A stretch of DNA of 64,000 nucleotides. Source: an uncultured bacterium. Lineage in GTDB: Bacteria > Joyebacterota > Joyebacteria > Joyebacterales > Joyebacteraceae. The stretch covers positions 118,023-182,022 of the forward strand of contig CAZQSB010000001.1 in NCBI GenBank assembly GCA_964596015.1, read 5' to 3'. The notes beneath the pieces were generated by a model, which searched no databases, had not been told where the DNA came from, and saw only the letters and a program-made list of their open reading frames with translations. Below, one piece after another: positions 1-64,000 of this stretch; within the stretch, counting starts at the first letter, position 1; the number at the start of each line of letters is the position of its first letter. The position numbers were made by a program, and so were the translations under genes.

Positions 1-40
1 CCCGCACATCGCCATCGTCGAGGACGAAGAAGTCCCATAG
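1..40 (+). CDS. 3' terminal fragment of an upstream gene (possibly hypoxanthine phosphoribosyltransferase)
   Basis: The frame starting at nt 2 reads PHIAIVEDEEVP then TAG (38-40). hpt often precedes ftsH. Only 12 codons are visible, so the identity is a guess. Confidence 0.25.
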   Translation, partial: PHIAIVEDEEVP

Positions 41-76
41 GAGACGCCGCGGTCGAGCCGCGGGGAGATTGACGGA

Positions 77-2140
77 ATGACAGGTCGCACACCTCCACCA
101 TCGGGTGGCGGAGACCGCCGCGACGAGGAAGAGCGCAGGAAGCGAGGCGAGGAGCTTCACAAGAGGCTCGTTCCTCCCCAGCGGTCGCGCAATCCTCTGA
201 TCGCCTGGATCATCTTCATCTTCCTCGCCATCATGGCGTACCAGCTCTATGTCTCCTCGAGGCCCCAGGAGGTCGAGCTGGTCTACAGTCGGCTGGCGAG
301 AGAGATCGAGGCCGGCAACATCGCGTCCATCTCGGTCGAGGGCCGCAAGGTCACAGGCGAGCTCAAGACCGCGTCGGTCGCCGTCAGGGACGGCAGCGAC
401 GTCCAGTTCACTCGTTTCTATACGTGGCTCCTCTTCGAGGACCCGGACTTCATCGACGACGTCCTCGAGACGAACCCCGACGCCGAGCTCGTCGGCGAGC
501 CGCCCGCCACCAACTGGGGCGGCGTGCTCTTCTCTGTCCTGCCGCTCCTGGTCATCGTCGCGTTCTGGATCTTCATCATGCGCTCGATGCGCGGCGGCGG
601 CGGTCCCGGCAAGGCGTTCAGCTTCGGGAAGAGCGGCGCCAGACTTCTGACCGAGGACCGGCCCAAGGTGACCTTCGACGACGTCGCGGGTCTCCCCGAG
701 GCCAAGATGGAGCTCGAGGAGATCGTCGAGTTCCTGAAAGAACCCAAGAAGTTCCAGCGGCTCGGCGGGAAGATCCCGAAGGGCGCGCTCCTCGTGGGAC
801 CGCCGGGAACCGGAAAGACCCTCCTCGCGAGAGCGGTCGCCGGCGAGGCCGAGGTTCCGTTCCTCTCGATAAGCGGCTCCGACTTCGTGGAGATGTTCGT
901 CGGCGTCGGCGCGGCCAGGGTGCGCGACCTCTTCGAGCAGGGCAAGGCCAACGCTCCCTGCATCATCTTCATCGACGAGATGGACGCGGTCGGACGCATG
1001 CGCGGCGCGGGGCTCGGCGGCGGGCACGACGAGCGCGAGCAGACCCTCAACCAGCTCCTCGTCGAGATGGACGGGTTCGAATCGAACGAGGGCGTCATCC
1101 TGCTGGCCGCGACCAACCGGCCCGACGTGCTCGACCCGGCGCTTCTCAGGCCCGGCCGCTTCGACCGCCAGATCGTCGTCGACCGTCCAGACCTGCAGGG
1201 CCGCCAGGGCATTCTGAAGGTGGCCGCCCGGGAGGTCGAGGTCGCAGAAGATGTCGACTTCGGCGTTCTGGCGCGCGGCACCCCGGGTCTCTCGGGCGCC
1301 GATCTCGCCAACCTCGTGAACGAGGCCGCGCTTCTTGCGGCGAGGGCCGGTCACAAGGCCGTCGAGATGGAGGACTTCGAGGAAGCCAAGGACAAGATCA
1401 TGCTCGGCATGGAGCGCAAGAGCGTGATCCTGACCGACGAGGAGGTCCGTACCACCGCGTACCACGAGGCCGGGCACGCGCTCGTCTCCTGGCTCATCCC
1501 TGGCACCGACCCGATCCACAAGGTCACGATCATCCCGCGCGGTCACGCGCTGGGCGTCACGTACTTCCTTCCCACCGACGAGCGACACAACTACGCCCGT
1601 CAGTACTGGCTGGACACCCTCGCGCACGCCCTGGGCGGCCGCGCCGCGGAGGAGCTCGCCCTCGGCGAGATCACGACCGGTTCCGCGCAGGACATCGACT
1701 ACGCCACCGAGCTCGCGCGTCGCATGGTCTGCGAGTGGGGCATGAGCGAGCGGCTCGGGCCCGTCACATTCGGCAAGGAGGACCGGCAGATCTTCCTCGG
1801 CCGCGAGATGGGTCGCATGAAGGAATACAGCGAGGCGACCGCCGTCCTCATCGACGAGGAGGTCCGCGGCATCGTCGACGCGGCGCTCGTACGCGCCCGC
1901 ACGCTCCTCTCAGAGAACATCGACAAGCTCCACCTGCTGGCGAAGGCGTTGCTCGACAGGGAGACGATGACGGGAAGCGAGGTCGATGAGCTGTTCGGGA
2001 GCCAGGGAAGCCCGGGCGGCGGAGCGGGGCCGCCGCGAGTTGAGACGCGCGGAGAGGCGGTCGACGCGACCTCCGGGACGTCTCCCGATGCGGAGCGGCG
2101 GGACACCGAGATCGACACGTCTCCCGACGAGAGATCGTAG
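77..2140 (+). CDS. ftsH: ATP-dependent zinc metalloprotease FtsH
   Basis: 687-aa ORF with N-terminal TM segments, Walker A GPPGTGKT, Walker B IIFIDEMD, and zinc site HEAGHA. Confidence 0.97.
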
Positions 2141-2165
2141 CACCCGAGGCACCGGCCGGGGAACC

Positions 2166-3401
2166 ATGACGGAAGCTCTGTCACCCAGGGTCATACTGAT
2201 CGAGTCCCTCGACGACGCGGCGCGCGAGATGCGCGCCATCGGCGTCTCGAGCGGCGGCGTCGACGCCATGGAAGGGAAGGCCCTTCTCCTCACCGTCAAG
2301 GTCGCCGACGTGTGTGTCCCCTCCGCTCACGTTCTCAAGCAGCAGATGCTCTCGCTCGGCGGCGAGGCGGCCGTCGCCAGGGACGTCCTCACCCACGCGG
2401 TCGACAAGACCGACGTCCTCGTCTTCGGAACCGTGACGCAGCTCAGGAGCCTCTCGGAAAAGCTGTCGTGGCAGCCTTTCGACCTGCCCGAGCTCGGACT
2501 CCGCATCGCGGAGCTCCTCGACTCGGTGTCGGGCAAACGCCGCGAGGTGTTCCGAGCGCGCCACATCACGCTCGATCTCGCCCATCACGTGCACGTGATG
2601 GGCATCCTCAACGTGACCCCGGATTCCTTCTCCGACGGCGGGAGCTACCCGACGGCGAGCGCCGCGGTCGAGCGGGCTCTCGAAATGGTCGAGGAGGGCG
2701 CCGACATCATCGACGTGGGCGGCCAGTCGTCGCGACCGGGGTCGGAGCCGGTCCCCGTCGAGAAGGAGCTCGAGAGGGTTCTGCCCGTCGTCGAGCGGCT
2801 CTGCGGCGAGTGGAAGGGGCCCGTCTCGGTCGACACGTATCGCCACGAGGTGGCCGAGGCCTGCATCGAGGCCGGAGCCGCGATCGTGAACGACATCACG
2901 GCGCTCTCCGGTGACTCCCGCATGGCCGACCTTATCGCATCCACAGCGGCAGGGTGCGTCCTCATGCACATGAAGGGGGAGCCCACGACCATGCAGGATG
3001 GCCCCGTCTACGGCGACCTCGTCGGCGAGATCGCGGGCCTTCTCGCGACAGCCGACTCCAGGGCGCGGAAGAGCGGGGTCGACCCGGAACAGATCGTCAT
3101 TGACCCCGGGCTGGGGTTCGGGAAGACTACGGAGGACAATCTCGAGATCCTGCGGCGACTGCCCGAGCTCCGCGCGTTGGGCAGGCCGATCCTCATCGGA
3201 TCATCGCGCAAAGGTTTCATCGGGCGCGTCCTCGATCTCCCCCTTGAGGAGAGGCTCGAGGGGACGCTCGCCACGTGCGCATACGCGGTCGCGCAGGGCG
3301 CCCGGATGGTGCGTGTGCACGACGTGCGGCCGACCCTCAGGGCCGTGAGGATAGTGGACGCCTGTCTGGCCTCCGGCAGGCGAGAGGAGCGGATGCCATG
3401 A
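2166..3401 (+). CDS. folP: Dihydropteroate synthase with an unrecognised N-terminal extension of about 125 aa
   Basis: ATG at 2166, 25 nt after the ftsH stop, is preferred over the 1986 ORF start, which overlaps ftsH. The C-terminal part carries DHPS signatures HVMGILNVTPDSFSDGG, DVGGQSSRPG and SSRKGFIG. Confidence 0.9.
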   Translation: MTEALSPRVILIESLDDAAREMRAIGVSSGGVDAMEGKALLLTVKVADVCVPSAHVLKQQMLSLGGEAAVARDVLTHAVDKTDVLVFGTVTQLRSLSEKLSWQPFDLPELGLRIAELLDSVSGKRREVFRARHITLDLAHHVHVMGILNVTPDSFSDGGSYPTASAAVERALEMVEEGADIIDVGGQSSRPGSEPVPVEKELERVLPVVERLCGEWKGPVSVDTYRHEVAEACIEAGAAIVNDITALSGDSRMADLIASTAAGCVLMHMKGEPTTMQDGPVYGDLVGEIAGLLATADSRARKSGVDPEQIVIDPGLGFGKTTEDNLEILRRLPELRALGRPILIGSSRKGFIGRVLDLPLEERLEGTLATCAYAVAQGARMVRVHDVRPTLRAVRIVDACLASGRREERMP

Positions 3402-4165
3402 GCGGATGGAGAGTCCTCATCGACATCATCGATGTCTCCATCGTGGCGTTCATCGTCTATCAGCTGCTGCTTCTGATGCGCGGCCGCCGTGCCATGCAGA
3501 TGCTCATCTCGCTCATCGTCATCGTCGTCATCGGCTTCGCGGCGCGGTGGTTCGAGCTCGACGCGTTGAACTGGCTCATGTCCGGTCTGCGCGGCGTCTG
3601 GGCGATCATCTTCGTCATTCTCTTCCAGCAGGAACTCCGTCGCCTCCTCGGACAGGTCGGGCAGAGCAGACTCTTCAGACCGTTCGTCAACGTCGAGGAG
3701 CATGAGGCCATCGAGGCGGTCGTGTCCGCGGCGAAGACCCTCTCGCAGAAGAAGACAGGCGCGCTCATCGTCATCGAACGGTCCGCGCGTCTGACGAACT
3801 ACTACCAGACCGGCGTGATGCTGGGTTCCCCGGTCGTCACGTCGCTCATCGTGTCCATCTTCACGCCGCTGACGCCGCTCCACGACGGCGCGCTCATCAT
3901 CAACGGCGACCGCATCGTGGCCGCGCGGTGCACGCTGCCGCTGTCACAGAATCCCTATTTCGTGCACACGCTGGGCACGCGGCACAGGGCCGCCGTCGGG
4001 CTGACCGAGGAGACCGACGCGGTCGTTGTCGTCGTGTCCGAAGAGACCGGACAGATATCGCTCGCGCTCGCAGGACAGATATCGCGCGGGCTCACACCGT
4101 CCGCCCTGAAGGACCGTCTCGGCCAGCTCCTCAGACCCGAGACGACCGAGAGCACCGGAAGCTAG
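3398..4165 (+). CDS. cdaA: Diadenylate cyclase CdaA (c-di-AMP synthase)
   Basis: ATG at 3398 overlaps the folP stop (ATGA). It has three N-terminal TM helices and a DAC domain with HDGALII and GTRHRAA motifs. Confidence 0.9.
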   Translation: MSGWRVLIDIIDVSIVAFIVYQLLLLMRGRRAMQMLISLIVIVVIGFAARWFELDALNWLMSGLRGVWAIIFVILFQQELRRLLGQVGQSRLFRPFVNVEEHEAIEAVVSAAKTLSQKKTGALIVIERSARLTNYYQTGVMLGSPVVTSLIVSIFTPLTPLHDGALIINGDRIVAARCTLPLSQNPYFVHTLGTRHRAAVGLTEETDAVVVVVSEETGQISLALAGQISRGLTPSALKDRLGQLLRPETTESTGS

Positions 4166-4173
4166 GAGTCGAG

Positions 4174-6861
4174 ATGTACCATCACGAACGGAACAACCGG
4201 ATCATCGCCTGGGCGCTCGGGGCGTTCGCCTTCGTCATCTACATGATGACCACGTGCCCCGTGGTCTCGTTCTGGGACAACGGCGAGTTCGTGGCCGTCG
4301 GCTACACGCTCGGCGTCGGACATCCCCCCGGGTCGCCTGTCTACACCCTGATCTCCCGGCTGTTCTCGCTTCTCCCCTTCCCGAACGTCGTACAGGCGGT
4401 CAACTTCATGTCGATCGTCGCGGCGGCGTTCGCGATCGTCTTCTTCTATCTGTCGCTCGCGAAGATGGCGAAGCGCTGGGAAGGACGGATCGAGTCGTTC
4501 GAGGACGGTCTGCCGACGTACGTCACGGGCATCACCGCCTGCCTCTTCATGGCCTTCTCGCTCAGCTTCTGGGAGAACGCGCTGGAGGCGGAGGTCTACG
4601 CGACGAACATCCTCATCATGGCGGCGACCCTCTGGATGGTGCTCAGGTGGTCCGAGCTCAGGCAGGTTCCCAGGGACAGACGTTTTCTGTTCCTGATCAT
4701 CTACCTTCTGGCTCTCGGCATCGGCGTTCACATGGGGAGCCTTCTCTGGGCGCCGGCGTTCCTGGTCTTCATCATTCTCTTCGAGACGCGCTACATCGGC
4801 CTCTTCCTCCTGGCGCTCCCGCTGGGAATGGCGTTCTTCCTCCTTTCCAAGGGGGTCCTGTGGGGCGCCTACGGAATAGGCCTCCTCTGGCTCCTCACGA
4901 CGCTCTACTTCGCCGTCCCGTCCATGTGGGGGCGGGAGGGTTCGGGCCCCGGGCGCGGCGAGCGCCGCAGGGCGAAGAAACAGGGCAGGAAACCGGCCGC
5001 AACGTCCCACCCGGCGGCTGCGCTGCCCCCGGCCATGCTCTGGACGCTGGTCGTTGTCCAACTGGTGGCGCTTCTCGCGAGCGGCAGCAATCAGGGCGGC
5101 GGCGCGGTCGCGTGGTTCCTCCTGGCTCTCATCGTGAGCGCCGGCGCCGTGGCGCTCTATGCGTACCTCATACGGACCGAGCACATCGACAGGCCCGAGA
5201 TCCCGGCCCGGATGGTGTTCGGCGCCGCCGTTCTCGGTGTGCTGGCGCTCTCGGTGCACGCGTACCTCCTGATCCGGGCCCGGCTTAACCCTGCGATCAA
5301 CGAGTCGAACCCCAACACCTGGAAGCTCGTGTTCGATGTCATGCGGCGGAAGCAGTACGAACCGATGCGGCTCTTCCCGAGGAGAACACCGTTCCCGAAC
5401 CAGTTCCGGATCCTCTGGACGTACCTCGCGCCCCAGTTCACCGTTTGGCCTCTCCTGCTCTCGGTATGGGGCGCCATCGTGCACGCCCGCCGCGACAGGA
5501 GGACGTTCATTCTTCTGGCCGTGGCGTTCGCGGTCGCGTCCGTGGGTCTTCTGTTCTACCTCAACATCTCCGACAGCGAAGTGAGGTCGCGCGAGTACTT
5601 CTGGGTCCCGATGTACGTCGGTCTGGCCCTCTGGATGGGAATAGGAAGCGGTCAGATCGCGCGGTGGGCAAGGAAGCTCGGACGGGCGGGACTCTACGTC
5701 GCCTCGGTCGCGCTCATCCTCATCTCTCTCTGGCCGCTCCAGCATCACTACTTCAGGATGGACAAGAGCGAGAACTACGTGGCGCACTACTACGGGTACA
5801 ACCTGCTCAACTTCCTCGAAGAGGACGCCATCCTCATCACGAACGGGGACAACGACACGTTTCCGCTCTGGTACCTGCAGGAGGTCGAGGGCCTGAGGAA
5901 GGACGTCGAAGTCGTCAACCTGTCGCTCGTTCAGATCAACTGGTACGTCCGCCAGCTCAAGGAGCGCGGTCTCCCGCTGAGTTTCACGTTCGAGGAGATC
6001 GACAAGATGCACCCCTACTGGGCGCGCGACCCCGACACGGGACAGCTCCGCCTGGTGACCCTGAGGGACATCACCATTCACGACCTGATCCGTGAGAACA
6101 ACTGGGAGAGGCCCGTCTACTTCGCGGTGACGGTCGACGACTTCATGGGCTACGACGACCATCTCCAGCTGGAGGGCATGGTCTTCAAGCTGGTGCGAAC
6201 GGAGGGCCGCTACCAGATCGACGTCGAAAGGACGCGCGAGAACTGCTTCCAGAACTACCGGTACGACAGCATCGTGGACAAGGACGACAACTGGCGGGTC
6301 ATCGACGAGGTCTACAAGAACCAGACGTACCGGCGCCTGATCACGAACTACGCGGCCGGGTTCTCGCGGCTGGCGTTCCACGAGATGCAGAATCCGCCTC
6401 CCGATGTCGAGGAGGCGATGAGGCTCTATGAGATCGCGCTCAAGTTCGCTCCGACGTATGGTCCTGCTCTCAACGGACTCATCGCCATCTACGCAGTGCG
6501 GCTCTACCAGCCGGAGAAGGCGGTGCCGCTGGCCGAGAGGCTGCTCGAGGCGCAGCCGGAGAACACCGAGTCGTGGGTGCGCCACGGCGGTGTCCACCTG
6601 ATGGTCGCCGAGGACCTCAAGAGGTCCGGCCGACAGGAGGAAGCGCGTCCTCACTACGAGACCGCGCTCGAATCCTACGAGGAGGCGCTCAGACGCGAGC
6701 CCGAGCGGAACGAGATCTACCCGGCTGTTCTGACGATCTACGAGGAACTCGGGATGAGCGACCGCGTCGACTGGCTCCTGGGACTCTGGCAGCGCTACGA
6801 TCCTGAAGGACTCCGAAGGGCCATGGGCGACGCGCAGAGCCCCGGAGGTGCGGAGGGATAG
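4174..6861 (+). CDS. DUF2723 / glycosyltransferase family 117-like polytopic membrane protein with a C-terminal TPR-like region
   Basis: ATG at 4174 is preceded by AGGAG (4164-4168). The N-terminus reads FWDNGEF...GVGHPPGSPVY, typical of DUF2723. There are many TM helices, and the soluble helical-repeat C-terminus follows. A basic low-complexity loop (GERRRAKKQGRK) lies mid-protein. Confidence 0.8.
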   Translation: MYHHERNNRIIAWALGAFAFVIYMMTTCPVVSFWDNGEFVAVGYTLGVGHPPGSPVYTLISRLFSLLPFPNVVQAVNFMSIVAAAFAIVFFYLSLAKMAKRWEGRIESFEDGLPTYVTGITACLFMAFSLSFWENALEAEVYATNILIMAATLWMVLRWSELRQVPRDRRFLFLIIYLLALGIGVHMGSLLWAPAFLVFIILFETRYIGLFLLALPLGMAFFLLSKGVLWGAYGIGLLWLLTTLYFAVPSMWGREGSGPGRGERRRAKKQGRKPAATSHPAAALPPAMLWTLVVVQLVALLASGSNQGGGAVAWFLLALIVSAGAVALYAYLIRTEHIDRPEIPARMVFGAAVLGVLALSVHAYLLIRARLNPAINESNPNTWKLVFDVMRRKQYEPMRLFPRRTPFPNQFRILWTYLAPQFTVWPLLLSVWGAIVHARRDRRTFILLAVAFAVASVGLLFYLNISDSEVRSREYFWVPMYVGLALWMGIGSGQIARWARKLGRAGLYVASVALILISLWPLQHHYFRMDKSENYVAHYYGYNLLNFLEEDAILITNGDNDTFPLWYLQEVEGLRKDVEVVNLSLVQINWYVRQLKERGLPLSFTFEEIDKMHPYWARDPDTGQLRLVTLRDITIHDLIRENNWERPVYFAVTVDDFMGYDDHLQLEGMVFKLVRTEGRYQIDVERTRENCFQNYRYDSIVDKDDNWRVIDEVYKNQTYRRLITNYAAGFSRLAFHEMQNPPPDVEEAMRLYEIALKFAPTYGPALNGLIAIYAVRLYQPEKAVPLAERLLEAQPENTESWVRHGGVHLMVAEDLKRSGRQEEARPHYETALESYEEALRREPERNEIYPAVLTIYEELGMSDRVDWLLGLWQRYDPEGLRRAMGDAQSPGGAEG

Positions 6862-6921
6862 ACGGATCGCTCGACGGACGGCACCGACCGCGAAGCCCTC
6901 GAAGACGCGGCCGGGATATCG

Positions 6922-6951
6922 GAACGGGCCCGCCAGGCGGCGGGCCCGTTC
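6922..6951. terminator. Bidirectional stem-loop between convergent genes
   Basis: Perfect 13-bp stem gaacgggcccgcc / ggcgggcccgttc with loop aggc. It lies between the DUF2723 stop (6861) and the M16 stop (6980). There is no clear U-tract. Confidence 0.5.
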
Positions 6952-6979
6952 GCTGTCTCAAGGCAAGGAGGCGGTCGTG

Positions 6980-9574
6980 TCACGCCCCCCGAACGATGAC
7001 CGAAGCCGCTCCCCGCTCTCTCACAAGATGTTCCGCCGCGGCGGCGACCACGTCGTCCCGCCTGACCGACCTGAGGAGCTCGGGAGTCCGGAAGACCCTC
7101 TCATAGCCGGTCCCGACGATCTCGGCCATCGAGCAGGCGGCCGCGCGCGCCGAACCTCGCTGGAGCGCGATCTCGTACGACCCGGCGGTCGACCGGGCGG
7201 CCCGTCCGAGGTCATCATCATCGAGGCCGCCGCCGGCCAATCCCTCGAACGTCTCCAGAAGCGCATCGCGAACGCCTTCCTCCCCGCCCGGCTGGGAGGT
7301 CGCGTAGCCGACGACGATGCCTGCTCGGGCGAACTGAAACACGCTGGCGCCGACCGAGTACGCGTGCGGAGGCTTCTCCCTGAGCTCGCGCCAGAGCACG
7401 CCGCCCATCATGCCCAGCCCGCGGGCGGCCACTCGGAGAGCGAGGGAGGCGTCGGTCCCGGCAGGCGGACCCAGAAAAGCGACCACCACCGTGGACTGCC
7501 CGACCCCGGACGACTCGAGCACGATGTCGCCTTCCGGCCGCGCTGTGGGGTCGGGCACGGCCCGGGGAGGCTGAGCGTCCGCGGCGGGAGCCGCCAGTCG
7601 ATCGAGTCCTCCGTCGGGCACGTCGCCCGCGCCGCAGATGACCATGCGCGAAGCGCCGTAGCGTTCGGCGTGCCACGACGCGACGTCATCGGACGTGATC
7701 CGGGAGACCTCCTCGACGGTTCCACGGACCGGCCTCCCGTACGGATGGTCGGAAAGCACGAGCGGAAGCGACGCGAGAAGCGCCCTGCTCATGGGATCGT
7801 CCTGCGCGGCGCCGATCTCGGCGGTCACCTCCTCCCTGGCGTGCGCCACCTGCTCCGGTTCGAAGGCGGGACTCGAGACGACTTCACGCAGAAGCTCGGT
7901 GGCGCGCTCGAGCCTCGATGAGAGCACGGTCAGACCGATGCCGAAGCCGTCGCGGTCGACCGCCGTCCCGATGCCGCCGCCGATCGTCTCGACCTCCTCG
8001 GCCAGACGCGCCGCGGAGTAGCGCTTCGTCCCGCGGAGAAGGGCCTTCTGCGTCGCGTAGGTGATGCCGCCGTACCCCTCGGGCTCCTCTGAGTGGCCGC
8101 CACGGAACGAGACGGCGACGGAGGCGACCGGCACGGAGCGGGACACGCACTTCACGAGCACCGCCCCGTTCACCAACTCCTCGCGCGTGCAGTAGGGAGC
8201 CGAGGACTCCGCCACGAGCGCCGGTCGTTCGAAGGGCGCCGGAGCCGGACCTTTGGGACGTTCCTCCATGATGCGGGGGCGCCGTCCTGACGTCCGGGTC
8301 CGCCGGGGCCTCCACGCGCCGACGGGCGCGCCCGAACCGCGGGGAGCGTACGAGACGACGGTGCATGTCCCGTCGGCGAGCCACGTCTCGGCCGCTCGCC
8401 GGACGTCGGCCGCCGAGACAGCCGCCAGTCGATCGACGTACTTCTCCGCGAGTTCGTAGTCTCCGAGCATCTCGTAGTGACCGAGCGTCCGCGCGATGGA
8501 GTCGGACGTCTCGTGCTCGAGGGCGTAGGCCGACTCGAGTCTGCGCACGCTCTTCTCCATCTCGCGGTCGTTGATGCCCTCACCCGCCAGGCGGCCGAAC
8601 TCGTCCAGGCACTCGCCGACGACCTCTTCGACCGACCCGGCGGATGTCACCGCTCTCACAACATGCAGGCCGATGTCGCGGTACGTCACGACGCCCGAGG
8701 ACACCGAGGACACGAGGGACCTTTCAAGCTGGAGTCGCCGGCGGAGCCGGGCGCTTCGCCCCACGCCCAGAAGTCCGGTGAGAACGTCGAGAGCGGGAAG
8801 GTCATCGTGGAGCGCGTGCGGTGCGCGATGGGCGACGTAGACGTACGCGCGCTCGAGGTCGCCCTCGTATCCGTGCGCCTCGACGCCGCGTTCGCTCGTC
8901 AGACCGTGATCGGCCGTCGGGGGTCTGTCTCCTCCGGGAAGATCGCCCAGAAGCCCGGACGCGCGGTCGACGACCTCGTCCGCGTCGACGTCGCCGCAGA
9001 TCACCTCGACGAGGTTCCCTCCCCTGTAGTGCGACATGAAGTGAGACTCGAGTTCCTCCGGACGGATGTCGGCGAGCGACTCCTCCGTGCCCACCACCGG
9101 CCTGCCGCACGGGTGGTCCGGGAACGCCCGTTCCATCAGGCGATGCCAGAGGAACGACTGGGGAACCCGTTCGGAGCCGCGCGCCTCCTCCACGATGACG
9201 GCCCGCTCCGCGTCGACGTCATCCCGGTCGAACGAGGCACCCGTCAGGGCCCGCACCTGCCTCTCGAGCACCCGCTGCCACGCCTCGGTCGGGAGGATCT
9301 GGTAGAAGGTGGTTCCGTCGCAGCCGGTCTCCCCGTTCAGGTGACCGCCGGCGTCGAGCACCTCGCGGACGAGCGCGCCGCCGGGCCCGCCGGCGCCGCG
9401 TCCTCCAAAGAGCACATGTTCGATGAAATGGGCCATTCCTGCGCGGGCGGGCGGGTCGTCCGCCGCGCCCGTTCCGACCCACAGGTTGAGCGTCACGACC
9501 GGCGCCGTTCGAAGCTCGCGGACGAGAAGTCTCACTCCGTTCGGCAGCGCCACGCGACGCGTCAGCTGGTCCAT
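6980..9574 (-). CDS. Fused two-module M16 (pitrilysin/insulinase) family zinc peptidase
   Basis: 864 aa with an inverted zinc motif HFIEHVLFGG near the N-terminus. The second half repeats the M16 fold without the motif. Confidence 0.9.
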   Translation of the reverse strand: MDQLTRRVALPNGVRLLVRELRTAPVVTLNLWVGTGAADDPPARAGMAHFIEHVLFGGRGAGGPGGALVREVLDAGGHLNGETGCDGTTFYQILPTEAWQRVLERQVRALTGASFDRDDVDAERAVIVEEARGSERVPQSFLWHRLMERAFPDHPCGRPVVGTEESLADIRPEELESHFMSHYRGGNLVEVICGDVDADEVVDRASGLLGDLPGGDRPPTADHGLTSERGVEAHGYEGDLERAYVYVAHRAPHALHDDLPALDVLTGLLGVGRSARLRRRLQLERSLVSSVSSGVVTYRDIGLHVVRAVTSAGSVEEVVGECLDEFGRLAGEGINDREMEKSVRRLESAYALEHETSDSIARTLGHYEMLGDYELAEKYVDRLAAVSAADVRRAAETWLADGTCTVVSYAPRGSGAPVGAWRPRRTRTSGRRPRIMEERPKGPAPAPFERPALVAESSAPYCTREELVNGAVLVKCVSRSVPVASVAVSFRGGHSEEPEGYGGITYATQKALLRGTKRYSAARLAEEVETIGGGIGTAVDRDGFGIGLTVLSSRLERATELLREVVSSPAFEPEQVAHAREEVTAEIGAAQDDPMSRALLASLPLVLSDHPYGRPVRGTVEEVSRITSDDVASWHAERYGASRMVICGAGDVPDGGLDRLAAPAADAQPPRAVPDPTARPEGDIVLESSGVGQSTVVVAFLGPPAGTDASLALRVAARGLGMMGGVLWRELREKPPHAYSVGASVFQFARAGIVVGYATSQPGGEEGVRDALLETFEGLAGGGLDDDDLGRAARSTAGSYEIALQRGSARAAACSMAEIVGTGYERVFRTPELLRSVRRDDVVAAAAEHLVRERGAASVIVRGA

Positions 9575-11211
9575 GCGGGGATGTCCTCAGGTCCACGGAG
9601 GCCCAGCGCGACTTCGGCAAGGAGCGGAGGTATGTTCCCGAGGTCCAGAAGCTCGTTGTGGAACGCCGCGAGCTTGAAGTTCCGATCGGCGGACTCGCGG
9701 CGCCTGCGGATGTCGAGCAGGGTCCGCTTGCCCATCGTATAGCTCATCGGCTGTGTCGGGGTCCCCGCATACCGCTTGACCTCCGCGACGGCGTTGACCC
9801 GCTCGAGACCGGCTTCCTTCACCATGAAGTCGACGCCTTCGTCGATCGTCATGCCCCGGACGTGCAGTCCGACGTCGACGACGACGCGCGCGGCCCTCCA
9901 GAGAGCGTCCTTGAGCTGAAAGATGCGGATGCGCGGGTCCGTGTAGAAGCCGGCCTCCCACATCATGTCCTCGCAGTAGAGGGCCCAGCCCTCGCCGAAC
10001 ACCGTGCTCCAGGTCAGCCGCCTCAGGAGCCTGTCGCTCTGGTTGGCCCTGACGCACTGCAGGTGGTGCCCCGGGTAGCCCTCGTGGACCGCGGTCGCGG
10101 GGATGGCGTACGTGCCGTGGCCGCGGAGCTGGCGTTCCTGCTCCTCGGGGGGAAGCTCCTCATTGACGGGTGTCACGTAGAACTGTCCGCACTGACTGGT
10201 CTCGAACGGACCGGGAGGCATGTAGGCGGCGTACGGGATGATCGAGCGGATGAAGACCGGCGTGTCTACGACCTCGAGCTCCTCGGAATCGGGGACCCGG
10301 ACCAGCGCGTTCTTCCGGATGAAGTCCCGCGAGCGCTCCATCCACGACGCGTACGCGTCGCGCACCTCCCCGGCCGCCGGATGGTCGTTCTTCATGCGGT
10401 CGATGAGCTCCTCCCACGACGTTCCCGGCTCGATGTCCTCGGCGATCTCCTCCAGGCCCCGCCTCGTCTCGTCGAGCGTCTCGCGACCGATCTCTTCGAG
10501 CTGGTCGGCGTCCAGGTCGAGCATGTGGTCATTCCTGAGAAGCCACTCGAACCCCTCACGTCCGAGAGCGAAGGCGTCGTCCGCCCCCTCCGCCAGCTTC
10601 TCGAGGTGCGCGGCGGAGCGCTCGAACGCTTCGATGGCCTGGCTCGCCGCCGTATCGAGATGCTCCGCGAGGGCCGGCACCTTCTCGGAGACCCCGGGGA
10701 TGGTGGTCCGCACGAACTGAGCTCCGCCGTGCGCGACCTCGGCGCCGACGGTGGCGAAGACCTTCGGGGGGGCGGTGACGTTCTCCTCCATATGATGAAG
10801 GAGCGGAGGAACGGCGAGGAGACGCTCCAGGAGGTTCTCCGCGCGGTCGACCAGAGGCGCGAACTCGCGCGAGATGAGGATGTGGCAGCCCGAGAGCGCC
10901 GTCTGGAGGTACGACGCGGGCCTGCGCTTGTGCCACCTGACAGTGTCGTGCTCGAACAGCGCCGACGCGAGGGTGGAGCTCAGAAGCGCGGCGTCGATCC
11001 GCTCGTCAGTGGTCATCCCTTCATCGGGCAACGTTCTCAGTTCGCCCGCGAGCTCCTCGATGTGCTCCCGCCTCTGAGCGATGCCCTCGGCCGAGTGATC
11101 TCCCAGCTTGTCGTCGTTCTCGTGAAGGCCGAGGAACGACGCCCAGGTCGGGTGGTCCTTCTCGATGGTGGCGACGTAGCGCTCGACCAGTCCGTCGATG
11201 GTGGGGGTCAT
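9562..11211 (-). CDS. DUF885 domain protein (putative metallopeptidase-like)
   Basis: ATG at 11211 is preceded by AGGAGG. The HEGYPGHHLQ motif is characteristic of DUF885. The gene overlaps the M16 start by 13 nt. Confidence 0.85.
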   Translation of the reverse strand: MTPTIDGLVERYVATIEKDHPTWASFLGLHENDDKLGDHSAEGIAQRREHIEELAGELRTLPDEGMTTDERIDAALLSSTLASALFEHDTVRWHKRRPASYLQTALSGCHILISREFAPLVDRAENLLERLLAVPPLLHHMEENVTAPPKVFATVGAEVAHGGAQFVRTTIPGVSEKVPALAEHLDTAASQAIEAFERSAAHLEKLAEGADDAFALGREGFEWLLRNDHMLDLDADQLEEIGRETLDETRRGLEEIAEDIEPGTSWEELIDRMKNDHPAAGEVRDAYASWMERSRDFIRKNALVRVPDSEELEVVDTPVFIRSIIPYAAYMPPGPFETSQCGQFYVTPVNEELPPEEQERQLRGHGTYAIPATAVHEGYPGHHLQCVRANQSDRLLRRLTWSTVFGEGWALYCEDMMWEAGFYTDPRIRIFQLKDALWRAARVVVDVGLHVRGMTIDEGVDFMVKEAGLERVNAVAEVKRYAGTPTQPMSYTMGKRTLLDIRRRRESADRNFKLAAFHNELLDLGNIPPLLAEVALGLRGPEDIPAWTS

Positions 11212-11985
11212 TCTGGGAACCTCCTGTGGAATGAAGTGACGTGCCACCCGCGCGGGAGAGCGACCGGCCCGGGCGGGACAGGGTGCTCTCCAGCCATTGT
11301 TCCACAGGATTGGTTTCCACTCAAGTCATTCCGGGCCGATATATGCCCGCGCCCAGCCCCAGCGACATGGCGCACTCCGCGATCGACGCGGCGAGCGCGA
11401 GTCGCAGGCGGCGGCGCTCCCGCAGTCCGTGCCGAAGCGGACGGCTTGCCGTCCTCAGGCGACCGTCCGGAGTCCTCTCCGACAGAACGATCCGGGCCCG
11501 ACCTCGGGCCCAGCGTGCGTCTCGCTCCCCGGTGCCTTCGGTCTCCAGGCGGACGGCGATCGAGACCCCATCCCTGAGGCTCCGGTTGATCCTGACGACG
11601 TCCCTCGCGAGCGAGTGAGGTCTTCCTCTCCGGCGTGTCGCCGCCTTGCGGAATGCTCCGTGAGCTCGCACCGGCTGACGTCTCCCGTGGTGAGTCCGCC
11701 GGGGGCGCCCGGGCCTCGTCTCCGCACCCCTCACTGCCGCGCGGCCTCGTCGCGCACACGCGCCGCGCCCCGTGCCCCCGGGTCCGCCGACGTTTCGTCG
11801 CACAGCGAAGCAAGCATCACGCATGCCAGCGGGGCCCGTCCGGGTGGTCGGCAACGAGAGGCTCCCGCAAGCCGCCGCCCGACGGGCGCTTCCGCGTCTC
11901 CCGAGACAAGACGCACACGAGGTGTCCCCGATCGGAGACACCTCGCTGATCACTTCATTGTCGGTGGTGTGAACTGATGGTCAGG

Positions 11986-12912
11986 CTAATCTCGCCGCGC
12001 TCTGCGCCGCGCTTCGATCTCGATTCCCAGCTTCCTCAGAACGCCGGCCAGCCGGGTCGCCGTCCTGAAGCCCGTTCCGGCGCTCCTGTCCATGAGCTGA
12101 GCCACTCGAGCGGCGTCCGCTCTCGCGGTCTCCCCCGCGTCGAGCGCCTCGAGCGCGCGGGCGGCCGCTTCGAGCTCGCCCTGTCGCCGCTCGAGAGGGC
12201 CGGCCGCCTGGAGTGCGACCTCGGCCATCGTCCGGGCGACGTCCCGGATGCCGTTGACCGCGCGCGCAACCGCCGCCTCGTCGGGCGACGGGCGCGTGAC
12301 TTCATCGACCAGCCCGTCCGCGAGGAGCTCGGCGTCCCTCGACAGCGAGCCCAGCGCCCTGAGCTTCTCGGCGATGTCCGACGCGCCGGCGTCCCGCCGT
12401 CCGGCGTCGGTTATGCCCTGAAGGAGCATGCGCGCCTGTCCCAGCGCTCCCGCCGTCCTCCGCAGGATGTCCGACTGCGCCGAAGCGCCCTCCCCGAGTT
12501 CCTTCAGCGACACCAGAAGCTCCTGCGAGGCGTGCAGCAGGTCCGGAGCGGCCTCCTCGACCCGAGTCGAGAGGCCCGTCTCGGCGTCGGCGCGCCTGCT
12601 CAGCTCATCGACGCGGCGGACGAGCTCGACGAGTTCATTGATCTCGTCGTTGAGCGCCCGGAGCTCATCGCTCCGCGGGAGGACGGTCAGGACCCGGGTA
12701 TCGCCTCTCCGCGCGGCGAAGCAGGCGCGGGTCAGGGCGTCGATCGCCCGCGTGACGCCCCCGCCCCACGCGGCGGCGACGGCGATGGCGAAGAGCAGTG
12801 TGACGCCGAGCGTGATGAGAATTGTCGTGGGGCGCGCGCCTGCGAAGAACATCGCGACGACGATGACGTCCTGGACGAGGAGACCCCCTACCAGGAGAAG
12901 CACGATCTTCAT
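11986..12912 (-). CDS. Membrane-anchored HAMP-like / coiled-coil protein (hypothetical)
   Basis: The internal ATG at 12912 begins TM helix MKIVLLLVGGLL. A second TM follows, then a HAMP-like segment (RSDELRALNDEINELV) and a long Ala/Arg/Glu-rich helical region. The start is uncertain because the RBS is weak. Confidence 0.55.
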   Translation of the reverse strand: MKIVLLLVGGLLVQDVIVVAMFFAGARPTTILITLGVTLLFAIAVAAAWGGGVTRAIDALTRACFAARRGDTRVLTVLPRSDELRALNDEINELVELVRRVDELSRRADAETGLSTRVEEAAPDLLHASQELLVSLKELGEGASAQSDILRRTAGALGQARMLLQGITDAGRRDAGASDIAEKLRALGSLSRDAELLADGLVDEVTRPSPDEAAVARAVNGIRDVARTMAEVALQAAGPLERRQGELEAAARALEALDAGETARADAARVAQLMDRSAGTGFRTATRLAGVLRKLGIEIEARRRARRD

Positions 12913-13128
12913 CTCGATGGAAAAGCCTGTCCTGTTCACGCGAGCCCCCGTACGCGCTCTGGGTCCGCAGCGACCGGGCTCCGGCTCGGGGTCGTTTCCG
13001 CCGGCGTCGCGCCCGGACGTCCCGATCAGGAGTCGCTGTCCCTTCCCGCGACGCGGCGTTGCGGCGCGGGCGCACCCGTCCAGCTTCCCGGACTGCAAGG
13101 AATATGCCACACGCGGGGGCGGGCCGAC

Positions 13129-13950
13129 TCACTCCTCCGTCGCGCCGCCCTGAGGGTCCTGGGAACCGAGCCGGTAGAGGTGCGTCCTGCGGTCGGTCAT
13201 GATGTTGTTCTGCGGGGTCACCCACTTGTCCCGCGCCTCACTCGGGTCGATCGTGGCGACGATCACCTCCTCGGAGTCCTCCCCCGCCCGAACGAGTATC
13301 TGTCCGGCCGGCGTCACGATCTCCGAGAGTCCGGTGAAGCCGAGCTTCTTCCCGGCCCGCTCCTCGCTCCCCGTCCGGTTCGCGGTGACCGCGAAGACAC
13401 GGTTCTCGATACAGCGCGTCACCATGGCGTCCTGGCAGTAGGGGAGCACCAGGTTCGCGGAGTGACAGAGGATGTCGGCCCCCAGAACGGCCAGTGACCT
13501 CGCGGTCTCCGGGAAGATCCAGTCGAAGCAGATCATGAGGCCGAGCCGGGCCCCGGCCGCCTCGTGCACCTCCGGAGGCCGGTCGCCGGGTTGGAAGACG
13601 TCCTTCTCTCCGTAGAAGAGATGGATCTTCCGGTAGACCTGTCGCTTCCCTTCCGGCGTGATCAGGAGGGACGAGTTGTAGAGGTCGTCGCGGGCAAGCT
13701 CGGCGAAGCCGACCACGATGGCCGCCCCGCGTTCATGCGCCAGCTCGGCCAGCCCGTCGAACGCGCTCGAGTCGGGGGCCTGGGCCAGCGTTCTGGCCTC
13801 GGACTCGGACTCGAACAGGTATCCGGAGACGGCCAGCTCCGGAAGCACGTAGAGGTCCGCCCGCACGTCCGCCACGAGCTCGGACATCCGAGCGAGGTTC
13901 CTTTCCATGGCGCCGAACTCAGGGAAGAACTGAACCGCCGCGACCTTCAT
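13129..13950 (-). CDS. Carbon-nitrogen hydrolase (nitrilase superfamily)
   Basis: ATG at 13950 is preceded by GGAGGAG. The Glu-Lys-Cys triad context is present (VLPELAVSGY, YRKIHLF, MICFDWIFPE). An alternative start lies at 13962. Confidence 0.9.
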   Translation of the reverse strand: MKVAAVQFFPEFGAMERNLARMSELVADVRADLYVLPELAVSGYLFESESEARTLAQAPDSSAFDGLAELAHERGAAIVVGFAELARDDLYNSSLLITPEGKRQVYRKIHLFYGEKDVFQPGDRPPEVHEAAGARLGLMICFDWIFPETARSLAVLGADILCHSANLVLPYCQDAMVTRCIENRVFAVTANRTGSEERAGKKLGFTGLSEIVTPAGQILVRAGEDSEEVIVATIDPSEARDKWVTPQNNIMTDRRTHLYRLGSQDPQGGATEE

Positions 13951-14213
13951 GCTCTCCTCCATCCGTTCCCATCGATTCACACAGCGTACACAAGGTAGCA
14001 GGAAGTAACGGCTGGGGCAATCGCCCGATGCGCGGGCCCGTTCTCCCGTCCATGACGCGTGGCGTGCTTCTTGCAGTACCTGATGCCCGAACACGTCAGG
14101 GATCGGCCCTGCCTGCCGGTTCCTTCAAGCATCTCGGCCGGACGTCTCGGTGGAACGGAACTTGCTTTTCGGGCTTCGGACTTCCCGGGACGAGAGCCAC
14201 CAGGTGGGGGATC

Positions 14214-15020
14214 ATGGCGAGACGACTCAATCACAACACCCGGCGGCGCGCCAGCAGGAATCGCCCTCGCCGCCGGCGCAAGCTCAAGCTGGGAACCGAC
14301 GTCCAGACCTCGTACTTCTTCATGCTCAACTGTCTGCTGCACTCGAGGGTGCACACAGGCATTGAGTCGAACTCCGAGTTCTACGATGAGGACGTCAACG
14401 TCTATCTGGCGCATCTGCTGAACTCGCACATCGACCCGAAGCACCTTGAACGCGCGTCAGAGTACGTCGCGACGGACGAAGCCCACCTCCATCGTCTGCT
14501 CGACGAGGCCCGCGACGACCGCGACCGCTACATGATCTACCGCGCGACCGCCGACTATCTGCTGATGGGCGCCAGCGTGTTCGACATGTTCGAGGATCGT
14601 CACCTCGTCCGACACGCCGAGTTCCACGTTCCGTCGACGTTCTACGTCAGAAGGGCGTCGGCCTACTACGGCATCGCGTCGTCGTACGCGACGAAACTCA
14701 GGCGCGGCCGCTGCGCCATCGCCGCGACTCTCGCCAAGCTGTCCGAGGGCATCGACAGCTACGTCCGCATTCTCTCCTACATGCGCGGCGAGTACCTTGA
14801 CTTCATCAGGCGATACTCGCCCGGCGAGCTGTTCCACCTGGAGCGTTCCATCGAGCAGATCGAACACGACCTCGCCCTGGACAAGATGCGGGACGAGTTC
14901 CTCGACGTCTACAACGAGTGGCGCAGGACCGGGGTGGAGGAGCTTCGGGAGAAGCTCATGGAGAAGGCCCGGCTCCTGGAGAAGCACGACCCTTCCTTCC
15001 ACTTCAATCCCCCCTCGTAG
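14214..15020 (+). CDS. Hypothetical protein with a strongly basic N-terminus
   Basis: ATG at 14214. The first 30 residues are Arg/Lys-rich (RRRASRNRPRRRRKLKL) and the rest is helical. No family was recognised. A good terminator follows. Confidence 0.6.
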   Translation: MARRLNHNTRRRASRNRPRRRRKLKLGTDVQTSYFFMLNCLLHSRVHTGIESNSEFYDEDVNVYLAHLLNSHIDPKHLERASEYVATDEAHLHRLLDEARDDRDRYMIYRATADYLLMGASVFDMFEDRHLVRHAEFHVPSTFYVRRASAYYGIASSYATKLRRGRCAIAATLAKLSEGIDSYVRILSYMRGEYLDFIRRYSPGELFHLERSIEQIEHDLALDKMRDEFLDVYNEWRRTGVEELREKLMEKARLLEKHDPSFHFNPPS

Positions 15021-15068
15021 GACGCCGGGAGAGCGCGCGAGCGTTCCCTGAGTTCCGCGAGCATGAAG

Positions 15069-15098
15069 AGACCCTCCCCGCGTCGGGGAGGGTCTTTT
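15069..15098 (+). terminator. Intrinsic terminator
   Basis: 12-bp stem agaccctccccg / cggggagggtct with loop cgt, followed by TTTT (15095-15098). It lies 49 nt after the stop at 15020. Confidence 0.7.
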
Positions 15099-15125
15099 CG
15101 ATGAACTCCCGTCGGCCCGTCGATG

Positions 15126-15758
15126 CTACCGCGCGGGGATGATGAGCCTCTGCCCGACGGCGATCCGGTTCGGATCGGTGATGTTGTTGGCCTGCACGAT
15201 CGACTGCACGGAGACGCCGTACTGCGCGGCGATCGTCGCGAGCGTCTCGCCCCGCTGCACCTCGTGCTCGTAGCCCTCGGCCACGGACGTACGGAGTGCC
15301 TCGATCTCCTCGCGGAGCGCTTCGTTCTCCCGCGTTACCTCCTCAAGGACGATCTCGAGACGTTCGAGCTGTTCATCCCGGTCCCGGGCCCGGGCCTGGT
15401 CGACGTCCCGGATCCGGCCCTCGAGCTCGATGCCCAACTGCTCGAGACCGGCGCGGATCGACTCGAGACCACGAGAGAACTCGGACTCCATGTCGCCCAT
15501 CTGGGTCGAGAGCCGGTCGATCTCGAAGCGCAGAGCGCTCGTCTCTTCCTCGAGAGCGCCGACGCGCCCCTCGAGGGACAACACCTTCTCCGAGAGACCC
15601 GCCTGACGCCTCTCGAACTCGTCCTGGGCCTCCCAGACATCCTGCTTCACCGCCAGCCCGCCCGTGCCGCAGCCCGCGAGCCCAAGCCCGAGAGCGAGGG
15701 TCGCGAGGAGAACTGCGCACGGGAACGGACTCCGGAGAGCCGGTCGTCGCTGCTGCAT
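15126..15758 (-). CDS. Coiled-coil lipoprotein with a C-terminal LysM domain (occupies the CpoB/YbgF position of the Tol-Pal operon)
   Basis: Lipobox LGLAGC, a heptad-rich Glu/Arg/Leu central region, and a C-terminal LysM ([29 protein letters not shown]...GQRLIIP). Confidence 0.85.
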
Positions 15759-15792
15759 GGAACAACCTCCCGCTCCAGCGTCGTCCAGGAAG

Positions 15793-16329
15793 CTACTGCG
15801 AGACGTTGAAGTGAGCCCGCCGGTTCCTGGCCCACGCGTCCTCGGTGCTTCTCGGGTCGAGCGGACGCTCCTCGCCGTAGCTGATGGTCGAGATGCGGTC
15901 CGCGTCGACGCCCAGGCCGACGAGATAGCGCCGCGCGGCCAGAGCGCGCTGCTCTCCGAGCGCCATGTTGTACTCGTTCGTGCCGCGCTCGTCGCAGTGA
16001 CCCTCGATCAGGAGGTACATGCCTTCGTGATCCTGCATCCAGTCCGCGATGCGCTCCAGCGTCGGCTTGTCGACGTCTCTGATCTGGTAGCGATCGAACT
16101 CGAAATGGATGTTCTGGAACTCGGGACCGGTCGGCTCGACGTAGACGATGTCATCGGGCGCCTCGGCGAGAGGGATGTCCTCACCTGTCAGGGCGGATGT
16201 GTCCTCTTCCATCGTCCCGGGCTCCGTCACGTCCGTCTCGACCTCGGGCTCGGTTCCGCAGCCCGCCACTGTCAGCATCAGCGCCGCCGCGAGCGCAACA
16301 ACAACGAGAACTCCAAAGAACCTCCGCAT
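15793..16329 (-). CDS. pal: Peptidoglycan-associated lipoprotein Pal (OmpA-like domain)
   Basis: ATG at 16329 is preceded by GGAGGAG. Lipobox TVAGCG is present. The OmpA_C-like domain reads [22 protein letters not shown]. Confidence 0.9.
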
Positions 16330-16357
16330 CGCTCTCCTCCTTGAGGGCTTCCCCGCC

Positions 16358-17665
16358 CTACTCAACCCTGCCGGACCACGCCGGACTCGTGTAGTCGCCT
16401 GTGCCACTTGTGAGCTTCACCGGTTCGAGATCGTAAATATCGATCATGTAGAGATCCGTCTTCCCTCCTGATTTCAGGCTGTACGCCACGTGGCGCCCGT
16501 CGGGCGCCCAGGACGGGTCTTCCTTGTGCCCCGGCCCCGCCGTCAGCCTTACGACCTCCTTGGTCTCGATGTCGACCGTGCAGATCTGGAAGACCCCCTC
16601 CACGCGGGATGTATATGCCATGAGGTCTCCCTTCGGCGACCAGTCGGGCGACGTATTGTACGAGCCACGATACGTCAGGCGCTCGGCGTTGCCCCCGTTC
16701 GCGCTCATCATGTAGATCTGGGGACTCCCCGCCCGATCCGAGACGAACGCGATGCGCCGTCCGTCGGGCGACCACCGAGGCGACGATTCCGTGCTTCGGC
16801 CGAACGTCAGCCGCCTCGGGTTCGTGCCGTCCGCCCGGACACGGTAGATCTCCGTGTTGCCGTCCCGCGACAGCGAAAGCGTGATCTCACGGCCGTCCGG
16901 AGAGACCGCCGGGAAGGCGTTGAGGCCGGGGAACGACGTCACTCTCTCTCCTGCCCCGCTCGAGACGTCCATCCGGTAGGTCTCCTGACGGCTCCCCCGA
17001 TACTGCGTACAGATGATGGAGTCGGTGCCGGGGAACCAATCCGGATAGATGGACATCGACCCGTCGCGCGTCACGCGGCGCTGGTTGGCCCCGTCGTAGT
17101 CCATGACATAGATCTCCTTCATGCCTGTCGCGTTGGACACGAAGGCGATCCGGGTCGAGGCGATGCCGGGCTCGCCGGTCAGCTGACGGACGATGTCATC
17201 GGAGAGCCTGTGCACCGCGTGCCGCCACTCGTCGGGCTCGCCGGTGTACCTGCGACCGAAGATCGGCTGCCCGCGCGCGAGGTCGTAGACGGAGGCCTCG
17301 ACCGTGAACTCGGAGAGACCGACCTCGAGCCTCCCCTTGACCAGGACCTCGGCGCCGAGAGCAACCCATTCCGGGAAATTGATCGTCCCCTCCGCGCGGT
17401 CCTGGCTCTCCACCTCGTCGACGAACGCTGTGTTCTCGACGAGGCTGAAGTAGCCCGAATTCGAGAGGTCGAACCCCAGCACGTCCCTGACGGCCTCCGC
17501 GTCGACGCGCCCGCCCGCCTCGCCCTCGAAGAGCGGAAGAGCGATCACGACCTTCTCTCCGAAGCCCTTCTGGATGCTGAGACGGACCTCCGGCGCCCAC
17601 AGCGCGGCGGGAAGCAGCAGGAGAAGAAGCGCCGCCGCCAGGATTCTGATGAATGTCGCTCTCAC
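16358..17665 (-). CDS. tolB: Tol-Pal system beta-propeller protein TolB
   Basis: It has a signal peptide, an N-terminal TolB domain, and repeated PD40-type blades (SPDG/SPRWSPDG/SPDWSPKG/SWAPDG). Confidence 0.93.
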   Translation of the reverse strand: MRATFIRILAAALLLLLLPAALWAPEVRLSIQKGFGEKVVIALPLFEGEAGGRVDAEAVRDVLGFDLSNSGYFSLVENTAFVDEVESQDRAEGTINFPEWVALGAEVLVKGRLEVGLSEFTVEASVYDLARGQPIFGRRYTGEPDEWRHAVHRLSDDIVRQLTGEPGIASTRIAFVSNATGMKEIYVMDYDGANQRRVTRDGSMSIYPDWFPGTDSIICTQYRGSRQETYRMDVSSGAGERVTSFPGLNAFPAVSPDGREITLSLSRDGNTEIYRVRADGTNPRRLTFGRSTESSPRWSPDGRRIAFVSDRAGSPQIYMMSANGGNAERLTYRGSYNTSPDWSPKGDLMAYTSRVEGVFQICTVDIETKEVVRLTAGPGHKEDPSWAPDGRHVAYSLKSGGKTDLYMIDIYDLEPVKLTSGTGDYTSPAWSGRVE

Positions 17666-17726
17666 ATTGCGTCCTTTCGGTCCGCGTCGTCCGCCCTGTC
17701 CGGGTCGTCGGTTCGCATCCGCCTCG

Positions 17727-17823
17727 CTCGTTCCGCGTCGCAGCGGGAGTCTCGGCGCGGTCTGGCTCGTCCCGCGTCGCAGCGGGAGTCTCGGCGCGGT
17801 CTCACTCGTCCCGCGTCACCGCG
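17727..17823. repeat. Tandem direct repeat, 39-bp unit x about 2.5
   Basis: Units lie at 17727-17765 and 17766-17804, differing at 3 positions, with a partial unit at 17805-17823. Each unit contains the hairpin tcccgc-gtcgca-gcggga. The partial copy is the 3' end of the TolA-like CDS. Confidence 0.85.
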
Positions 17824-18554
17824 AAGTCGATGGTCACGTCGAGGTGGTTCTCGCGGTAATCGTCCGGGAGGGGCGGGAAGGGCGCCGAGGCCTGAACGGC
17901 CTTCGCCGCGGACTGGTCGAGCGTCGCCCTACCCGAGGACCTCCGCACGGTCACCGGTCCGACGCTGCCGTTTCGCATGATCCTGAAAGATACCACAGCC
18001 CTAAGCTCCCTCTCTCCGAAAAGGACCGAGCTCGGCTGTCTCCAGTTCGATTTCACCTTGCCCTGAACGATCGAGAGGTACCAGGCATACGGGAACCGCG
18101 AGGCCGTCACGGTCGTGCGGGCGCTCGGAGCCTGTTCCGGGGCCGGCTCCCGCGCCGGCGCGGGCTCGGTTCGGCTCTCTTCCTCCGCGTCCAGTCGCTC
18201 GGCCAGTCGCTCGGCGAGGCTGCGCTCCTGTCTGGGGGGCGGCGTGGTGACGATGCGCCGCGTCTGTCGGACAGGCTCATCGGGGATCTCCGGTTCCGGC
18301 TCCGAATCGACCGGCGTCTCCTCCTCGACCACCGGTTCCTCCTCGGGCGGAGGCTCAACTGTCTGCTCCGCGACCGGCGCGGGCGGCGTCTCCACGACCT
18401 CGACGAGCTCGACCGAGTAGACATCGTACGCCACCTCGGGCGTCCGCGTCATCCTCGGGATGAACGGAAGCAGCACGATGAGCACGACATGCACGATCGC
18501 CGATATGACGATGATCCTCGTCATCCCCGCTCCGCTCTCACCTTCCCGTCGCAT
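17802..18554 (-). CDS. TolA-like protein (N-terminal TM anchor, Pro/Glu-rich linker, TonB_C-type C-terminal domain)
   Basis: 250 aa with TM helix IIVISAIVHVVLIVLL, a PE-rich spacer, and a C-terminal fold signature (AVVSFRIMRNGSV...SSGRATLDQSAAKAV). It sits between tolR and tolB. Confidence 0.8.
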   Translation of the reverse strand: MRREGESGAGMTRIIVISAIVHVVLIVLLPFIPRMTRTPEVAYDVYSVELVEVVETPPAPVAEQTVEPPPEEEPVVEEETPVDSEPEPEIPDEPVRQTRRIVTTPPPRQERSLAERLAERLDAEEESRTEPAPAREPAPEQAPSARTTVTASRFPYAWYLSIVQGKVKSNWRQPSSVLFGERELRAVVSFRIMRNGSVGPVTVRRSSGRATLDQSAAKAVQASAPFPPLPDDYRENHLDVTIDFAVTRDE

Positions 18555-18607
18555 GCTGTTCCCGCAATCAGGCGTCCGCGCGGCGCGGCGAACGCCCCGC
18601 CCAAAGA

Positions 18608-19018
18608 TTACTCGCGCGGCTTCGTCGCCATCGCGAGTCTCGTGATTCCTGCCCCTCTCACCGCGTTCAGAACATCGATCACCCGTCCGTACAAGAGGTC
18701 GGTGTCGGCTTTCACCAGGACCGGCGTCTCGGGACGCGCTGCGTGGATGCTGGAAAGCCGGTCCTCGAGCTCCTCCAGCGTCACGCGCTGGCCCTCCAGA
18801 TAGACGCGGTCGTTGGCGGTGACCATCACCGAGACGACCTCGCTCACGTCGATCCGCTTCGGGTCGGCGCTCGGGAGCGTTACGTCGATACCCTGCTCGA
18901 TCATCGGAGCGACGATGATGAAGATGATGAGGAGCGTCATCATCACGTCGACCAGCGACGTCACGTTGATGTCGCTCACGAGCTCGAGGTCGAACTGCCG
19001 CTTGCGTCGTCTCGGCAT
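18608..19018 (-). CDS. tolR: Biopolymer transport protein TolR/ExbD
   Basis: 136 aa with the typical N-terminus (DINVTSLVDVMMTLLIIF) and the ExbD periplasmic domain. Confidence 0.9.
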   Translation of the reverse strand: MPRRRKRQFDLELVSDINVTSLVDVMMTLLIIFIIVAPMIEQGIDVTLPSADPKRIDVSEVVSVMVTANDRVYLEGQRVTLEELEDRLSSIHAARPETPVLVKADTDLLYGRVIDVLNAVRGAGITRLAMATKPRE

Positions 19019-19037
19019 GGGTCCCTCTCGCTACCGG

Positions 19038-19733
19038 TCAGCGCGCGCCGAAGGTCCGCTCCGTCACGGAGAGGAACTCCGACGAGAAGTTCTCCATCCG
19101 GATGGTCAGGTGCCTGACGCGGTTCATAAGATAGTTGTAACCGACGAGGGCCGGGATCGCCACCGCCAGACCGGCCACGGTGGTCGTGAGCGCCGCCGAC
19201 ACGCCGGGCGCAACGCTCGAGATGCTCGCGGTCCCGGTCACCGACATCGCAGCGAAGGCCTTCATGATCCCCCAGACGGTCCCGAAGAGACCGACGAACG
19301 GAGCGCCACCGGCCGTCGTCGCCAGCGCGATGAGATGGCGTCTGAGTTCGATGACCTCCTCGGCGATGGCCCGCTCAAGACCCCGCTCGATGGCGTCGAT
19401 CTCGATCATGCTGAGTCCGCGACCGGACGGGGGCCCCGAGCCGGGTCCGGCTATGAGCGCGAGCTCGTGCAGGCCCGCCTCGAAGACGGAAGCGAAGGGA
19501 GACGGCGTGAAGCGCTGGCGATCGGCGTAGTGCCTGATCATCCCGTCGGGATCCTCCCTGAACCTGGCCAGGAAGTCCTCCGACCGCCTGAGCGCCCGCT
19601 TGAGCGCCGCGCCCTTGTAGAAGATGATGGCCCAGGAGTAGATCGAGACGACGAAGAGCGCCACGACGATGATCTGTCCGACCAGTCCCGATAGACCGAC
19701 GCTGGTAAGGAATCCCGTGTTCAAGTACGTCAC
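19038..19733 (-). CDS. tolQ: MotA/TolQ/ExbB proton channel protein
   Basis: The GTG at 19733 overlaps the upstream stop (GTGA). An alternative TTG at 19724 lies 8 nt after AGGAG. The conserved region reads GGAPFVGLFGTVWGIM. The longer ORF N-terminus is Arg-rich and rejected. Confidence 0.9.
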   Translation of the reverse strand: MTYLNTGFLTSVGLSGLVGQIIVVALFVVSIYSWAIIFYKGAALKRALRRSEDFLARFREDPDGMIRHYADRQRFTPSPFASVFEAGLHELALIAGPGSGPPSGRGLSMIEIDAIERGLERAIAEEVIELRRHLIALATTAGGAPFVGLFGTVWGIMKAFAAMSVTGTASISSVAPGVSAALTTTVAGLAVAIPALVGYNYLMNRVRHLTIRMENFSSEFLSVTERTFGAR

Positions 19734-21115
19734 TCCTCTCGATCGATCGCCGTGTCCGGCGGGGCCTTCAGGAACTCGCGAAAGCGAGCGTCGATGCCGG
19801 AGAGCGAGTCGCCCAAAGCGTCCGTGAGAATCCTGCCCACGTCGCGCGGGTTCCGTTCGGCCGCGTCGACCAGCCCACGCAGGGCGTCGAGACCCTTCGT
19901 CTCGGCGACCCATGCCATGAACGCGCCTGCGGCGGGTTCCGCGCGCGTCCGGTCGAGCCGCTCGAACGCCGCTCGTTCGACCATCTCGTCGAGCCCTGGC
20001 AACGCGTCGCGGGCCAGAAGTCCGGCGGCGGCGGTCGTCACCGGCTCGCCGCCCCACGTGCCCGACACGAAGACGGCGGTTCCGGTGCGGACGAACGGAT
20101 TATACACGCTCCCAGGTTCCGCCGCACCGGCCACCTTCGCGACCTCCCGCGTGAGCGCCACGCCGGCGCCCTCGACCCACGCGACGTGCACGGCGGACGC
20201 CCATGGAGCCGCATGGGCCACCTGCGCGTTGTCCGTGATGAGCCGCTTCTGTTCGATCGACGGGTAGACGTAGCAGGCTGTTCGCGGCGTCGCTCCTTCG
20301 CCGAGGGCGCTGTCCGCCAGGGCGGCCGCGCGCGCGAGCGCGGAGCCGGCCTCGCGCACGGTCTCGTCGGGAAGGCCGTCATGGTAGACGACGCCGGCCG
20401 GCGTCTCCACACGCGTCCAGTCCTCCAGCGGGTCCTCGAGAGACCCGGCGGCGCCCATTCCCCACCACGCCATGAGCAGCGCGTAGGCCGCCGCGAACAC
20501 GATGACGGCCTGCCTGGCCTTCCGTCTCGGGAGTCGGAAGAGCGGTTCGGCCCCGATGGCCAGCAGCACGAAGAACCAGACCGCGAAGAGGTCGAGCTGC
20601 CGCGCGAGACTCCACAGGAACGGGTGCTCCGCTCCGTCGACGAGGAACGCAAGGTTGGCTCCCGCCTCGGGCGACCCGGTCACCGGTAGAAGGACAGCGA
20701 ACAGCAGCGAACCGATCCCGACCGGGATCGACGCGTGAGCGACGCCCGAGAAGACCTGACGGAAGGTCGCCCTCCCGCCGAAGGCCAGCGCCGCGAGCCT
20801 CAGGAAGAGAGCCTCGATGGCCATCGTGATGGGCACGACGACGAGCGACATCACGACGCCCGCTGTCACGAAGCTCGTCTCCATCTCGAGCGGCGTGAAG
20901 CCCGTGCGAAGCGCCACCGAGCGAACGTAGTCGTCCATGAACCCGCCGCGAAAGGCGTAGACCGACGACACCAGCGACGCCAGAACCACGAAGGCCAGCG
21001 GCAGCGCCCAATGGGGTCGCTCCCGAAGCCGCTCGAACGTGCGGCGGGGGAACACGAGGACCAACGTGAATGCGGCGAGCGGGTTCAGCGGTCGAGCCGC
21101 CGGCGCGTCACTCAT
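19730..21115 (-). CDS. Yip1-domain polytopic membrane protein with an unrecognised C-terminal soluble domain of about 230 aa
   Basis: ATG at 21115. Five TM helices match the Yip1 topology. The C-terminal domain was not recognised. This is the first gene of the tol cluster, in the position usually held by ybgC. Confidence 0.7.
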   Translation of the reverse strand: MSDAPAARPLNPLAAFTLVLVFPRRTFERLRERPHWALPLAFVVLASLVSSVYAFRGGFMDDYVRSVALRTGFTPLEMETSFVTAGVVMSLVVVPITMAIEALFLRLAALAFGGRATFRQVFSGVAHASIPVGIGSLLFAVLLPVTGSPEAGANLAFLVDGAEHPFLWSLARQLDLFAVWFFVLLAIGAEPLFRLPRRKARQAVIVFAAAYALLMAWWGMGAAGSLEDPLEDWTRVETPAGVVYHDGLPDETVREAGSALARAAALADSALGEGATPRTACYVYPSIEQKRLITDNAQVAHAAPWASAVHVAWVEGAGVALTREVAKVAGAAEPGSVYNPFVRTGTAVFVSGTWGGEPVTTAAAGLLARDALPGLDEMVERAAFERLDRTRAEPAAGAFMAWVAETKGLDALRGLVDAAERNPRDVGRILTDALGDSLSGIDARFREFLKAPPDTAIDREE

Positions 21116-21256
21116 GGCGTTCACTTCTCTCGCTCGGGACGATGACGGAGACGACCGATCCTCCACGAAGGCCGTGGGTCGCCGGTCGAACGGGGCAGGA
21201 CAGAGCTGACGGTCGGTAGCCGGTTCCGCAGAGGCTACACCCGGTCACCCTGTCTG

Positions 21257-22135
21257 TCAAGGAAGGACGCGTGAGGAACGTGCGCGCTTCTCGAAGGTCG
21301 CGATGGAGCCGATGCCGGCGCGGCGGAGGAGTCTGAGGGCCACGTCGAAGTCCATTCCGACCTGACCCGGCGCGTGGGCGTCGGACCCGAGCGTGACGGC
21401 CACGTCGTGGTCGGCGCAGGCCTGGAGGAACTCCAGCGCGGGATACGGCTCGACGACCCGTTTGCGGATGCCGGAGGTGTTGATCTCGATGGCGACGCCG
21501 CTCTCGGCAAGGGCAAGGGCTGCCTGTTCGTACCACCGGGACATCGACCGTCGCGGAAGGATCCCGTGCTTCTTCACGAGGTCCGGGTGGGCCATGAAAT
21601 CGAAGCCTCCCTCGTGGACCGCTTCGATGAAGGCCTCGAAGTACCTGGGGAAGACATCGTCCGGATCCTTTCCCCTCCACGAGCTCACGAAGCGGCTGTC
21701 GCTGAGGTCCCATCCCGCGAGAGAGTGGACCGATCCGATGATGTAGTCGAAGTCGTACGGCTCGGCCGCCTCGCGGACCTCGTCCATCTGTCCGGGGAAG
21801 TAGTCCATCTCGATGCCGAGACGCACGGTGAGCTCGTCGTCCGTTCCCTGCGCGTCCCTCACGAGGTCGACGTAGAGCGGGAGGTCCTCCCGGGCCATCG
21901 TCAGTCGCTCGTCGCGGCGCCTGAGAAGCGGCATGTGGTCGGAGAAGCCGATCTCGGAGAGACCCAGCTCCAGCGCCGAGCGGACGTAGTCCTCAGGAAC
22001 GCCCACGGCGTGACCGCACAGATGGGTGTGGATGTGATAGTCCACGAGGCGGGCGTATTGGCTCCGTCTGAGCCTCCTCAGAGGACGGGTCCACGAGAGC
22101 CCGCGCTGTCTGATCCTGCGGCCCAATCTGCGCAT
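21257..22135 (-). CDS. PHP-family histidinol-phosphatase-like hydrolase (HisJ family)
   Basis: Motifs DYHIHTHLCGH, GFSDHMP and GSVH are present. The start is uncertain; the ATG at 22135 lies 11 nt after the upstream stop. Confidence 0.85.
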   Translation of the reverse strand: MRRLGRRIRQRGLSWTRPLRRLRRSQYARLVDYHIHTHLCGHAVGVPEDYVRSALELGLSEIGFSDHMPLLRRRDERLTMAREDLPLYVDLVRDAQGTDDELTVRLGIEMDYFPGQMDEVREAAEPYDFDYIIGSVHSLAGWDLSDSRFVSSWRGKDPDDVFPRYFEAFIEAVHEGGFDFMAHPDLVKKHGILPRRSMSRWYEQAALALAESGVAIEINTSGIRKRVVEPYPALEFLQACADHDVAVTLGSDAHAPGQVGMDFDVALRLLRRAGIGSIATFEKRARSSRVLP

Positions 22136-22145
22136 GGGTCTCGAA

Positions 22146-22685
22146 CTACTCCTCATCCGCCTCACGGGGCCGGAGCACGGGAGCGGCCCGCTCGGCCGCA
22201 AGCCCCGCGATGTCGGCCGCCATCCGCGGCGGACCTGTGGATTGCGCGGCGCCAAGATACCTTCTCGACCGCGCGTCGCTCATCTCGACCTGAACGGTGA
22301 GCACCCCGACCTCGACAGCGGGGCGGACCACGACGAGCGCGTCGAATCCGGTCTCGCCCTCCTCGACCACGCTCACGTCCATTTCCTCGAGTTCCTCGAG
22401 CCTCTCGGCGAACCTCGCCGCGAGCATCGTCTGCAGGCTGTCCGGAAGCGCCGAGGAGCGGGACAGCACAACGCCGACCGTCTCGACGGGCGCCGGCGGC
22501 GTGGTCAGCTCGAACGAGCACCGGACCACGCCCGCCGCGACGGCGATGAGGCTCAGAGCGAGCAGCAGCTTAAGCGCGACCGGCTGCTCCCGGAAGCCCC
22601 CCCGGGGGCCGCGCCGCTCGTCGCCCTCCGCGCCGCTCTGTTCGCGCGCTTCCCCGCTCCTGCTGCCTGTCCTCTCCTCCGCCAC
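22146..22685 (-). CDS. Hypothetical single-pass membrane protein
   Basis: The GTG start directly abuts the symporter stop (TGAGTG). It has a charged N-terminus, one TM (LKLLLALSLIAVAAGVV), and a domain of about 125 aa beyond the TM (topology not determined). Confidence 0.55.
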   Translation of the reverse strand: MAEERTGSRSGEAREQSGAEGDERRGPRGGFREQPVALKLLLALSLIAVAAGVVRCSFELTTPPAPVETVGVVLSRSSALPDSLQTMLAARFAERLEELEEMDVSVVEEGETGFDALVVVRPAVEVGVLTVQVEMSDARSRRYLGAAQSTGPPRMAADIAGLAAERAAPVLRPREADEE

Positions 22686-24170
22686 TCAGCGACCTCCGCG
22701 GGACTCGCCCCAGACGGCCGCCACATGGGAGGGATCGGGCGGCTCCGTCGCGAGGCTCACGAGCACGAACGCCAGGAGCGACGAGCCGACACCGGGGATG
22801 AACCCGTGCACGCCCCAGCCGAAGCCCCACGCGCGCGCCGCGATCATCCACCCGAGCGCGACGACGGTTCCCACGACCATCGAGGCGAACGCGCCCTGGC
22901 GTGTCGCGCGCCGCCAGTAGACGCCGAGCACGACCGGCCACAGACAGGCCGACGCGATCACGGCCCACGAGAACGCCGTGATGACAAGGATGAGGTCGGG
23001 GGGTCTGTAAGCGATGACGAGCGAGATGAGCCCGGCCACGAAGCTGGCGAGTCTGCCCAGCATCACCTCGCGCCGGGTCGCCTCGGGACCGTTCTGTACA
23101 TGTCCTCCGTAGATCTTCCTCCCGCCACGAAGGTCCTCGACGATGGCGCCGCTCACAATGATGAGGACCGAGGCGAACGTCGACATCCCCGCGGCCATGA
23201 CCCCGGCGAGGAAGATGGCGCCGCCCCAGGGATGGAGCACCTGCTCCGTGAGGAGCGGGATGGCGAGGTCGGGATTCTCGAGCGAGGGCAGCAGCAGACG
23301 GCTCATCGCGCCCGTGAGATAGGGAAGCACCGCCATTGCGCCGCCGAGCGTCGCGAGGACGGTCCCGAGCCTGAGGACGCGCGGGTTCTTCATGGAGTAG
23401 AACCGCACCAGGAGCTGCGGCATGCCCCAGACGCCGAGGCTCACGATGAGCGCGAACGAGATGAGTCCGTTCCATCCCCAGAGGCCGGGCGTCTCGACGA
23501 AGCCTGCGTCGAGCGCGGCGAGTCCGTCGGTGGCGACGGTCAGACCTCCCACGGCGTGGAGCGTGGCGAAGAAGAGCAGCAGGAGGCCGAAGATCATGAT
23601 CCACGCCTGGACGAAGCTCGTCCATACGACGGCCAGGTAGCCCCCGATCGACACGTAGACGAGGATGATGAGCCCGGCGACGAGCACCGCCGTCGTGTAC
23701 TCGACGCCCATGAGGCCTTCCATGATGCGCCCCATGCCCACGAGCACGCTCACGTTGTAGACGATCATGAAGGCGAAGATGATGAGCGCCGAGAAGACCT
23801 CCGCCTCGCGCGCCTGATATCGTCTCCCGAGAAACCCGGGGATGGTCATGGTGTCGAGCCGTTTGGTGAACTCCCACAGGCGCCGCCCCAGGACGATCCA
23901 GACGAGCGTGCAGCCGATGAGCACGTTCATGGCGCCGACCCACATCGTGGAGAGTCCGAACCGGTATCCGAAGGCCCCGCCCCCGACGATGACCACCGAG
24001 CTGAAGTATGCGGCGACGAAGGAGAACGCCGTCACCCAGGGGCCGACCTGACGGCCTCCGATGTAGAAGTCCTCCGCGCTTCTCGTCCTTCTTCCCATCC
24101 ACAGACCCATCGCCACCAGGAGAACGAGGTAGAGTGTCATGACGGTTCCGTAGATGACGCCGCTACTCAT
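22686..24170 (-). CDS. Sodium:solute symporter (SSS) family transporter
   Basis: 494 aa with about 13 TM helices. The N-terminal signature AEDFYIGGRQVGPWV is typical of SSS. Confidence 0.93.
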   Translation of the reverse strand: MSSGVIYGTVMTLYLVLLVAMGLWMGRRTRSAEDFYIGGRQVGPWVTAFSFVAAYFSSVVIVGGGAFGYRFGLSTMWVGAMNVLIGCTLVWIVLGRRLWEFTKRLDTMTIPGFLGRRYQAREAEVFSALIIFAFMIVYNVSVLVGMGRIMEGLMGVEYTTAVLVAGLIILVYVSIGGYLAVVWTSFVQAWIMIFGLLLLFFATLHAVGGLTVATDGLAALDAGFVETPGLWGWNGLISFALIVSLGVWGMPQLLVRFYSMKNPRVLRLGTVLATLGGAMAVLPYLTGAMSRLLLPSLENPDLAIPLLTEQVLHPWGGAIFLAGVMAAGMSTFASVLIIVSGAIVEDLRGGRKIYGGHVQNGPEATRREVMLGRLASFVAGLISLVIAYRPPDLILVITAFSWAVIASACLWPVVLGVYWRRATRQGAFASMVVGTVVALGWMIAARAWGFGWGVHGFIPGVGSSLLAFVLVSLATEPPDPSHVAAVWGESRGGR

Positions 24171-24285
24171 GCTTCCCCTCCCCGCCCGAACTTCGCGCGG
24201 CCCAGACCACGGCCACCACGATGCTGAGGGCGATGACGACGAGCGAGAAGAACGTGAGCCACGGCATGCCGAACGGTGCGCTCAT
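24163..24285 (-). CDS. Small (40 aa) single-TM protein translationally coupled to the symporter (putative symporter accessory subunit)
   Basis: ATG at 24285 is preceded by GGGAGGAGAG. The sequence is MSAPFGMPWLTFFSLVVIALSIVVAVVWAARSSGGEGKHE. Its stop overlaps the symporter ATG by 8 nt. Confidence 0.6.
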   Translation of the reverse strand: MSAPFGMPWLTFFSLVVIALSIVVAVVWAARSSGGEGKHE

Positions 24286-24380
24286 CTCTCCTCCCTTGGG
24301 AACGCGCGCCTCGAACGAGCGCGGGACTGACGCGGCCGCCCGGGTTTCCGGACGACGCCCCGCAACGGCGGAACCTGTCG

Positions 24381-25232
24381 CTAGAAGAACCGGTAGTAGA
24401 GCCTGATGTAGGGCGCCACATCGAAGTCGAGCGTCGTGACGGCCGGCGACCCCTTCCCGCTCAGGGGAACCATGGCCGCGAAACTGAGGGTCAGGCGCTC
24501 TCCGGACCATTGCGCGCCGGGACAGATGTAGAGCCGCGAGAAGTCGGACTCCTCGACGCCGAGGTAGCCCTTCATCTCCCACAGGAGGCTCCACTGCTCC
24601 GACACGGGGTCCTCGATCGACAGAAGACCGATGGCCATGTCCTTCGCGTCGATGCCGTTCTCCTTCTCGGTGTTCAGCCAGTACGTCGCGCACCAGTGGA
24701 CCATCAACCGGCCGGCGGGATGTGTGAGCGCCGCGCCGGCGAGGTATCCGGTGGACCCGTCCGAGAGCGGAGGCGTCCCGTTCGTGTCGCCCGTGGGAAG
24801 ACGGACGCCCGTCAGCAGCGAGAGGCTCACGGTGCGCTCCTCGTTCTGGTAGATCCTGATCTTCGGGTCGATGACGATGTCCCCGAGTCCTGTATTGGAG
24901 TCCTCGTTCACGCTGTCGCTCACGAAACGGTCCTCGAGCGGCAGCGAAGCGCGGATGGTCAGCCAGTCGGTAGCGCCGTAGTAGATGCGCGGGACGAGCG
25001 AGATGAACGAGACGCTTCGTTCGTCGGGAAGCTCGATCCAGCCGGGGTCGCCCGAGCCGTAGAGGTCGGCGTCGTACTGACGTGTGAAGTTCCGCCACAG
25101 GAAGTAGGTGTCCATCATGTACGCGCCCGCCGGCAGAGTGTTGGCGCTCGCCCCCAGGATGGGAAGAGCGGATGCCGCGCCGGCGACGGTCAGCACCGCG
25201 AGCACTGTGATGACAACGACAGGTCGTCTCAT
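24381..25232 (-). CDS. Outer-membrane beta-barrel transporter (MetA-pathway/phenol-degradation-like family)
   Basis: ATG at 25232. It has a signal peptide, alternating beta-strand pattern, and a C-terminal aromatic residue (YYRFF). The longer ORF N-terminus is rejected. Confidence 0.75.
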   Translation of the reverse strand: MRRPVVVITVLAVLTVAGAASALPILGASANTLPAGAYMMDTYFLWRNFTRQYDADLYGSGDPGWIELPDERSVSFISLVPRIYYGATDWLTIRASLPLEDRFVSDSVNEDSNTGLGDIVIDPKIRIYQNEERTVSLSLLTGVRLPTGDTNGTPPLSDGSTGYLAGAALTHPAGRLMVHWCATYWLNTEKENGIDAKDMAIGLLSIEDPVSEQWSLLWEMKGYLGVEESDFSRLYICPGAQWSGERLTLSFAAMVPLSGKGSPAVTTLDFDVAPYIRLYYRFF

Positions 25233-25252
25233 GGTCACTCCCGTTGAACGTC

Positions 25253-25298
25253 GGAAGAAGGACAGGACCGGCCCGGCGGGCCGCTCGTGTCCTTCTCC
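25253..25298 (-). terminator. Long imperfect stem-loop downstream of the kor/nitroreductase operon
   Basis: On the minus strand the outer arms ggagaaggaca / tgtccttcttcc (one bulge) enclose the inner hairpin cggccc-gcc-gggccg. There is no clean U-tract. Confidence 0.35.
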
Positions 25299-25402
25299 GG
25301 CATCGGTCGAGGGCCCGGGGCGAACCGGTGCCCTGACGAACCACTGTCCCACTTGTACCCGAGCTTCGACCGCGCCACAAGCCGGAACAGGTATGTCGTT
25401 CG

Positions 25403-25963
25403 CTACGAACCGCCCTCGTAGGCGTCCATGAAGGCGAACTCCTCGAGCGGCTTGCGCTCGGGTCGCTCCTTCTCGGACTCCGCCTGGTCCTCCGAAAGGA
25501 GGTCGTTGATGGTGTCTGAGTGAAGCCCGACGTTCACGAGGGTGATGACGGTCATGTCGTCCGGGACGCCGAGCACCTCCTTCGCCTTCTCCTCGTCGTA
25601 TCCGGCGATCGGATGGGCCACGAGTCCGAGCTCCGTCGCGCGGAGGATGAGGAAGGCGGTGGCCATGCCCGTGTCGAAAAGGTAGTAGTCGCGCCCCTTC
25701 ACCTGGCAATCGAGGTCGGCGCGGCTCACGACGGCGATGATCATCGAGGCGCGCGTCGCCCAGGCGTTTCCCTTGTTGAGCGACTCCTTCAGTCGCTCGA
25801 GCGCCTCCCCGCGAGCGAAGACGTAGCGCCACGGTTGCTTGTTGAAGCACGAAGGCGCCAGTCTCGCGCATCGGGCGAGGTCGCGGACGGTCTCGTCACT
25901 GATCTCGACCGGGTCGAGCGAACGGTAAGCGCGGCGCTTCTCTATGACGTCGGTCAGACTCAT
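25403..25963 (-). CDS. Nitroreductase family protein
   Basis: ATG at 25963 overlaps the korB stop (ATGA). The N-terminal part reads RRAYRSL...PSCFNKQPWRY, a typical nitroreductase signature. There is an acidic C-terminal tail. Confidence 0.88.
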   Translation of the reverse strand: MSLTDVIEKRRAYRSLDPVEISDETVRDLARCARLAPSCFNKQPWRYVFARGEALERLKESLNKGNAWATRASMIIAVVSRADLDCQVKGRDYYLFDTGMATAFLILRATELGLVAHPIAGYDEEKAKEVLGVPDDMTVITLVNVGLHSDTINDLLSEDQAESEKERPERKPLEEFAFMDAYEGGS

Positions 25964-26814
25964 GAGACCTCCATGGTCTTGAGCACCGCCGTCACCTGCT
26001 TCCTGCGCTCCTTCATGTCGGGACGGTCCTTCGCCGGGACGCGGTCCCCAAGGAGCGCCGCCTCGTGCGACGGTCGCTCGCTCGTGAAGATGATGCCGGT
26101 CGCGAGCTTCTCCTTCTCTCTGGCGACGGCGAGAGCCTCGTCGAGCGACTCGGCGGGCCCGTCGAGCTCGTACGTCTTCTCGTTGTAGAGGTCGAACGTG
26201 TCGTTGAACGTGACGCACGGCTGAAGGACATCGATGTACGCGAACCCCTCGTGGAGCACCGCCGCCACGATGAGGTCTGTGAGCTGCTCGAGCCGCCCCG
26301 AGTACCCCCGGGCCACGAAGGTCGCCCCGGACTCGAGAGCTATCACGAGCGGGTTCAGCGGCTCCTCAACGTTGCCGTGGGGCGTCGACGGGCCCTTGAA
26401 GCCCCTGGGGCTCGTCGGGGCCCTCTGTCCCGTGGTCAGCGCGTAGACGCCGTTGTTGTGGCAGATGACGGCAAGGTCGGTGTTCCTCTTTGCGGCGAAG
26501 ACGAAGTGCGCGATGCCCTCGCCGAGCGAATCGCCGTCGCCGACGAACGAGACGACCTTGAGCTCCGGGTTCCCCAACTTGATCCCCTGCGCCGTCGCCA
26601 GCGCGCGGCCGTGGAGCGAGTAGAACCCGGACGTCGTCACATAGTCGAACATCTTCGCGTGCTGGCCGATGCCCGCGGTCATCACGAGCCGCTCGTGCGG
26701 CACGCCCTCGTCGGCCAGTTTCAGAACGGCCTGTTCATATGCCGTCTTGATCCCGAAGTTCCCGCACCCGGGACACCATGTGATGGCGGCGTCGGTCGTG
26801 TATTCCTGGCTCAT
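25960..26814 (-). CDS. korB: 2-oxoacid:ferredoxin oxidoreductase beta subunit (TPP-binding)
   Basis: Motifs WCPGCGNFG and GDGD...G (TPP) are present. It sits immediately downstream of the alpha subunit. Confidence 0.92.
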   Translation of the reverse strand: MSQEYTTDAAITWCPGCGNFGIKTAYEQAVLKLADEGVPHERLVMTAGIGQHAKMFDYVTTSGFYSLHGRALATAQGIKLGNPELKVVSFVGDGDSLGEGIAHFVFAAKRNTDLAVICHNNGVYALTTGQRAPTSPRGFKGPSTPHGNVEEPLNPLVIALESGATFVARGYSGRLEQLTDLIVAAVLHEGFAYIDVLQPCVTFNDTFDLYNEKTYELDGPAESLDEALAVAREKEKLATGIIFTSERPSHEAALLGDRVPAKDRPDMKERRKQVTAVLKTMEVS

Positions 26815-26860
26815 CAGTGACTCCTTCTTCCTTTTGTTCCGGACCAGTGGACGAACGCCG

Positions 26861-28522
26861 TCAGGACGTGGCCTTCTCGAGTTCCTCGGCGAGCTCGGTC
26901 GGCTCGAAGGGCCTTCCGTCGTACCGCCTGACGATGGACGACGTCTTCACACCGATCTTCTCCCTGAGCAGCCGGGCGAACTGCCCGGCGGCGCTGGCCT
27001 CCACCACCACCACGTCCTCACCCCGGAACTCCTCGAGCTCCCAAATGGGGAACGGCTCGAGGTAGATCGGCTGGACTATCCGGAGATCGAGCCCGCCCGA
27101 GCGCGCCGCCTCGTGGACGGCCATGGCGCTCGAGCCGTACGTGAAGACCACGGGTCCCTTCTCACCGACGCGGTTGACGGTGCGGACGGTCTTCAGATGC
27201 TCCTCGAGAGCCTCGGCCTTCCGCTGCCGCTTGTCGTGCATCCTGGCGGTCATGTCCGCCTCTTCCGTCGTGACGCCGAGTTCGTCGTGCTCGTAACTCG
27301 TCCACTTGATCATCTCTGCGGACGGCGGGAACAGCAGCGGACTGACGCCGTTCTCCGTGTCGGCGTAGCGCCTGTAGTCGCCTCCTTCGTGCATCACGGG
27401 TTCGGCCCAAGCGGCCGAGTCGGGGTCGATGTCCGCCGTGGCCGTGCACTCGGAGAGATGCTTGTCGGTGAGAAGCACGGCCGGACTCTGGAACCGCCAC
27501 GAGAGGTCGAGAAGCTCGGCCGCGAGCAGGAACGACTCGGCAACGCTGCCGGGCGACGCCACGATCCGCGCGAACTCCCCGTGGCCCGCGTTGAGGGCGA
27601 AGCGGAGGTCCCCCTGCTCGGTGTAGGTCGGCACGCCCGTCGCAGGGCCGGGCCGCTGTCCGAGGAAGATGAGACACGGGCTCTCGGACATGCCTGCGAG
27701 CGAGAAGGCCTCCGCCATGAGAGCGAACCCTCCGCCGCTCGTCCCGACCATCGCCCGGGCGCCCGTCATGGCGCAGCCGAGCGCCATGTTGGCCACGGCG
27801 ATCTCGCTCTCGGGATGCAGCGTCACGACCGAGAGCTCCTCGTCCCGCTTCGAGAGGAAGTGGAGCAGCGGTGAGGCCGGCGTCATCGGATAGGCGATGT
27901 AGACGTCGAGGCCGGCCGCGGCCGCGCCGAGACAGATGGCCTCGGACCCCGCGAGCAGCGTCCGCTTCTTCCCGTCCCCCTCGAGTTCGAACCGTCCTGC
28001 GAGCTCTTCGTTCACCGAGCCGTAGACCGCCTTGGCGAAGGCGACGTTGTTCTCGGAGTCCTTCGTGTAGATGCGCTCGATGGTCTCGGCGAGCGCGTCC
28101 TCGTCCATGCCGAGCGCCGAGCAGAGCACGGCCACCGCGGCGACGCCGGAGCGGAGCAGGGGTCTGGGGTAGTCCTCAGCGAGCGAGGTGATCGGCGCGC
28201 CGATCCCTTCCCCTTCCTCGACCTCGTCGCTGTTCCTCACGAGCATCCCGCCGTCGGCGAGCTCGTCCCTGTGCTCCTCATAGCTGCGCGCGTCCAGAGC
28301 CACGATGAGGTCGGCCTTGCGGTACCGGCCGGAGACCGGGCCCGGCCTCGAGGAGACGATCGAGAAGCTGTGTCCGCCCCGGATGAGGCTCTGGTAGTCG
28401 TCGGTCTGGAATGTCTCTCTTCCGAGACCCGCCAGGATCGCGGAAGCCCCGGCGGCAGCGCTCTTGACGCCCTGCCCCGCCTGCCCTCCGACGAGAAACG
28501 TGAACAACTCCTGTGCTGCCAT
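26861..28522 (-). CDS. korA: 2-oxoacid:ferredoxin oxidoreductase alpha subunit with a fused gamma-like N-terminal domain
   Basis: ATG at 28522 is preceded by GGGAGG. The N-terminal POR-gamma signature is GGQAGQGV. The alpha-domain signature is YPMTPAS. Confidence 0.92.
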   Translation of the reverse strand: MAAQELFTFLVGGQAGQGVKSAAAGASAILAGLGRETFQTDDYQSLIRGGHSFSIVSSRPGPVSGRYRKADLIVALDARSYEEHRDELADGGMLVRNSDEVEEGEGIGAPITSLAEDYPRPLLRSGVAAVAVLCSALGMDEDALAETIERIYTKDSENNVAFAKAVYGSVNEELAGRFELEGDGKKRTLLAGSEAICLGAAAAGLDVYIAYPMTPASPLLHFLSKRDEELSVVTLHPESEIAVANMALGCAMTGARAMVGTSGGGFALMAEAFSLAGMSESPCLIFLGQRPGPATGVPTYTEQGDLRFALNAGHGEFARIVASPGSVAESFLLAAELLDLSWRFQSPAVLLTDKHLSECTATADIDPDSAAWAEPVMHEGGDYRRYADTENGVSPLLFPPSAEMIKWTSYEHDELGVTTEEADMTARMHDKRQRKAEALEEHLKTVRTVNRVGEKGPVVFTYGSSAMAVHEAARSGGLDLRIVQPIYLEPFPIWELEEFRGEDVVVVEASAAGQFARLLREKIGVKTSSIVRRYDGRPFEPTELAEELEKATS

Positions 28523-28647
28523 GGAACCTCCCTGCTTCTGCCCCTCCCTGTCACGATACACAAGTACCTACGTGAATGGCCCGGCGCCGTCCACCGAACG
28601 CTCATGGGGGCCCCAGGGCCCCCGCGTCGGTGATCCACTGTCAGCTC

Positions 28648-28682
28648 ACAAGCCGTGCACGGCTTGTCCACTCCTTGTCCAC
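28648..28682. promoter_or_regulatory. Candidate operator: 20-bp perfect palindrome plus two direct CTTGTCCAC repeats
   Basis: ACAAGCCGTGCACGGCTTGT lies at 28648-28667. CTTGTCCAC occurs at 28663-28671 and again at 28674-28682, 11 bp apart. The site is 126-160 nt upstream of the korA ATG. Confidence 0.3.
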
Positions 28683-28764
28683 ACGCCACGATGGACGAGG
28701 CGGGCCCCGCCCGCCGCGGCTCCCGTCGGGTCGTATCGCCCTCCTCCGCAGCCGCGCTCCGGCG

Positions 28765-29571
28765 TCACGGCGGAGGGTCCTCCGGCGCCGTCAGCGCCGC
28801 GGCGACGTCCGCGAGCGTGACGAGGTCGAGCGCGTTGTGGTGGAACACCGTCAGCATGTCCGATGGGTCTGCCGTCCGCACGAATCGATGGTATGCCGCC
28901 GGGATCTCCTCGCCCGGGATGTCCCCGGTCCTCCTGCGGCCGCAGACGCGCCACTCCAGCGTCTGGAGCCTGCAGTCCGGTAGAACCCCGCGCCACCGGC
29001 GCCGCGCGTGGTGCAGCAGGTCCACGTGGACAGGTTCCGCCGGAGACTCGATGCCGTGCACGGCGAACCGGTCGCGCAGCACCGGCAGGTCGAACGCCTT
29101 CCCATTGAACGATACGATCATCGACGAGGAGGCGAGCAGCCTCAGCCACTCCGCGAGGAGCGCCGGCTCCTCCCTGTAGTCCCTGGCGAACACCTGGCGG
29201 AGGGTCAGCGTCGTCCCCGAGACGCGCATCGTCCCGAGGAGGAACACCATGTTCCCGGCCAGGCCCGTCGTCTCCGTGTCGACGAAGACAGCTTCCTCGG
29301 GACGCCGCACGAGTTCGAGGATCTCCTCGTGGATGTCGTCGCGTCCGCGGTGCGCCTTCCGCGCCGCCGCGAGCCTCGCGGCCAGCGCGGCGGCCTCGGA
29401 GGCCGGAGCGAGTTCCTCGAACGTCCTCTCGACGATCAGGACATCCCCGTCGTCGACGATCCTCCGGAGACCGGCGAGATCCCGCGGCCTCTCGGGCCGC
29501 GGACCGCGTCCGCTCCGGGACGCTCTCCCAAGCCCGGAGAGCCTCTCCTTGAACGCGTCACGCGGGCTCAT
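28765..29571 (-). CDS. RNase H-like 3'-5' exonuclease domain protein (YprB/MrfB-like)
   Basis: Motifs FVDTETTGL and SFNGKAFDLPVL are present, with the conserved H...D further on. It overlaps the epimerase stop by 14 nt. Confidence 0.75.
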   Translation of the reverse strand: MSPRDAFKERLSGLGRASRSGRGPRPERPRDLAGLRRIVDDGDVLIVERTFEELAPASEAAALAARLAAARKAHRGRDDIHEEILELVRRPEEAVFVDTETTGLAGNMVFLLGTMRVSGTTLTLRQVFARDYREEPALLAEWLRLLASSSMIVSFNGKAFDLPVLRDRFAVHGIESPAEPVHVDLLHHARRRWRGVLPDCRLQTLEWRVCGRRRTGDIPGEEIPAAYHRFVRTADPSDMLTVFHHNALDLVTLADVAAALTAPEDPPP

Positions 29572-30601
29572 CGTTCTCTCCCGCGCTCACGGACCTCGGA
29601 ACGACGCCGAGCCCGGGCTTGTTCGGGAGCCTCATCGTGCCGTGGTCGATGGTCATGCCGAGGAAGGGGTCCTCCTTCAGAAGGAACGCGCTGTCGAGAT
29701 CGGCGTAGTCCACGAGCGGCGAGATGTGGGCCGCAGCCGTGAGCGCCAGCGAGCTCTCGAGCATGCAGCCGATCATCGTCCGAAGTCCCTGCTCCTTAGC
29801 CATCCTCGCCATCCGGACCGCTTCGACGATGCCTCCGCACTTCATGAGCTTGATCACGATGCCGTCCACAGCGTCCGCGACGCGAGGGACGGCCGCGCTG
29901 GTGGGGCAGCTCTCGTCCGCGAAGATGGGCACATCGGAACGCTCCTTCACATACGCGAGACCCTCGATGTCGTCGGCAGCCACGGGCTGCTCAATGAAGA
30001 GCACTCCGATCTTCGCGAGCTCGGCCGCCCGCTCGACCGCCTCGTCGCGCGTCCAGCCGCAGTTCGCGTCGACGGTCACCTCGGCGCCCGTCTCCTCCCT
30101 GATCGACCGGACGATGTCGGACGGCGTCTCGGAAGAGAGCTTGACCTTGAGCATCGGGAAGCCGGTGACCTCCCGGGCCTTCGCCATCATGAGCTCCGGT
30201 TCGTCGAGCCCGATGCTGATGGTCGTCGGGGGAGCGTCGGCCGGATCGAGTTCGAAGTGCTCGTAAAGGGGGACGCCGTAGCGCTTCCCGAGCATGTCGT
30301 GCGCGGCGATCTCGAGCGAAGCGCGGGCGGCCGGGTCGTTCGCGCCGCCGTGCGCCAGAAGCGCCGCCATGAGCTCCGACTCGTGCCGGCAGTCCTCGAC
30401 GACCGGTCGGAACCTCTCGAGCCACTCAACGACGCTGTCGGCGTCCTCGCCGTAGAACCTCGAGGGCGCCGCTTCTCCGAGTCCGGTGAGTCCGTCGCCG
30501 TCGAGTTCGACGACCACGATCCTGCTCGACGCGCTCACGTTCCGCGCCGTTCGGAAGACGTGCCTGGGCACGACCTCCATGACGCGATGGGACATCCTCA
30601 C
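29558..30601 (-). CDS. Dipeptide (L-Ala-D/L-Glu type) epimerase, enolase superfamily
   Basis: Motifs KVKL (KxK), DANCGW, IEQP, ADES and IKLMKCGG are present. The true start may be the ATG at 30580 (MEVVPRH). Confidence 0.85.
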   Translation of the reverse strand: MRMSHRVMEVVPRHVFRTARNVSASSRIVVVELDGDGLTGLGEAAPSRFYGEDADSVVEWLERFRPVVEDCRHESELMAALLAHGGANDPAARASLEIAAHDMLGKRYGVPLYEHFELDPADAPPTTISIGLDEPELMMAKAREVTGFPMLKVKLSSETPSDIVRSIREETGAEVTVDANCGWTRDEAVERAAELAKIGVLFIEQPVAADDIEGLAYVKERSDVPIFADESCPTSAAVPRVADAVDGIVIKLMKCGGIVEAVRMARMAKEQGLRTMIGCMLESSLALTAAAHISPLVDYADLDSAFLLKEDPFLGMTIDHGTMRLPNKPGLGVVPRSVSAGENDEPA

Positions 30602-30692
30602 TTGTGCGCCTCCGCGTGGTTGCGCGCTCGCCCCTGAAGAGGCTCCCCGAGCCGGGGCGCATCCCGGGGCCGAGACGGTCGCGGGGACCCCC

Positions 30693-31373
30693 CTAGCGGA
30701 CGTAGGGGTTCGCTCGTCGCTCGTCTCCGATGGTCGTAGCGGGGCCGTGGCCGGGCAGGACGACGGTGTCGTCCGACAGCGCCATGAGTTTCTCGCGGAT
30801 CGACGTCATGAGGACCTCGTACGCGATCGTGCTCGCGTCGCTCGAGCACGGAAGGTCCGACCGTCCGATCGAGCCCGCAAAGAGCGTGTCGCCGGTGAGG
30901 ACGAAACCGTCGCCCAGAAGCGCGATCCCGCCGACGCTGTGTCCGGGGGTATGCAGAACCCGAAGCTCGTGCCTGCCGGCGCGCACGACGTCCCCATCCT
31001 TCAGGAGCCGATCCGCGGGCGCGACGTGGACGCTCATGCCGAAGAGCGTAGAGGCGTTCCTGTCGGGGTCCGTCAGCTTCATCGCGTCCAGCTCGTGGAT
31101 CGCCACCTCCGCCTTGAGCCACCGCTTCAGCAGGTCGTTCCCGGCCATATGGTCCGGATGACCGTGGGTGTTGACGATGGTCGACACGGCGAGGCCCAGG
31201 TCGGCGACCCTGTCCGCGATCGCCGCGACGTCCGTCGGCTCGTCCGACCCCGGGTCGACGACGATGCCGTCGGCCCCCTCTTCACCGACGATGTAGCAGT
31301 TCGCCTGCGCGAAACCCACGACCGCGTGTTCCGCTACGATGTCCTGTCCGAGGTCGTGCTTCGTCCATTCCAC
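30693..31373 (-). CDS. MBL-fold metallo-hydrolase (glyoxalase II-like)
   Basis: Motifs THGHPDHMAGN and HTPGHS are present, with a C-terminal GH. Confidence 0.9.
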   Translation of the reverse strand: MEWTKHDLGQDIVAEHAVVGFAQANCYIVGEEGADGIVVDPGSDEPTDVAAIADRVADLGLAVSTIVNTHGHPDHMAGNDLLKRWLKAEVAIHELDAMKLTDPDRNASTLFGMSVHVAPADRLLKDGDVVRAGRHELRVLHTPGHSVGGIALLGDGFVLTGDTLFAGSIGRSDLPCSSDASTIAYEVLMTSIREKLMALSDDTVVLPGHGPATTIGDERRANPYVR

Positions 31374-31475
31374 GAGCGCCCCCCGATGGAATCGCTGTCA
31401 GCCGGGCGGCTCAGGCCCACATCACTATAACGCAGGACCGGCCCGGAGAGCGAGGATTATTCGTGTACGAAGGAG

Positions 31476-31504
31476 TTGACACGGCGGGCACCGCCCGGTA
31501 CCTT
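31476..31504 (+). promoter_or_regulatory. Possible sigma70-type promoter of the radical SAM gene
   Basis: TTGACA (31476-31481), a 17-nt spacer, then TACCTT (31499-31504). GAAGGA lies 7 nt before the ATG at 31567. The -10 element is weak. Confidence 0.3.
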
Positions 31505-31566
31505 GGAAAAGAACGACTGACGGCGCACGGAACCGGACCCCGAACGACCCCGAGAAGGACTCACTG

Positions 31567-33048
31567 ATGAACGCGCTCCTGGTCTACCCCGAGTTCCCCG
31601 ACACCTTCTGGAGCATGAAGCACGCTCTCAGGCTGGCCGGCAAGAAGGCCACCGCGCCTCCGCTCGGCCTCGTCACCATCGCGGCCATGCTGCCCGACGA
31701 CTGGTCTCTCCGGCTCGTCGACCTCAATATCGAGGATCTCGACGACAGCGATCTGGACTGGGCCGACGCCGTGCTCCTGAGCGGCATGATCATCCAGAGG
31801 GACGCCGCCCGGGCGATCATCGACCGCGCGAAGGCGAAGGGTCTGATGACCATCGCCGGCGGCCCGCTCTTCACGACGGAGCCCGAGAACTTCGACGACG
31901 TCGACCATCTCATTCTGGGCGAGGGCGAGGTGACGCTGCCCATGTTCCTTGCCGACCTCGAGAACGGCACGCCACGCCACGTCTACACGTCCGACGAACA
32001 TCCCGACATCAGGAACTCCCCTGTGCCGCGGTGGGACATCGTGCATCCCACGGCCTACACGAACCGCTCCGTCCAGTACTCGCGCGGCTGCCCCCACAAT
32101 TGCGACTTCTGCAGCGTGACCCAGCTCTTCGGTCACAGATGGCGCACCAAGACCGTCGAGCAGGTCATCGCTGAGCTGGACGCCATCTACGACTCCGGAT
32201 GGCGCAACTCGATCAACTTCGTGGACGACAATCTCGCCGGGCGCCCGAGGGTCCTCAAGGAAGAACTCCTCCCCGCCCTCATCGAGTGGCGTCGCGGGAA
32301 GGACGCGATGCCGTTCGGCACCCAGATCGGCATCGAGATCGCGGACGACCCGGAGCTCATGGCGATGATGGTCGAGGCCGGGTTCGCCTCCGTCTTCATC
32401 GGCATCGAGTCCGTTGACGAGGCGAGTCTCTCTGAATGCAACAAGCGGCAGAACCAGAACCGCGACCTTCTCGAGGACGTCCGCCGCATCCAGCGCGCCG
32501 GCCTCATGGTGACCGGCGGCTTCATTGTGGGCTTCGACCACGACGAGCCGGCTGTCTTCGACCGCATGACCGAGTTCATCCAGAAGAGCGGCATCACGAC
32601 CGCGATGGTCGGCGTCCTGCAGGCCCCGTCGGGAACGAAGCTCTTCGAGCGACTGCAGTCGGAGGGACGGATCGCCGGGGAGATGACGGGCGACAACGTG
32701 AACGGCCTCACGAACGTCGTGACCAAGATGGACCGTTCGACGCTGCAGCAGGGATACCGCCGCATGCTGCGCAGGCTGTATTCGGCCGACCAGTACTACG
32801 CGCGCATCCGCACGTTCATCAGGAACTACCGACCGCCGAGACGCCGACCCCCGAGACTCCGCGGCTGGCACATCAGGGCGTTCTTCCAGGCGCTCTACGA
32901 GCTGGGGATCGCGCGACGCGACGGGTGGCGCTACCACGTCCTGCTCTGGTGGACGCTCTTCCACAAGCCCCGCGCGTTCCCGACGGCCATCACGCTGGCG
33001 ATCGCCGGGTATCACTTCCAGCTTCTGGCCGACACTCTTCCCGAGTAG
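31567..33048 (+). CDS. B12-binding domain radical SAM protein with a DUF4070-type C-terminus
   Basis: It has an N-terminal cobalamin-binding-like Rossmann region and the radical SAM cluster motif CPHNCDFC. The C-terminal helical region is typical of DUF4070. Confidence 0.9.
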   Translation: MNALLVYPEFPDTFWSMKHALRLAGKKATAPPLGLVTIAAMLPDDWSLRLVDLNIEDLDDSDLDWADAVLLSGMIIQRDAARAIIDRAKAKGLMTIAGGPLFTTEPENFDDVDHLILGEGEVTLPMFLADLENGTPRHVYTSDEHPDIRNSPVPRWDIVHPTAYTNRSVQYSRGCPHNCDFCSVTQLFGHRWRTKTVEQVIAELDAIYDSGWRNSINFVDDNLAGRPRVLKEELLPALIEWRRGKDAMPFGTQIGIEIADDPELMAMMVEAGFASVFIGIESVDEASLSECNKRQNQNRDLLEDVRRIQRAGLMVTGGFIVGFDHDEPAVFDRMTEFIQKSGITTAMVGVLQAPSGTKLFERLQSEGRIAGEMTGDNVNGLTNVVTKMDRSTLQQGYRRMLRRLYSADQYYARIRTFIRNYRPPRRRPPRLRGWHIRAFFQALYELGIARRDGWRYHVLLWWTLFHKPRAFPTAITLAIAGYHFQLLADTLPE

Positions 33049-35362
33049 TTCCGCCGACGATCAGCCGGAGAAGCAGCCTCGCCGATTCCTTGTCGGGGAT
33101 CGGCCATCCACCCTGCGCGTCCGGGTCCTGCTGGATCGGGGGCCGAAGGACGGGCAGCCCGACGCACGACGGACATCCCTCCTCGCAAGGGCACTCCTCG
33201 ACGAGGTCGAGACAGCCCCGCATCAGCTCCTCGAAGCGGTGGTATCCCTGCTCGACGAAGCCCAGGCCCCCCTCATAGCGGTCGTACAGGAACATCGTGG
33301 GCGCCCCGGTGTTCGAGCTTTCGACAATCCCTCCGATGTCCCGCCGGTCGCACATGGCGAAGAGCGGCAGCACGCTGATGGCCATGTTCCGGATGCCGAC
33401 GAGCCCCTCGACGGGGTTCTTCCCCTGCTTCCTGACCGCGGCCATCACGTCCTTCGCGGGGATGAACCAGAGCGCGCGCGTCTCGAGATGGAAGGGCGGC
33501 AGGTCGAGATTGCACCAGCCGATGGAGTCCATCTTGTAGAACTGGATCTTCTTGAAGGCCGCCGTCACCCACGTGACCGTGGCGTCGCCGAAGACCAGCC
33601 GCCCGTCCTCCCGCGGAATGTGCTCGCGCTCCGCCTCGACGCGTATCGATGACTCGAGGATGGGTTGCGTGTAATAGTCGACCTCCTTCTTCTCGACGTA
33701 GGCGATCTTCTGCTCGAGGTCGAGGTCGCGCACGAAGTAGGTCTCGCCCTCGTGAAGGTAGATCGCCTCCGGGTAGACGAGCTCGAGCGCCGACACTCCG
33801 TCGACGACACCGACCGTCTGGTTCTCGTTGCCGACGTCGACGATGGTGTACGTGTCGTCGGAGATGGTCCGGAGGCTCAACTGGCGCGCGGGATACTCGG
33901 TCGAGGCCCAGTAGTGGCGTCCGTCGAGCTCCCGCACTTCATGGAACTCCTCAAGAAGATCCAGGATGGGCTCCGTCAGTTCACCGAAGAGCCTCTCGTC
34001 CTCCTCCCGGACCGGGAGTTCGAAGGCTGCGCATCGGAGGTGCTTCGCCAGGATGTAGCGGTTCTCGGGATCGATGACGGCGCTCTCCGGCGACTGACGG
34101 AAGAAGTACTCACCGTGACGCATGAGATACTGGTCGATCGGGTCGTTGTAGGCGACGAGAACGGCCAGCGACTCGTCGGACGTCCTGCCCGCGCGGCCGG
34201 CCTGCTGCCACGAGCTCGCGATCGTTCCCGGGAAGCCGACGATGATGGCGGCGTCGAGGCTCCCCACGTCGATGCCGAGCTCGAGCGCGTTCGTGCTCGC
34301 GACGCCCATGAGCTCGCCGCTGAAGAGCTGACGCTCGATCTCGCGACGCTCCTCCGGCAGATAGCCTCCCCGGTAGGGGCGGATCTTCCGGGCATACTCG
34401 GGCTTGGTCCGGGCCAGCGTGTCCTTGGCGTACCTGTAGATGAGCTCGGCGACGACGCGCGCCCGGCCGAACGCGATCGTCTGAAAACCCGAGGCGATGA
34501 GCTCGGCCATGAGCCAGTGGCCCTCGACGTTCGAGCTTCGCCGCTCCATCTCCGCCTCGTCGAGGAACGGCGGGTTCCAGAGCACGAAGTACTTCCTGCC
34601 CCTGGGACTGCCGTCGGTGTCGACCGTCGCGAACGGCAGGCCGGTCAGCCGCTCCGCCAGCTCCCCCGGATTGGCGATGGTCGCGCTCGAGGCGATGAAC
34701 TGCGGGTTCGAGCCGTAATGCTCGCACACCCGCCGGAGACGCCGGAGGACGTTCGCGACGTTCGAGCCGAAGATGCCGCGGTAGGTATGGATCTCGTCGA
34801 CCACCACGTACCTGAGGTCCTTCAGGAAGCGGTTCCACTTGGCGTGATACGGGAGGATCGCGGCGTGGAGCATGTCGGGGTTCGAGAGGATGATGTTCCC
34901 CTCGTCGCGGAGCTTCCGCCGCGTGTGCCGCGTGGTGTCGCCGTCGTAGGTCCCCGAACGGACGGCCTCGCCGATGCGACGGTCGAGCTCGCGCAGCCTC
35001 ACGAGCCCGCGCTGCTGGTCCTGCGCGAGCGCTTTCGTCGGGAAGAGATAGAGCGCCTTCGATGAGGGCTCCTCCAGGAGCGTCTCGATGACGGGGATGT
35101 TGTAGCAGAGCGTCTTGCCGGAGGCGGTGCCTGTCACGACCACGACGTTCCTGCCGTCGCGGACGCCCTCGATCGACTCGACCTGATGCGAGTAGAGCCG
35201 TTCGATGCCGGCCGCCGTGAGCGCTTCGGAGAGAGGCGTCGGGAGAGGCTCCTCGAGCTCACCGTACCGCGCCTCGCGCGCGGGGACGACCTCGACATGG
35301 CTGATCTGTCCGCGGTAGTACCTGTGGTGCCGCAGCGATTCGAGGAACCCGGCGATGGTCAT
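32990..35362 (-). CDS. DEXH-box helicase with a C-terminal DUF1998 zinc domain (MrfA/YprA-like)
   Basis: ATG at 35362 (MTIAGFLESL). Motif I is GTASGKT and motif II is VVDEIH. Motif VI is QQAGRAGR. The C-terminal Cys cluster is CPCEEGCPSC. The ORF upstream of 35362 is low-complexity and overlaps the next gene. Confidence 0.9.
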   Translation of the reverse strand: MTIAGFLESLRHHRYYRGQISHVEVVPAREARYGELEEPLPTPLSEALTAAGIERLYSHQVESIEGVRDGRNVVVVTGTASGKTLCYNIPVIETLLEEPSSKALYLFPTKALAQDQQRGLVRLRELDRRIGEAVRSGTYDGDTTRHTRRKLRDEGNIILSNPDMLHAAILPYHAKWNRFLKDLRYVVVDEIHTYRGIFGSNVANVLRRLRRVCEHYGSNPQFIASSATIANPGELAERLTGLPFATVDTDGSPRGRKYFVLWNPPFLDEAEMERRSSNVEGHWLMAELIASGFQTIAFGRARVVAELIYRYAKDTLARTKPEYARKIRPYRGGYLPEERREIERQLFSGELMGVASTNALELGIDVGSLDAAIIVGFPGTIASSWQQAGRAGRTSDESLAVLVAYNDPIDQYLMRHGEYFFRQSPESAVIDPENRYILAKHLRCAAFELPVREEDERLFGELTEPILDLLEEFHEVRELDGRHYWASTEYPARQLSLRTISDDTYTIVDVGNENQTVGVVDGVSALELVYPEAIYLHEGETYFVRDLDLEQKIAYVEKKEVDYYTQPILESSIRVEAEREHIPREDGRLVFGDATVTWVTAAFKKIQFYKMDSIGWCNLDLPPFHLETRALWFIPAKDVMAAVRKQGKNPVEGLVGIRNMAISVLPLFAMCDRRDIGGIVESSNTGAPTMFLYDRYEGGLGFVEQGYHRFEELMRGCLDLVEECPCEEGCPSCVGLPVLRPPIQQDPDAQGGWPIPDKESARLLLRLIVGGTTREECRPEAGSDTRRSPA

Positions 35363-35381
35363 GGGTGCAACTGCGCTCCGA

Positions 35382-36092
35382 TCATGTGACAGGGAACTGA
35401 CTCCAGTGACGGCCTTCGAGCTCTCTGCCGTTCCGCTTCTTGTTGAAGCCGCCCCACTGCTTGAAGAAGAAGGGGACTCCCTTGGCCAGGCACTGGTCGC
35501 GGATATCCATGACCCACCGACCATCGATGGGTCTCGCTCCCGGCCCTGACTCACCGCCGACGATCACCCAGTCGATTCCCGAGAGATCCACGCCCTTGAG
35601 TGGCCCCAGCAGAGGTTCGAGAGAAAGGAACTTCAGAGCCGCTCCTGTGCCTCTCAGGCAATCCGCCCTCCAGAGGTAGTCGGCCGTCTCGATGCTCACG
35701 CCCATCCAGATATTGCCTGCCCAGGGAAGCTCGCTTGTGTACTTCGCAAGACGGTCGGCGCGCTTCGTCAGAACCTGGAACCTGTGCCAGTATGCCTGGT
35801 TCATGGTCTTGAAGACGCGATGGATGAAGCTGAATTTGAGTTCCTCATGGAAGAGATCGCTCATCGAGTTGACGAAGACGTGACGCGGCTTCTTCCAGCG
35901 CAGGGGGATCTCCAAAGAGGACTCGTGGGGACTCAACTCGAATCCCCTCTCGTAGTTTGGGGAGCCCATTGCCTGCAGTCTTCGAGCCATGCGCTCGGCG
36001 TAGCAGTTGCGGCAGCCCGGGCTGATCTTCGTGCAACCTGTAACAGGGTTCCAGGTCGCGTCGGTCCATTCGATGCTGGAGTTGCCTGCCAT
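35382..36092 (-). CDS. DUF5131 (phage Gp37/Gp68 family) three-Cys-motif protein
   Basis: Motifs [27 protein letters not shown] (C-x6-C-x2-C), [26 protein letters not shown] and FFFKQWG are present. G+C is lower than in the flanks. Confidence 0.85.
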
Positions 36093-36109
36093 AGAGGCTT
36101 CCCTCCCAT

Positions 36110-36964
36110 CTAGAACAGCTCCTGCTGAGGGATGGAGTACTTCCGAGCCTGCGCGAAGAACTCCCTTCCAAGAGCGTTGCGGCTGTAGAACACCAGGTGA
36201 TAGAGAATCCTCCGGTTGCTCGGTAGTCGAATCGGCACAGCATGTTCGCGTCCGCCATGCTCGTACCCAAGTGACAACATGCGCTCGTCGTAGAGATCAA
36301 GAAGCAGTTTCTCGGGAGCATCCCCTGCTCTTCTAGCATCTTCGAGCCGCGCTCTCCAGTCTGGGACACCTGTGAAGCCAGCAACTGGATCCCTGTCTGA
36401 GGTTTCATAGCCCCGACAGAACCGAGCGAACTGCATTTCCGTTGGCACGAGCACGAGGAAGTCCATGTACCGCGTCGAGAGTTTCTCAACTGTCGCGAAG
36501 TCCAAGTTGCTCATACCCCAGGGGTCTGCGAAGCAGAAACCAAGGGAGCTCTCGCCTCGTCTGAGGGCAGGAAGGGCGTCCAGAACTTGATCCACCATCT
36601 CGTTCGTATTGCCCAGCAGAAAGCAACAGTCAGATCCCGGCTTGTACCTCAGCACCCGTGACCTGAGTGCGTCGAGACACTCCGCGTCCTGCTCGCAGAA
36701 GACGTAGTGCGTGAATGGCTCCTTCACCGACAAGGCAAGAAGAGGAGAGGTCAAGACGACACGGCCCGCGTCTACATCCATCGCCTTGCCCGCACCGGCA
36801 AAGAGGTCCACATAGACCCTGTGAGTCCACTTCTTCTTCATCGAAGAAGAGAACAGCTCCGCATAGCCCAGCAGAAGCGAGTGCTTGCCCCGCGCGTAGC
36901 TCTTGATAGGGGGAGTCGGAAGACCGTCATCCTCAGCAGGCCCCAGTGCGTCTGGCATTCCCAT
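36110..36964 (-). CDS. tcmP: Three-Cys-motif partner protein TcmP-like (methyltransferase-like motifs)
   Basis: 284 aa. It contains VDLFAGAG (SAM motif I-like) and FADPWG (motif IV-like). It sits immediately upstream of DUF5131, the defining genomic context of TcmP. The start may be the ATG at 36958. Confidence 0.7.
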
Positions 36965-36971
36965 CCCTCTC

Positions 36972-37391
36972 TCACTCCCCGATGATCTTCACGAGGACGC
37001 GCTTCCGCCGCCCGCCGTCGAACTCGCCGTAGAAGACCTGCTCCCAGGGCCCGAAGTCAAGCTTCCCCGCCGTCACGGCGACGACCACCTCCCGGCCCAT
37101 CACCTGGCGCTTGAGGTGCGCGTCGCCGTTGTCCTCGCCGGTGCGGTTGTGCTCGTAGGCGCTGACGGGCTCGTGTGGCGCGAGCCGTTCGAGCCAGCGC
37201 TCGTAGTCCTTGTGGAGGCCCTTCTCGTCGTCATTGATGAAGACGGAGGCCGTGATGTGCATCGCATTCACGAGCACGAGCCCCTCGGTGACGCCCGACT
37301 CCTCGAGGGCCTCCTCGACCTGCGGCGTGATGTTGATGAACGCCCGTCTGCCGGGCGTGTTGAACCAGAGTTCCTTGCGATACGACGTCAT
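36972..37391 (-). CDS. yjbQ: YjbQ/UPF0047 family protein (secondary thiamine-phosphate synthase-like)
   Basis: 139 aa. The signature regions are [11 protein letters not shown] and GDAHLK...[16 protein letters not shown]. Confidence 0.88.
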
Positions 37392-37852
37392 CCTGCCCCA
37401 CCTTCCTCGTGGATCTTCCGCCTCAGTTCATCGAACCTCGGTGCGACCTCCTCAGCCCACCCTTCGATGCCGATCTCGCGGATCCTCTCCAGGTTCCGGA
37501 GCGCGCCCTGATACTGGGGCCTTGCGTGGAACTCCGCAATGGTCTCACACGTCTCCCAGTCGTCGCACTCGACGCAGAGACGGACGTTCCGCTCCCTTGC
37601 GCAGGCGAGGATCCTGCAGTCGGGGCTCCAGTGCCTGTCGAGCGGCCCCCGACAGCTCTCGCAGACGATGTCGCTCGCCTTGCACTCGACGCCGGCGTTC
37701 GCCACGAGCCATTCGGCGATCTTCTGCTGCGCCGCCGTGTTGCCAGTGATGTGCGCCTCCCGCATGTCGCAGACCCCGCAGTAGATGCCGCACGGCGCGA
37801 GCAGCTCCAGGTCGACTCTGTACACCGCTTCCCCCTCAGGCCCCGAGTTCAT
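37388..37852 (-). CDS. DUF3795-like cysteine-rich protein
   Basis: Cysteine patterns present are [24 protein letters not shown] and [10 protein letters not shown]. Its stop overlaps the yjbQ start (ATGA). Confidence 0.7.
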
Positions 37853-38765
37853 CCTCCAGGAGGTCCATCATCAGCTCCGCGTTGTTGGCGGCGTGGCCCG
37901 CGTGGCAGTTGTTGAAAAACGCATAGACCTTCTTCGCCCTCGACTCGAGATCGAGGAGCTTCGCGGACCACTCCGAGAGCTCGGCCCCGGAGTAGTCGTA
38001 GTCGTAGCGGTCGCCGCCCTTCCCCCACCAGTTCTTCGCGTTCCGACCGTGGAGCCTCACGTACCCGATGTCGGTCGTGGCCTCGACCACGGGCGGGATG
38101 AGGCCCTTGAGCGACGGCTCATCGACCGAGCAGTATCCGAGACCCTCTTCTCTGAGAAACGTGAAGGTTGAGTCGTCCATCCACGAGTCGTGGCGGAACT
38201 CGACGAAGAGCGGGTCGTCGGGAAGGCCGTTCCTGAGGTACGCGAGATGCTCCAGGGCCTCATCGTCCTTCTTGAACTTCCAGGGAAACTGCGCGAGGTA
38301 CCCCCCGAACTTGCCCGCCTCACGGAACGGCGCGACGGCGTCCTGGAACGCGCGGAAGTGCGAGGGATCGTTCTCGATCTCGTGCGTCATCCCCTTGTAG
38401 AGCTTCACAACGAACTCGAACCCCGGCGGCGTCCTCCGCTCCATGCGCTCGAACATCCGAGGGTCGGGAACGCGATAGTAGCTCGTGTTGATCTCGACGA
38501 CGTCGAAGTGCCGAACGTATTCCTCGAGCATGCGGTTCCTGGGAGTGCGCTCGGGATAGAACGTGCCGACCCAGTCGGCGAAGCTGTATCCGGAGGTCCC
38601 GATGCGGATGCGTCCCTCGCGCCCGAACCAGCGGACCCCGGGCGGGCTCTCCCTGCTGTCCCAGGCTCCCGCGCCGTCGGCGAGTCCGTTCCTCTTCTTC
38701 GGAAGGTCGCCGAACAGGTCGCCCTGCGCGTTGTTGGCTCTCACCTCGTGCCGTCCTCCCTGCAA
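37836..38765 (-). CDS. DUF72 (YecE-like) TIM-barrel protein
   Basis: The N-terminus reads IRIGTSGYSFADWVGTFYP...FDVVEINTSYY, and the C-terminus reads YAFFNN. The first approximately 50 aa may be an extension and the start is uncertain. Confidence 0.85.
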   Translation of the reverse strand: MQGGRHEVRANNAQGDLFGDLPKKRNGLADGAGAWDSRESPPGVRWFGREGRIRIGTSGYSFADWVGTFYPERTPRNRMLEEYVRHFDVVEINTSYYRVPDPRMFERMERRTPPGFEFVVKLYKGMTHEIENDPSHFRAFQDAVAPFREAGKFGGYLAQFPWKFKKDDEALEHLAYLRNGLPDDPLFVEFRHDSWMDDSTFTFLREEGLGYCSVDEPSLKGLIPPVVEATTDIGYVRLHGRNAKNWWGKGGDRYDYDYSGAELSEWSAKLLDLESRAKKVYAFFNNCHAGHAANNAELMMDLLEDELGA

Positions 38766-38796
38766 GTGCCTGCCGCCCGCCGGCGGCTTCGAACCA

Positions 38797-40227
38797 CTAT
38801 CGTCGCGGGCCGCCCCCGTCGTCGATGTCCTGGAACCTCAGCATGTCGGAGGGGCTCGACGAGAGGCCCGGCGGCAGCGCGATGGTGTCGAGATGGGGAG
38901 CGGCGTCGTGCCATCCCGCCATGATCGACTGCGGCCGGTCCTCGCCCAGCCCCATCCGCATGAAGCGCGGCTCCGACACGCGGTGCTTCGAGTACCACAT
39001 CTTCGCGTTCCTCGAGACGAGGCGGGCGCGCGTGATGGCCTCCTCCCCGAACTTATCACGGATCGCGTCGAGAGCGTTCAGGAGCTTCCGGTGCGAGTCC
39101 TCGTCCTTCTGCCGGAAGAGGTCGACCTGCAGAACGTCCGGCACCCGGACGAGCCCCGAGCAGTTGACCCCCACGAGCCTGATGGCCTGTCCCGGGCGCC
39201 AGTGACGGTGCATGAGGTCGCGCGCGACGCGGTAGATGACCCTCTCCTCGTCGGTGTAGAACTTGATCTTCCTCTGACGGCCCACCGAGTCGAAATCCGA
39301 GAACCTGAGGCGCATGGAGATGACGTCCCCCATGTACTCCTTCTTCCGCATGCGCCTCGCTACCTGGTCGCAGAGGCGAAGGAGCACCTTCTCGGCCTCG
39401 CGGATGTCCCACGTGTCCTCGGGCAGCGTGTGTTCATGCCCCATCGACTTGACCGGCATCCCTTCGTAGTAGGGAACGACCGGCGTGTCGTCCTGCCCGC
39501 ACGCCATCAGGTGGAGGATCTCCCCCATGATGCCGAAGCGGCGCCGGAGCATGGCGACCGGGAACTCCGAGAGCTCTCCGATGGTCGTGACCCCCATCAT
39601 GCCGAGGGCCACGGCGGTCTTCGTCCCGACGCCCCAGATGTCGGTGACCGGACGGTCGCGGAAGACCTTCATGAACTCGCCCGGGTAGATGACGGTCATG
39701 CCGTCGGGCTTGTCTCTCCCTGAGCACATCTTGGCGACGAGCTTGTTCGGGCCGATGCCGACCGACGCGGTGATGCCGAAACGCTTCCGGATCGTCTCCT
39801 TGATCTCCCGGGCGACCTCGGTCGCGTTCTCCCACGTGCACTCGGTCCCGGTCATCTCGACGAACGCCTCGTCGATCGAGTACGGCTCGACGATGGTCGA
39901 GTAGGACTTGTAGATGCGCAGGAGTTCGAGCGAGACGTAGATGTACTGGCCCGGATTCCCCTCGACGGCGACGACGTGCGGGCAGCGCCGGAACGCCTCC
40001 GCCGTCGGCATCGCCGAGTGGATGCCGTACTCGCGCGCCTCGTACGACGCGGCCGCCACGACGCTCCTGGTGGTCGGCTTGCCGCTGACGATGACCGGCA
40101 GGCCACGGAGTTTCGGTCGGCACATCACCTCGACCGACGCGAAGAACGCGTCCATGTCGATGTGGAAGACAAGGCGCTCATCCCTTGATGAGCCGACGCG
40201 CGCTTCCTTTCTGTGACGTCCCAGCAT
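38797..40227 (-). CDS. dinB: DNA polymerase IV (Y-family) with a C-terminal extension
   Basis: ATG at 40227 is preceded by GAGAGAGG. Motifs HIDMDAFFASVE and SIDEAF are present, followed by palm/fingers/little-finger order. A tail of about 70 aa lies beyond the usual end. Confidence 0.93.
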   Translation of the reverse strand: MLGRHRKEARVGSSRDERLVFHIDMDAFFASVEVMCRPKLRGLPVIVSGKPTTRSVVAAASYEAREYGIHSAMPTAEAFRRCPHVVAVEGNPGQYIYVSLELLRIYKSYSTIVEPYSIDEAFVEMTGTECTWENATEVAREIKETIRKRFGITASVGIGPNKLVAKMCSGRDKPDGMTVIYPGEFMKVFRDRPVTDIWGVGTKTAVALGMMGVTTIGELSEFPVAMLRRRFGIMGEILHLMACGQDDTPVVPYYEGMPVKSMGHEHTLPEDTWDIREAEKVLLRLCDQVARRMRKKEYMGDVISMRLRFSDFDSVGRQRKIKFYTDEERVIYRVARDLMHRHWRPGQAIRLVGVNCSGLVRVPDVLQVDLFRQKDEDSHRKLLNALDAIRDKFGEEAITRARLVSRNAKMWYSKHRVSEPRFMRMGLGEDRPQSIMAGWHDAAPHLDTIALPPGLSSSPSDMLRFQDIDDGGGPRR

Positions 40228-40263
40228 GGTCGCCTCTCTCGGGGAGAGAGAACTCCCCGTCGT

Positions 40264-41142
40264 TCAGTTCTTCTTCGCCGTCCGCTTCTTCGTCCGTCGC
40301 CGAGCCTTCGTCCGTCGCGTCTTCTTTCCCCGCGCCATCCGGGACCGCGGCTGACACGTCGGGCAGATGAAGCTCGTCGTACTTCCGGTCTTGAGCTTCT
40401 TCACGGGCGTGCCGCACGTCGGGCACGGTTTCCCCTCGCGGTACGCGACGAGGAGGTCGTCGACCGAGAAGCGACCGGGGCGGCCGAAGAGGTCCCGCTC
40501 GTAGAACGCTCCGCCCTTCTTGAGACTCGGTTTCAGACCGTCACGGATCGCCTTCCACAGCCCGTCGACCTCCTCGTCGGTCAATGTGTCGAGCCCGCGA
40601 AGCGGATGGAGCCCCGCCAGAAAAAGAATGTCGTGCACGTAGGCGTTCCCGATGCCGGCGACGCGCTCCTGGTTCAGAAGGAACGACTTCACGCCGCCCC
40701 GTCTGCCGTGGACGAGCTCCCGGAACTGTCGCTTTGTGAGATCGAGCACATCGGGGCCGAGCTTCGCGATGGGCGCGTGGTCTTCGAGCCCGGCCGCGAC
40801 ATGCGTGTGGCCGAACCACCAGAAATTGACGGCGAGGCTTCTCCCGTCGTCGAGGTGGAAGGTGACCCGCCGTTTCTCAGGGAGTTCGTCGGACGGGACG
40901 AGCAGAAGCTCGCCTCCCATGCCGAGGTTGATGAGAAGATACCCATCCGACATGTCCGCGACGATCCACTTGCCGCGGTGCGACACGTCCTCGAAGCGCG
41001 CGCCCTCAAGGCGCTTCGAGAACGTCCGCTTCGAGACGTTCAGGCACTTCGGCTGCAGGACCTCGATGCCGGTGATGGTCCGCCCCGTGAGATGCTTCCG
41101 CAACTCGCTCGCCCTGTTCGCTATCTCGGGAAGCTCGGGCAT
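40264..41142 (-). CDS. mutM: Formamidopyrimidine-DNA glycosylase (Fpg/Nei family) with a Lys/Arg-rich tail
   Basis: It has the N-terminal MPELPEI, an H2TH region, and the zinc finger CPTCGTPV...CPTCQ. A 27-aa basic tail follows (RGKKTRRTKARRRTKKRTAKKN). Confidence 0.9.
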   Translation of the reverse strand: MPELPEIANRASELRKHLTGRTITGIEVLQPKCLNVSKRTFSKRLEGARFEDVSHRGKWIVADMSDGYLLINLGMGGELLLVPSDELPEKRRVTFHLDDGRSLAVNFWWFGHTHVAAGLEDHAPIAKLGPDVLDLTKRQFRELVHGRRGGVKSFLLNQERVAGIGNAYVHDILFLAGLHPLRGLDTLTDEEVDGLWKAIRDGLKPSLKKGGAFYERDLFGRPGRFSVDDLLVAYREGKPCPTCGTPVKKLKTGSTTSFICPTCQPRSRMARGKKTRRTKARRRTKKRTAKKN

Positions 41143-41145
41143 CCT

Positions 41146-41463
41146 CTAGGAACCCTCCAGGTCGGTCCGCGTGAGAAGCCAACCCATCGTGCGGGTGTCG
41201 TAGACCAGCTCGAAGAAGTCGTCTTCGGTCGTGACGACCGAGAAATGATGATGCTTGTACTGCCCCTCGCGCACTTCCCAGCGGCCGGTGATGCGCTCGA
41301 CGTCGACGACGCGGTTTCGCCACCGGAAGCGCAGGGGGTCGAGCCGTCCTCCGCTGAACCGCGTCAGCACGGTGACGGCCTCGTTGATCTCCTGGATCAT
41401 AGGGTCGGGTCCCCTCGATGCTGTCGGTCGCATGTCCCTGTCCCTCGTTCCCATCGACTCCAC
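41146..41463 (-). CDS. Small hypothetical protein (85-105 aa)
   Basis: Its stop lies 3 nt before the fpg start. The core reads LDPLRFRWRNRVVDVERITGRWEV...FFELVYDTRTMGWLL. The start is uncertain, with candidates at 41463, 41454 and 41400. Confidence 0.5.
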   Translation of the reverse strand: MESMGTRDRDMRPTASRGPDPMIQEINEAVTVLTRFSGGRLDPLRFRWRNRVVDVERITGRWEVREGQYKHHHFSVVTTEDDFFELVYDTRTMGWLLTRTDLEGS

Positions 41464-41626
41464 ACGCCCCCGCGAGAGGCTTCCTCGACCTCACCTGCTT
41501 CCCGGACTCGGGGGTCCCTCTTCGCTCAGACACCCGCCGCCCTCCGGGCGGCGAGAACTCGCTCGGGAGGGACCCCCTCGCCCGGGGTTTCAGGGGCGGC
41601 GATCTCTCTCGCCGGGCGTCCGGCGG

Positions 41627-42394
41627 CTACGGGAGCGCGCCGACAGGCATGAGGCCGAACGGCTCGATCTCGGGCTCGCCGAGCACGCCCGCTACATCCT
41701 CGTCGGAGAACGCGCCGACGAACACGGTACCCAGGCCCAGGCTCTCCGACTGCAGATAGATGTTCTCCGCGACCGCGCCGACCTCGATGTGAACGTATCG
41801 CTCCGCCCGGTCGCCGTACTTGGACGCCGTCCTGGACGGCACCGCGCCGATGACGACCACGGCCGCCGCGTCGGCGACCCACTCCTGCGAGAGCGCTGCG
41901 TCCGAGAGCATGGGCCGCACGTCCGCGATCTCGACGACCGCGAGGTCGTGCGCCTCCGGGTCGTAGTGATAGAGCCCCGCCGGCAGGTCCGTGACGCGTC
42001 CAGCCGCGACGTAGATCTCGATGGGGTAGAGCGCGCCGGCCGACGGAGCGGCCCGGTGTCCGTCGCCCGTGACGCCCTGCGCGGCCCAGAGGAGCTGCGA
42101 GAGGTCGGCGAGCGGCATGGGCTCATCCGAGTAGGCCCTGACCGAGCGCCGTCCGCTGATCGCCCGCTCGACCGGCATGGAGCTGATCCGGGGCGCCGGC
42201 AGCGCGACCCGGTCGGGCCGGACCGCCCGTGCCGCGGAGAGGTCGGTGGTCGGTGTGTCCACCGAACGCTCCATCTCCTTCGCGGGTCCGTCCAGCACCA
42301 GGAGAGCGCCCATGATCAGGATGACGAGCGCCACGAAGGAGAGCGCCTGGGTCACCGATCCGCTCCTATTGCTTCTCCGCACGTTGTTCATCAC
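41627..42394 (-). CDS. SagB-type dehydrogenase / nitroreductase-fold protein with an N-terminal TM anchor
   Basis: The TM helix is ALSFVALVILIMGALLV. The fold signature reads RRSVRAYS...LLWAAQG...PSAGALYPIE...YHY. Confidence 0.8.
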   Translation of the reverse strand: MMNNVRRSNRSGSVTQALSFVALVILIMGALLVLDGPAKEMERSVDTPTTDLSAARAVRPDRVALPAPRISSMPVERAISGRRSVRAYSDEPMPLADLSQLLWAAQGVTGDGHRAAPSAGALYPIEIYVAAGRVTDLPAGLYHYDPEAHDLAVVEIADVRPMLSDAALSQEWVADAAAVVVIGAVPSRTASKYGDRAERYVHIEVGAVAENIYLQSESLGLGTVFVGAFSDEDVAGVLGEPEIEPFGLMPVGALP

Positions 42395-42472
42395 GTCCTC
42401 CCTGTTCCTTGAGACGCTTCCGGTCCCCGCGATGCTCGTCGCCTCCGCCGCGGGACTCCGGAAGAGCCCGCC

Positions 42473-43096
42473 CTAGAACTTCCGCATCAGGCCGACGACC
42501 GTCCCGAGGAGCCGCGTCTCCGCGTCGCCCTCCCTGAGCACGATGTCGTCGTACTCGGGGTTCCGCGCCTCGAGAACGACCTGCCCCTTCCGACGCGAGT
42601 ACACCTTGACGGTGGCTTCGTCGTCGATGAGCGCGACGACGACATCCCCCGTCTTCGCCGTCGGCTGCGGGTTCACCGCGACGACGTCGCCGTCGAGGAT
42701 GCCCGCGTCCCTCATGCTGTCGCCCGTGACCCGGAGCGCGAAGCATCCGTCGCCCCGCACGAACATGTCGTCGACCGCGATCTCGTCCTCGACGTTCTCG
42801 ATGGCGAGGATCGGCGCGCCGGCCGCGACGCTGCCGACGAGCGGGATCCGGGTGACGTCCGCCCTCGCGGCGGGCGCGTGGTGCTCGAGCCACTCGATCC
42901 CGCGCGAGATCCCCTTGTTCCGACGGATGTACCCGCGCTCCTCGAGCGCGTCGAGGTGGTAGCGGACCCCGTTCGTCGAGGCGATGCCGAACTCGTCGCC
43001 TATCTCGCGGATGGTCGGCGACCGGTCGTGGTCGCGGATGGTCTCGACGATGAAGTCGAGGATCCTCTGTTGTGTCGGTGTCAGGTCGTGTCGCAT
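42473..43096 (-). CDS. lexA: LexA repressor
   Basis: ATG at 43096. It has a winged-HTH N-terminus (PTIREIGDEFGIASTNGVRYHL), the cleavage site VAAG, Ser in GDSM, and Lys in ATVKVY. Confidence 0.93.
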   Translation of the reverse strand: MRHDLTPTQQRILDFIVETIRDHDRSPTIREIGDEFGIASTNGVRYHLDALEERGYIRRNKGISRGIEWLEHHAPAARADVTRIPLVGSVAAGAPILAIENVEDEIAVDDMFVRGDGCFALRVTGDSMRDAGILDGDVVAVNPQPTAKTGDVVVALIDDEATVKVYSRRKGQVVLEARNPEYDDIVLREGDAETRLLGTVVGLMRKF

Positions 43097-43172
43097 CGCG
43101 TCTCTCCCGGAGCGTGCCGCAGCGGGCGTTTTCCGCCCGCCGTCACACAGAAGGACGGCCTGGAAGCCCTCC

Positions 43173-43186
43173 TGCACATCTGTGCA
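43173..43186. promoter_or_regulatory. Putative LexA (SOS) box 1
   Basis: TGCACATCTGTGCA is a 14-bp dyad (TGCAC-N4-GTGCA). It lies just downstream of the predicted -10 element of lexA. Confidence 0.65.
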
Positions 43187-43188
43187 CC

Positions 43189-43217
43189 AGACTACTGCAC
43201 ACATGTGCACCCGTCAA
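43189..43217 (-). promoter_or_regulatory. Predicted lexA operon promoter
   Basis: On the minus strand: TTGACG (43217-43212), a 17-nt spacer, then TAGTCT (43194-43189). It lies about 90 nt upstream of the lexA ATG. Confidence 0.45.
43196..43209. promoter_or_regulatory. Putative LexA (SOS) box 2
   Basis: TGCACACATGTGCA has the same dyad arms. It lies inside the -35/-10 spacer of the predicted lexA promoter. Confidence 0.65.
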
Positions 43218-43220
43218 GGC

Positions 43221-43251
43221 AAAAAGAAGGACCGCCCTGATGAGGCGGCCC
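43221..43251 (-). terminator. Intrinsic terminator of the ars-like operon
   Basis: On the minus strand: gggccgcc-tcatcag-ggcggtcc (8-bp stem with one G-U pair), followed by TTCTTTTT. It lies 74 nt after the arsC stop. Confidence 0.65.
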
Positions 43252-43324
43252 TTTCGATACGATGCGCGCTGCCGATACTGAGGATCCGGCGGCCCGGACG
43301 ACCCCCCGTCCGCCGCCGCCCGAA

Positions 43325-43753
43325 CTAGCGACCGACCTCCTCGACCCACGCCTTGACCTTCGCTTCGATCTCGTCCCGGACCCGACGGAACGTCTCGAGC
43401 CTCTCCTCCTCGGCGCCCTCGTGCGCGGCCGGGTCATCGAACGGCCAGTGCGCGCGCTGTCCGACGCCGGGGAACGCCTTCGGACATTGCTTCTCGGCCT
43501 CAGCGCAGACCGTCACGAGATACCCGAAGTGCTTCTTCCCGAGATACTCGTCCACGCTCTTCGAGCGCTGCCCCGCGAGGTCGTATCCGACCTCCTCCAT
43601 GACCTGCCGGGTCATGGGGTGGATCTCCGACGGCTCGAAACCCGCGCTCGCCGCCTCGAAGCGGTCGCCCCCATATCTCCGGAGGAACGCCTCCGCCATC
43701 TGGCTTCTCGCCGTGTTGCCGGTGCACAGGAAGAGCACGGCCGGTCTGTTCAC
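43325..43753 (-). CDS. arsC: Arsenate reductase, LMW-PTP/thioredoxin-coupled type
   Basis: The GTG start overlaps the upstream stop (GTGA). The P-loop is CTGNTARS and the distal cysteines are VCAEAEKQC. Confidence 0.9.
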
Positions 43754-44295
43754 TGAGTCCTCCTGACTGCGTCAAGCGCATTCAGCACCTCGCCGAGCAC
43801 GTAGCGCCTGAACAGCGCCTCGTCCTCCACGAACACCCAGATCCCGTCGAGCGTCGACCACCCGACCTCCCCGCCGTCCTCGACGACGGAGAGCACGAGG
43901 GAGCTCTCGAGGATGTCGTATCGCTCGACGAGCGCCTCTTCGCCCTCGTCGTCCAGGTTGACGGTCCCCCACGTGACGACCCCGCTGTCGAGCTCCGGGG
44001 ACAGCGAATCGACCAGTACGGCTGTCGTGTACTCCTCGAACCTGAGACAGTTCTCGCAGCGCGCGGTCCTGTGGAAATAGAGGACGTCGACCCTGTCCGG
44101 AAGAACTCTCAGCGTGTCGGTCGCCGTCGACTCGGACGGAGCGCGCTGAAGCTGGAGCGACCCGGCGTCCGCCGGAACGGACGGTACGGCTGACGCGCCG
44201 GCGCCGCTCCCGGCGACGGCCGGGTCCGCCGCGGCCGACGAGGCAAGGAGCAGAACGGACAGCGCAAGGACAACCGCACTGGCTCGACGTCTCAA
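43750..44295 (-). CDS. Secreted thioredoxin-like CxxC protein (ArsF-like family?)
   Basis: The TTG start overlaps the upstream stop (TTGA). It has a signal peptide and the motif [11 protein letters not shown]. The family assignment is from memory only. Confidence 0.55.
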
Positions 44296-44531
44296 CGGCC
44301 CTCCTTCAGAAGCGACACGATCTCGTCCTTCGTCATCACGCGCCCGGAGGACTTCACGTCACCGTCGACCGCAAGCCCCGGCGTCATCATGATGCCGAAC
44401 CCCATGATCTTGTTGATGTCGGTCACCTTCTCGATCTCGACGTCCGCGCCGAGCTCCGCAGCCGCGGCCTCCGCGTTCGCCGCGAGCTGCTTGCACTTGG
44501 GACATCCCGTCCCGAGGATCTGGATCTTCAC
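44292..44531 (-). CDS. Small thioredoxin-fold protein (redox-active disulfide protein 2 type)
   Basis: The GTG start lies 6 nt after AGGAGG. The protein is 79 aa and begins MKIQILGTGCPKCK. Confidence 0.85.
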   Translation of the reverse strand: MKIQILGTGCPKCKQLAANAEAAAAELGADVEIEKVTDINKIMGFGIMMTPGLAVDGDVKSSGRVMTKDEIVSLLKEGR

Positions 44532-44541
44532 ACAGAGCCTC

Positions 44542-45843
44542 CTATCCGCTGATGAAACCGAAGAGAAGACCGCTGACTGTCGCCATCACGACGACCAGCG
44601 TCACGTACACAAGCGTCTTCCGCGTGCCCATGACCGAGCGGATCACGAGCATGTTGGGAAGCGACAGCGCGGGTCCTGCGAGCAGCAGGGCCAGCGCCGG
44701 CCCCTTCCCCATGCCGTTCCCTATGAGACCCTGCAGGATCGGCACCTCGGTCAGGGTGGCGAAGTACATGAACGCGCCCGCCACGGCCGCGAAGACGTTG
44801 GCTCCGAGGGAGTTCCCGCCGACCGAACGACTGACCCACTCCGACGGGATGAGTCCTTCGCCTCCGGGCCGTCCCAGCAGCAGCCCGGCCACGACGACGC
44901 CGACGAAGAGGAGCGGGAGGATCAGCTTCGCGAATCCCCACGTGGCGTCGAGCCACTTCCTGCCGTCTTCTCCCGACAGATGGAGTGCTACCGAGAGGCC
45001 GATGACGCCGACGGCGAAGGGCACCAGTGGCCCTCCTCCCATGAACCAGGCGGACGCGGCGACGGCCGCTCCGACGAGGGCAAGCGCCAGAGGTCGGACA
45101 TTGAACCAGAGAACCAGCACGACGCCGAGGACTGCGGCCAGTCCCGATGTGATCCACCACTTCCCCTGGTGGACGGCGTGCATGAATCCTCCGGAATCGG
45201 AGGCCGACCCCCAGTTGGCGAACACCAGGATGGCCACGAGAAGCGCGAAGTACAGAGCGTTCTGCCACAGCGGCCGCCCGCCGTCTTCCTCGGCTTCCTC
45301 CGTCTGCGCGGCCGCCCGGACGAGCTCCTCTCTGCGGAAGATGAGGTGCATCGCCAGACCGATGACCACGCTGAAGACGACCGCGCCCACAGCTCGCGCG
45401 AGACCGATCTCCGGTCCGAGCACGCGCGCCGTCAGGACGATGGCGAGCACGTTGATCGCGGGTCCCGAGTACAGGAACGCCGAGGCCGGGCCCAGCCCCG
45501 CCCCGCGCTTGTAGATTCCCGCGAAGAGCGGCAGCACCGTACAGGAGCAGACCGCCAGGATGGAGCCTGAGACCGCCGCGACGCCGTATGCCAGCGCCTT
45601 GTTGGCCCGGGGCCCGAGATACCTGAGCACGGCCCGACCGCTGATGAAGACGGCGATGGCGCCGGCGATGAAGAAGGCGGGAAGGAGGCATGTCAGCACA
45701 TGCTCGCGCGCGTACGACCGGACGAGGAGGAGCGACTCCCTGAGCGCGTTGTCGAAGCGGGGCGCGCCGACGGGGAGGTGGAACGCCACGACGAAGACGA
45801 GCGCCATCGCAGCGAGGACCTTCCATTCTCTCTTCAGATCCAA
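44542..45843 (-). CDS. Permease (UPF0718/DUF318, ArsP-like)
   Basis: 433 aa and polytopic. It contains a conserved Cys-containing segment SILAVCSCTVLPLF. The start is TTG, after GGGAGAG. Confidence 0.85.
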   Translation of the reverse strand: MDLKREWKVLAAMALVFVVAFHLPVGAPRFDNALRESLLLVRSYAREHVLTCLLPAFFIAGAIAVFISGRAVLRYLGPRANKALAYGVAAVSGSILAVCSCTVLPLFAGIYKRGAGLGPASAFLYSGPAINVLAIVLTARVLGPEIGLARAVGAVVFSVVIGLAMHLIFRREELVRAAAQTEEAEEDGGRPLWQNALYFALLVAILVFANWGSASDSGGFMHAVHQGKWWITSGLAAVLGVVLVLWFNVRPLALALVGAAVAASAWFMGGGPLVPFAVGVIGLSVALHLSGEDGRKWLDATWGFAKLILPLLFVGVVVAGLLLGRPGGEGLIPSEWVSRSVGGNSLGANVFAAVAGAFMYFATLTEVPILQGLIGNGMGKGPALALLLAGPALSLPNMLVIRSVMGTRKTLVYVTLVVVMATVSGLLFGFISG

Positions 45844-45874
45844 GGTCTCTCTCCCGGAACGAGCCGCCCGAACG

Positions 45875-46573
45875 TCACAGGCGGGTCACCAGCAGGTAGA
45901 CGCCGCCGGCGACGACGAGGACGCCGCATACCCTCCGAAGCCATATCGCGCCGCCTGAACGCTCGGTCCAGTTCAGATAGCGCTGGACGATCTCGGTGAA
46001 CGTCCCCGCGAGGACGATGACCGCGCAGTGACCGACGCCGTACGCCAGCAGCAGAAGGACGCTGTAGAGAAGGCTCGTCCCCGCGATGCCCAGCACGACG
46101 CCGAGCATGGGCGCCATGTACGCGAAGGTGCAGGGCCCGAGCGCGACGCCGAAGATGAGCCCGAGCACGAAGGCCGCGAGCCCGCCCTTGCGCTTCACGG
46201 CCACGCCCCTCGGACCCGACCACGGCGCGGGCACAAGACCGATGAGATGAAGACCCACCAGCACCAGCACCCCCGCGATCACGTACGTCGTGACGCTTCC
46301 GAGGTCTCCCATGATGCGCCCGGCCGCCGCCGTGGCCACACCGATGGCCGCGATGGTGATGAGGATGCCGACGGAGAAGTAGAGGGAGATAAGGAAGGCG
46401 CGTCGTGTGGAGATCCTCCCCTGCCCATCAACGAACCCGACGATGAGCGGGATGCTGGCGAGATGACAGGGGCTCAGGACGACGCTCAACACGCCCCAGG
46501 CCAGAGACGCGAGGATGGCGATGTGCGGCGCCCCCTGGACCGCCTTCGTGAGAGCGGCGAAAAGATCACTCAT
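45875..46573 (-). CDS. ccdA: Cytochrome c biogenesis / thiol-disulfide electron transporter CcdA (DsbD-core family)
   Basis: ATG at 46573. There are six TM helices, with the two conserved cysteines in LSPCHL and LGPCTF. Confidence 0.88.
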   Translation of the reverse strand: MSDLFAALTKAVQGAPHIAILASLAWGVLSVVLSPCHLASIPLIVGFVDGQGRISTRRAFLISLYFSVGILITIAAIGVATAAAGRIMGDLGSVTTYVIAGVLVLVGLHLIGLVPAPWSGPRGVAVKRKGGLAAFVLGLIFGVALGPCTFAYMAPMLGVVLGIAGTSLLYSVLLLLAYGVGHCAVIVLAGTFTEIVQRYLNWTERSGGAIWLRRVCGVLVVAGGVYLLVTRL

Positions 46574-46593
46574 GCTGCGTGCGTCCTCCCCTG

Positions 46594-47100
46594 TCAGTGG
46601 TTCGGGGCCTGGCCTTCGGACGGAGGTGTCTCGAACTCGTACCCGAGCTCGGTCCACTTCGCCAGGATCTCCTCTCTGGAGTAGAAACCCTGGTGGCGGA
46701 AGAGCTCATCGCCGGACTCATCGAGGAAGAGCTGCGTGGGGATCACGCTCACGCTGTACTCCCGAGCGGCCTCGGGCTCCTTCCAGACATCGATGAAGAC
46801 AACCTCGAACTCCCCCTCGTACGTCGCCCGCAGCTCCTCGAGAATGGGGGCCATCATCTTGCACGGCGTGCACTTGTCGGCGCCGAGGTCGATCAGCGCC
46901 GGCAGGTCCCGACTTGCGACAGCGGCGTCGGAGGACATGGCGGACGTGTCGGCTCGCGCCTTCCCGGCGGCTCCGTCCGAGGGGACGCCGGTCTCTTCGC
47001 CGCTCCTGTCGCACGCTGCGACGAAGCACGTCAGGATCAGGAAGAGCGCCAGGGCCAGCCTTCCGGTTCGGCCCCGCTTCGCTGCAGTGGCACGTCTCAT
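46594..47100 (-). CDS. Thioredoxin-domain lipoprotein
   Basis: ATG at 47100 overlaps the arsR stop (ATGA). The lipobox is FVAAC and the active site is CTPC. Confidence 0.85.
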   Translation of the reverse strand: MRRATAAKRGRTGRLALALFLILTCFVAACDRSGEETGVPSDGAAGKARADTSAMSSDAAVASRDLPALIDLGADKCTPCKMMAPILEELRATYEGEFEVVFIDVWKEPEAAREYSVSVIPTQLFLDESGDELFRHQGFYSREEILAKWTELGYEFETPPSEGQAPNH

Positions 47101-47426
47101 CACGAATCGGATCTCCTTCCCTGGAGCACGGCCTCGACGCACTCGAAGAACCTAAGCACGCAGGGTACCCTCAGGCTGTAGTACATGTGCGAACCGCGCT
47201 TTTCGGCCGCGACGATACCGGCCGAGCGCAGGACCGAGAGGTGGCGCGACACCGTCGACATGTCCGCGCCGACGAGCTTGGTCAGCTCGTTGACGCAGAG
47301 CTCTCCCTCGGAAAGGACATCCACGATATAGAGGCGCGTCGCGTGGGCCATCGCCTTGATGATCTCGGCCCGCTCCCCATATCTCGTCTTCTCCTCGGAA
47401 TATGTCGTCTTCTCCTCAGAACGCAT
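47100..47426 (-). CDS. arsR: ArsR/SmtB family metalloregulator
   Basis: ATG at 47426 lies 6 nt after AAGGAG. The HTH reads ELCVNELTKLVGADMSTVSRHLSVL. The N-terminus carries a tandem 7-aa duplication (SEEKTTY/SEEKTRY), encoded by a 21-bp-period repeat at 47385-47421. Confidence 0.9.
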   Translation of the reverse strand: MRSEEKTTYSEEKTRYGERAEIIKAMAHATRLYIVDVLSEGELCVNELTKLVGADMSTVSRHLSVLRSAGIVAAEKRGSHMYYSLRVPCVLRFFECVEAVLQGRRSDS

Positions 47427-47446
47427 GGGAGGCTCCTTCCCTATAT

Positions 47447-47483
47447 ATTTGCACATTTTACCAAATCACCAAGTCCCATGCAA
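47447..47483 (-). promoter_or_regulatory. Predicted arsR operon promoter with an overlapping dyad (candidate ArsR operator)
   Basis: On the minus strand: TTGCAT (47483-47478), a 17-nt spacer, then TAAAAT (47460-47455). The dyad ATTTG-N10-CAAAT (47447-47466) spans the -10 element. This is a local AT-rich island. Confidence 0.55.
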
Positions 47484-47591
47484 GGGCTTTCGCTCGCTCA
47501 GAACGCGGAGAGGCCCCGGGAACAGCGTCCCGGGGCCTCCCTGTCCTCGCGCTCCCGGCTCGTCCGAAACGGGCGCGCGTCGTCTCGTCGT

Positions 47592-48011
47592 CTAGTACCC
47601 GCTCCCCATCTGCGTGAGCGCGCCCATGAGCCCGGCGGTGCCCGCGACGATCATCGAGATGATCGCCACGATGATGCCGATGAGAGCGAGGATGCCCTGA
47701 ATGGTGAAATACGTCTTGATCTTGGAGAGCGATTTGTGGAGCTCCCTCTTGTCGCCCATCTGGTGGGCTCCCTCGACGGCGCCGGCGGACTGGAAGAGCA
47801 GCACGCCGAGCCAGATCGGAAGCCAGCAGATGAGGATCCCGACGATGGTGAAGATCAACATGATGCCGTAGATGATCATCAGGACGCCGAGGAACTTCAT
47901 CCAGCCCTTCGCCTCGAAGAGCGGACTCGAAACATCCTTCACGACCTGATCGCCGCCGGACGGCGCCGGGGACGACTCGGGGGCCTGAGGCCTCTCCGCA
48001 TACTCGCCCAT
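47592..48011 (-). CDS. Small polytopic membrane protein (DUF5362-like)
   Basis: ATG at 48011 lies 6 nt after GGGAGG. Three or four TM helices are present. G+C is lower than in neighbouring genes. Confidence 0.6.
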   Translation of the reverse strand: MGEYAERPQAPESSPAPSGGDQVVKDVSSPLFEAKGWMKFLGVLMIIYGIMLIFTIVGILICWLPIWLGVLLFQSAGAVEGAHQMGDKRELHKSLSKIKTYFTIQGILALIGIIVAIISMIVAGTAGLMGALTQMGSGY

Positions 48012-48095
48012 CACACACCTCCCTCAAGAGTGTGAACGTGCCAACTCGCGGGCAGATTAGCAGGATGAATGAGAAAGCGTCAAGCGCGCAGTACG

Positions 48096-49319
48096 CTATC
48101 CCTCGGCGCCGTGGTCATGGCCGAATTCGTCCCGGTCGTAGGTCATGCCCGGCTTCCAGGCCGACATCTCGCGAAGCCGCTCGATGATACCCGGGAGAGT
48201 CTCAAGCGTCCGCTCAACGTCCTCTTCGGTCGACCAGCGGCCCAGCGTGAGCTGGAGCGAGCCGTGGGCCTCCTCGTGAAGCACGCCCATCGCGATCTGC
48301 ACGTACGACGGCTCGAGCGTCTTGACCGAGCACGCCGAGCCGGTCGAGGCCCGGATGCCCTCCATGTCGAGCGACAGAATGAGGCTCTCGCCCTCGATGT
48401 ACTTGAAGCGGATGTTGACGTTGTTGGGGAGCCGGCGTTCGCGTGAGCCGTTCACCTCCGCGTCGTCGATCGTCCCGAGAATGCCGTCGAAGAGCCTGTT
48501 CCGAAGCGGCTTCACGCGCTCCACGTCGGACGCCATCTCGACCGAAGCAAGCTCGGCCGCCTTGCCGAAGCCGACCAGGCCATGGACGTTCTCTGTCCCG
48601 GAGCGGAGTCCCCGCTCCTGGCCGCCCCCGTGGACGATGGCCTCGAGCCTGGTGCCCTTCCGTACGTAGAGGGCACCCACACCCTTCGGCCCGTAGATGT
48701 CGTTCGACGACAGCGTGACGAGGTCGAACGGGAGGGTCGAGACGTCGATCGGGATCCAGGCCTCGGCCGGGACGACGTCCGTATGGAAGAGCACGCCGCG
48801 TTCCTTCGCGACCGAGGCGATCTCCCCGACCGGCTGGATGGTGCCGACCTCCCCGTTGGCCATCATGACCGACACGAGAATGGTGTCGTCGCGGATAGCA
48901 TCCCTCACAGCCGCAGGGTCCACGGAAGCCTCGTCGTCGACCGGAAGCCACGTGACCTCGAACCCGTGCTTCTCGAGGTACTTGAGCGGAGTGATGATCG
49001 AGCGGTGCTCGATGACGGACGAGACGATGTGCCTGCCCTTGTCGGCCATCCTGCGGGCGACGCCCTTCAGGGCGAGATTGGAAGCCTCGGTCGCGCCTGA
49101 GGTGAAGATGACCTCCGAAGGGTCGGCGCCGATGAACGACGCCACGCGCTGCCGCGCGGTCTCCACGGCCTCACGCGCCGGGTCGCCGTCCGAGTGGAGC
49201 ACGGAGGGGTTCCCGAAGCGTTCCGTCATGTAGGGAAGCATCTCGTCGACGACGCGCGGGTCGACCGGCGCGCCGGACTGGTAATCGAGGTATCCGCGTG
49301 CCGCCGGAACGTCCGGCAT
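48096..49319 (-). CDS. Class V aminotransferase-fold IscS/NifS-like protein lacking the PLP-binding lysine
   Basis: ATG at 49319 is preceded by AAGGAGG. It aligns by eye with IscS throughout. The Cys loop STGSACS is present. The canonical SGHK is replaced by SSND (codons at 48699-48710). Confidence 0.9.
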   Translation of the reverse strand: MPDVPAARGYLDYQSGAPVDPRVVDEMLPYMTERFGNPSVLHSDGDPAREAVETARQRVASFIGADPSEVIFTSGATEASNLALKGVARRMADKGRHIVSSVIEHRSIITPLKYLEKHGFEVTWLPVDDEASVDPAAVRDAIRDDTILVSVMMANGEVGTIQPVGEIASVAKERGVLFHTDVVPAEAWIPIDVSTLPFDLVTLSSNDIYGPKGVGALYVRKGTRLEAIVHGGGQERGLRSGTENVHGLVGFGKAAELASVEMASDVERVKPLRNRLFDGILGTIDDAEVNGSRERRLPNNVNIRFKYIEGESLILSLDMEGIRASTGSACSVKTLEPSYVQIAMGVLHEEAHGSLQLTLGRWSTEEDVERTLETLPGIIERLREMSAWKPGMTYDRDEFGHDHGAEG

Positions 49320-49381
49320 GGGGCACCTCCTTTCGCATCGCGTGCGCCGCCCGGGCGGGCGCGCGGCGGACGGCGGGACCG

Positions 49382-49750
49382 TCAGAAGCTGATGACGGCG
49401 TCCGCCTCGAGCATGAGGTCGTTCAACGTGGCCGCGCCGACCACGTCGCACTGCCCGATGTAGTCGCCTCTGGAAAGGCCCAGCATCTGCGTGCTCTGGT
49501 CACAGGCCTGAAGCCTCACGCCCGCGTCGGCCGCGCGCCTCAGAACCTCGGAGAGACGCGGGAAGCTGCCCATCTGCACACGCTCAGCCTCGCCGGCCTT
49601 GACGACCGTCACGCCCTTCCCGAGGAAGTAGACGGTCGCGTCGATGCCCATCGAGGCGGCCGTCGTGGCCAGAACGAGCGGCGCGTATGTCCTCTCAGGC
49701 GTGTCGACACCCGAGGTCTGAACGTACAGTATCCGCTTCTTCTCCGCCAT
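49382..49750 (-). CDS. DsrE/DsrF-like sulfur relay family protein
   Basis: 122 aa. The sequence reads ILYVQTSG...YFLGKGV...LQACDQS. Confidence 0.8.
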   Translation of the reverse strand: MAEKKRILYVQTSGVDTPERTYAPLVLATTAASMGIDATVYFLGKGVTVVKAGEAERVQMGSFPRLSEVLRRAADAGVRLQACDQSTQMLGLSRGDYIGQCDVVGAATLNDLMLEADAVISF

Positions 49751-49752
49751 GG

Positions 49753-49998
49753 CTACCTCCTCCGGATGAGGAACCGGTACACCCCTTCGACCTCGTCGAC
49801 CGAGACGAGTTCGTGCCCCGTGCGCCGGGCCCAGCTCTCGATGTCCGACCGAGAGGAGGGATCATCAGCCAGAAGCTCAAGGACCGCGCCGGGGTCGAGC
49901 GACTCGATCGTCTCGTTGGCGCGTATCACCGGCTCCGGACAGAACTGCCCGATCATGTCGAGTGTCTGATCGACCCTGACGTCGTCTGAGCCGGGCAT
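49753..49998 (-). CDS. tusA: TusA-family sulfurtransferase
   Basis: 81 aa with the active-site context GQFCPEP. Confidence 0.85.
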   Translation of the reverse strand: MPGSDDVRVDQTLDMIGQFCPEPVIRANETIESLDPGAVLELLADDPSSRSDIESWARRTGHELVSVDEVEGVYRFLIRRR

Positions 49999-50271
49999 AC
50001 CTCACTCCTCCCAAAAAGAGACCCGCGAGCCCCGTGCCAGGATGCGCGCACAGTTACCAGACGAAGCCCGCGAGTCATGAATGCCTGTATCGGTTCATCT
50101 TCTTCCGCTTCTTATGATGCGGCCGACGTGCTCCGGATTCGCCGATGGCAATGAGACCGCTGCGCGACGCGCGTCCTCGGCGCGCCGCCGCATCCGGGTC
50201 CGGGCGCCCTGAGAACGAGGCCTGCGTCGTCTGATCCACCGGAGAGCGCGGGTGCCCCTCGGGCGCCCGTC

Positions 50272-51033
50272 TTACCAGCCGAGCGCCAGGATGAGGATCC
50301 TCTGAACGGCGACGAAATAGGGGTCGAGGATGTTGAAGAACAGGAGCGCGATGATGACGAACATGCCGTAGCGACCGAACGCGAGGTAGCGGCCGGCGGT
50401 ATCGGGCGGCAGGAACGCCGCGACGAGGCGCGACCCGTCGAGCGGCGGCACCGGCAGCAGGTTGAAGAACGCGATGATCAGATTGATCCACGCGCCGACC
50501 ATGCCGACGAACTGCGCCCACGCGGGCCAGCCGAGGAGAGCGGCCGCGCGATAGAGGAGAACGTAGGCGAGGAACTGCAGCAGGTTGGACGCCGGACCCG
50601 CGGCGGAGCTCAGCGCGAACCCGCGGAGCGGGTCTCTGAAGTACCTGATGTCGACCGGCACCGGCTTCGCCCAGCCGATGACGAACGGGAGGCCCGTGAT
50701 GCGGCTTGTGAGAAGCAGGAAGCCCGGGACCAGAATGCTGCCGAAGGGATCGATGTGTGGGATCGGGTTCAGAGTGAGGCGGCCCATTCTCCGGGCGGTC
50801 GGATCGCCGAGGCGCTCAGCCATGTAGCCGTGTGCCACCTCGTGGACAATGATGGCCGGGATGAGGACCGCGATCTGGATCGCGATCATGACCGGCTTCG
50901 GAATGCCGATACCGGTCTGCGTCGTCGCGACCGCGAGGATCTCTCTCAGGCCGATGCCGAGGAACCCGGCCGTCAGAAGCGCGGGGACGAAACCAAACTC
51001 GCTCGTCCGTTCGTTCACGGGCTCTCCTTCCAC
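50272..51033 (-). CDS. Site-2 protease family (M50) membrane metalloprotease
   Basis: It has a GTG start. Motifs HEVAHG and NLLPVPPLDG are present, with multiple TM helices. Confidence 0.85.
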   Translation of the reverse strand: MEGEPVNERTSEFGFVPALLTAGFLGIGLREILAVATTQTGIGIPKPVMIAIQIAVLIPAIIVHEVAHGYMAERLGDPTARRMGRLTLNPIPHIDPFGSILVPGFLLLTSRITGLPFVIGWAKPVPVDIRYFRDPLRGFALSSAAGPASNLLQFLAYVLLYRAAALLGWPAWAQFVGMVGAWINLIIAFFNLLPVPPLDGSRLVAAFLPPDTAGRYLAFGRYGMFVIIALLFFNILDPYFVAVQRILILALGW

Positions 51034-51713
51034 GCGTCGACCAGTCGGACGATGTCCGGGAACGCCCGCATGACCTCGCAGTCGACCTCGTCGTAGGCGC
51101 CGACGGGGTCGAAGAGCACGGGACGGATCCCAACGCTCCGGGCGCCGACGACGTCGACGGCGTAGTAGTCGCCGACGTAGGCGACGTCCTCAGCCGAGAG
51201 ACCGCCCAGAGCGAGCGCGGCGTCGAAGATCGAACGCTCGGGCTTGCTGGACCCGATGACCGCTGAGTCGATCACGAAGTCGAAGTCGTCCCTGATGCCG
51301 AGCGCGCCGAGTCTCTCATCGAGCCGCCCGTCCGAGTTCGAGACTATTCCGATCACCTCGACCCGGGTCCGGAGCTCGTCGATCGTCTCCCGGTATCCAT
51401 CGACCGGGACCTTCCAGATGCCGAGGTCCCGGTCGTTCGCTTCTCTGGTGAGCTCGATGGCTGCCGGGATGTCCGGCTCCGGCACGCCGAGGTGCCTATA
51501 GAAGGGAGTGTAGTAGATGTCCCAGAAGCCCGAGACGTCCCGTCCGCCGGATGCGCCGACGGCCTCGTCGAACGCCGATCGGGCGCGCGTCTCCGCCACG
51601 ACCGCGTCGTCGACATCGATGTCGATGCCGAGCTCTCCGGCGACGTCGCGGTAGATCGAGTAGTCTGGAAAGATGAGCGTGTTGCCCGCGTCGAAGTAGA
51701 CGCCCCGGATCAT
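51015..51713 (-). CDS. HAD-superfamily hydrolase (subfamily IA-like)
   Basis: ATG at 51713. Motif I is VYFDAGNTL, motif II is IVSNS, and motif IV is GDYYAVD. The longer ORF N-terminus is Arg-rich and rejected. Confidence 0.85.
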   Translation of the reverse strand: MIRGVYFDAGNTLIFPDYSIYRDVAGELGIDIDVDDAVVAETRARSAFDEAVGASGGRDVSGFWDIYYTPFYRHLGVPEPDIPAAIELTREANDRDLGIWKVPVDGYRETIDELRTRVEVIGIVSNSDGRLDERLGALGIRDDFDFVIDSAVIGSSKPERSIFDAALALGGLSAEDVAYVGDYYAVDVVGARSVGIRPVLFDPVGAYDEVDCEVMRAFPDIVRLVDAWKESP

Positions 51714-51736
51714 TGTCCCCCTCTTACGGTCGCGCG

Positions 51737-53131
51737 TCAGCTGCCGGCGGTCCTTTCCGCCAGTATGCCTGCATTCAGGGCGTGAAGCCAGGCGTTCTTG
51801 TAGTGCCTGAGAGCCGTCTTCTCGCTCCCGATCGGGCCGCCCTCGACGGCCAGTCCCTCGTCGAACGCGGTCCGCATCGACGAGGCCGCGAGAAGCGCGG
51901 TCTGAAGCTCCGCGTCCTCCCGCATACGCCGGTCGACCTCCTCGAGAAGCTCGAGACGGCGTCTCTGGTCGGCGTTGTCGCTCAAGCCGACGTCGCTCTT
52001 GAGACGCTCCTCGACGGCGTCGCAGACGCCGGCCACGAAGTTGCCCGTGTAGTAGACGCCGTACTCGACGAGCAGTCTGTCGGCCACGACGATGCGTTCC
52101 GCCAGAGCGCTCACGCGCTCGCTGACCGACTCCTCGAGCTCTCCCATCTCCATGATCTCGTCGAGCATGTCTCCGACGAGCTCCTGATCGTGAAGGAAGA
52201 GCTTCCATGGCACGTTGGCATGGTCCGAGTCCCCGAGAGAACCCTCGACCATCTCCAGCGTGACAAGGACCTCGTTGAGCGCGGTGGCCATGCCGCTGAA
52301 CGCCAGGCTCGACGTCCTGGCCAGCTCGAGCGCCGGCCTCATCCTGCCGGCGAGGCGGCGCGCCTCGCTCGTCGCGAGAAGCACCTCGTTCCACTCAGCG
52401 CTCAGAAGAGGGCTCCCGCTCTCCCGAATCTCCCACACAATCTGCTCGAGTTCGTCGGCCTTCGCAATCACCTCGTCGCTGATGGTGCCGAGGTTCGACG
52501 TGTTCTGGTTGATGCTGACGGCCGACTCCGCGATGGCGCCGTACTCGCCCTTGTCGAGCGCGCGTCGTCCGCTCCGGGCGCTCGTCGACAGCTCACCGCC
52601 GATGCGGTCCGCCGCCTGTCCCAGCGCGAGGAGCCTGTTCACGGTCGACTCGAGGTTCCGTGCCACCGTGCGGCTCTCTCCGGCCGCCGACTCGTGCCAG
52701 ACGACGAAGCCGAAGAGGGTGTCGCGAACGGCGCCCTCGGCGGTCACGAGTCTCGATATCCCGCGGATGCCGAACGCCGAGTCGATCTCGCCGATCGCCG
52801 AGAGCGTCTCCTCGATGCGCTGCGTGACATCGGCCAGCTCGTTCGCGGAGACCAGCACCAGCCCCATGCCGCTCTCGCCGTCGGACTCGGCGAGAGTGAC
52901 GGCCTCAGCCGCGACGCCCTCGATGAACGCCCGGCGGTGCTCGAGCGACGCCTCCACAAGCCACTTCGGCAGCGGGACCTCGTATCCGTACCCGCTCTCG
53001 GGCGGCGCCGCGGGGGTCATGTAGGAGTCCCTCTCCTGCGCCGCCACAGGCGACGCCGAGAAAAGGACCGCGACCAGAAGTCCCATCGTGAGAAGTCCAG
53101 GTGCTCGTCGCGACATCACTGTCCTCATCAT
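51737..53131 (-). CDS. Secreted hypothetical protein (helical, about 460 aa)
   Basis: The starts ATGATG at 53131/53128 follow GAGGAGGAG. The signal peptide is LLTMGLLVAVLFSASPVAAQ. No family was recognised. Confidence 0.6.
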   Translation of the reverse strand: MMRTVMSRRAPGLLTMGLLVAVLFSASPVAAQERDSYMTPAAPPESGYGYEVPLPKWLVEASLEHRRAFIEGVAAEAVTLAESDGESGMGLVLVSANELADVTQRIEETLSAIGEIDSAFGIRGISRLVTAEGAVRDTLFGFVVWHESAAGESRTVARNLESTVNRLLALGQAADRIGGELSTSARSGRRALDKGEYGAIAESAVSINQNTSNLGTISDEVIAKADELEQIVWEIRESGSPLLSAEWNEVLLATSEARRLAGRMRPALELARTSSLAFSGMATALNEVLVTLEMVEGSLGDSDHANVPWKLFLHDQELVGDMLDEIMEMGELEESVSERVSALAERIVVADRLLVEYGVYYTGNFVAGVCDAVEERLKSDVGLSDNADQRRRLELLEEVDRRMREDAELQTALLAASSMRTAFDEGLAVEGGPIGSEKTALRHYKNAWLHALNAGILAERTAGS

Positions 53132-53242
53132 CTCCTCCTCAGTCGTGCATGCGACGCACGCACGGTCACTCGCCGCGAGCCGCGGTATGATAACACAGGG
53201 CTCCCGGACGCACCAATCCGCCCGGCGGGCGCCCTGCGCCTC

Positions 53243-53271
53243 TTGCCCTTCCGGTCCTCTCCATGCATAAT
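53243..53271 (+). promoter_or_regulatory. Possible sigma70-type promoter for the DUF3857 cluster
   Basis: TTGCCC (53243-53248), a 17-nt spacer, then CATAAT (53266-53271). It lies 71 nt upstream of the ATG at 53342. Confidence 0.35.
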
Positions 53272-53341
53272 CGTTTCCCGAAGTCCCGATGTAACACACG
53301 AAAACACCAACACAGCGTGGAACTGCGCGAAAGGAGCAGGC

Positions 53342-55354
53342 ATGCTTGCGGGAAAGTCACTGTCGGTCTTGTTTACTGCGCTCGCGGCGGTCGCGGTCCT
53401 GGCCGCCCCCGCGGCGGGCGCACCGGAGCCTCTCGAGCTCGACGAGGCCGTCCGGCTGATCGGAGAGACCGGCGGAGCGGGTGAGTATCCCGACGCGAAC
53501 GCCGTCGTCATCTTCGACAGGACCCTGGTCGAGTTCGAGGAATCGGGCGCGTTCGAGCAGTACTCGCATTCGCTCACGAAGATCCTGACCGACGAGGGCG
53601 CCGACGACTTCGCGGACCACTCGACCGTGTACCACCAGCGGTACGGGACGAGCGAGATCCTCATGGCGCGCGTCATCAAGTCGGACGGTTCCGAGATCGT
53701 CGTCGGGGACGATCTCATCACGGACGGGACGCCCCCGACCCTCTCGGCGATGAACATCTACGAGACCGATTTCCGTGAGAAGACCCTCGTTTTCCCGAAC
53801 CTCGAACCGGGTGACGCCATCGAGCTCCTGACGCACGACGACTACGAACCCCTCATCGAGGACGCCTACGCCTCGTCGTTCTACGTGCAGTTCAGCGAGC
53901 CGATCCTCGAGTCGACGGTGACCGTTCAGGGCCCGCCCGACATGCCGCTCAGGCACGCGGTGACCGGTGACGTCGAGGTGGAGTTCGAGGAGCGGTCCGT
54001 CGTGGAAGACCCGGACAGCGGCGAGGGCGGCGACTGGACCTACTACCGCTGGACGGCGCGCAACGTGCCGAAGGTCGAGCGCGAGCTCGGCATGGCTCCC
54101 ATGCCGCAGATCGCGACGAGGGTCAACGTCTCGACCATCCACGAGTGGGCGGAGCTGTCGAACAAGCTCTTCCAGATGTACGACGAGAAGTGCGTCGCCG
54201 ACGAACCGGTGAAGGAGCTCGTCGCCGAGCTCACCGAGGGACTCGAGACGAAGGAAGAGAAGATCCGGGCGATCCACTACTGGATCCTCGAGAACGTGCG
54301 CTACCTGGGCATCGGCATGGACTTCGGCGCGTTTCTCGAGCCGCACCTTCCGAGCTACACGCTCGAGAAGGAGTACGGCATCTGCCGCGACAAGGCGCTC
54401 CTCATGGTCGCCATGCTCGAGGAGATCGGTGTCCCCGCGTGGGTCACAGTGATCAACGTCTCGAAGAAGACGGATCCCGAGGTCCCGAACACGTCCTTCG
54501 AACACGGCATCGTCGCCATCGAGGGAGAGGACGGGGAGTACCTCTACATCGACCCGACCATCGAGACGAGCCGCGAGGTCTACGCGACCTACCCGGGCGA
54601 CCGGTGGGTGCTCGTGCTCCGCGACGGCGGAGAGGACCTGAGGAAGGCTCCCCACTACCCTCCGGACCGGAACTCCGGCAGGATCATCGAGACCGCCGAG
54701 ATCGCAGAGGACGGTTCGATCGCCGGAACGGTCGTGGTCACGGGCAACGGCATCTACGAGGACATGCTGCGCCAGATCGCCAGAGCGACCTCGCCGGAGC
54801 AGATGAGGATGATCTGGGAGGAGTCCGTGCAGTCGCTCTATCCTGGCGCCGCCATGACGGAGTTCCAGTCGACCGACGCCGAAGACCTCTCCGCGCCGAT
54901 GGAGATCACGATCGGCTACGCGGTGGACGACTACGTCCTCGAGGCCGAACCGTACGCGCTCTTCCGCGTGCCGTCGGCCACGGGCGCCTTCGACTTCCTC
55001 TCGGAGCTGCTCGTCGGCCGGCTGACGTCGCTCCCCGAGCGCGAACACCCTATCCACATCGGGGCGACCATAGGTCTCGTCGAGAAGGCCGAGATCACGA
55101 TCCCGGACGGTTACGCCCTGAAGAGCATGCCTGACCCGGTCACGTTCGACGAGGACGCCGTGACGCTCGACATGGACTACGACTTCACCCGGGCCGGGGA
55201 GAACGGCGGCAAGGGGCTCGTGTCCTACTCGAAGACGTTCGGCATCCACTCGTTCCAGGTCTCGCCCGAAGGCTACCAGGAGATGCGCAGGGCGGCCCGT
55301 CTTGCGGACCGCTCCATCCGGGGCGAGGTCATTCTCGTGAGAGAGGAGGGCTAG
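53342..55354 (+). CDS. DUF3857 / transglutaminase-like / DUF3858 secreted protein (catalytic triad intact)
   Basis: ATG at 53342 lies after AAAGGAG. It has a signal peptide. The transglutaminase core reads YGICRDKALLMV (Cys), FEHGIV (His), IDPT (Asp). Confidence 0.85.
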   Translation: MLAGKSLSVLFTALAAVAVLAAPAAGAPEPLELDEAVRLIGETGGAGEYPDANAVVIFDRTLVEFEESGAFEQYSHSLTKILTDEGADDFADHSTVYHQRYGTSEILMARVIKSDGSEIVVGDDLITDGTPPTLSAMNIYETDFREKTLVFPNLEPGDAIELLTHDDYEPLIEDAYASSFYVQFSEPILESTVTVQGPPDMPLRHAVTGDVEVEFEERSVVEDPDSGEGGDWTYYRWTARNVPKVERELGMAPMPQIATRVNVSTIHEWAELSNKLFQMYDEKCVADEPVKELVAELTEGLETKEEKIRAIHYWILENVRYLGIGMDFGAFLEPHLPSYTLEKEYGICRDKALLMVAMLEEIGVPAWVTVINVSKKTDPEVPNTSFEHGIVAIEGEDGEYLYIDPTIETSREVYATYPGDRWVLVLRDGGEDLRKAPHYPPDRNSGRIIETAEIAEDGSIAGTVVVTGNGIYEDMLRQIARATSPEQMRMIWEESVQSLYPGAAMTEFQSTDAEDLSAPMEITIGYAVDDYVLEAEPYALFRVPSATGAFDFLSELLVGRLTSLPEREHPIHIGATIGLVEKAEITIPDGYALKSMPDPVTFDEDAVTLDMDYDFTRAGENGGKGLVSYSKTFGIHSFQVSPEGYQEMRRAARLADRSIRGEVILVREEG

Positions 55355-57274
55355 ATGCGACGACTCATCACGGCACTTCTGATCCTCGCTCTGGCCGCTC
55401 CGCTCGCGTGGAGCGACCAGTGGCGCGACGTCGACGTGACGAAGCTTCGGGAGGACGCGCCCGACGCCGAGGAATACCCTGAAGCCTCCGCGCTCTTCCT
55501 CAAGATCCAGAAGCTCATCGACGTCGCCGACGGCGGCGCCGTCACGACGTACAGGAACGTCCTCACGAAGACCCTGACCCTGAAGGGCCGCGAGAACTAC
55601 GCGAACCAGTCGTTCTACTACGACGCCGACCGCGAAGAGATCGAGCTCGTCAAGGGCGTGACCATCCGACGGACCGGACGCGAGGTCGAGGTCGAGCCCG
55701 ACGCCATCAACGACGTCACCCCCGCGTTCCTCGAGGGCGCGACGATGTATGCGAACGTCGTGCAGAAGGTCTTCTCGTTCCCGGTCGTCGGCAAGGGCTC
55801 CACGATGGAGCTTCAGCTCGTGACCCGGACCGAACCGGCGCCCGACGGGAGCTTCTCCGGGATAGAGTTCCTCCGTTCCGAGGACCCGATCCTCGACAAG
55901 GAGGTCGCGCTGACCGTCCCGGGCGACGTCACGGTCACGAAGGCCGTCGTGCCCGGCGACGCCGGGCTCGGCGACGCCGAGACGGAGTTCGATGACCTCG
56001 TGTGGCGGGTGCGGGACGTCCCGGGGCTGACGCCCGAGGAGCGCATGCCCCCGTCCGAGGAGCTCTACCCGCGGGTCGTGTACACGTCCTACGAGGACTG
56101 GCAGGGGCCGGCGGCGTTCTTCGCGGACGCTTTCTATCCCCACGTCCAGACCGCGGGCGACGTGCACGCCAGGGCCTCTGAAGTGACGGAGGGAGCGGCG
56201 GACCGTGAGGAACTCGTCCGGAAGGTCTTCCTCGAGGTCGCCGAGAACGTGAGGAACGTCCATCTCGATCTCGGGCTCGGCGGATACGAGCCGAACGACG
56301 CCGCGGCCGTCATGGAGAACCGCTACGGCGATCCGCGCGACAAGGCCGTCCTCCTCGTCAGCATGCTTCGGGCCGCGGGCGTCGACGCGTGGCCCGCGCT
56401 CGTGAACGACGGCCCGGTGACGTTCGTCCCGGAGGTCCCGACGCTCGAGCAGTTCGACAGCGTTCTCGTCGCCGTGACCGACGGCGACGGCTACCGATTC
56501 CTCGACCCGTTCCTTGACGATTGTCTGTACGGACACCTCGAATGGGGTCGCGGGAACACGGCCCTCGTCGTGACGGACGACGGGGCCGGAGAGCTCGTCG
56601 AGATCCCGCCGTTCATGCCGGCCGAGAACAGAAGCGACCGGAGCATCGTCGCCGAGATCGCGGACGACGGGTCGGCCCGGCTCATCGCGAGCGCGGACGT
56701 CTCCGGGTCGTTCGATCGCAGGTGCCGCCGCGTCCTCAAGGACGCGACGGAGAGCGAGGTGCAGAAGTTCTTCACTGAGGCGACCGGCAGCATCGGGCCC
56801 GGGGCTTCCGACGCGGAGCACTTCACGACCGATCTCAAGGACCTGACCGAGCCCGTCCGGATGCAGCAGACCATCGACGCCCCGGGATTCGCCGTCGCGC
56901 AGGGCGACATGATGATCGTGCGGGCGCCCGAGTTCCCGTTCGCCTACGCCCGGGTGAACGCCCAGCCCAGTCTTTCCGAGCGCGACTTCTCGTTCATGCT
57001 CCCCGGCGAGCTCGTGAGCGAGTACGAGTTCCGGGCGCACATCCCTGAAGGCTACGAGCCCGTTCGCGTTCCGGAACCTCTGTCGATCGACACGGGCGAC
57101 GCGCTTCTCGAACTCGAGTGCGAATGGATCCCGTCAGAGCGCGCCGTGGTCTGGACGAGGAAGCTCGAGTTTCGTTCCAGGCGGATCCGACCCGAGGACT
57201 ACACCGACTTCAAGGCGGCGTACGACCGTCTCCTGTCCCCGAAGAACGACCTCATCCTGCTGGAGAGGGCGTAG
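55355..57274 (+). CDS. DUF3857 / transglutaminase-like paralogue lacking the Cys and His of the triad
   Basis: The ATG directly follows the upstream TAG. It has a signal peptide. The equivalent core reads YGDPRDKAVLLV and FDSVLV, so Cys and His are absent. Confidence 0.8.
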   Translation: MRRLITALLILALAAPLAWSDQWRDVDVTKLREDAPDAEEYPEASALFLKIQKLIDVADGGAVTTYRNVLTKTLTLKGRENYANQSFYYDADREEIELVKGVTIRRTGREVEVEPDAINDVTPAFLEGATMYANVVQKVFSFPVVGKGSTMELQLVTRTEPAPDGSFSGIEFLRSEDPILDKEVALTVPGDVTVTKAVVPGDAGLGDAETEFDDLVWRVRDVPGLTPEERMPPSEELYPRVVYTSYEDWQGPAAFFADAFYPHVQTAGDVHARASEVTEGAADREELVRKVFLEVAENVRNVHLDLGLGGYEPNDAAAVMENRYGDPRDKAVLLVSMLRAAGVDAWPALVNDGPVTFVPEVPTLEQFDSVLVAVTDGDGYRFLDPFLDDCLYGHLEWGRGNTALVVTDDGAGELVEIPPFMPAENRSDRSIVAEIADDGSARLIASADVSGSFDRRCRRVLKDATESEVQKFFTEATGSIGPGASDAEHFTTDLKDLTEPVRMQQTIDAPGFAVAQGDMMIVRAPEFPFAYARVNAQPSLSERDFSFMLPGELVSEYEFRAHIPEGYEPVRVPEPLSIDTGDALLELECEWIPSERAVVWTRKLEFRSRRIRPEDYTDFKAAYDRLLSPKNDLILLERA

Positions 57275-57327
57275 AGGGAGCCGAGGCGGACCCGACGACG
57301 CGGGACCGCGGACGACAGGGAGAGCTC

Positions 57328-60318
57328 GTGGGATTCAGACCGCTCGAGGAGATCGCGGGGCGCATCGAACGCAAACGCGTCCCGTTCTCCGACCTCATGC
57401 CGGCGCGCGTTCGCCGGATCCTCCTGGTGTCGAGTCTCTACGACTCGTTCACGTTCCAGGAGGACGGCAACCTCGGCGAGATGCTCTTCACGGAGTATCA
57501 GGAGCTGAACCTGAGCTCCGCGCCGACCATCTTCCGGGTGTCGACCGCCCGCGAGGCCATCGAGCGCGTTGAGGAGATCGACCCCGACCTCATCATCACG
57601 ATGCCCCGGGTCGGCGACATGGACGTCTTCGAGTTCGGACGACTCATCAAGGACCACTCCCCCGACCTCCCGGTCGTCCTGCTGGCGTACGACACGAGAG
57701 AGCTCTCCCTCCTCAAGGCGCGCGAGGACCTCGCATGCGTCGACCGGATCTTCGTCTGGCTGGGCGACGCGCGCGTCTTCCTGGCCGTCATCAAGTGGGC
57801 CGAGGACCGCATGAACCGCGCCCACGACGCCGAGACCGCGGGAGTCAAGAGCATGCTCCTCGTGGAGGACTCGGTCCGCTTCTACTCGGCCTACCTGCCG
57901 ATGCTCTACGGCGAGATCATGCAGCAGACCCAGGCGCTCATGTCGGAGGGCGTCAACCGCATGCAGCAGCTGATGCGCATGCGGGCCCGCCCGAAGATCC
58001 TCCTGGCCACGACCTTCGAGGAGGGCCGGGACATCTACATGAAGGCGCGGGGCGACATCCTGGGCGTCATCGTGGACGCGCGCTTTCCGAAGGACGGCGA
58101 GCTGGACGACATGGCCGGCGTCGCCTTCGCGGCGATGGTCAAGGAGCACGACCCGACGACTCCAGTGCTCATCCAGTCGACGACGCGCACCTGCACGGAG
58201 GAGGCGTTCGGCGTCGGAGCGACGTTCCTGCAGAAGACCTCGCCGACGCTCATGCACGACGTCCGGGCGTTCATGCGCGACCATCTGGGCTTCGGCGACT
58301 TCATCTTCCGCACGCCGGACGGCGCGGAGGTCGCTCGGGCCGGGGACCTCAGGGGGCTCGTCGACGCCGTCCGGAGCGTTCCGGGCGCTTCCCTCATGTA
58401 CCACGGCCGGAGGAACGACTTCTCCACGTGGCTCATGGCGAGGACGGAGTTCGACCTCGCGAAAGCGCTCCGCGCCATCGCGGCCGACGAGTTCGACTCG
58501 TCCGAGGAGCTCCGCGAGTACCTCCTGAGGGCGCTCAGGGAGCACAGGTTCCGAGCGCGAGCAGGTCTGGTCGAGGAGTTCTCCAAGGAGACCTTCGAGG
58601 CCGAGACGTCGTTCACGCGGATCGGTCGCGGCTCGCTCGGAGGGAAGGGGCGCGGGCTCGCCTTCATGAACTCGCTTCTCGACGCGTACGAGATCGAGAA
58701 CAGGATCGAGGGCGTCCGGATCAGCGTTCCGCAGACGGCCGTCGTGGCGACCGACGTCTTCGACCGGTTCATGGAGATGTCGGGACTCATGTCGCTGGCC
58801 CTCTCCGAGGACGACGACGTGACCATCCGCGCCGCCTTCCTCGCCGCCAGGCTGCCCGAGGAGACGATCAGCGAGCTCCGGGCGTTCCTGTCGCGCGTGC
58901 GCTACCCTCTGGCCGTGCGCTCCTCCAGTCTCTTCGAGGACTCGTCGTATCAGCCGTTCGCCGGCATCTACCAGACCTACATGCTCCCGAACAGCAACGA
59001 GAGCCTGGAGGTCCGGCTCGACGAGCTCTGCCGCGCCATCCGCCTCGTCTACGCGTCGACCTACTCCGCCGACTCGAAGACCTACATCGAGTCGACGACG
59101 AACCGCCTGGAGGAGGAGAAGATGGCGGTCGTCATCCAGCAGGTCACCGGCCGCCGCCACGGCGGCGTGGTCTACCCCAACGCGGCCGGCGTGGCGAGAA
59201 CCTACGACCACTATCCGATCAACGAGATCCAGGCCGAGGACGGCGTGGCCTGCGTCGCTCTCGGCATGGGCAAGACCGTGGTCGAGGGCGGCCGATGCGT
59301 GCGCTTCTCTCCGAAGAAACCGAAGACGCTCTATCAGTTCTCGACGCCGCGCGACTACCTCAACAACGCCCAGCGGCAGTTCTACGCGCTCGACCTCGAG
59401 AAGGAGGCCCCGGTCAGGAAGCCGACCGACGCGCCCGAGGCCAACCTCACCCTTCTCGATGTCGACGCGGCGGCCGAGCACGGGACGTTCCGACCGGTCG
59501 GCTCGGTCTACACGCCGGAGAACGACCGCATCTACGACGGGTCGGGGCGGCCCGGGGTCAGGCTGATCACAATGGCGGGGATGCTGTCTGGGGACGAGTT
59601 CCCTCTGCCTGAGACCCTGGCCTTTCTCATGGAGGTCGGCAAGTCGGGATTCACGTGTCACGTCGAGATCGAGTTCGCCGTGATGCTGAACGAGGACGGG
59701 CCGCACGATTTCTCGTTCCTGCAGATCAGGCCGCTCGTTCTCGAGGCGTCGACAGAGGAGATCGACCTCTCCGGCATCGAGCGCGACGACGTCCTGTGCT
59801 CGTCGGGCAGCTCGCTGGGACACGGCGTCATCGACGACATCGCCGACATCGTGTACGTCGCGCCGGACACGTTCGAGCGGAGCCACACCGTCGAGATCGC
59901 CGACGAGGTCGGCAGGCTCGATCGCGCGCTCCGGGACGCGGGGCGCCGGTATCTGCTCATCGGACCCGGCCGCTGGGGCAGCGCCGACCAGTGGCTGGGG
60001 ATCCCGGTGAGCTGGCGACAGATCGCCGGCGTGGGCGCCATCGTCGAGACCGACATGCCCGACATCATGGTCGACCCGTCCCAGGGGTCGCACTTCTTCC
60101 AGAACATCACGTCGTTCGGCATCGCCTACCTGACGGTGCGGGAGACCGACGCGCGCTCGTTGCTCGACTCCGAGTGGCTCGACCTTCAGCCGGCCGAGGA
60201 GGAGACGAAGCACCTCAGACACATCGCGCTCGACGCGCCGCTTCGCATTCTCGTGAACAGCGGAGAGTCCAGGGGCGTTGTCCTGAAGCCCGGAAGGGAC
60301 GGACGGAAGGCCGGCTGA
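57328..60318 (+). CDS. Tandem receiver-like domains fused to a PEP/pyruvate-binding (PPDK_N, ATP-grasp) domain protein
   Basis: The GTG at 57328 follows AGGGAGAG. The first receiver-like domain has Thr at the acceptor position (DLIITMP). The second has LLVEDS ... VIVDARFP. The ATP-grasp part has GRGSLGGKGRGLAFM and AVRSSSLFED. No swivel His domain was seen. Confidence 0.85.
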   Translation: MGFRPLEEIAGRIERKRVPFSDLMPARVRRILLVSSLYDSFTFQEDGNLGEMLFTEYQELNLSSAPTIFRVSTAREAIERVEEIDPDLIITMPRVGDMDVFEFGRLIKDHSPDLPVVLLAYDTRELSLLKAREDLACVDRIFVWLGDARVFLAVIKWAEDRMNRAHDAETAGVKSMLLVEDSVRFYSAYLPMLYGEIMQQTQALMSEGVNRMQQLMRMRARPKILLATTFEEGRDIYMKARGDILGVIVDARFPKDGELDDMAGVAFAAMVKEHDPTTPVLIQSTTRTCTEEAFGVGATFLQKTSPTLMHDVRAFMRDHLGFGDFIFRTPDGAEVARAGDLRGLVDAVRSVPGASLMYHGRRNDFSTWLMARTEFDLAKALRAIAADEFDSSEELREYLLRALREHRFRARAGLVEEFSKETFEAETSFTRIGRGSLGGKGRGLAFMNSLLDAYEIENRIEGVRISVPQTAVVATDVFDRFMEMSGLMSLALSEDDDVTIRAAFLAARLPEETISELRAFLSRVRYPLAVRSSSLFEDSSYQPFAGIYQTYMLPNSNESLEVRLDELCRAIRLVYASTYSADSKTYIESTTNRLEEEKMAVVIQQVTGRRHGGVVYPNAAGVARTYDHYPINEIQAEDGVACVALGMGKTVVEGGRCVRFSPKKPKTLYQFSTPRDYLNNAQRQFYALDLEKEAPVRKPTDAPEANLTLLDVDAAAEHGTFRPVGSVYTPENDRIYDGSGRPGVRLITMAGMLSGDEFPLPETLAFLMEVGKSGFTCHVEIEFAVMLNEDGPHDFSFLQIRPLVLEASTEEIDLSGIERDDVLCSSGSSLGHGVIDDIADIVYVAPDTFERSHTVEIADEVGRLDRALRDAGRRYLLIGPGRWGSADQWLGIPVSWRQIAGVGAIVETDMPDIMVDPSQGSHFFQNITSFGIAYLTVRETDARSLLDSEWLDLQPAEEETKHLRHIALDAPLRILVNSGESRGVVLKPGRDGRKAG

Positions 60319-60366
60319 GAAGCGTACGGCGACCATCGCTCCGCCCGAGCGGCGCAGGCTGGAACC

Positions 60367-60413
60367 AAAAGAAGAAGGGGGTCGGCAGTGAGGATGCCGG
60401 CCCCCTCTTCGTT
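60367..60413. terminator. Bidirectional intrinsic terminator between convergent genes
   Basis: The stem is gggggtcggca / tgccggccccc (11 bp, one G-U) with loop gtgagga. It is flanked by AAAAGAAGAA upstream and TCTTCGTT downstream. Confidence 0.65.
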
Positions 60414-60454
60414 GTCCGGCGGGTCATTGAAGCGGCCCGCCGTGGTGTGACGCC

Positions 60455-61825
<1,371 letters not shown>

Positions 61826-62100
61826 CTACTCCTCCTGCTCGCTTCAGGTTCGTTCAGAATTCCCGGGCGGGCCTCTCCCGCCCCTGCCTCCGGGTCCCTT
61901 TCGGACCCTCCATCAGGAAGTGCGTGCTCCTGGCGCTCCTCCTTTCCCGCTCGGCCCCCGGGACATTGGGAATCAGGCCCCGGCGCGGTCCGACCGGCGT
62001 CCCGGCTTCAGGCGGGGTCCGAAGCGGCATGGAATGCCCCCGGATGTCGCCATCCCGGGGCGTTCTGAGTCTCATTCCATGATGATGATCGCGACCAGGA

Positions 62101-62130
62101 AGTCTATCACGCGCGAGACCGGTGGGTCAA
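62101..62130 (-). promoter_or_regulatory. Predicted gdhA promoter
   Basis: On the minus strand: TTGACC (62130-62125), an 18-nt spacer, then TAGACT (62106-62101). This implies a 5' leader of about 270 nt. Confidence 0.4.
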
Positions 62131-62155
62131 TGCAAGAAGGCAGTATCAGGCCTCT

Positions 62156-63355
62156 CTAGCGCGTTCTCTCGGCCATCAGCACGACGTGCTTCTCGCCCTC
62201 GGCGACGATGGTCGCGTTGCCGAAGACGTGCCGCATGTGCTTCTGGACGCCGCGGTAGCGCATGAGCACGAGGTAGAGCCGGCCGTGGACCCTGAGATGC
62301 CGGTGCGCCTCGTCCACGAGCGGATAGAGGACGTCCACGCCCGCGTGGAACGGGGGGTTCGAGACGACGCGGTCGAACCGCTCGCCCGGGACCGCGTCGA
62401 AGCGGTCGCCGAGCACGGCCTCGACGCGCGGCTTGCCGTTCTTCCGCGCGTGGTTCAGGTGGTGGGAGCGGATGTTCAGGTCCGCGTACTCGACGGCCCG
62501 CGCGTCGCAGTCCACCATGACGACGCGTCCGACCGACGCGAGGTGAGCGCAGACGATGCCGATGGGGCCGTAGCCGCATCCGATGTCGATGACGGAGTGG
62601 CGCGGCCGCACGTCGACCGACTCGATGAGGAGCGCGGTCCCGTCGTCGATCGCCTTCCTCGAGAAGATGCCGGCGCGCGTGCGGAAGCTGTACTTCCTTC
62701 CGCGCAGCAGTCCCTCGACCGTGTGCTCGTATTTCGAGAGGTCGACGACCTCGGGCGGACGGATGGGGCTCCGCTCCGCGCGCATCACCCAGTAGCCGCC
62801 GCTGCGTTTGACGACCTTCGCCGGGCCGATGGTCGCGGCGAGCTTCTTCATGTAGCTCCGCGCGCCCCGACTCGACTTCGCGACGAGGAAGAAGGCGCCC
62901 CCGTGCCTGAGTTTCGGCTGCGCGCGCTCGATCATCTCGAAGATGAGCTCGGTCCCGTCGTCGACCGGCGGGTTCAAGGCGACGATGTTGAACGTTCCGT
63001 TCGGATAGCGGTTCAGCGTGTGATCGAGGACGACGTGAGCGTTCGCGACCTCGTTCGCTCTCGTGTTCCTCTGCGCGAGGCGAACGGCGCGGATGTCGGA
63101 GTCGACCATCTGGACGTCGAGGCCGGGCGCCGCGTCGGCCATGGCGATGCCCACCGCGCCGTAGCCGCAGCCGTAGTCCAGAATGCGGTCGCCGGGCGCC
63201 GGGGTGACGGCGCCGATGAGGAGCGATGTCGACTTGGCTATGCGGTCCTTCGAGAAAAGGCCGCCGGCCGACTCGAGCGTCCGGCGTCCCTGTCCGAGCG
63301 TGGCGTTGATCTCGTAGGAGCTTCTGACCATCACGAGGTCCCCGGGGTCCTCCAC
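62156..63355 (-). CDS. Double-domain class I SAM-dependent methyltransferase (RsmC/RlmG-like)
   Basis: There are two tandem MTase modules. The first has ILDYGCGYGAVG ... ALNPPV. The second has VIDIGCGYGPIG ... VVSNPPFH. Confidence 0.85.
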   Translation of the reverse strand: MEDPGDLVMVRSSYEINATLGQGRRTLESAGGLFSKDRIAKSTSLLIGAVTPAPGDRILDYGCGYGAVGIAMADAAPGLDVQMVDSDIRAVRLAQRNTRANEVANAHVVLDHTLNRYPNGTFNIVALNPPVDDGTELIFEMIERAQPKLRHGGAFFLVAKSSRGARSYMKKLAATIGPAKVVKRSGGYWVMRAERSPIRPPEVVDLSKYEHTVEGLLRGRKYSFRTRAGIFSRKAIDDGTALLIESVDVRPRHSVIDIGCGYGPIGIVCAHLASVGRVVMVDCDARAVEYADLNIRSHHLNHARKNGKPRVEAVLGDRFDAVPGERFDRVVSNPPFHAGVDVLYPLVDEAHRHLRVHGRLYLVLMRYRGVQKHMRHVFGNATIVAEGEKHVVLMAERTR

Positions 63356-63711
63356 GGACCGCGTCGCCGCGGCGATGAGCCGGCCATCACGGCGGGCGTC
63401 TCTCGAGGGAGAAGAATGCCCCGCCTGCTGCAGCGGGGCATCCGCGAGCTGGAGTGGATCTTCCAGCGTTCGAGAGCAGTATCGACGGTACGCGGTCGCG
63501 AGAGGACCGTCTCTTGAATCTATGTCGAGGTCGACCGGGGAGGTCGACCGGTGACTGCGTCAGACGTCGATGAGATGATACGTCCGGTTCCTGAACTGGT
63601 CAAGCGGATTTCCCGGCCGGGCGGCGGAAAAGCGATTGCGGCGCCAGCGCGAACGGACCCCGTGCCGGGAAAGAGGCGGAAGCGGGCGCTCGGTGGGCCG
63701 CCGGCGCGACG

Positions 63712-63780
63712 CGCCGGCCGGACCCCCGCGCGCCGGCCGGTCCCTCGCGTCGGCCGGTCCCTCGCGTCGGCCGGACCCGG
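63712..63780. repeat. Degenerate tandem repeat (17-20 nt unit x 4)
   Basis: The four units are cgccggccggacccccgcg / cgccggccggtccctcgcgt / cggccggtccctcgcgt / cggccggacccgg. They lie in an apparently non-coding 457-bp gap. Confidence 0.6.
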
Positions 63781-63812
63781 CAGGCGACCTGCCCGTCCGA
63801 TGCGGATCGGGT

Positions 63813-64000
63813 TCATCTCCCGTCGCCGGAAGACCCCTCATGACGGTTCTTCGCGAAGCGTCCGACTCCGACACGTTTCGCGACCATGATGCCGCCGATG
63901 AACATCGGCGCGAAGTAGAGCACGAGCCGCCACAGCAGGAGCGACACCCCGACGAACGAGTCGGGAAGGTAGACCGCGAAGAAGCCGATGTAGCCCCCCT
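63813..64000 (-). CDS. C-terminal fragment of a membrane protein (possibly UPF0104/flippase-like family), truncated by window edge
   Basis: The minus frame reads GGYIGFFAVYLPDSFVGVSLLLWRLVLYFAPMFIGGIMVAKRVG... then TGA at 63815-63813. The family guess is weak. Confidence 0.4.
   Translation of the reverse strand, partial: GGYIGFFAVYLPDSFVGVSLLLWRLVLYFAPMFIGGIMVAKRVGVGRFAKNRHEGSSGDGR

What the first reader, a model, noticed from the sequence alone, without database searches (positions are those of the whole stretch)
32990..43217. A 10-kb, 11-gene LexA-headed operon mixing known repair enzymes with seven genes of unknown function
Eleven consecutive minus-strand genes run from lexA (start 43096) to the helicase stop (32990).

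Junctions in order: 78 nt; 163-226 nt; 3 nt; 36 nt; 31 nt; 17-nt overlap; 4-nt overlap; 7 nt; 17 nt; 19 nt.

The block is insulated upstream by a good intrinsic terminator (43221-43251). It then has a promoter carrying two SOS-type dyads. It ends where it converges on the radical SAM gene.

Three members are classical damage-response genes: fpg, dinB, and an MrfA-like DEXH/DUF1998 helicase.

The rest have no established repair role:
- a TM-anchored SagB-type nitroreductase-fold protein
- a small protein of about 90 aa
- DUF72
- cysteine-rich DUF3795
- YjbQ
- TcmP
- DUF5131

If this is one LexA-controlled transcript, it is a guilt-by-association case for a previously undescribed multi-enzyme lesion-processing module. 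It would be far larger than the familiar lexA-imuA-imuB-dnaE2 cassettes.
Basis: partly seen in the sequence, partly recalled or inferred. Interest (0 to 1): 0.8.

Follow-up and report, generated by a model that had tools for sequence, protein, structure and literature searches.

The report
LexA-headed SOS repair operon, mosaic
This is the DNA-damage (SOS) operon of an uncultured Eisenbacteria-type bacterium: a conserved core of the repressor LexA, a bypass polymerase with a small partner protein, and the MrfA repair helicase, onto which strain-variable genes, including a horizontally acquired defence-type gene pair, have been added.

Summary
Eleven minus-strand genes run from lexA to an MrfA helicase with the stated junctions. 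An intrinsic terminator sits upstream. Two perfect TGCAC-N4-GTGCA palindromes overlap a TTGACG-17-TAGTCT promoter.

The dyads are very probably LexA operators. In 848 kb of related loci, perfect copies occur only in front of lexA (16 loci). The one exception is a locus where the same boxed promoter directly heads dinB...mrfA without lexA.

The "11-gene module" is an evolutionary mosaic:
- The simplest form found in distant relatives is lexA-dinB-mrfA-mrfB.
- Eisenbacteria-type loci add a DUF6504-like small protein, fpg, DUF72 and often DUF3795. The small protein lies directly upstream of a Y-family polymerase gene in 6 of 7 contexts outside this clade.
- A variable slot lies before mrfA. Here it holds yjbQ and tcmP-DUF5131.

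tcmP-DUF5131 pairs a methyltransferase-fold protein with a radical-SAM-like protein. It has foreign codon composition, matches PADLOC defence candidates PDC-M41/M30, and elsewhere sits in defence islands. Its tcmP allele is swapped (51% identity) between strains that are otherwise 98-100% identical.

An MrfB exonuclease homologue lies 3.4 kb beyond the stated end.

Co-transcription and LexA binding remain untested. Verdict: a new variant of the lexA-dinB type of SOS operon.

The parts
43227..43253 (-). Intrinsic terminator that ends the upstream ars-like genes (ArsP permease, thioredoxin_3, LMW phosphatase). An 11-pair stem is followed by CTTTTT, which abuts the lexA -35.
   Evidence: upstream gene families
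43189..43217 (-). lexA promoter: -35 TTGACG (43217-43212), 17-nt spacer, -10 TAGTCT (43194-43189).
   Evidence: sequence. It is the only TTGAC/TTGNCA-N16-18-TANNNT match on this strand in 32900-43300. The same architecture occurs in L002, L003, L013, L033 and L099.
43196..43209 (.). LexA operator 1, TGCACATGTGTGCA, a perfect palindrome inside the -35/-10 spacer.
   Evidence: conserved upstream of lexA in 16 other loci
43173..43186 (.). LexA operator 2, TGCACAGATGTGCA, 23 bp from operator 1 and covering the predicted transcription start.
42473..43096 (-). lexA (207 aa). LexA_DNA_bind + Peptidase_S24. The VAA|G cleavage site, GDSM serine and TVK lysine are readable in the translation.
   Evidence: TIGR00498, 200 bits against cut-off 111
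41627..42394 (-). SagB-type nitroreductase-fold protein with an N-terminal TM helix. It follows lexA in the relatives L002, L010, L012, L015, L019, L091 and the P0004 contig, is absent in others, and is only 79% identical in the sister strain.
41464..41626 (-). Intergenic long hairpin: -103 kcal/mol, z = -5.2, no U-tract. It is conserved in L091 and L012 with compensatory changes in the inner stem. It may act as an attenuator or processing element. It is single copy and has no Rfam match.
41146..41400 (-). Small all-beta protein (84-aa conserved core; the ORF could start at 41463), a distant DUF6504 (PF20114) member. Candidate partner of the Y-family polymerase.
40264..41142 (-). Fpg/Nei-family DNA glycosylase: N-terminal PELPE, H2TH, zinc finger, and a Lys/Arg-rich C-terminal tail.
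38797..40227 (-). DinB / Pol IV Y-family polymerase (476 aa). The catalytic motifs HIDMDAFF and SIDEAF are present.
37836..38765 (-). DUF72 TIM-barrel protein (TM1631-like). It follows dinB directly in every Eisenbacteria-type locus that covers the junction, and also in L098 and L099.
   Evidence: UVDE-like fold and lexA/polB2 linkage reported in PMC11791011
37388..37852 (-). Cysteine-rich DUF3795 protein. It is present in about two thirds of related clusters and is cleanly deleted in the 98%-identical strain L091.
36972..37391 (-). YjbQ/UPF0047. It has native codon usage but occurs at this position only in the closest relatives (L011, L091, L092).
36110..36964 (-). TcmP. The predicted fold is a Rossmann SAM-methyltransferase, closest to RlmJ; the family consensus carries DLFAGAG and a DP(Y/W) motif. 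It is horizontally acquired (GC3 0.68) and its allele is replaced in the sister strain (51% identity).
35382..36092 (-). DUF5131 three-Cys (radical-SAM-like) protein, the partner of TcmP. It matches PADLOC PDC-M41B/M30B (E=1e-114 and 8e-111) and phrog_2045. GC3 is 0.77.
   Evidence: assigned to radical SAM megacluster 5-2 in PMC9477430
32990..35362 (-). MrfA/YprA-family DEXH helicase (DEAD, Helicase_C, WHD_HRQ1, MZB/DUF1998). It is the last gene of the block and converges on the B12-radical-SAM gene at 31567-33048.
28765..29571 (-). Outside the stated coordinates: an MrfB-type DEDDh exonuclease homologue (RNase_H_2; PDB 8UN9 MrfB, E=3e-24). It is separated from mrfA by the opposite-strand radical-SAM gene, an MBL-fold gene (30693-31373) and an MR_MLE gene (29558-30601). 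mrfB lies directly after mrfA in L003 and L033.

Best explanation
This is the lexA locus of a Candidatus Eisenbacteria-type bacterium. It is organised as an autoregulated SOS operon with a conserved core and a flexible accessory part.

Shown:
- A sigma-70-like promoter is overlapped by two perfect TGCAC-N4-GTGCA palindromes.
- It is followed by lexA and ten tightly packed same-strand genes.
- The operator-promoter design is conserved in every related locus that includes the region upstream of lexA.
- In one lineage it directly heads dinB...mrfA without lexA.

Inferred mechanism:
1. LexA dimers occupy the two operators, one in the -35/-10 spacer and one over the transcription start, and block RNA polymerase.
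2. DNA damage generates RecA filaments that trigger LexA self-cleavage. The Ala-Gly site and the Ser/Lys dyad are present.
3. Transcription then reads from lexA through to mrfA.

Inferred products:
- A translesion polymerase (DinB) with a DUF6504-like small partner.
- An Fpg/Nei glycosylase.
- A UVDE-like TIM-barrel protein (DUF72), a candidate damage endonuclease.
- The MrfA helicase, which with MrfB (encoded 3.4 kb further on) excises bulky mitomycin-type adducts.

Inferred evolution:
- The simplest form in the distant relatives is lexA-dinB-mrfA-mrfB.
- Eisenbacteria-type genomes added DUF6504, fpg, DUF72, DUF3795 and the nitroreductase.
- A slot just upstream of mrfA exchanges cargo: yjbQ, glyoxalase/Ble-like, Ogt, alpha/beta-hydrolases, or tcmP-DUF5131.
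- The tcmP-DUF5131 pair here is a horizontally acquired nucleic-acid-modification or defence-type cassette that uses the operon as a landing pad. It is not a core repair component.
For: Gene identities.

Operators:
- Two perfect palindromes, and nothing else with 0 or 1 mismatch, in 64 kb.
- In 848 kb of related loci, every perfect match lies 36-275 nt upstream of lexA (16 loci, mostly as a pair 23 bp apart).
- The single exception is L013, where TTGACG-N2-TGCACAAGTGTGCA sits 46 nt upstream of dinB, after a terminator and with no lexA.
- The architecture is the same in lineages whose LexA is only 41-52% identical.

Operon compactness:
- Junctions are at most 78 nt, except for one gap.
- No other sigma-70-like promoter lies on this strand.
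- Terminator-like hits do not exceed the shuffle expectation, and the two internal ones lie inside coding sequence.

Synteny:
- Among loci that cover dinB to mrfA, all 17 Eisenbacteria-type loci have DUF72 directly after dinB and mrfA at the end.
- The minimal form lexA-dinB-mrfA occurs in L033-L036, with mrfB after mrfA in L033 and L003.

DUF6504 and the polymerase:
- The small protein and its homologues hit PF20114.
- It lies immediately upstream of an IMS-family gene in L039, L095, L096, L097 (Planctomycetota), L098 and L099. L100 is the exception.

tcmP-DUF5131 as foreign cargo:
- GC3 is 0.68/0.77 against 0.85-0.95 for the neighbours. The same contrast is seen in L018 and L091.
- It hits PADLOC PDC-M41/M30.
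- Its contexts elsewhere are defence islands, and in S. meliloti TcmP sits beside the Hna defence helicase (PMC12445080).
- TcmP is 51% identical and DUF5131 99.6% identical between strains that are otherwise 98-100% identical.
- The pair is absent in L011, where yjbQ abuts mrfA.

Accessory genes of a genotoxin-resistance type in sister clusters: glyoxalase/Ble-like, GyrI-like/Cass2, APH, Ogt and alpha/beta-hydrolases.
Against: - There are no expression or binding data. Co-transcription of all eleven genes is inferred from spacing and from the absence of detectable signals.
- The promoter and terminator scans are crude. The standard scan even misses the lexA promoter itself.
- The 163-nt gap after the nitroreductase gene holds a conserved hairpin of -103 kcal/mol. 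It could terminate or process the transcript.
- In L008 and L009 the lexA unit ends in a terminator after ogt. The fpg-dinB-DUF72 block then lies behind an opposite-strand gene with no recognisable box. LexA control of dinB is therefore not universal in the clade.
- The window's mrfB is separated from mrfA by an opposite-strand gene and has no box upstream.
- Equating TGCAC-N4-GTGCA with the published Fibrobacter LexA box rests on my memory. I could not retrieve the source.
- The partner role of the DUF6504-like protein rests on gene adjacency only. Its model has no structural match in the PDB.
Confidence: 0.7

Rival explanations
1. Only lexA, perhaps with the nitroreductase gene, is under LexA control. 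The hairpin at 41464-41626 acts as a terminator or processing site, and the small gene through mrfA is expressed from an unrecognised internal promoter. On this reading the cluster is a co-located repair island and not one SOS transcript.
For: - A very stable, conserved hairpin fills the only long gap.
- L008 and L009 show that lexA and the dinB block can be uncoupled without a second box.
- The promoter scans are insensitive.
Against: - The hairpin has no U-tract and is absent from most relatives, where the same junction is 0-60 nt.
- No sigma-70-like hexamer pair lies in the gap or anywhere else on this strand.
- L013 puts the boxed promoter directly before dinB...mrfA.
- The minimal lexA-dinB-mrfA arrangements have almost no intergenic space.
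Confidence: 0.2
2. One reading: all eleven products, including YjbQ, TcmP and DUF5131, form one dedicated multi-enzyme lesion-processing pathway. DUF5131 would act as a radical-SAM repair enzyme related to spore-photoproduct lyase.
For: - DUF5131 is placed in radical SAM megacluster 5, next to the spore photoproduct lyase subgroup.
- The pair sits immediately upstream of mrfA in three lineages: the window, L091/L092 and L018.
- In L018 the DUF5131 ORF (ending 6198) overlaps the mrfA start at 6195.
Against: - The pair has foreign GC3 in all three lineages.
- It is absent from most clusters.
- Its homologues are closest to PADLOC defence candidates and lie in R-M, TIR and AbiE islands.
- Whole-gene tcmP allele replacement occurs between near-identical strains.
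- yjbQ and DUF3795 are also dispensable between close relatives.
Confidence: 0.1
3. The distal part, tcmP-DUF5131-mrfA, is an anti-phage system built around a YprA-family helicase, as in DISARM, Dpd and Druantia. It would be only coincidentally adjacent to the SOS genes.
For: [quoted passage not shown]
- The helicase gives partial PADLOC hits to BrxH, DruE and DpdF.
- In S. meliloti, TcmP neighbours the Hna defence helicase.
Against: - The helicase matches B. subtilis MrfA over its full length at E=4e-209.
- It ends the cluster in all relatives whether or not the pair is present.
- It is accompanied by an MrfB homologue.
- The PADLOC hits cover only the generic helicase core.
Confidence: 0.07

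Closest known systems
lexA-dinB operons of Geobacter sulfurreducens (Jara et al. 2003; recalled from memory, not retrieved here)
   Same: An autoregulated lexA is co-transcribed with a dinB-type Y-family polymerase from a promoter that carries a LexA palindrome. The minimal relatives L034, L036, L040 and L046 look exactly like this.
   Different: Here the unit continues into mrfA (and mrfB). In Eisenbacteria-type genomes it has gained DUF6504, fpg, DUF72, DUF3795 and exchangeable cargo. The operator sequence is also different.
lexA-imuA-imuB-dnaE2 mutagenesis cassette (Abella 2004, Erill 2006; from memory)
   Same: It is a LexA-headed, multi-gene, damage-inducible cassette centred on a Y-family-type protein with a small accessory protein.
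   Different: There is no imuA, imuB or dnaE2. The polymerase here is a catalytically intact DinB (DMD and DE motifs). The cassette is coupled to excision functions (MrfA, Fpg, DUF72) and not to a second polymerase.
Bacillus subtilis MrfAB mitomycin-C repair pair (bioRxiv 10.1101/426304; PMC7797055; PMC11194089)
   Same: The MrfA orthologue has the full domain set. An MrfB-type DEDDh exonuclease homologue is present. The two genes are adjacent in the relatives L003 and L033.
   Different: The B. subtilis preprint I searched does not mention LexA. Here mrfA is the terminal gene of a LexA-boxed operon with dinB. In the window, mrfB is split off by three inserted genes.
Fibrobacter succinogenes LexA box TGCNCN4GTGCA (Mazon et al. 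2004; from memory, source not retrievable)
   Same: The 14-bp palindrome consensus is the same. Eisenbacteria and Fibrobacter are both placed in the FCB group (my knowledge).
   Different: Binding has not been shown for this LexA. The operators are doubled, 23 bp apart. A related low-GC lineage uses CACAC-N4-GTGTG in the same promoter position (L098).
PADLOC phage-defence candidates PDC-M41 and PDC-M30; NCBIfam TcmP (TIGR04474) with its three-Cys-motif DUF5131 partner
   Same: The two-gene architecture is identical. DUF5131 matches at E=1e-114 and 8e-111, and TcmP at E=2e-17. TIGR04474 scores 117 bits against a cut-off of 53. The pair has a mobile, patchy distribution.
   Different: Here the pair is embedded in an SOS operon directly upstream of mrfA and not in a defence island. 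No function has been demonstrated for the family.
Small partner genes upstream of Y-family polymerases (umuD-umuC; YolD-like yqjX-yqjW in B. subtilis; from memory)
   Same: A gene of about 85-120 aa lies immediately upstream of, and is often translationally coupled to, a Y-family polymerase gene in a LexA-controlled unit.
   Different: The DUF6504-like protein has no detectable sequence or fold similarity to UmuD (no S24 domain). Its all-beta model matches nothing in the PDB. I did not test YolD similarity specifically.

Membership tests
LexA-autoregulated SOS operon | The repressor has a LexA DNA-binding domain plus an S24 self-cleaving domain, with an Ala-Gly site and a Ser/Lys dyad. | tested here: met
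   Pfam LexA_DNA_bind + Peptidase_S24 and TIGR00498 at 200 bits against cut-off 111. VAAG, GDSM and TVK are read in the translation.
LexA-autoregulated SOS operon | A palindromic operator overlaps its own promoter and is conserved in relatives. | tested here: met
   Two perfect 14-bp palindromes in and next to the -35/-10 spacer. They are conserved upstream of lexA in 16 loci and found essentially nowhere else in 848 kb.
LexA-autoregulated SOS operon | LexA binds the operator, and transcription is induced by DNA damage. | not testable with these tools
   This needs EMSA or footprinting, and RNA-seq with and without mitomycin C or UV.
LexA-autoregulated SOS operon | All listed genes lie on one transcript. 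| tested here: inconclusive
   In favour: short or overlapping junctions, no internal promoter-like site, no canonical internal terminator, and L013. Against: the conserved hairpin in the 163-nt gap and the uncoupling seen in L008 and L009.
MrfAB repair system | MrfA: an SF2 DEXH helicase with a winged-helix domain and a C-terminal Zn-binding MZB/DUF1998 domain. | tested here: met
   Pfam DEAD, Helicase_C, WHD_HRQ1 and MZB. PDB 6ZNP at E=4e-209 over residues 26-737.
MrfAB repair system | The MrfB DEDDh exonuclease is encoded with MrfA. | tested here: met
   Window 28765-29571 hits RNase_H_2 at E=6e-35 and PDB 8UN9 MrfB at E=3e-24. It is not adjacent here (3.4 kb away, with three genes between) but is adjacent in L003 and L033.
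MrfAB repair system | It confers mitomycin-C-specific resistance. | not testable with these tools
   This needs genetics in a cultivable host.
TcmP / DUF5131 pair (PADLOC PDC-M41/M30) | A TIGR04474 protein is encoded adjacent to, and upstream of, a PF07505 three-Cys protein. | tested here: met
   TIGR04474 at 117 bits against cut-off 53. PF07505 at 331 bits. The gap is 17 nt. PDC-M41A/B and M30A/B hits.
TcmP / DUF5131 pair (PADLOC PDC-M41/M30) | Mobile and horizontally transferred, occurring in defence or prophage contexts. | tested here: met
   GC3 deficit. Patchy taxonomy of homologues. R-M and integrase/TIR/AbiE neighbourhoods. phrog_2045.
TcmP / DUF5131 pair (PADLOC PDC-M41/M30) | Anti-phage activity. 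| not testable with these tools
   As I understand PADLOC's naming, PDC systems are candidates only, and I found no experimental paper.
DUF6504 (PF20114) | The sequence matches the Pfam model above its gathering threshold. | tested here: inconclusive
   Window protein 21.2 bits, L003 23.4 bits and L039 22.3 bits, all against cut-off 24.2. Many homologues at 41-51% identity carry a precomputed PF20114 hit. It is best called a divergent branch of the family.
Fpg/MutM | N-terminal catalytic Pro-Glu, an H2TH motif and a C4 zinc finger. | tested here: met
   All three Pfam domains are found. MPELPE and CPTC...CPTC are read. The NCBIfam equivalog scores fall below cut-off (182 against 212), so the Fpg versus Nei specificity is open.

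The most novel reading that the evidence does not exclude
The conserved core (DUF6504-like protein, DinB, DUF72, MrfA/MrfB) is a previously undescribed SOS-inducible pathway for bulky natural-product adducts that works independently of UvrABC. In this reading the DUF6504 protein is a dedicated accessory subunit of Pol IV-type polymerases, filling the role UmuD or YolD plays for other Y-family enzymes, across several phyla. DUF72 is the damage-specific endonuclease that provides the nick from which MrfA unwinds and MrfB degrades. The slot upstream of mrfA recruits genotoxin-resistance or DNA-modification cargo, including tcmP-DUF5131, so that the cargo is expressed only on DNA damage.
Probability: 0.25. 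Interest if true: 0.75.

Novelty: new variant of a known kind. Interest (0 to 1): 0.55.

Why it matters
As far as I could find, this is the first inferred description of an SOS operator and lexA operon for Candidatus Eisenbacteria.

It links three things that I did not find connected in the papers I searched:
- LexA control of the MrfAB mitomycin-type repair pair.
- A recurrent pairing, across phyla, of a DUF6504-like protein with DinB-type polymerases.
- The constant DinB-DUF72 adjacency.

Each link gives a concrete, testable functional hypothesis for a "domain of unknown function".

The locus also shows an SOS operon acting as a landing pad for a mobile pair made of a methyltransferase-fold protein and a radical-SAM-like protein, with allele replacement at strain level. 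That is relevant to how defence-type cassettes acquire damage-inducible expression.

The general architecture, lexA heading a translesion-synthesis or repair operon, is already well known.

Tried and rejected
- Standard promoter scan: it finds nothing in the region, not even the lexA promoter. I replaced it with a laxer custom scan.
- Relaxed box pattern TGCNC-N4-GNGCA: the extra hits lie inside DUF3795, dinB and mrfA coding sequence. I judged them to be chance.
- The 2-mismatch hit at 35356-35369 spans the mrfA start codon. I also judged it chance.
- Hairpin as a dispersed REP or MITE element: rejected, because it is single copy in the window and in 94 loci. It has no Rfam family.
- Small protein: the AlphaFold model has pLDDT 78, but Foldseek against the PDB gives nothing below E=0.68. 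There is no PHROG, PADLOC or NCBIfam hit, and no paper mentions DUF6504.
- TcmP and DUF5131 have no sequence relatives in the PDB. Only the TcmP fold search was informative.
- Literature: I could not retrieve the Fibrobacter LexA-box sequence. I found no paper linking MrfA to LexA regulation.
- DUF72 homologues at about 50% identity in Deferribacteres and Zixibacteria MAGs (L004-L007) show none of the other cluster genes by tblastn. I did not analyse their neighbourhoods further.
- Idea that TcmP variation is confined to a target-recognition subdomain: rejected. The 51% identity is spread evenly over the whole protein without gaps.
- Unknown ORFs in sister clusters gave no Pfam hit: hyp338, the opposite-strand 144-aa gene, and the 2.5-kb stretch of L003.

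Full report
**1. Observation**

The ORF list and family scans confirm eleven consecutive minus-strand genes.
- lexA, 42473-43096.
- TM-anchored SagB-type nitroreductase-fold protein, 41627-42394.
- Small protein, 41146-41400/41463.
- fpg, 40264-41142.
- dinB, 38797-40227.
- DUF72, 37836-38765.
- DUF3795, 37388-37852.
- yjbQ, 36972-37391.
- tcmP, 36110-36964.
- DUF5131, 35382-36092.
- DEXH helicase, 32990-35362. It is an unambiguous MrfA/YprA orthologue (PDB 6ZNP, E=4e-209).

The junctions recomputed equal those in the finding.

Upstream, an ars-like set of genes (ArsP permease, thioredoxin_3, LMW phosphatase) ends in an 11-pair hairpin plus T-run at 43253-43227.

The promoter follows immediately. 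It reads TTGACG (43217-43212), 17 nt, TAGTCT (43194-43189).
- TGCACATGTGTGCA (43209-43196) lies in the spacer.
- TGCACAGATGTGCA (43186-43173) lies just downstream.
- These are the only matches with 0 or 1 mismatch in the 64-kb window.

The window has about 66% G+C. Its relatives are Candidatus Eisenbacteria/Effluviviaceae MAGs.

**2. The dyads are LexA operators by phylogenetic footprinting**

I gathered 100 related loci using several anchors.
- DUF72 anchor in genomes.
- dinB anchor in metagenomes.
- Contexts of small-protein and TcmP homologues.

In the 848 kb available, every perfect TGCAC-N4-GTGCA lies 36-275 nt upstream of a lexA gene. This holds in 16 loci, usually as two boxes 23 bp apart.

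There is one exception. In L013 the same -35/box arrangement (TTGACG-cc-TGCACAAGTGTGCA) follows a terminator and sits 46 nt upstream of dinB. No lexA is present there, and the box heads dinB-DUF72-DUF3795-hydrolase-mrfA.

The architecture persists where LexA is only 41-52% identical (L003, L033, L034, L036, L040, L046).

A low-GC relative has CACAC-N4-GTGTG in the same spacer position (L098).

The motif equals what I recall as the Fibrobacter succinogenes LexA box. I could not retrieve that source.

LexA itself has the cleavage site and the catalytic Ser/Lys.

**3. One operon?**

Evidence in favour:
- Junctions are short or overlapping.
- The lexA promoter is the only TTGAC/TTGNCA-N16-18-TANNNT match on this strand across 10.4 kb. 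Shuffles give an expectation of 0.12.
- Terminator-like hits do not exceed chance, and the two internal ones lie inside coding sequence.
- L013 shows a boxed promoter driving the dinB...mrfA block directly.

Evidence for caution:
- The 163-nt gap after the nitroreductase gene folds into a hairpin of about 140 nt (-103 kcal/mol, z = -5.2).
- That hairpin is identical in L091. In L012 the outer stem is conserved and the inner stem carries compensatory changes.
- It is single copy and matches no Rfam family.
- It lacks a U-tract, and most relatives do not have it; in them this junction is 0-60 nt.
- In L008 and L009 the lexA unit (lexA-orf52-small-ogt) ends at a bidirectional terminator. The fpg-dinB-DUF72 block lies beyond an opposite-strand gene with no box.

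Co-transcription is therefore likely here, at roughly 0.6-0.7, but it is not proven.

**4. The cluster is a mosaic**

The tblastn map shows three layers.

(a) A minimal form, lexA-dinB-mrfA, occurs in L033-L036. L040 and L046 show lexA-dinB. mrfB lies right after mrfA in L033 and L003.

(b) The Eisenbacteria-type form has the order lexA-[nitroreductase]-small-[DUF6144]-fpg-[338-aa protein]-dinB-DUF72-[DUF3795]-slot-mrfA.
- Among loci spanning dinB to mrfA, all 17 have DUF72 directly after dinB.
- About two thirds of them have DUF3795.

(c) The slot before mrfA carries different cargo in different loci (Pfam assignments).
- Nothing: L010, L016, L019, L027.
- yjbQ: L011.
- yjbQ + tcmP-DUF5131: the window, L091, L092.
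- tcmP-DUF5131: L018.
- Ogt + glyoxalase: L015.
- Alpha/beta-hydrolase, with or without glyoxalase: L013, L017, L024.
- An unassigned stretch followed by a glyoxalase: L002.

L015 also carries a GyrI-like/Cass2 protein and an APH-family kinase between the small gene and DUF6144. L008 and L009 add Ogt, a Ble-like protein and a PF13941 protein. Much of this cargo looks like small-molecule genotoxin resistance.

**5. tcmP-DUF5131 is foreign cargo**

Composition:
- GC3 is 0.68 and 0.77, against 0.85-0.95 for every neighbour, yjbQ included.
- The same contrast is seen in L018 and in L091.

Family matches:
- DUF5131 matches PADLOC PDC-M41B and PDC-M30B at E=1e-114 and 8e-111. TcmP matches the A components.
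- DUF5131 is also phrog_2045.

Distribution:
- The best TcmP homologues outside this strain group are at most 52% identical. They are scattered over Desulfuromonadota-type genera, Elusimicrobiota and Actinobacteria.
- In Geothermobacter the pair follows a Type I R-M system. In a Syntrophotaleaceae MAG it lies in an island with an integrase, a group-II intron, TIR and AbiEi.
- In S. meliloti, TcmP sits next to the Hna defence helicase (PMC12445080).

Strain comparison:
- L091 and L092 are a sister strain in which nearly all shared genes are 97-100% identical at protein level, including DUF5131 at 99.6% (the nitroreductase, at 79%, is the other outlier).
- Their TcmP is only 51% identical, evenly along its length. 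That indicates whole-gene allele replacement.

Fold:
- A confident TcmP model (pLDDT 93) has a Rossmann SAM-methyltransferase fold, closest to the rRNA m6A methyltransferase RlmJ (Foldseek E about 4e-6, TM about 0.5).
- The family consensus carries DLFAGAG and a DP(Y/W) motif.
- DUF5131 belongs to radical SAM megacluster 5-2, listed next to the spore-photoproduct lyase subgroup (PMC9477430).

I read the pair as a nucleic-acid-modifying, defence-type cassette riding on the SOS operon.

Its repeated position directly upstream of mrfA (three lineages; in L018 the DUF5131 ORF overlaps the mrfA start) keeps a functional link to MrfA possible. I rate that link as unlikely.

**6. The small protein**

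- Its 84-aa core is 63-77% identical across the clade.
- Three divergent members each hit DUF6504 just under threshold.
- A profile search recovers 115 homologues, many already tagged PF20114.
- Outside the clade it lies immediately upstream of a Y-family polymerase gene in 6 of 7 contexts: L039, L095, L096, L097 (Planctomycetota), L098 and L099.
- The exception, L100, has only a DinB_2/YfiT-type gene nearby.
- lexA precedes it and DUF72 follows the polymerase in L098 and L099.
- The model is all-beta (pLDDT 78) and has no PDB match.

I infer a polymerase-accessory role from gene linkage only.

**7. Beyond the stated coordinates**

- Window 28765-29571 encodes an MrfB-type exonuclease (RNase_H_2, E=6e-35; PDB 8UN9 MrfB, E=3e-24).
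- Between mrfA and mrfB lie the convergent B12-radical-SAM gene, an MBL-fold gene and an MR_MLE gene.
- The order mrfA-MBL-MR_MLE-(mrfB) is conserved in L015, L019, L025, L027, L031 and L091.
- No LexA box precedes the MBL gene. In this genome mrfB is therefore probably transcribed separately.

**8. Comparison with known systems, and verdict**

- A lexA gene heading a Y-family polymerase operon is a known design: Geobacter lexA-dinB and lexA-imuA-imuB-dnaE2 (both from memory).
- An association of DUF72 with lexA and TLS polymerase loci, and its UVDE-like fold, have been noted before (PMC11791011).
- MrfAB is an established MMC repair pair. The papers I searched do not link it to LexA.
- What appears new: the Eisenbacterial operator and operon, the lexA-dinB-mrfAB linkage, the DUF6504-DinB pairing, and a mobile cassette captured with allele swapping.

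Its interpretation is partly supported. The cluster is a conserved LexA-headed repair operon, but it is not a fixed eleven-enzyme machine. I rate it a new variant of a known kind, with interest about 0.55.

Noticed in passing
window 41464-41626 (minus strand): A hairpin of about 140 nt (-103 kcal/mol, z = -5.2) fills the gap between the nitroreductase and the small gene. It is identical in L091. In L012 the outer stem is conserved and the inner stem shows compensatory changes. It is single copy and has no Rfam family. It may be an attenuator or an RNA-processing element.
   Followed up: partly
window 36110-36964 vs L091 7001-7861: Between strains that are otherwise 98-100% identical in protein sequence, TcmP is only 51% identical over its whole length, while the adjacent DUF5131 is 99.6% identical. 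This is whole-gene allele replacement inside the operon.
   Followed up: yes
window 37411-37835 vs L091 6554-6575: The DUF3795 gene is cleanly absent from the sister strain. In the alignment, the last ~20 nt of the window's DUF3795 (GAGGAAGGTGGGGCAGGATG) correspond to L091's DUF72-yjbQ spacer, and a loosely similar GGAAG-containing stretch follows the DUF72 stop in the window. L011 also lacks the gene.
   Followed up: partly
window 28765-31373 (minus strand): An MrfB-type exonuclease homologue (28765-29571) lies 3.4 kb downstream of mrfA, behind MBL-fold (30693-31373) and MR_MLE (29558-30601) genes. The order mrfA-MBL-MR_MLE-(mrfB) recurs in six related loci. mrfB directly follows mrfA in L003 and L033.
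   Followed up: yes
window 32990-33048: The B12-binding radical SAM/DUF4070 gene (31567-33048, + strand) converges on mrfA and overlaps its 3' end by 59 nt. The same insertion is present in L019 and L091 but not in L010, L015, L025 or L027.
   Followed up: partly
L003 1709-2302 and L099 5657-6016: An IS200-like Y1 transposase gene sits between lexA and the DUF6504-like gene in two diverged genomes. The two Tnp proteins are 57% identical. The conserved position inside an SOS operon may mean domestication.
   Followed up: no
L098 about 3700-3760: A relative with 50% GC has TTGACA-ac-CACACATATGTGTG-g-TATGAT upstream of lexA-441aa-DUF6504-dinB-DUF72. This is a variant palindrome, CACAC-N4-GTGTG, in the same spacer position.
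   Followed up: no
L008 / L009 about 9000-20300: A larger version of the locus. lexA-orf52-small-ogt ends at a bidirectional terminator. After an opposite-strand gene come PF13941 (MutL-like ATPase), a Ble-like protein, AAA, DUF6144, (DUF3795), fpg, a 338-aa unknown, dinB and DUF72, with no LexA box.
   Followed up: partly
L015 3945-5499; L013 3147-4052; L002 12267-12707: Accessory genes inside sister clusters look like small-molecule genotoxin resistance: GyrI-like/Cass2, an APH-family kinase, alpha/beta-hydrolases, glyoxalase/bleomycin-resistance proteins and Ogt.
   Followed up: partly
window 43325-45843: An ars-like gene set (ArsP permease, thioredoxin_3, a 181-aa unknown, LMW phosphatase/ArsC-like) lies directly upstream of lexA on the same strand. 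An LMW phosphatase/ArsC-like gene also lies upstream of lexA on the same strand in L002, L009, L025, L027 and L091, at varying distance.
   Followed up: no
window 40264-40345: The Fpg homologue ends in a Lys/Arg-rich tail of about 27 residues (PRSRMARGKKTRRTKARRRTKKRTAKKN), beyond the zinc finger. Canonical Fpg, as I recall it, has no such tail.
   Followed up: no
window 41627-42394 vs L091: The nitroreductase-fold protein is 79% identical between the two near-identical strains, while its neighbours are 99% identical. This is a second locally divergent gene in the operon.
   Followed up: no

Follow-up and report, generated by a model that had tools for sequence, protein, structure and literature searches.

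A predicted radical-SAM protein and its swappable methyltransferase-like partner occupy a variable slot in a putatively LexA-controlled operon

Two adjoining genes, tcmP and a gene for a DUF5131 (Gp37/Gp68) protein, occupy a variable slot directly upstream of mrfA in an operon that appears to be under LexA control. Close relatives differ in whether this slot contains the pair, nothing or other genes, and where the pair is present DUF5131 is strongly conserved while tcmP comes in classes about 50% identical that are precisely swapped. The window analysed here, a 64-kb stretch of DNA, carries both genes on its (-) strand (tcmP, 36110..36964, 284 aa; DUF5131, 35382..36092, 236 aa). Our best explanation, held tentatively and at slightly less than an even chance, is that they form a two-gene module that is accessory, passes between genomes by horizontal exchange and here sits in a variable slot of a putatively LexA-repressed operon, with a conflict-type role. 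As to what such a module may do, we favour an SOS-induced modification of nucleic acid in which the exchangeable partner would set the specificity. The literature searched held no functional study of DUF5131, TcmP, Gp37/Gp68, COG4422 or PDC-M41/M30, also in connection with LexA or the SOS response, and no assigned function for TcmP/DUF5131 pairs, in agreement with what a first, sequence-only reading of this DNA had stated. Neither the LexA-operon wiring of the pair nor tcmP as an exchangeable allele was found there, and the supplements of a study of the SOS response in Bacteroidetes do not mention the family (PMC8565304).

The pair makes up genes ten and eleven of a twelve-gene operon that runs from lexA to mrfA, with all genes on one strand, tight packing and a terminator solely upstream of the promoter. 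This terminator-like hairpin and T-run (43227..43253, (-) strand; 11-pair stem, 7 G-C pairs) marks the end of the arsenic/LMWPc cluster that lies upstream, immediately ahead of the SOS promoter. No internal operon terminator was found; in 32700-43400 two further terminator-like hits occur, each at or within a coding sequence. Ahead of the operon stands a single SOS-type promoter with two boxes that resemble operators. These tandem putative LexA operators (TGCACATGTGTGCA and TGCACAGATGTGCA, 23 bp from start to start; 43173..43209, (-) strand) follow just after a TTGACG -35-like hexamer upstream of lexA, and they are the only two exact matches to TGCAC-N4-GTGCA in the window. Tandem boxes also precede lexA in the related loci L001, L002 and L086, and a single box does so in L088; LexA would probably bind these sites. 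The first gene is lexA itself (42473..43096, (-) strand; 207 aa, LexA_DNA_bind and Peptidase_S24), whose true start is the ATG at 43096 and not the GTG at 43210 given by the ORF tool, and whose product is 95% identical to LexA of L001. It is followed on the same (-) strand by a nitroreductase-family gene (41627..42394; PF00881, E 2e-31) and a short conserved ORF that weakly resembles DUF6504 (41146..41400; PF20114, E 2e-4, narrowly missing the cutoff), which is kept in L001 and L002 and adjoins lexA in the Geobacter locus L034. Then come, again on the (-) strand, an Fpg/Nei-family DNA glycosylase (40264..41142; Fapy_DNA_glyco, H2TH and zf-FPG), a DinB-like Y-family polymerase (38797..40227; IMS and IMS_C), a DUF72 protein (37836..38765; PF01904, E 2e-64), a DUF3795 protein (37388..37852; PF12675), which is missing from the 99%-identical strain L093 as a clean gap in the DNA alignment, and a YjbQ/UPF0047 protein (36972..37391; PF01894 and TIGR00149) that forms the upstream edge of the variable slot. 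The downstream edge is the last operon gene, an mrfA-like DEXH helicase (32990..35362, (-) strand; 790 aa) with DEAD, Helicase_C, WHD_HRQ1 and MZB domains. It scores 764 bits against TIGR03817, under the cutoff of 874, and its nearest named homologues come from Candidatus Eisenbacteria; the MZB (MrfA Zn-binding) domain is presumably what had earlier been called DUF1998. With lexA as its first gene and two operator-like boxes upstream of it, the placement of the pair in an SOS operon by the sequence-only reading stands, and its membership of the regulon is predicted.

Both genes fit closely between their neighbours, with 7 nt from the YjbQ stop to tcmP, 17 nt from tcmP to DUF5131 and, as had been noted before and as the coordinates confirm, 19 nt from the DUF5131 stop to mrfA. 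The pair had also been described as lower in G+C, and a windowed calculation bears this out: the 1583-bp interval has 58.4% G+C against 66.6% for the window (sd 2.1% at that size), and is the minimum among same-size windows stepped by 10 nt, of which 0.06% are equally low. The 60-nt lines within 35401-36240 hold 28-40 G+C (window-wide mean 40.0, sd 3.6), those flanking the pair at 35221 and 37021 hold 44 and 40, and GC3 is 0.68 in TcmP and 0.77 in DUF5131 against 0.84-0.94 in the nine other tabulated operon genes. The same dip is found in L001, L002 and L093, and the pair is AT-richer than its host genome in most of 55 loci, at any host G+C; being AT-rich thus characterises the family, as an accessory module, and does not mark one recent insertion, an explanation that we have dropped. 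Of the earlier description of the pair as compositionally foreign, the dip is thus real, and its reading as the sign of one such event does not hold. The reported absence of an integrase and of flanking repeats also proved correct, since no integrase, direct or inverted repeats, target-site duplications or attC-like structures were found at the borders of the pair, where spacers of 7 and 19 nt leave no space for such elements.

Comparison with close relatives shows how variable the slot is. The pair occupies it in the window and in L093, L001 and L002, whose MrfA proteins are 99.5%, 89% and 78% identical to that of the window. The slot is empty in L086, L096 and L088 (MrfA identity 91%, 78% and 76%), to the point that in L086 mrfA starts only 3 nt after the YjbQ stop codon, and in two more genomes it is filled by different genes, one for an alpha/beta hydrolase in L087 and sdhCDAB in L095. 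A second layer of exchange lies within the pair. Between the window and L093 DUF5131 is 99.6% identical and tcmP only 50.7%, with flanks of 97-100% identity, so that tcmP alone has been replaced; the breakpoints fall at tcmP codon 2 and at the DUF5131 ribosome-binding site. Loci whose DUF5131 proteins are 80-90% identical likewise have TcmP proteins that are either 74-85% or 49-68% identical, and TcmP as a whole falls into classes about 50% identical. The database holds 838 TcmP clusters (50% identity) at E<=1e-30, and thousands in all.

The conserved member of the pair was assigned to DUF5131 from its letters, and the profile search agrees: it matches PF07505 with E 4e-99 and 331 bits (cutoff 28.9) over profile positions 1-243 of 243. 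Its cysteines form the motif C20-x6-C27-x2-C30, in a 12-letter stretch from residue 19, and all three are invariant in 42 homologues. RadicalSAM.org lists DUF5131 as Megacluster-5-2 with exactly CX6CX2C (PMC9477430). The earlier suggestion of an Fe-S or radical-type centre is thereby strengthened, in that the motif is by sequence one of radical-SAM-type cluster binding, and the cluster itself is predicted. Searches of the PDB with protein and profile detected no sequence similarity of DUF5131 to any solved structure; for the two proteins such searches gave nothing useful except a marginal RlmJ match for TcmP. The AlphaFold2 model (pLDDT 80.6, and 62 near the Cys loop) was compared by Foldseek, which returned NifB (E 8.5e-4) and spore photoproduct lyase (E 5e-3, TM 0.51) with modest scores, among matches of TM about 0.5 and E 1e-3 to 1e-2 that also include other radical-SAM enzymes and generic TIM barrels. 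This moderately confident model lends tentative support to a fold like that of spore photoproduct lyase, which gives the top TM-score for DUF5131 and, with SplB-like proteins (COG1533), shares its superfamily and its RadicalSAM.org Megacluster 5. These relatives differ in that they carry CX3CX2C instead of CX6CX2C, and are about 100 residues longer; in its subfamily DUF5131 adjoins a TcmP partner in 72 of the 79 loci. DUF5131 is about 70% identical among its closest 120 database relatives, which come from several phyla, and forms more than 8,000 database clusters at E<=1e-20.

For the variable member, the TcmP assignment holds, with a match to TIGR04474 above the cutoff (E 1.3e-33, 117.1 bits against 53). 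The two motifs that had been likened to SAM motif I and motif IV of nucleic-acid methyltransferases, DLFAGAG at residue 53 and ADPWG at residue 146, belong to the conserved family motifs YVDLFAGxG and FxDP. In an alignment of 75 sequences Y51, G59 and D147 are invariant and D53, L54, F55, G57, C90, D119, N121 and P148 are at least 90% conserved; an FCE after strand 2 supplies the acidic residue of class I methyltransferases. The N-terminal part of TcmP has a further conserved region with EDDGL, K27 and Y34. The AlphaFold2 model (pLDDT 94) finds the m6A methyltransferase RlmJ as its best Foldseek match (E 2e-6, TM 0.52) and has 180 PDB matches at E<=1e-3, of which the best 50 are nearly all SAM-dependent methyltransferases. 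The likeness is thus upheld on both counts, and the model supports a Rossmann-type, RlmJ-like methyltransferase fold, the nearest relatives of which are the RNA methyltransferases RlmJ, Trm1 and METTL16. In sequence the match to RlmJ is marginal (E about 1), spanning the SAM-binding motifs: TcmP shares with this 23S rRNA m6A2030 methyltransferase of the DUF519 family the AGAG and SPL(L/I)A motifs of the SAM site and a DP-x-aromatic at the motif IV position. RlmJ is a housekeeping enzyme that acts alone on rRNA, unlike the accessory and hypervariable TcmP with its radical-SAM partner.

SOS gene clusters of many phyla contain the same pair. All counts given here are over 79 genome loci, from the 80 with the highest similarity to the query, a choice that favours this subfamily. 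TcmP then DUF5131, adjoining and co-directional, is the arrangement in 72 of the 79. SOS markers (lexA, S24 peptidase, dinB, imuB, dnaE2 or splB-like) occur within five genes upstream to six downstream in 28 loci, and no recognised marker does in the other 51. A canonical lexA stands directly upstream and co-directional in eight loci, and for 11 lexA neighbours the binomial probability is about 3e-13 at an assumed background of 0.5%. Palindromic operators lie 5' of lexA in L026, L030, L047 and L068, and also in L029, where lexA is further upstream. An exact-match scan upstream of predicted operon starts with eleven LexA-box patterns, for the most part general background knowledge save for two, was mostly empty, because crude ORF starts and degenerate boxes made the test too strict. 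The two exceptions were Bacteroidetes motifs (PMC8565304), and the scan was superseded by a targeted search for the Bacteroidetes motif and by inspection of the sequence 5' of lexA. In Bacteroidetes the LexA motif is CTAA-N5-TTAG and SplB-like genes are reported members of the SOS regulon (PMC8565304). An splB-like radical SAM gene lies directly upstream of tcmP in 11 loci, and CTAA-N5-TTAG occurs in the divergent promoter region of clusters of the ligT-splB-tcmP-DUF5131 type in six, in one of which (L079) the splB-like gene was not detected. The downstream neighbours of the pair include no recurrent family.

A phage-derived origin, which had been offered as an alternative, is weak. By tblastn TcmP has no match in 50,697 phage genomes, PHROGs holds no TcmP family, a scan of IMG/VR gave one weak locus, and Foldseek against viral structures returned generic methyltransferases only; a phage-borne pair of the TcmP type has therefore been dropped. 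Signs of defence are more mixed. The PADLOC candidate systems PDC-M41 and PDC-M30 list TcmP/DUF5131 pairs, and the components of PDC-M41 match the two adjacent genes (PDC-M41A weakly, E 1.8e-17; PDC-M41B, E 1e-114). PDC systems are understood as inferred from defence-island context, but the pair in the window sits in an SOS operon, with SOS and repair genes as neighbours and no defence gene near it. Restriction-modification-type neighbours occur in eight of the 79 loci, and distant plasmid variants of the pair are located in defence islands. The PDC-M41 match and the swapping of tcmP alleles keep a defence-like or conflict role open.

We picture the favoured module as follows. DNA damage would lead to cleavage of LexA and de-repression of the operon, the pair included. 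TcmP would bind SAM and select or flip a base in nucleic acid, most likely DNA, as its RlmJ-like fold and its intact SAM-binding and DP[Y/F/W] motifs suggest. DUF5131 would hold a [4Fe-4S] cluster on C20, C27 and C30 and perform radical-SAM chemistry on the substrate of TcmP, with TcmP as the exchangeable specificity determinant. We infer an accessory, conflict-type signature from the swap, the allele classes, the AT-richness, the PDC-M41 match, the restriction-modification loci and the plasmid defence islands. Because of allele swapping and patchy presence, the role is more likely to be of this type than core lesion repair, and it may consist in strain-specific marking of DNA or in keeping foreign or mobile DNA in check in a restriction- or addiction-like way, riding on SOS operons. 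As conceptual analogues we would take yafN-yafO in the E. coli dinB operon, where the likeness is that of a small mobile module within a LexA-controlled repair operon, and the exchangeable specificity subunits of restriction-modification systems, where a variable part likewise joins a conserved catalytic partner, an analogy of concept without homology.

Other explanations have to be weighed against this one. The sequence-only reading had coupled the pair to the helicase, as a translocase-delivered modification or lesion-reversal unit, physical or functional. The spacing of 19 nt and the common operon in the window, L001, L002 and L093 speak for such a unit, as do a distant variant of the pair near an unrelated DEAD-box helicase on the Acidovorax plasmid p1-T1 and, in S. 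meliloti, TcmP SMa2243 beside the likewise unrelated DEAD-box Hna helicase SMa2245 (PMC12445080). Its distribution, however, already largely refutes it: an MrfA-like helicase adjoins 1 of 79 TcmP loci, in the clade of the window only, which is probably Candidatus Eisenbacteria, and the 25 Pfam families that occur most often in downstream neighbours do not include a helicase family. In relatives whose MrfA is 76-91% identical the pair is missing or its slot is taken by different genes, and the Acidovorax helicase has no MZB domain. The B. subtilis mitomycin repair factors MrfAB consist of a DEXH helicase with a Zn-binding domain and a DnaQ-like exonuclease, and to our knowledge no TcmP/DUF5131 pair belongs to them. 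The domains of the window helicase are those of MrfA, MZB included, and an RNase_H_2 (MrfB/YprB-like) gene lies at 28765-29571, but the pair is absent beside MrfA homologues outside four related genomes. Given the tcmP swap and the pairs in SOS operons of many phyla, adjacency to MrfA looks positional; the coupling, attractive but misleading, was built on adjacency in a single lineage and is now very improbable. We give as little credence to a neutral or selfish passenger, a promoter-less cassette that stays wherever the host tolerates it, as at the ends of operons, and is unconnected with DNA damage. Patchy presence, AT-richness, a site at or near operon 3' ends and unrelated cargo in the same slot would all suit it, but the pair is enriched beside lexA and other SOS genes far beyond what chance would give, neither ORF is disrupted and each retains every conserved motif, and DUF5131 is under strong purifying selection, with 99.6% identity in L093 and about 70% across phyla.

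DNA repair is the more serious competitor. Here the pair would reverse or process a lesion by radical-SAM chemistry, with TcmP as a lesion-recognising base-flipper and the module as a true member of the SOS response. The recurrence of lexA, splB-like, dinB, imuB and dnaE2 genes in the same operons in many phyla favours this reading, as does the fact that the genes sharing an operon with the pair serve repair and damage tolerance, and the kinship of DUF5131 with spore photoproduct lyase, by Megacluster and by TM-score, and the absence of TcmP from phage genomes are in line with it. In addition, DUF5131 keeps an identity of about 70% across phyla, which suits an unchanging target, for instance a lesion in DNA, more readily than it suits an arms race. 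It is nevertheless atypical of repair enzymes that tcmP forms discrete allele classes and has been exactly exchanged in a strain that is otherwise nearly identical; close relatives keep the rest of the operon without the pair, the pair is AT-rich relative to its host, and restriction-modification or defence genes neighbour it at some loci. Repair is possible, if somewhat unlikely. RNA is another conceivable substrate, given that the proteins closest to TcmP in fold methylate RNA. By analogy with RlmJ and with RlmN/Cfr, TcmP would then methylate, and DUF5131 radically modify, a base of rRNA or tRNA under stress, and the weak RlmJ match across the SAM-binding motifs points the same way. The pair is accompanied, however, by genes for DNA repair, DNA polymerases and restriction-modification and not by translation genes, and allele swapping is hard to square with an invariant RNA target, which makes this reading improbable.

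What sets the pair apart is its LexA-operon wiring in many phyla together with a swappable tcmP beside a near-invariant enzyme, and this turns a pair known by a DUF number into testable biology. DUF5131 is a large radical-SAM subgroup. A bolder proposal, which we regard as rather doubtful, is that the pair represents a hitherto unrecognised class of SOS-induced radical-SAM DNA modification or restriction-like systems, built from a conserved radical enzyme and a swappable specificity subunit of methyltransferase fold. If this is true, DNA would be marked or attacked in a strain-specific manner whenever damage or prophage induction is sensed.

The tcmP and DUF5131 genes sit in a 12-gene minus-strand operon whose members run head to tail with short or negative spacers, and the gene that follows it is convergent. 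The first gene is lexA (42473-43096, 207 aa); the mechanical ORF call begins at a GTG at 43210, within the operator region, and homologues place the start at the ATG at 43096. Next on the same strand come genes for a nitroreductase, a small DUF6504-like ORF, fpg/nei, a dinB-like polymerase, DUF72, DUF3795 (37388-37852) and yjbQ, and then tcmP (36110-36964), DUF5131 (35382-36092) and an mrfA-like helicase gene (32990-35362), with spacers of 7 nt (yjbQ-tcmP), 17 nt (tcmP-DUF5131) and 19 nt (DUF5131-mrfA). The nearest named homologues of this MrfA belong to Candidatus Eisenbacteria. The family assignments of the sequence-only reading were borne out, TcmP passing the TIGR04474 cutoff and DUF5131 matching PF07505 end to end, and the motifs it had quoted are found in TcmP at residues 53 and 146 and in DUF5131 at residue 19. 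The 84-aa DUF6504-like ORF (41146-41400, minus strand; weak similarity, E 2e-4) is conserved in related contigs, adjoins lexA also in a Geobacter locus (L034; L-numbers denote loci or contigs from other genomes) and may encode a so far uncharacterised small protein of the SOS response.

That the pair belongs to an SOS operon, as first proposed, was upheld by the promoter region. Two perfect palindromes, TGCACATGTGTGCA and TGCACAGATGTGCA, lie upstream of lexA immediately 3' of a TTGACG hexamer, and no other sequence in the 64 kb matches TGCAC-N4-GTGCA. These tandem boxes precede lexA also in the related contigs L001, L002 and L086, and a single box in L088. A strong predicted terminator stands immediately upstream of the lexA promoter, and no convincing candidate was found inside the lexA-mrfA operon. 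The boxes are putative LexA sites and resemble the box reported for Fibrobacter. Beyond the terminator is a low-molecular-weight phosphatase/ArsC-like gene (43325-43753, minus strand); ArsP and thioredoxin genes also lie upstream of the SOS promoter in relatives.

Coupling to the helicase, proposed from adjacency, was not supported by comparison. A TcmP profile scan with one genome per species gave 80 loci from many phyla, 79 with a callable TcmP. DUF5131 directly follows TcmP in 72 of the 79; a single locus, from the window's own clade, has an MrfA-like helicase in the neighbourhood, and when Pfam families were counted for the two genes downstream of the pair, none recurred and the 25 commonest contained no helicase. 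Within this Eisenbacteria-like clade, the slot immediately 5' of mrfA holds the pair in the window, L093 (MrfA 99.5% identical to the window's), L001 (89%) and L002 (78%), is empty in L086 (91%; mrfA starts 3 nt after the yjbQ stop), L096 (78%) and L088 (76%), and is occupied by an alpha/beta hydrolase gene in L087 and by sdhCDAB in L095. Because its content varies in this way, the adjacency to MrfA reflects a permissive slot and not a conserved partnership. The operon end shows a second presence/absence polymorphism: a B12-binding radical-SAM gene with DUF4070 (31567-33048, plus strand) runs convergently into mrfA and shares 59 nt with the 3' end of the helicase gene. The window carries it, as do L001, L086, L093 and L096; L002, L087, L088 and L095 lack it. 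Three genes past mrfA lies an RNase_H_2 (PF13482) exonuclease gene (28765-29571, minus strand; L093 copy 99.3% identical), of the family to which MrfB/YprB belongs; a partner nuclease of MrfA may therefore be nearby, in a separate transcription unit.

The comparison with L093 revealed a precise allelic replacement of tcmP alone. Aligned flanking DNA is 97-100% identical except for a missing DUF3795 gene, and YjbQ, DUF5131 and MrfA are 99.3%, 99.6% and 99.5% identical, whereas TcmP is only 50.7% identical, with DNA identity lost between tcmP codon 2 and the DUF5131 ribosome-binding site. At least three tcmP allele classes occur among the four pair-carrying genomes, and family-wide, loci with DUF5131 80-90% identical have TcmP either 74-85% or 49-68% identical. 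The DUF3795 gene, cleanly missing from L093, lies between fpg and dinB in L086; the lexA-mrfA operon contains several mobile small genes.

The suspected drop in G+C over the pair is real: at 58.4% versus 66.6% for the window, it equals the minimum among all sampled 1583-bp windows, and the 60-nt line counts were reproduced within one or two. GC3 is 0.68 in tcmP and 0.77 in DUF5131, against 0.84-0.94 in nine other tabulated operon genes. The dip recurs in L001, L002 and L093, and in most of 55 loci the pair has a lower G+C content than its host (high-G+C hosts: host 0.65, TcmP 0.52, DUF5131 0.56; low-G+C hosts: 0.40, 0.33 and 0.40). Neither repeats nor an integrase were found at its flanks, as the first reading had noted. 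The pair behaves as an accessory, fast-turnover module. It matches the PADLOC candidate system PDC-M41, restriction-modification-type neighbours occur in eight loci, and distant plasmid variants, with reversed gene order, are located in defence islands. One such variant, on Acidovorax sp. T1 plasmid p1-T1 (L092, record 50358-60633), lies in a co-directional block encoding an MmeI-type IIG restriction-modification enzyme, a DEAD helicase without an MZB domain, a GIY-YIG/T5orf172 nuclease, DUF5131, TcmP fused to a GMT-wHTH domain, a second TcmP and a PIN protein, which looks like a composite defence island.

The SOS wiring of the pair recurs across phyla. Within five genes upstream to six downstream, 28 of 79 loci have lexA, an S24 peptidase gene, dinB, imuB, dnaE2 or a splB-like radical-SAM gene. 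In 11 of 79 this range includes a canonical lexA that has its DNA-binding domain (binomial P about 3e-13, background assumed 0.5%), and in eight the gene lies directly upstream and co-directional; among them are Burkholderiales, Binatia, Gamma-, Beta- and Deltaproteobacteria, Chromatiales and Lentimicrobiaceae; clear palindromic putative operators precede these lexA genes, e.g., TACTGTATATAATTACAGTA in L026. An Aminicenantes genome has the order lexA-dinB-dnaE2-tcmP-DUF5131. In Bacteroidota and Methylomirabilota, tcmP has a splB-like gene as its immediate upstream neighbour in most of 11 loci. Six Bacteroidota loci (L033, L038, L051, L058, L062 and L079) contain CTAA-N5-TTAG, a non-canonical LexA motif already published (PMC8565304), in the divergent promoter region between a short lexA and a conserved ligT-splB-tcmP-DUF5131-type cluster; the L079 cluster yielded no splB-like gene. 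Exact sites are often two, 23 bp apart; ligT encodes a 2H phosphoesterase, and the divergent side carries the short S24 'non-canonical lexA' and dinB. No paper tying the family to SOS was found in the literature searched, whose coverage is incomplete.

TcmP conserves YVDLFAGxG (motif I), the FCE acid after strand 2, a GDxN element and FxDP plus an aromatic (motif IV) in 75 homologues; its profile recovers 838 clusters (50% identity) at E<=1e-30 and 6,744 at E<=1e-3. Among PDB structures, the best matches to its confident AlphaFold2 model (pLDDT 94) are RlmJ, an rRNA m6A methyltransferase, and LPL1258, a DUF519 protein; further class I methyltransferases, Trm1 and METTL16 among them, come next. 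A profile search also touched RlmJ, with marginal significance, where the AGAG and SPLLA motifs lie. Its partner is the conserved member: DUF5131 is 67-83% identical in 41 homologues picked from the best database matches in several phyla, with C20, C27 and C30 invariant. RadicalSAM.org lists DUF5131 as Megacluster-5-2, motif CX6CX2C, sharing one megacluster with spore photoproduct lyase (PMC9477430), and its model (pLDDT 80.6) matched NifB, spore photoproduct lyase and other radical-SAM enzymes with modest scores. Single-sequence searches detected no solved relative of either protein. Among 50,697 phage genomes, DUF5131 occurs in 181, at up to about 55% identity among the records listed, and TcmP in none. 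Gordonia phages Bosnia (L085, gene 44) and Bakery (L084, genes 63-64) have DUF5131 genes without TcmP; one of these genes is flanked by the integrase and the immunity repressor, and another overlaps the stop codon of a 526-aa gene that bears a DNA methyltransferase annotation.

Taken together, LexA cleavage would co-induce the pair, TcmP would bind SAM and choose the substrate base, and DUF5131 would perform radical-SAM chemistry with a CX6CX2C-bound cluster. Allele swapping, patchiness and AT-richness point towards a role of the conflict type, for instance strain-specific marking of DNA or a function akin to restriction or addiction, and we place this reading slightly ahead. The main rival is direct lesion processing by the pair, favoured by its genomic company of repair genes and the strong conservation of DUF5131. 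RNA modification, or carriage of the pair as a neutral passenger, is less likely, and coupling to the helicase is largely excluded by the distribution of TcmP loci.

Both families and their pairing had been annotated before and are uncharacterised. To these the cross-phylum SOS wiring and the exchange of tcmP alleles are now added, and both offer direct experimental handles.
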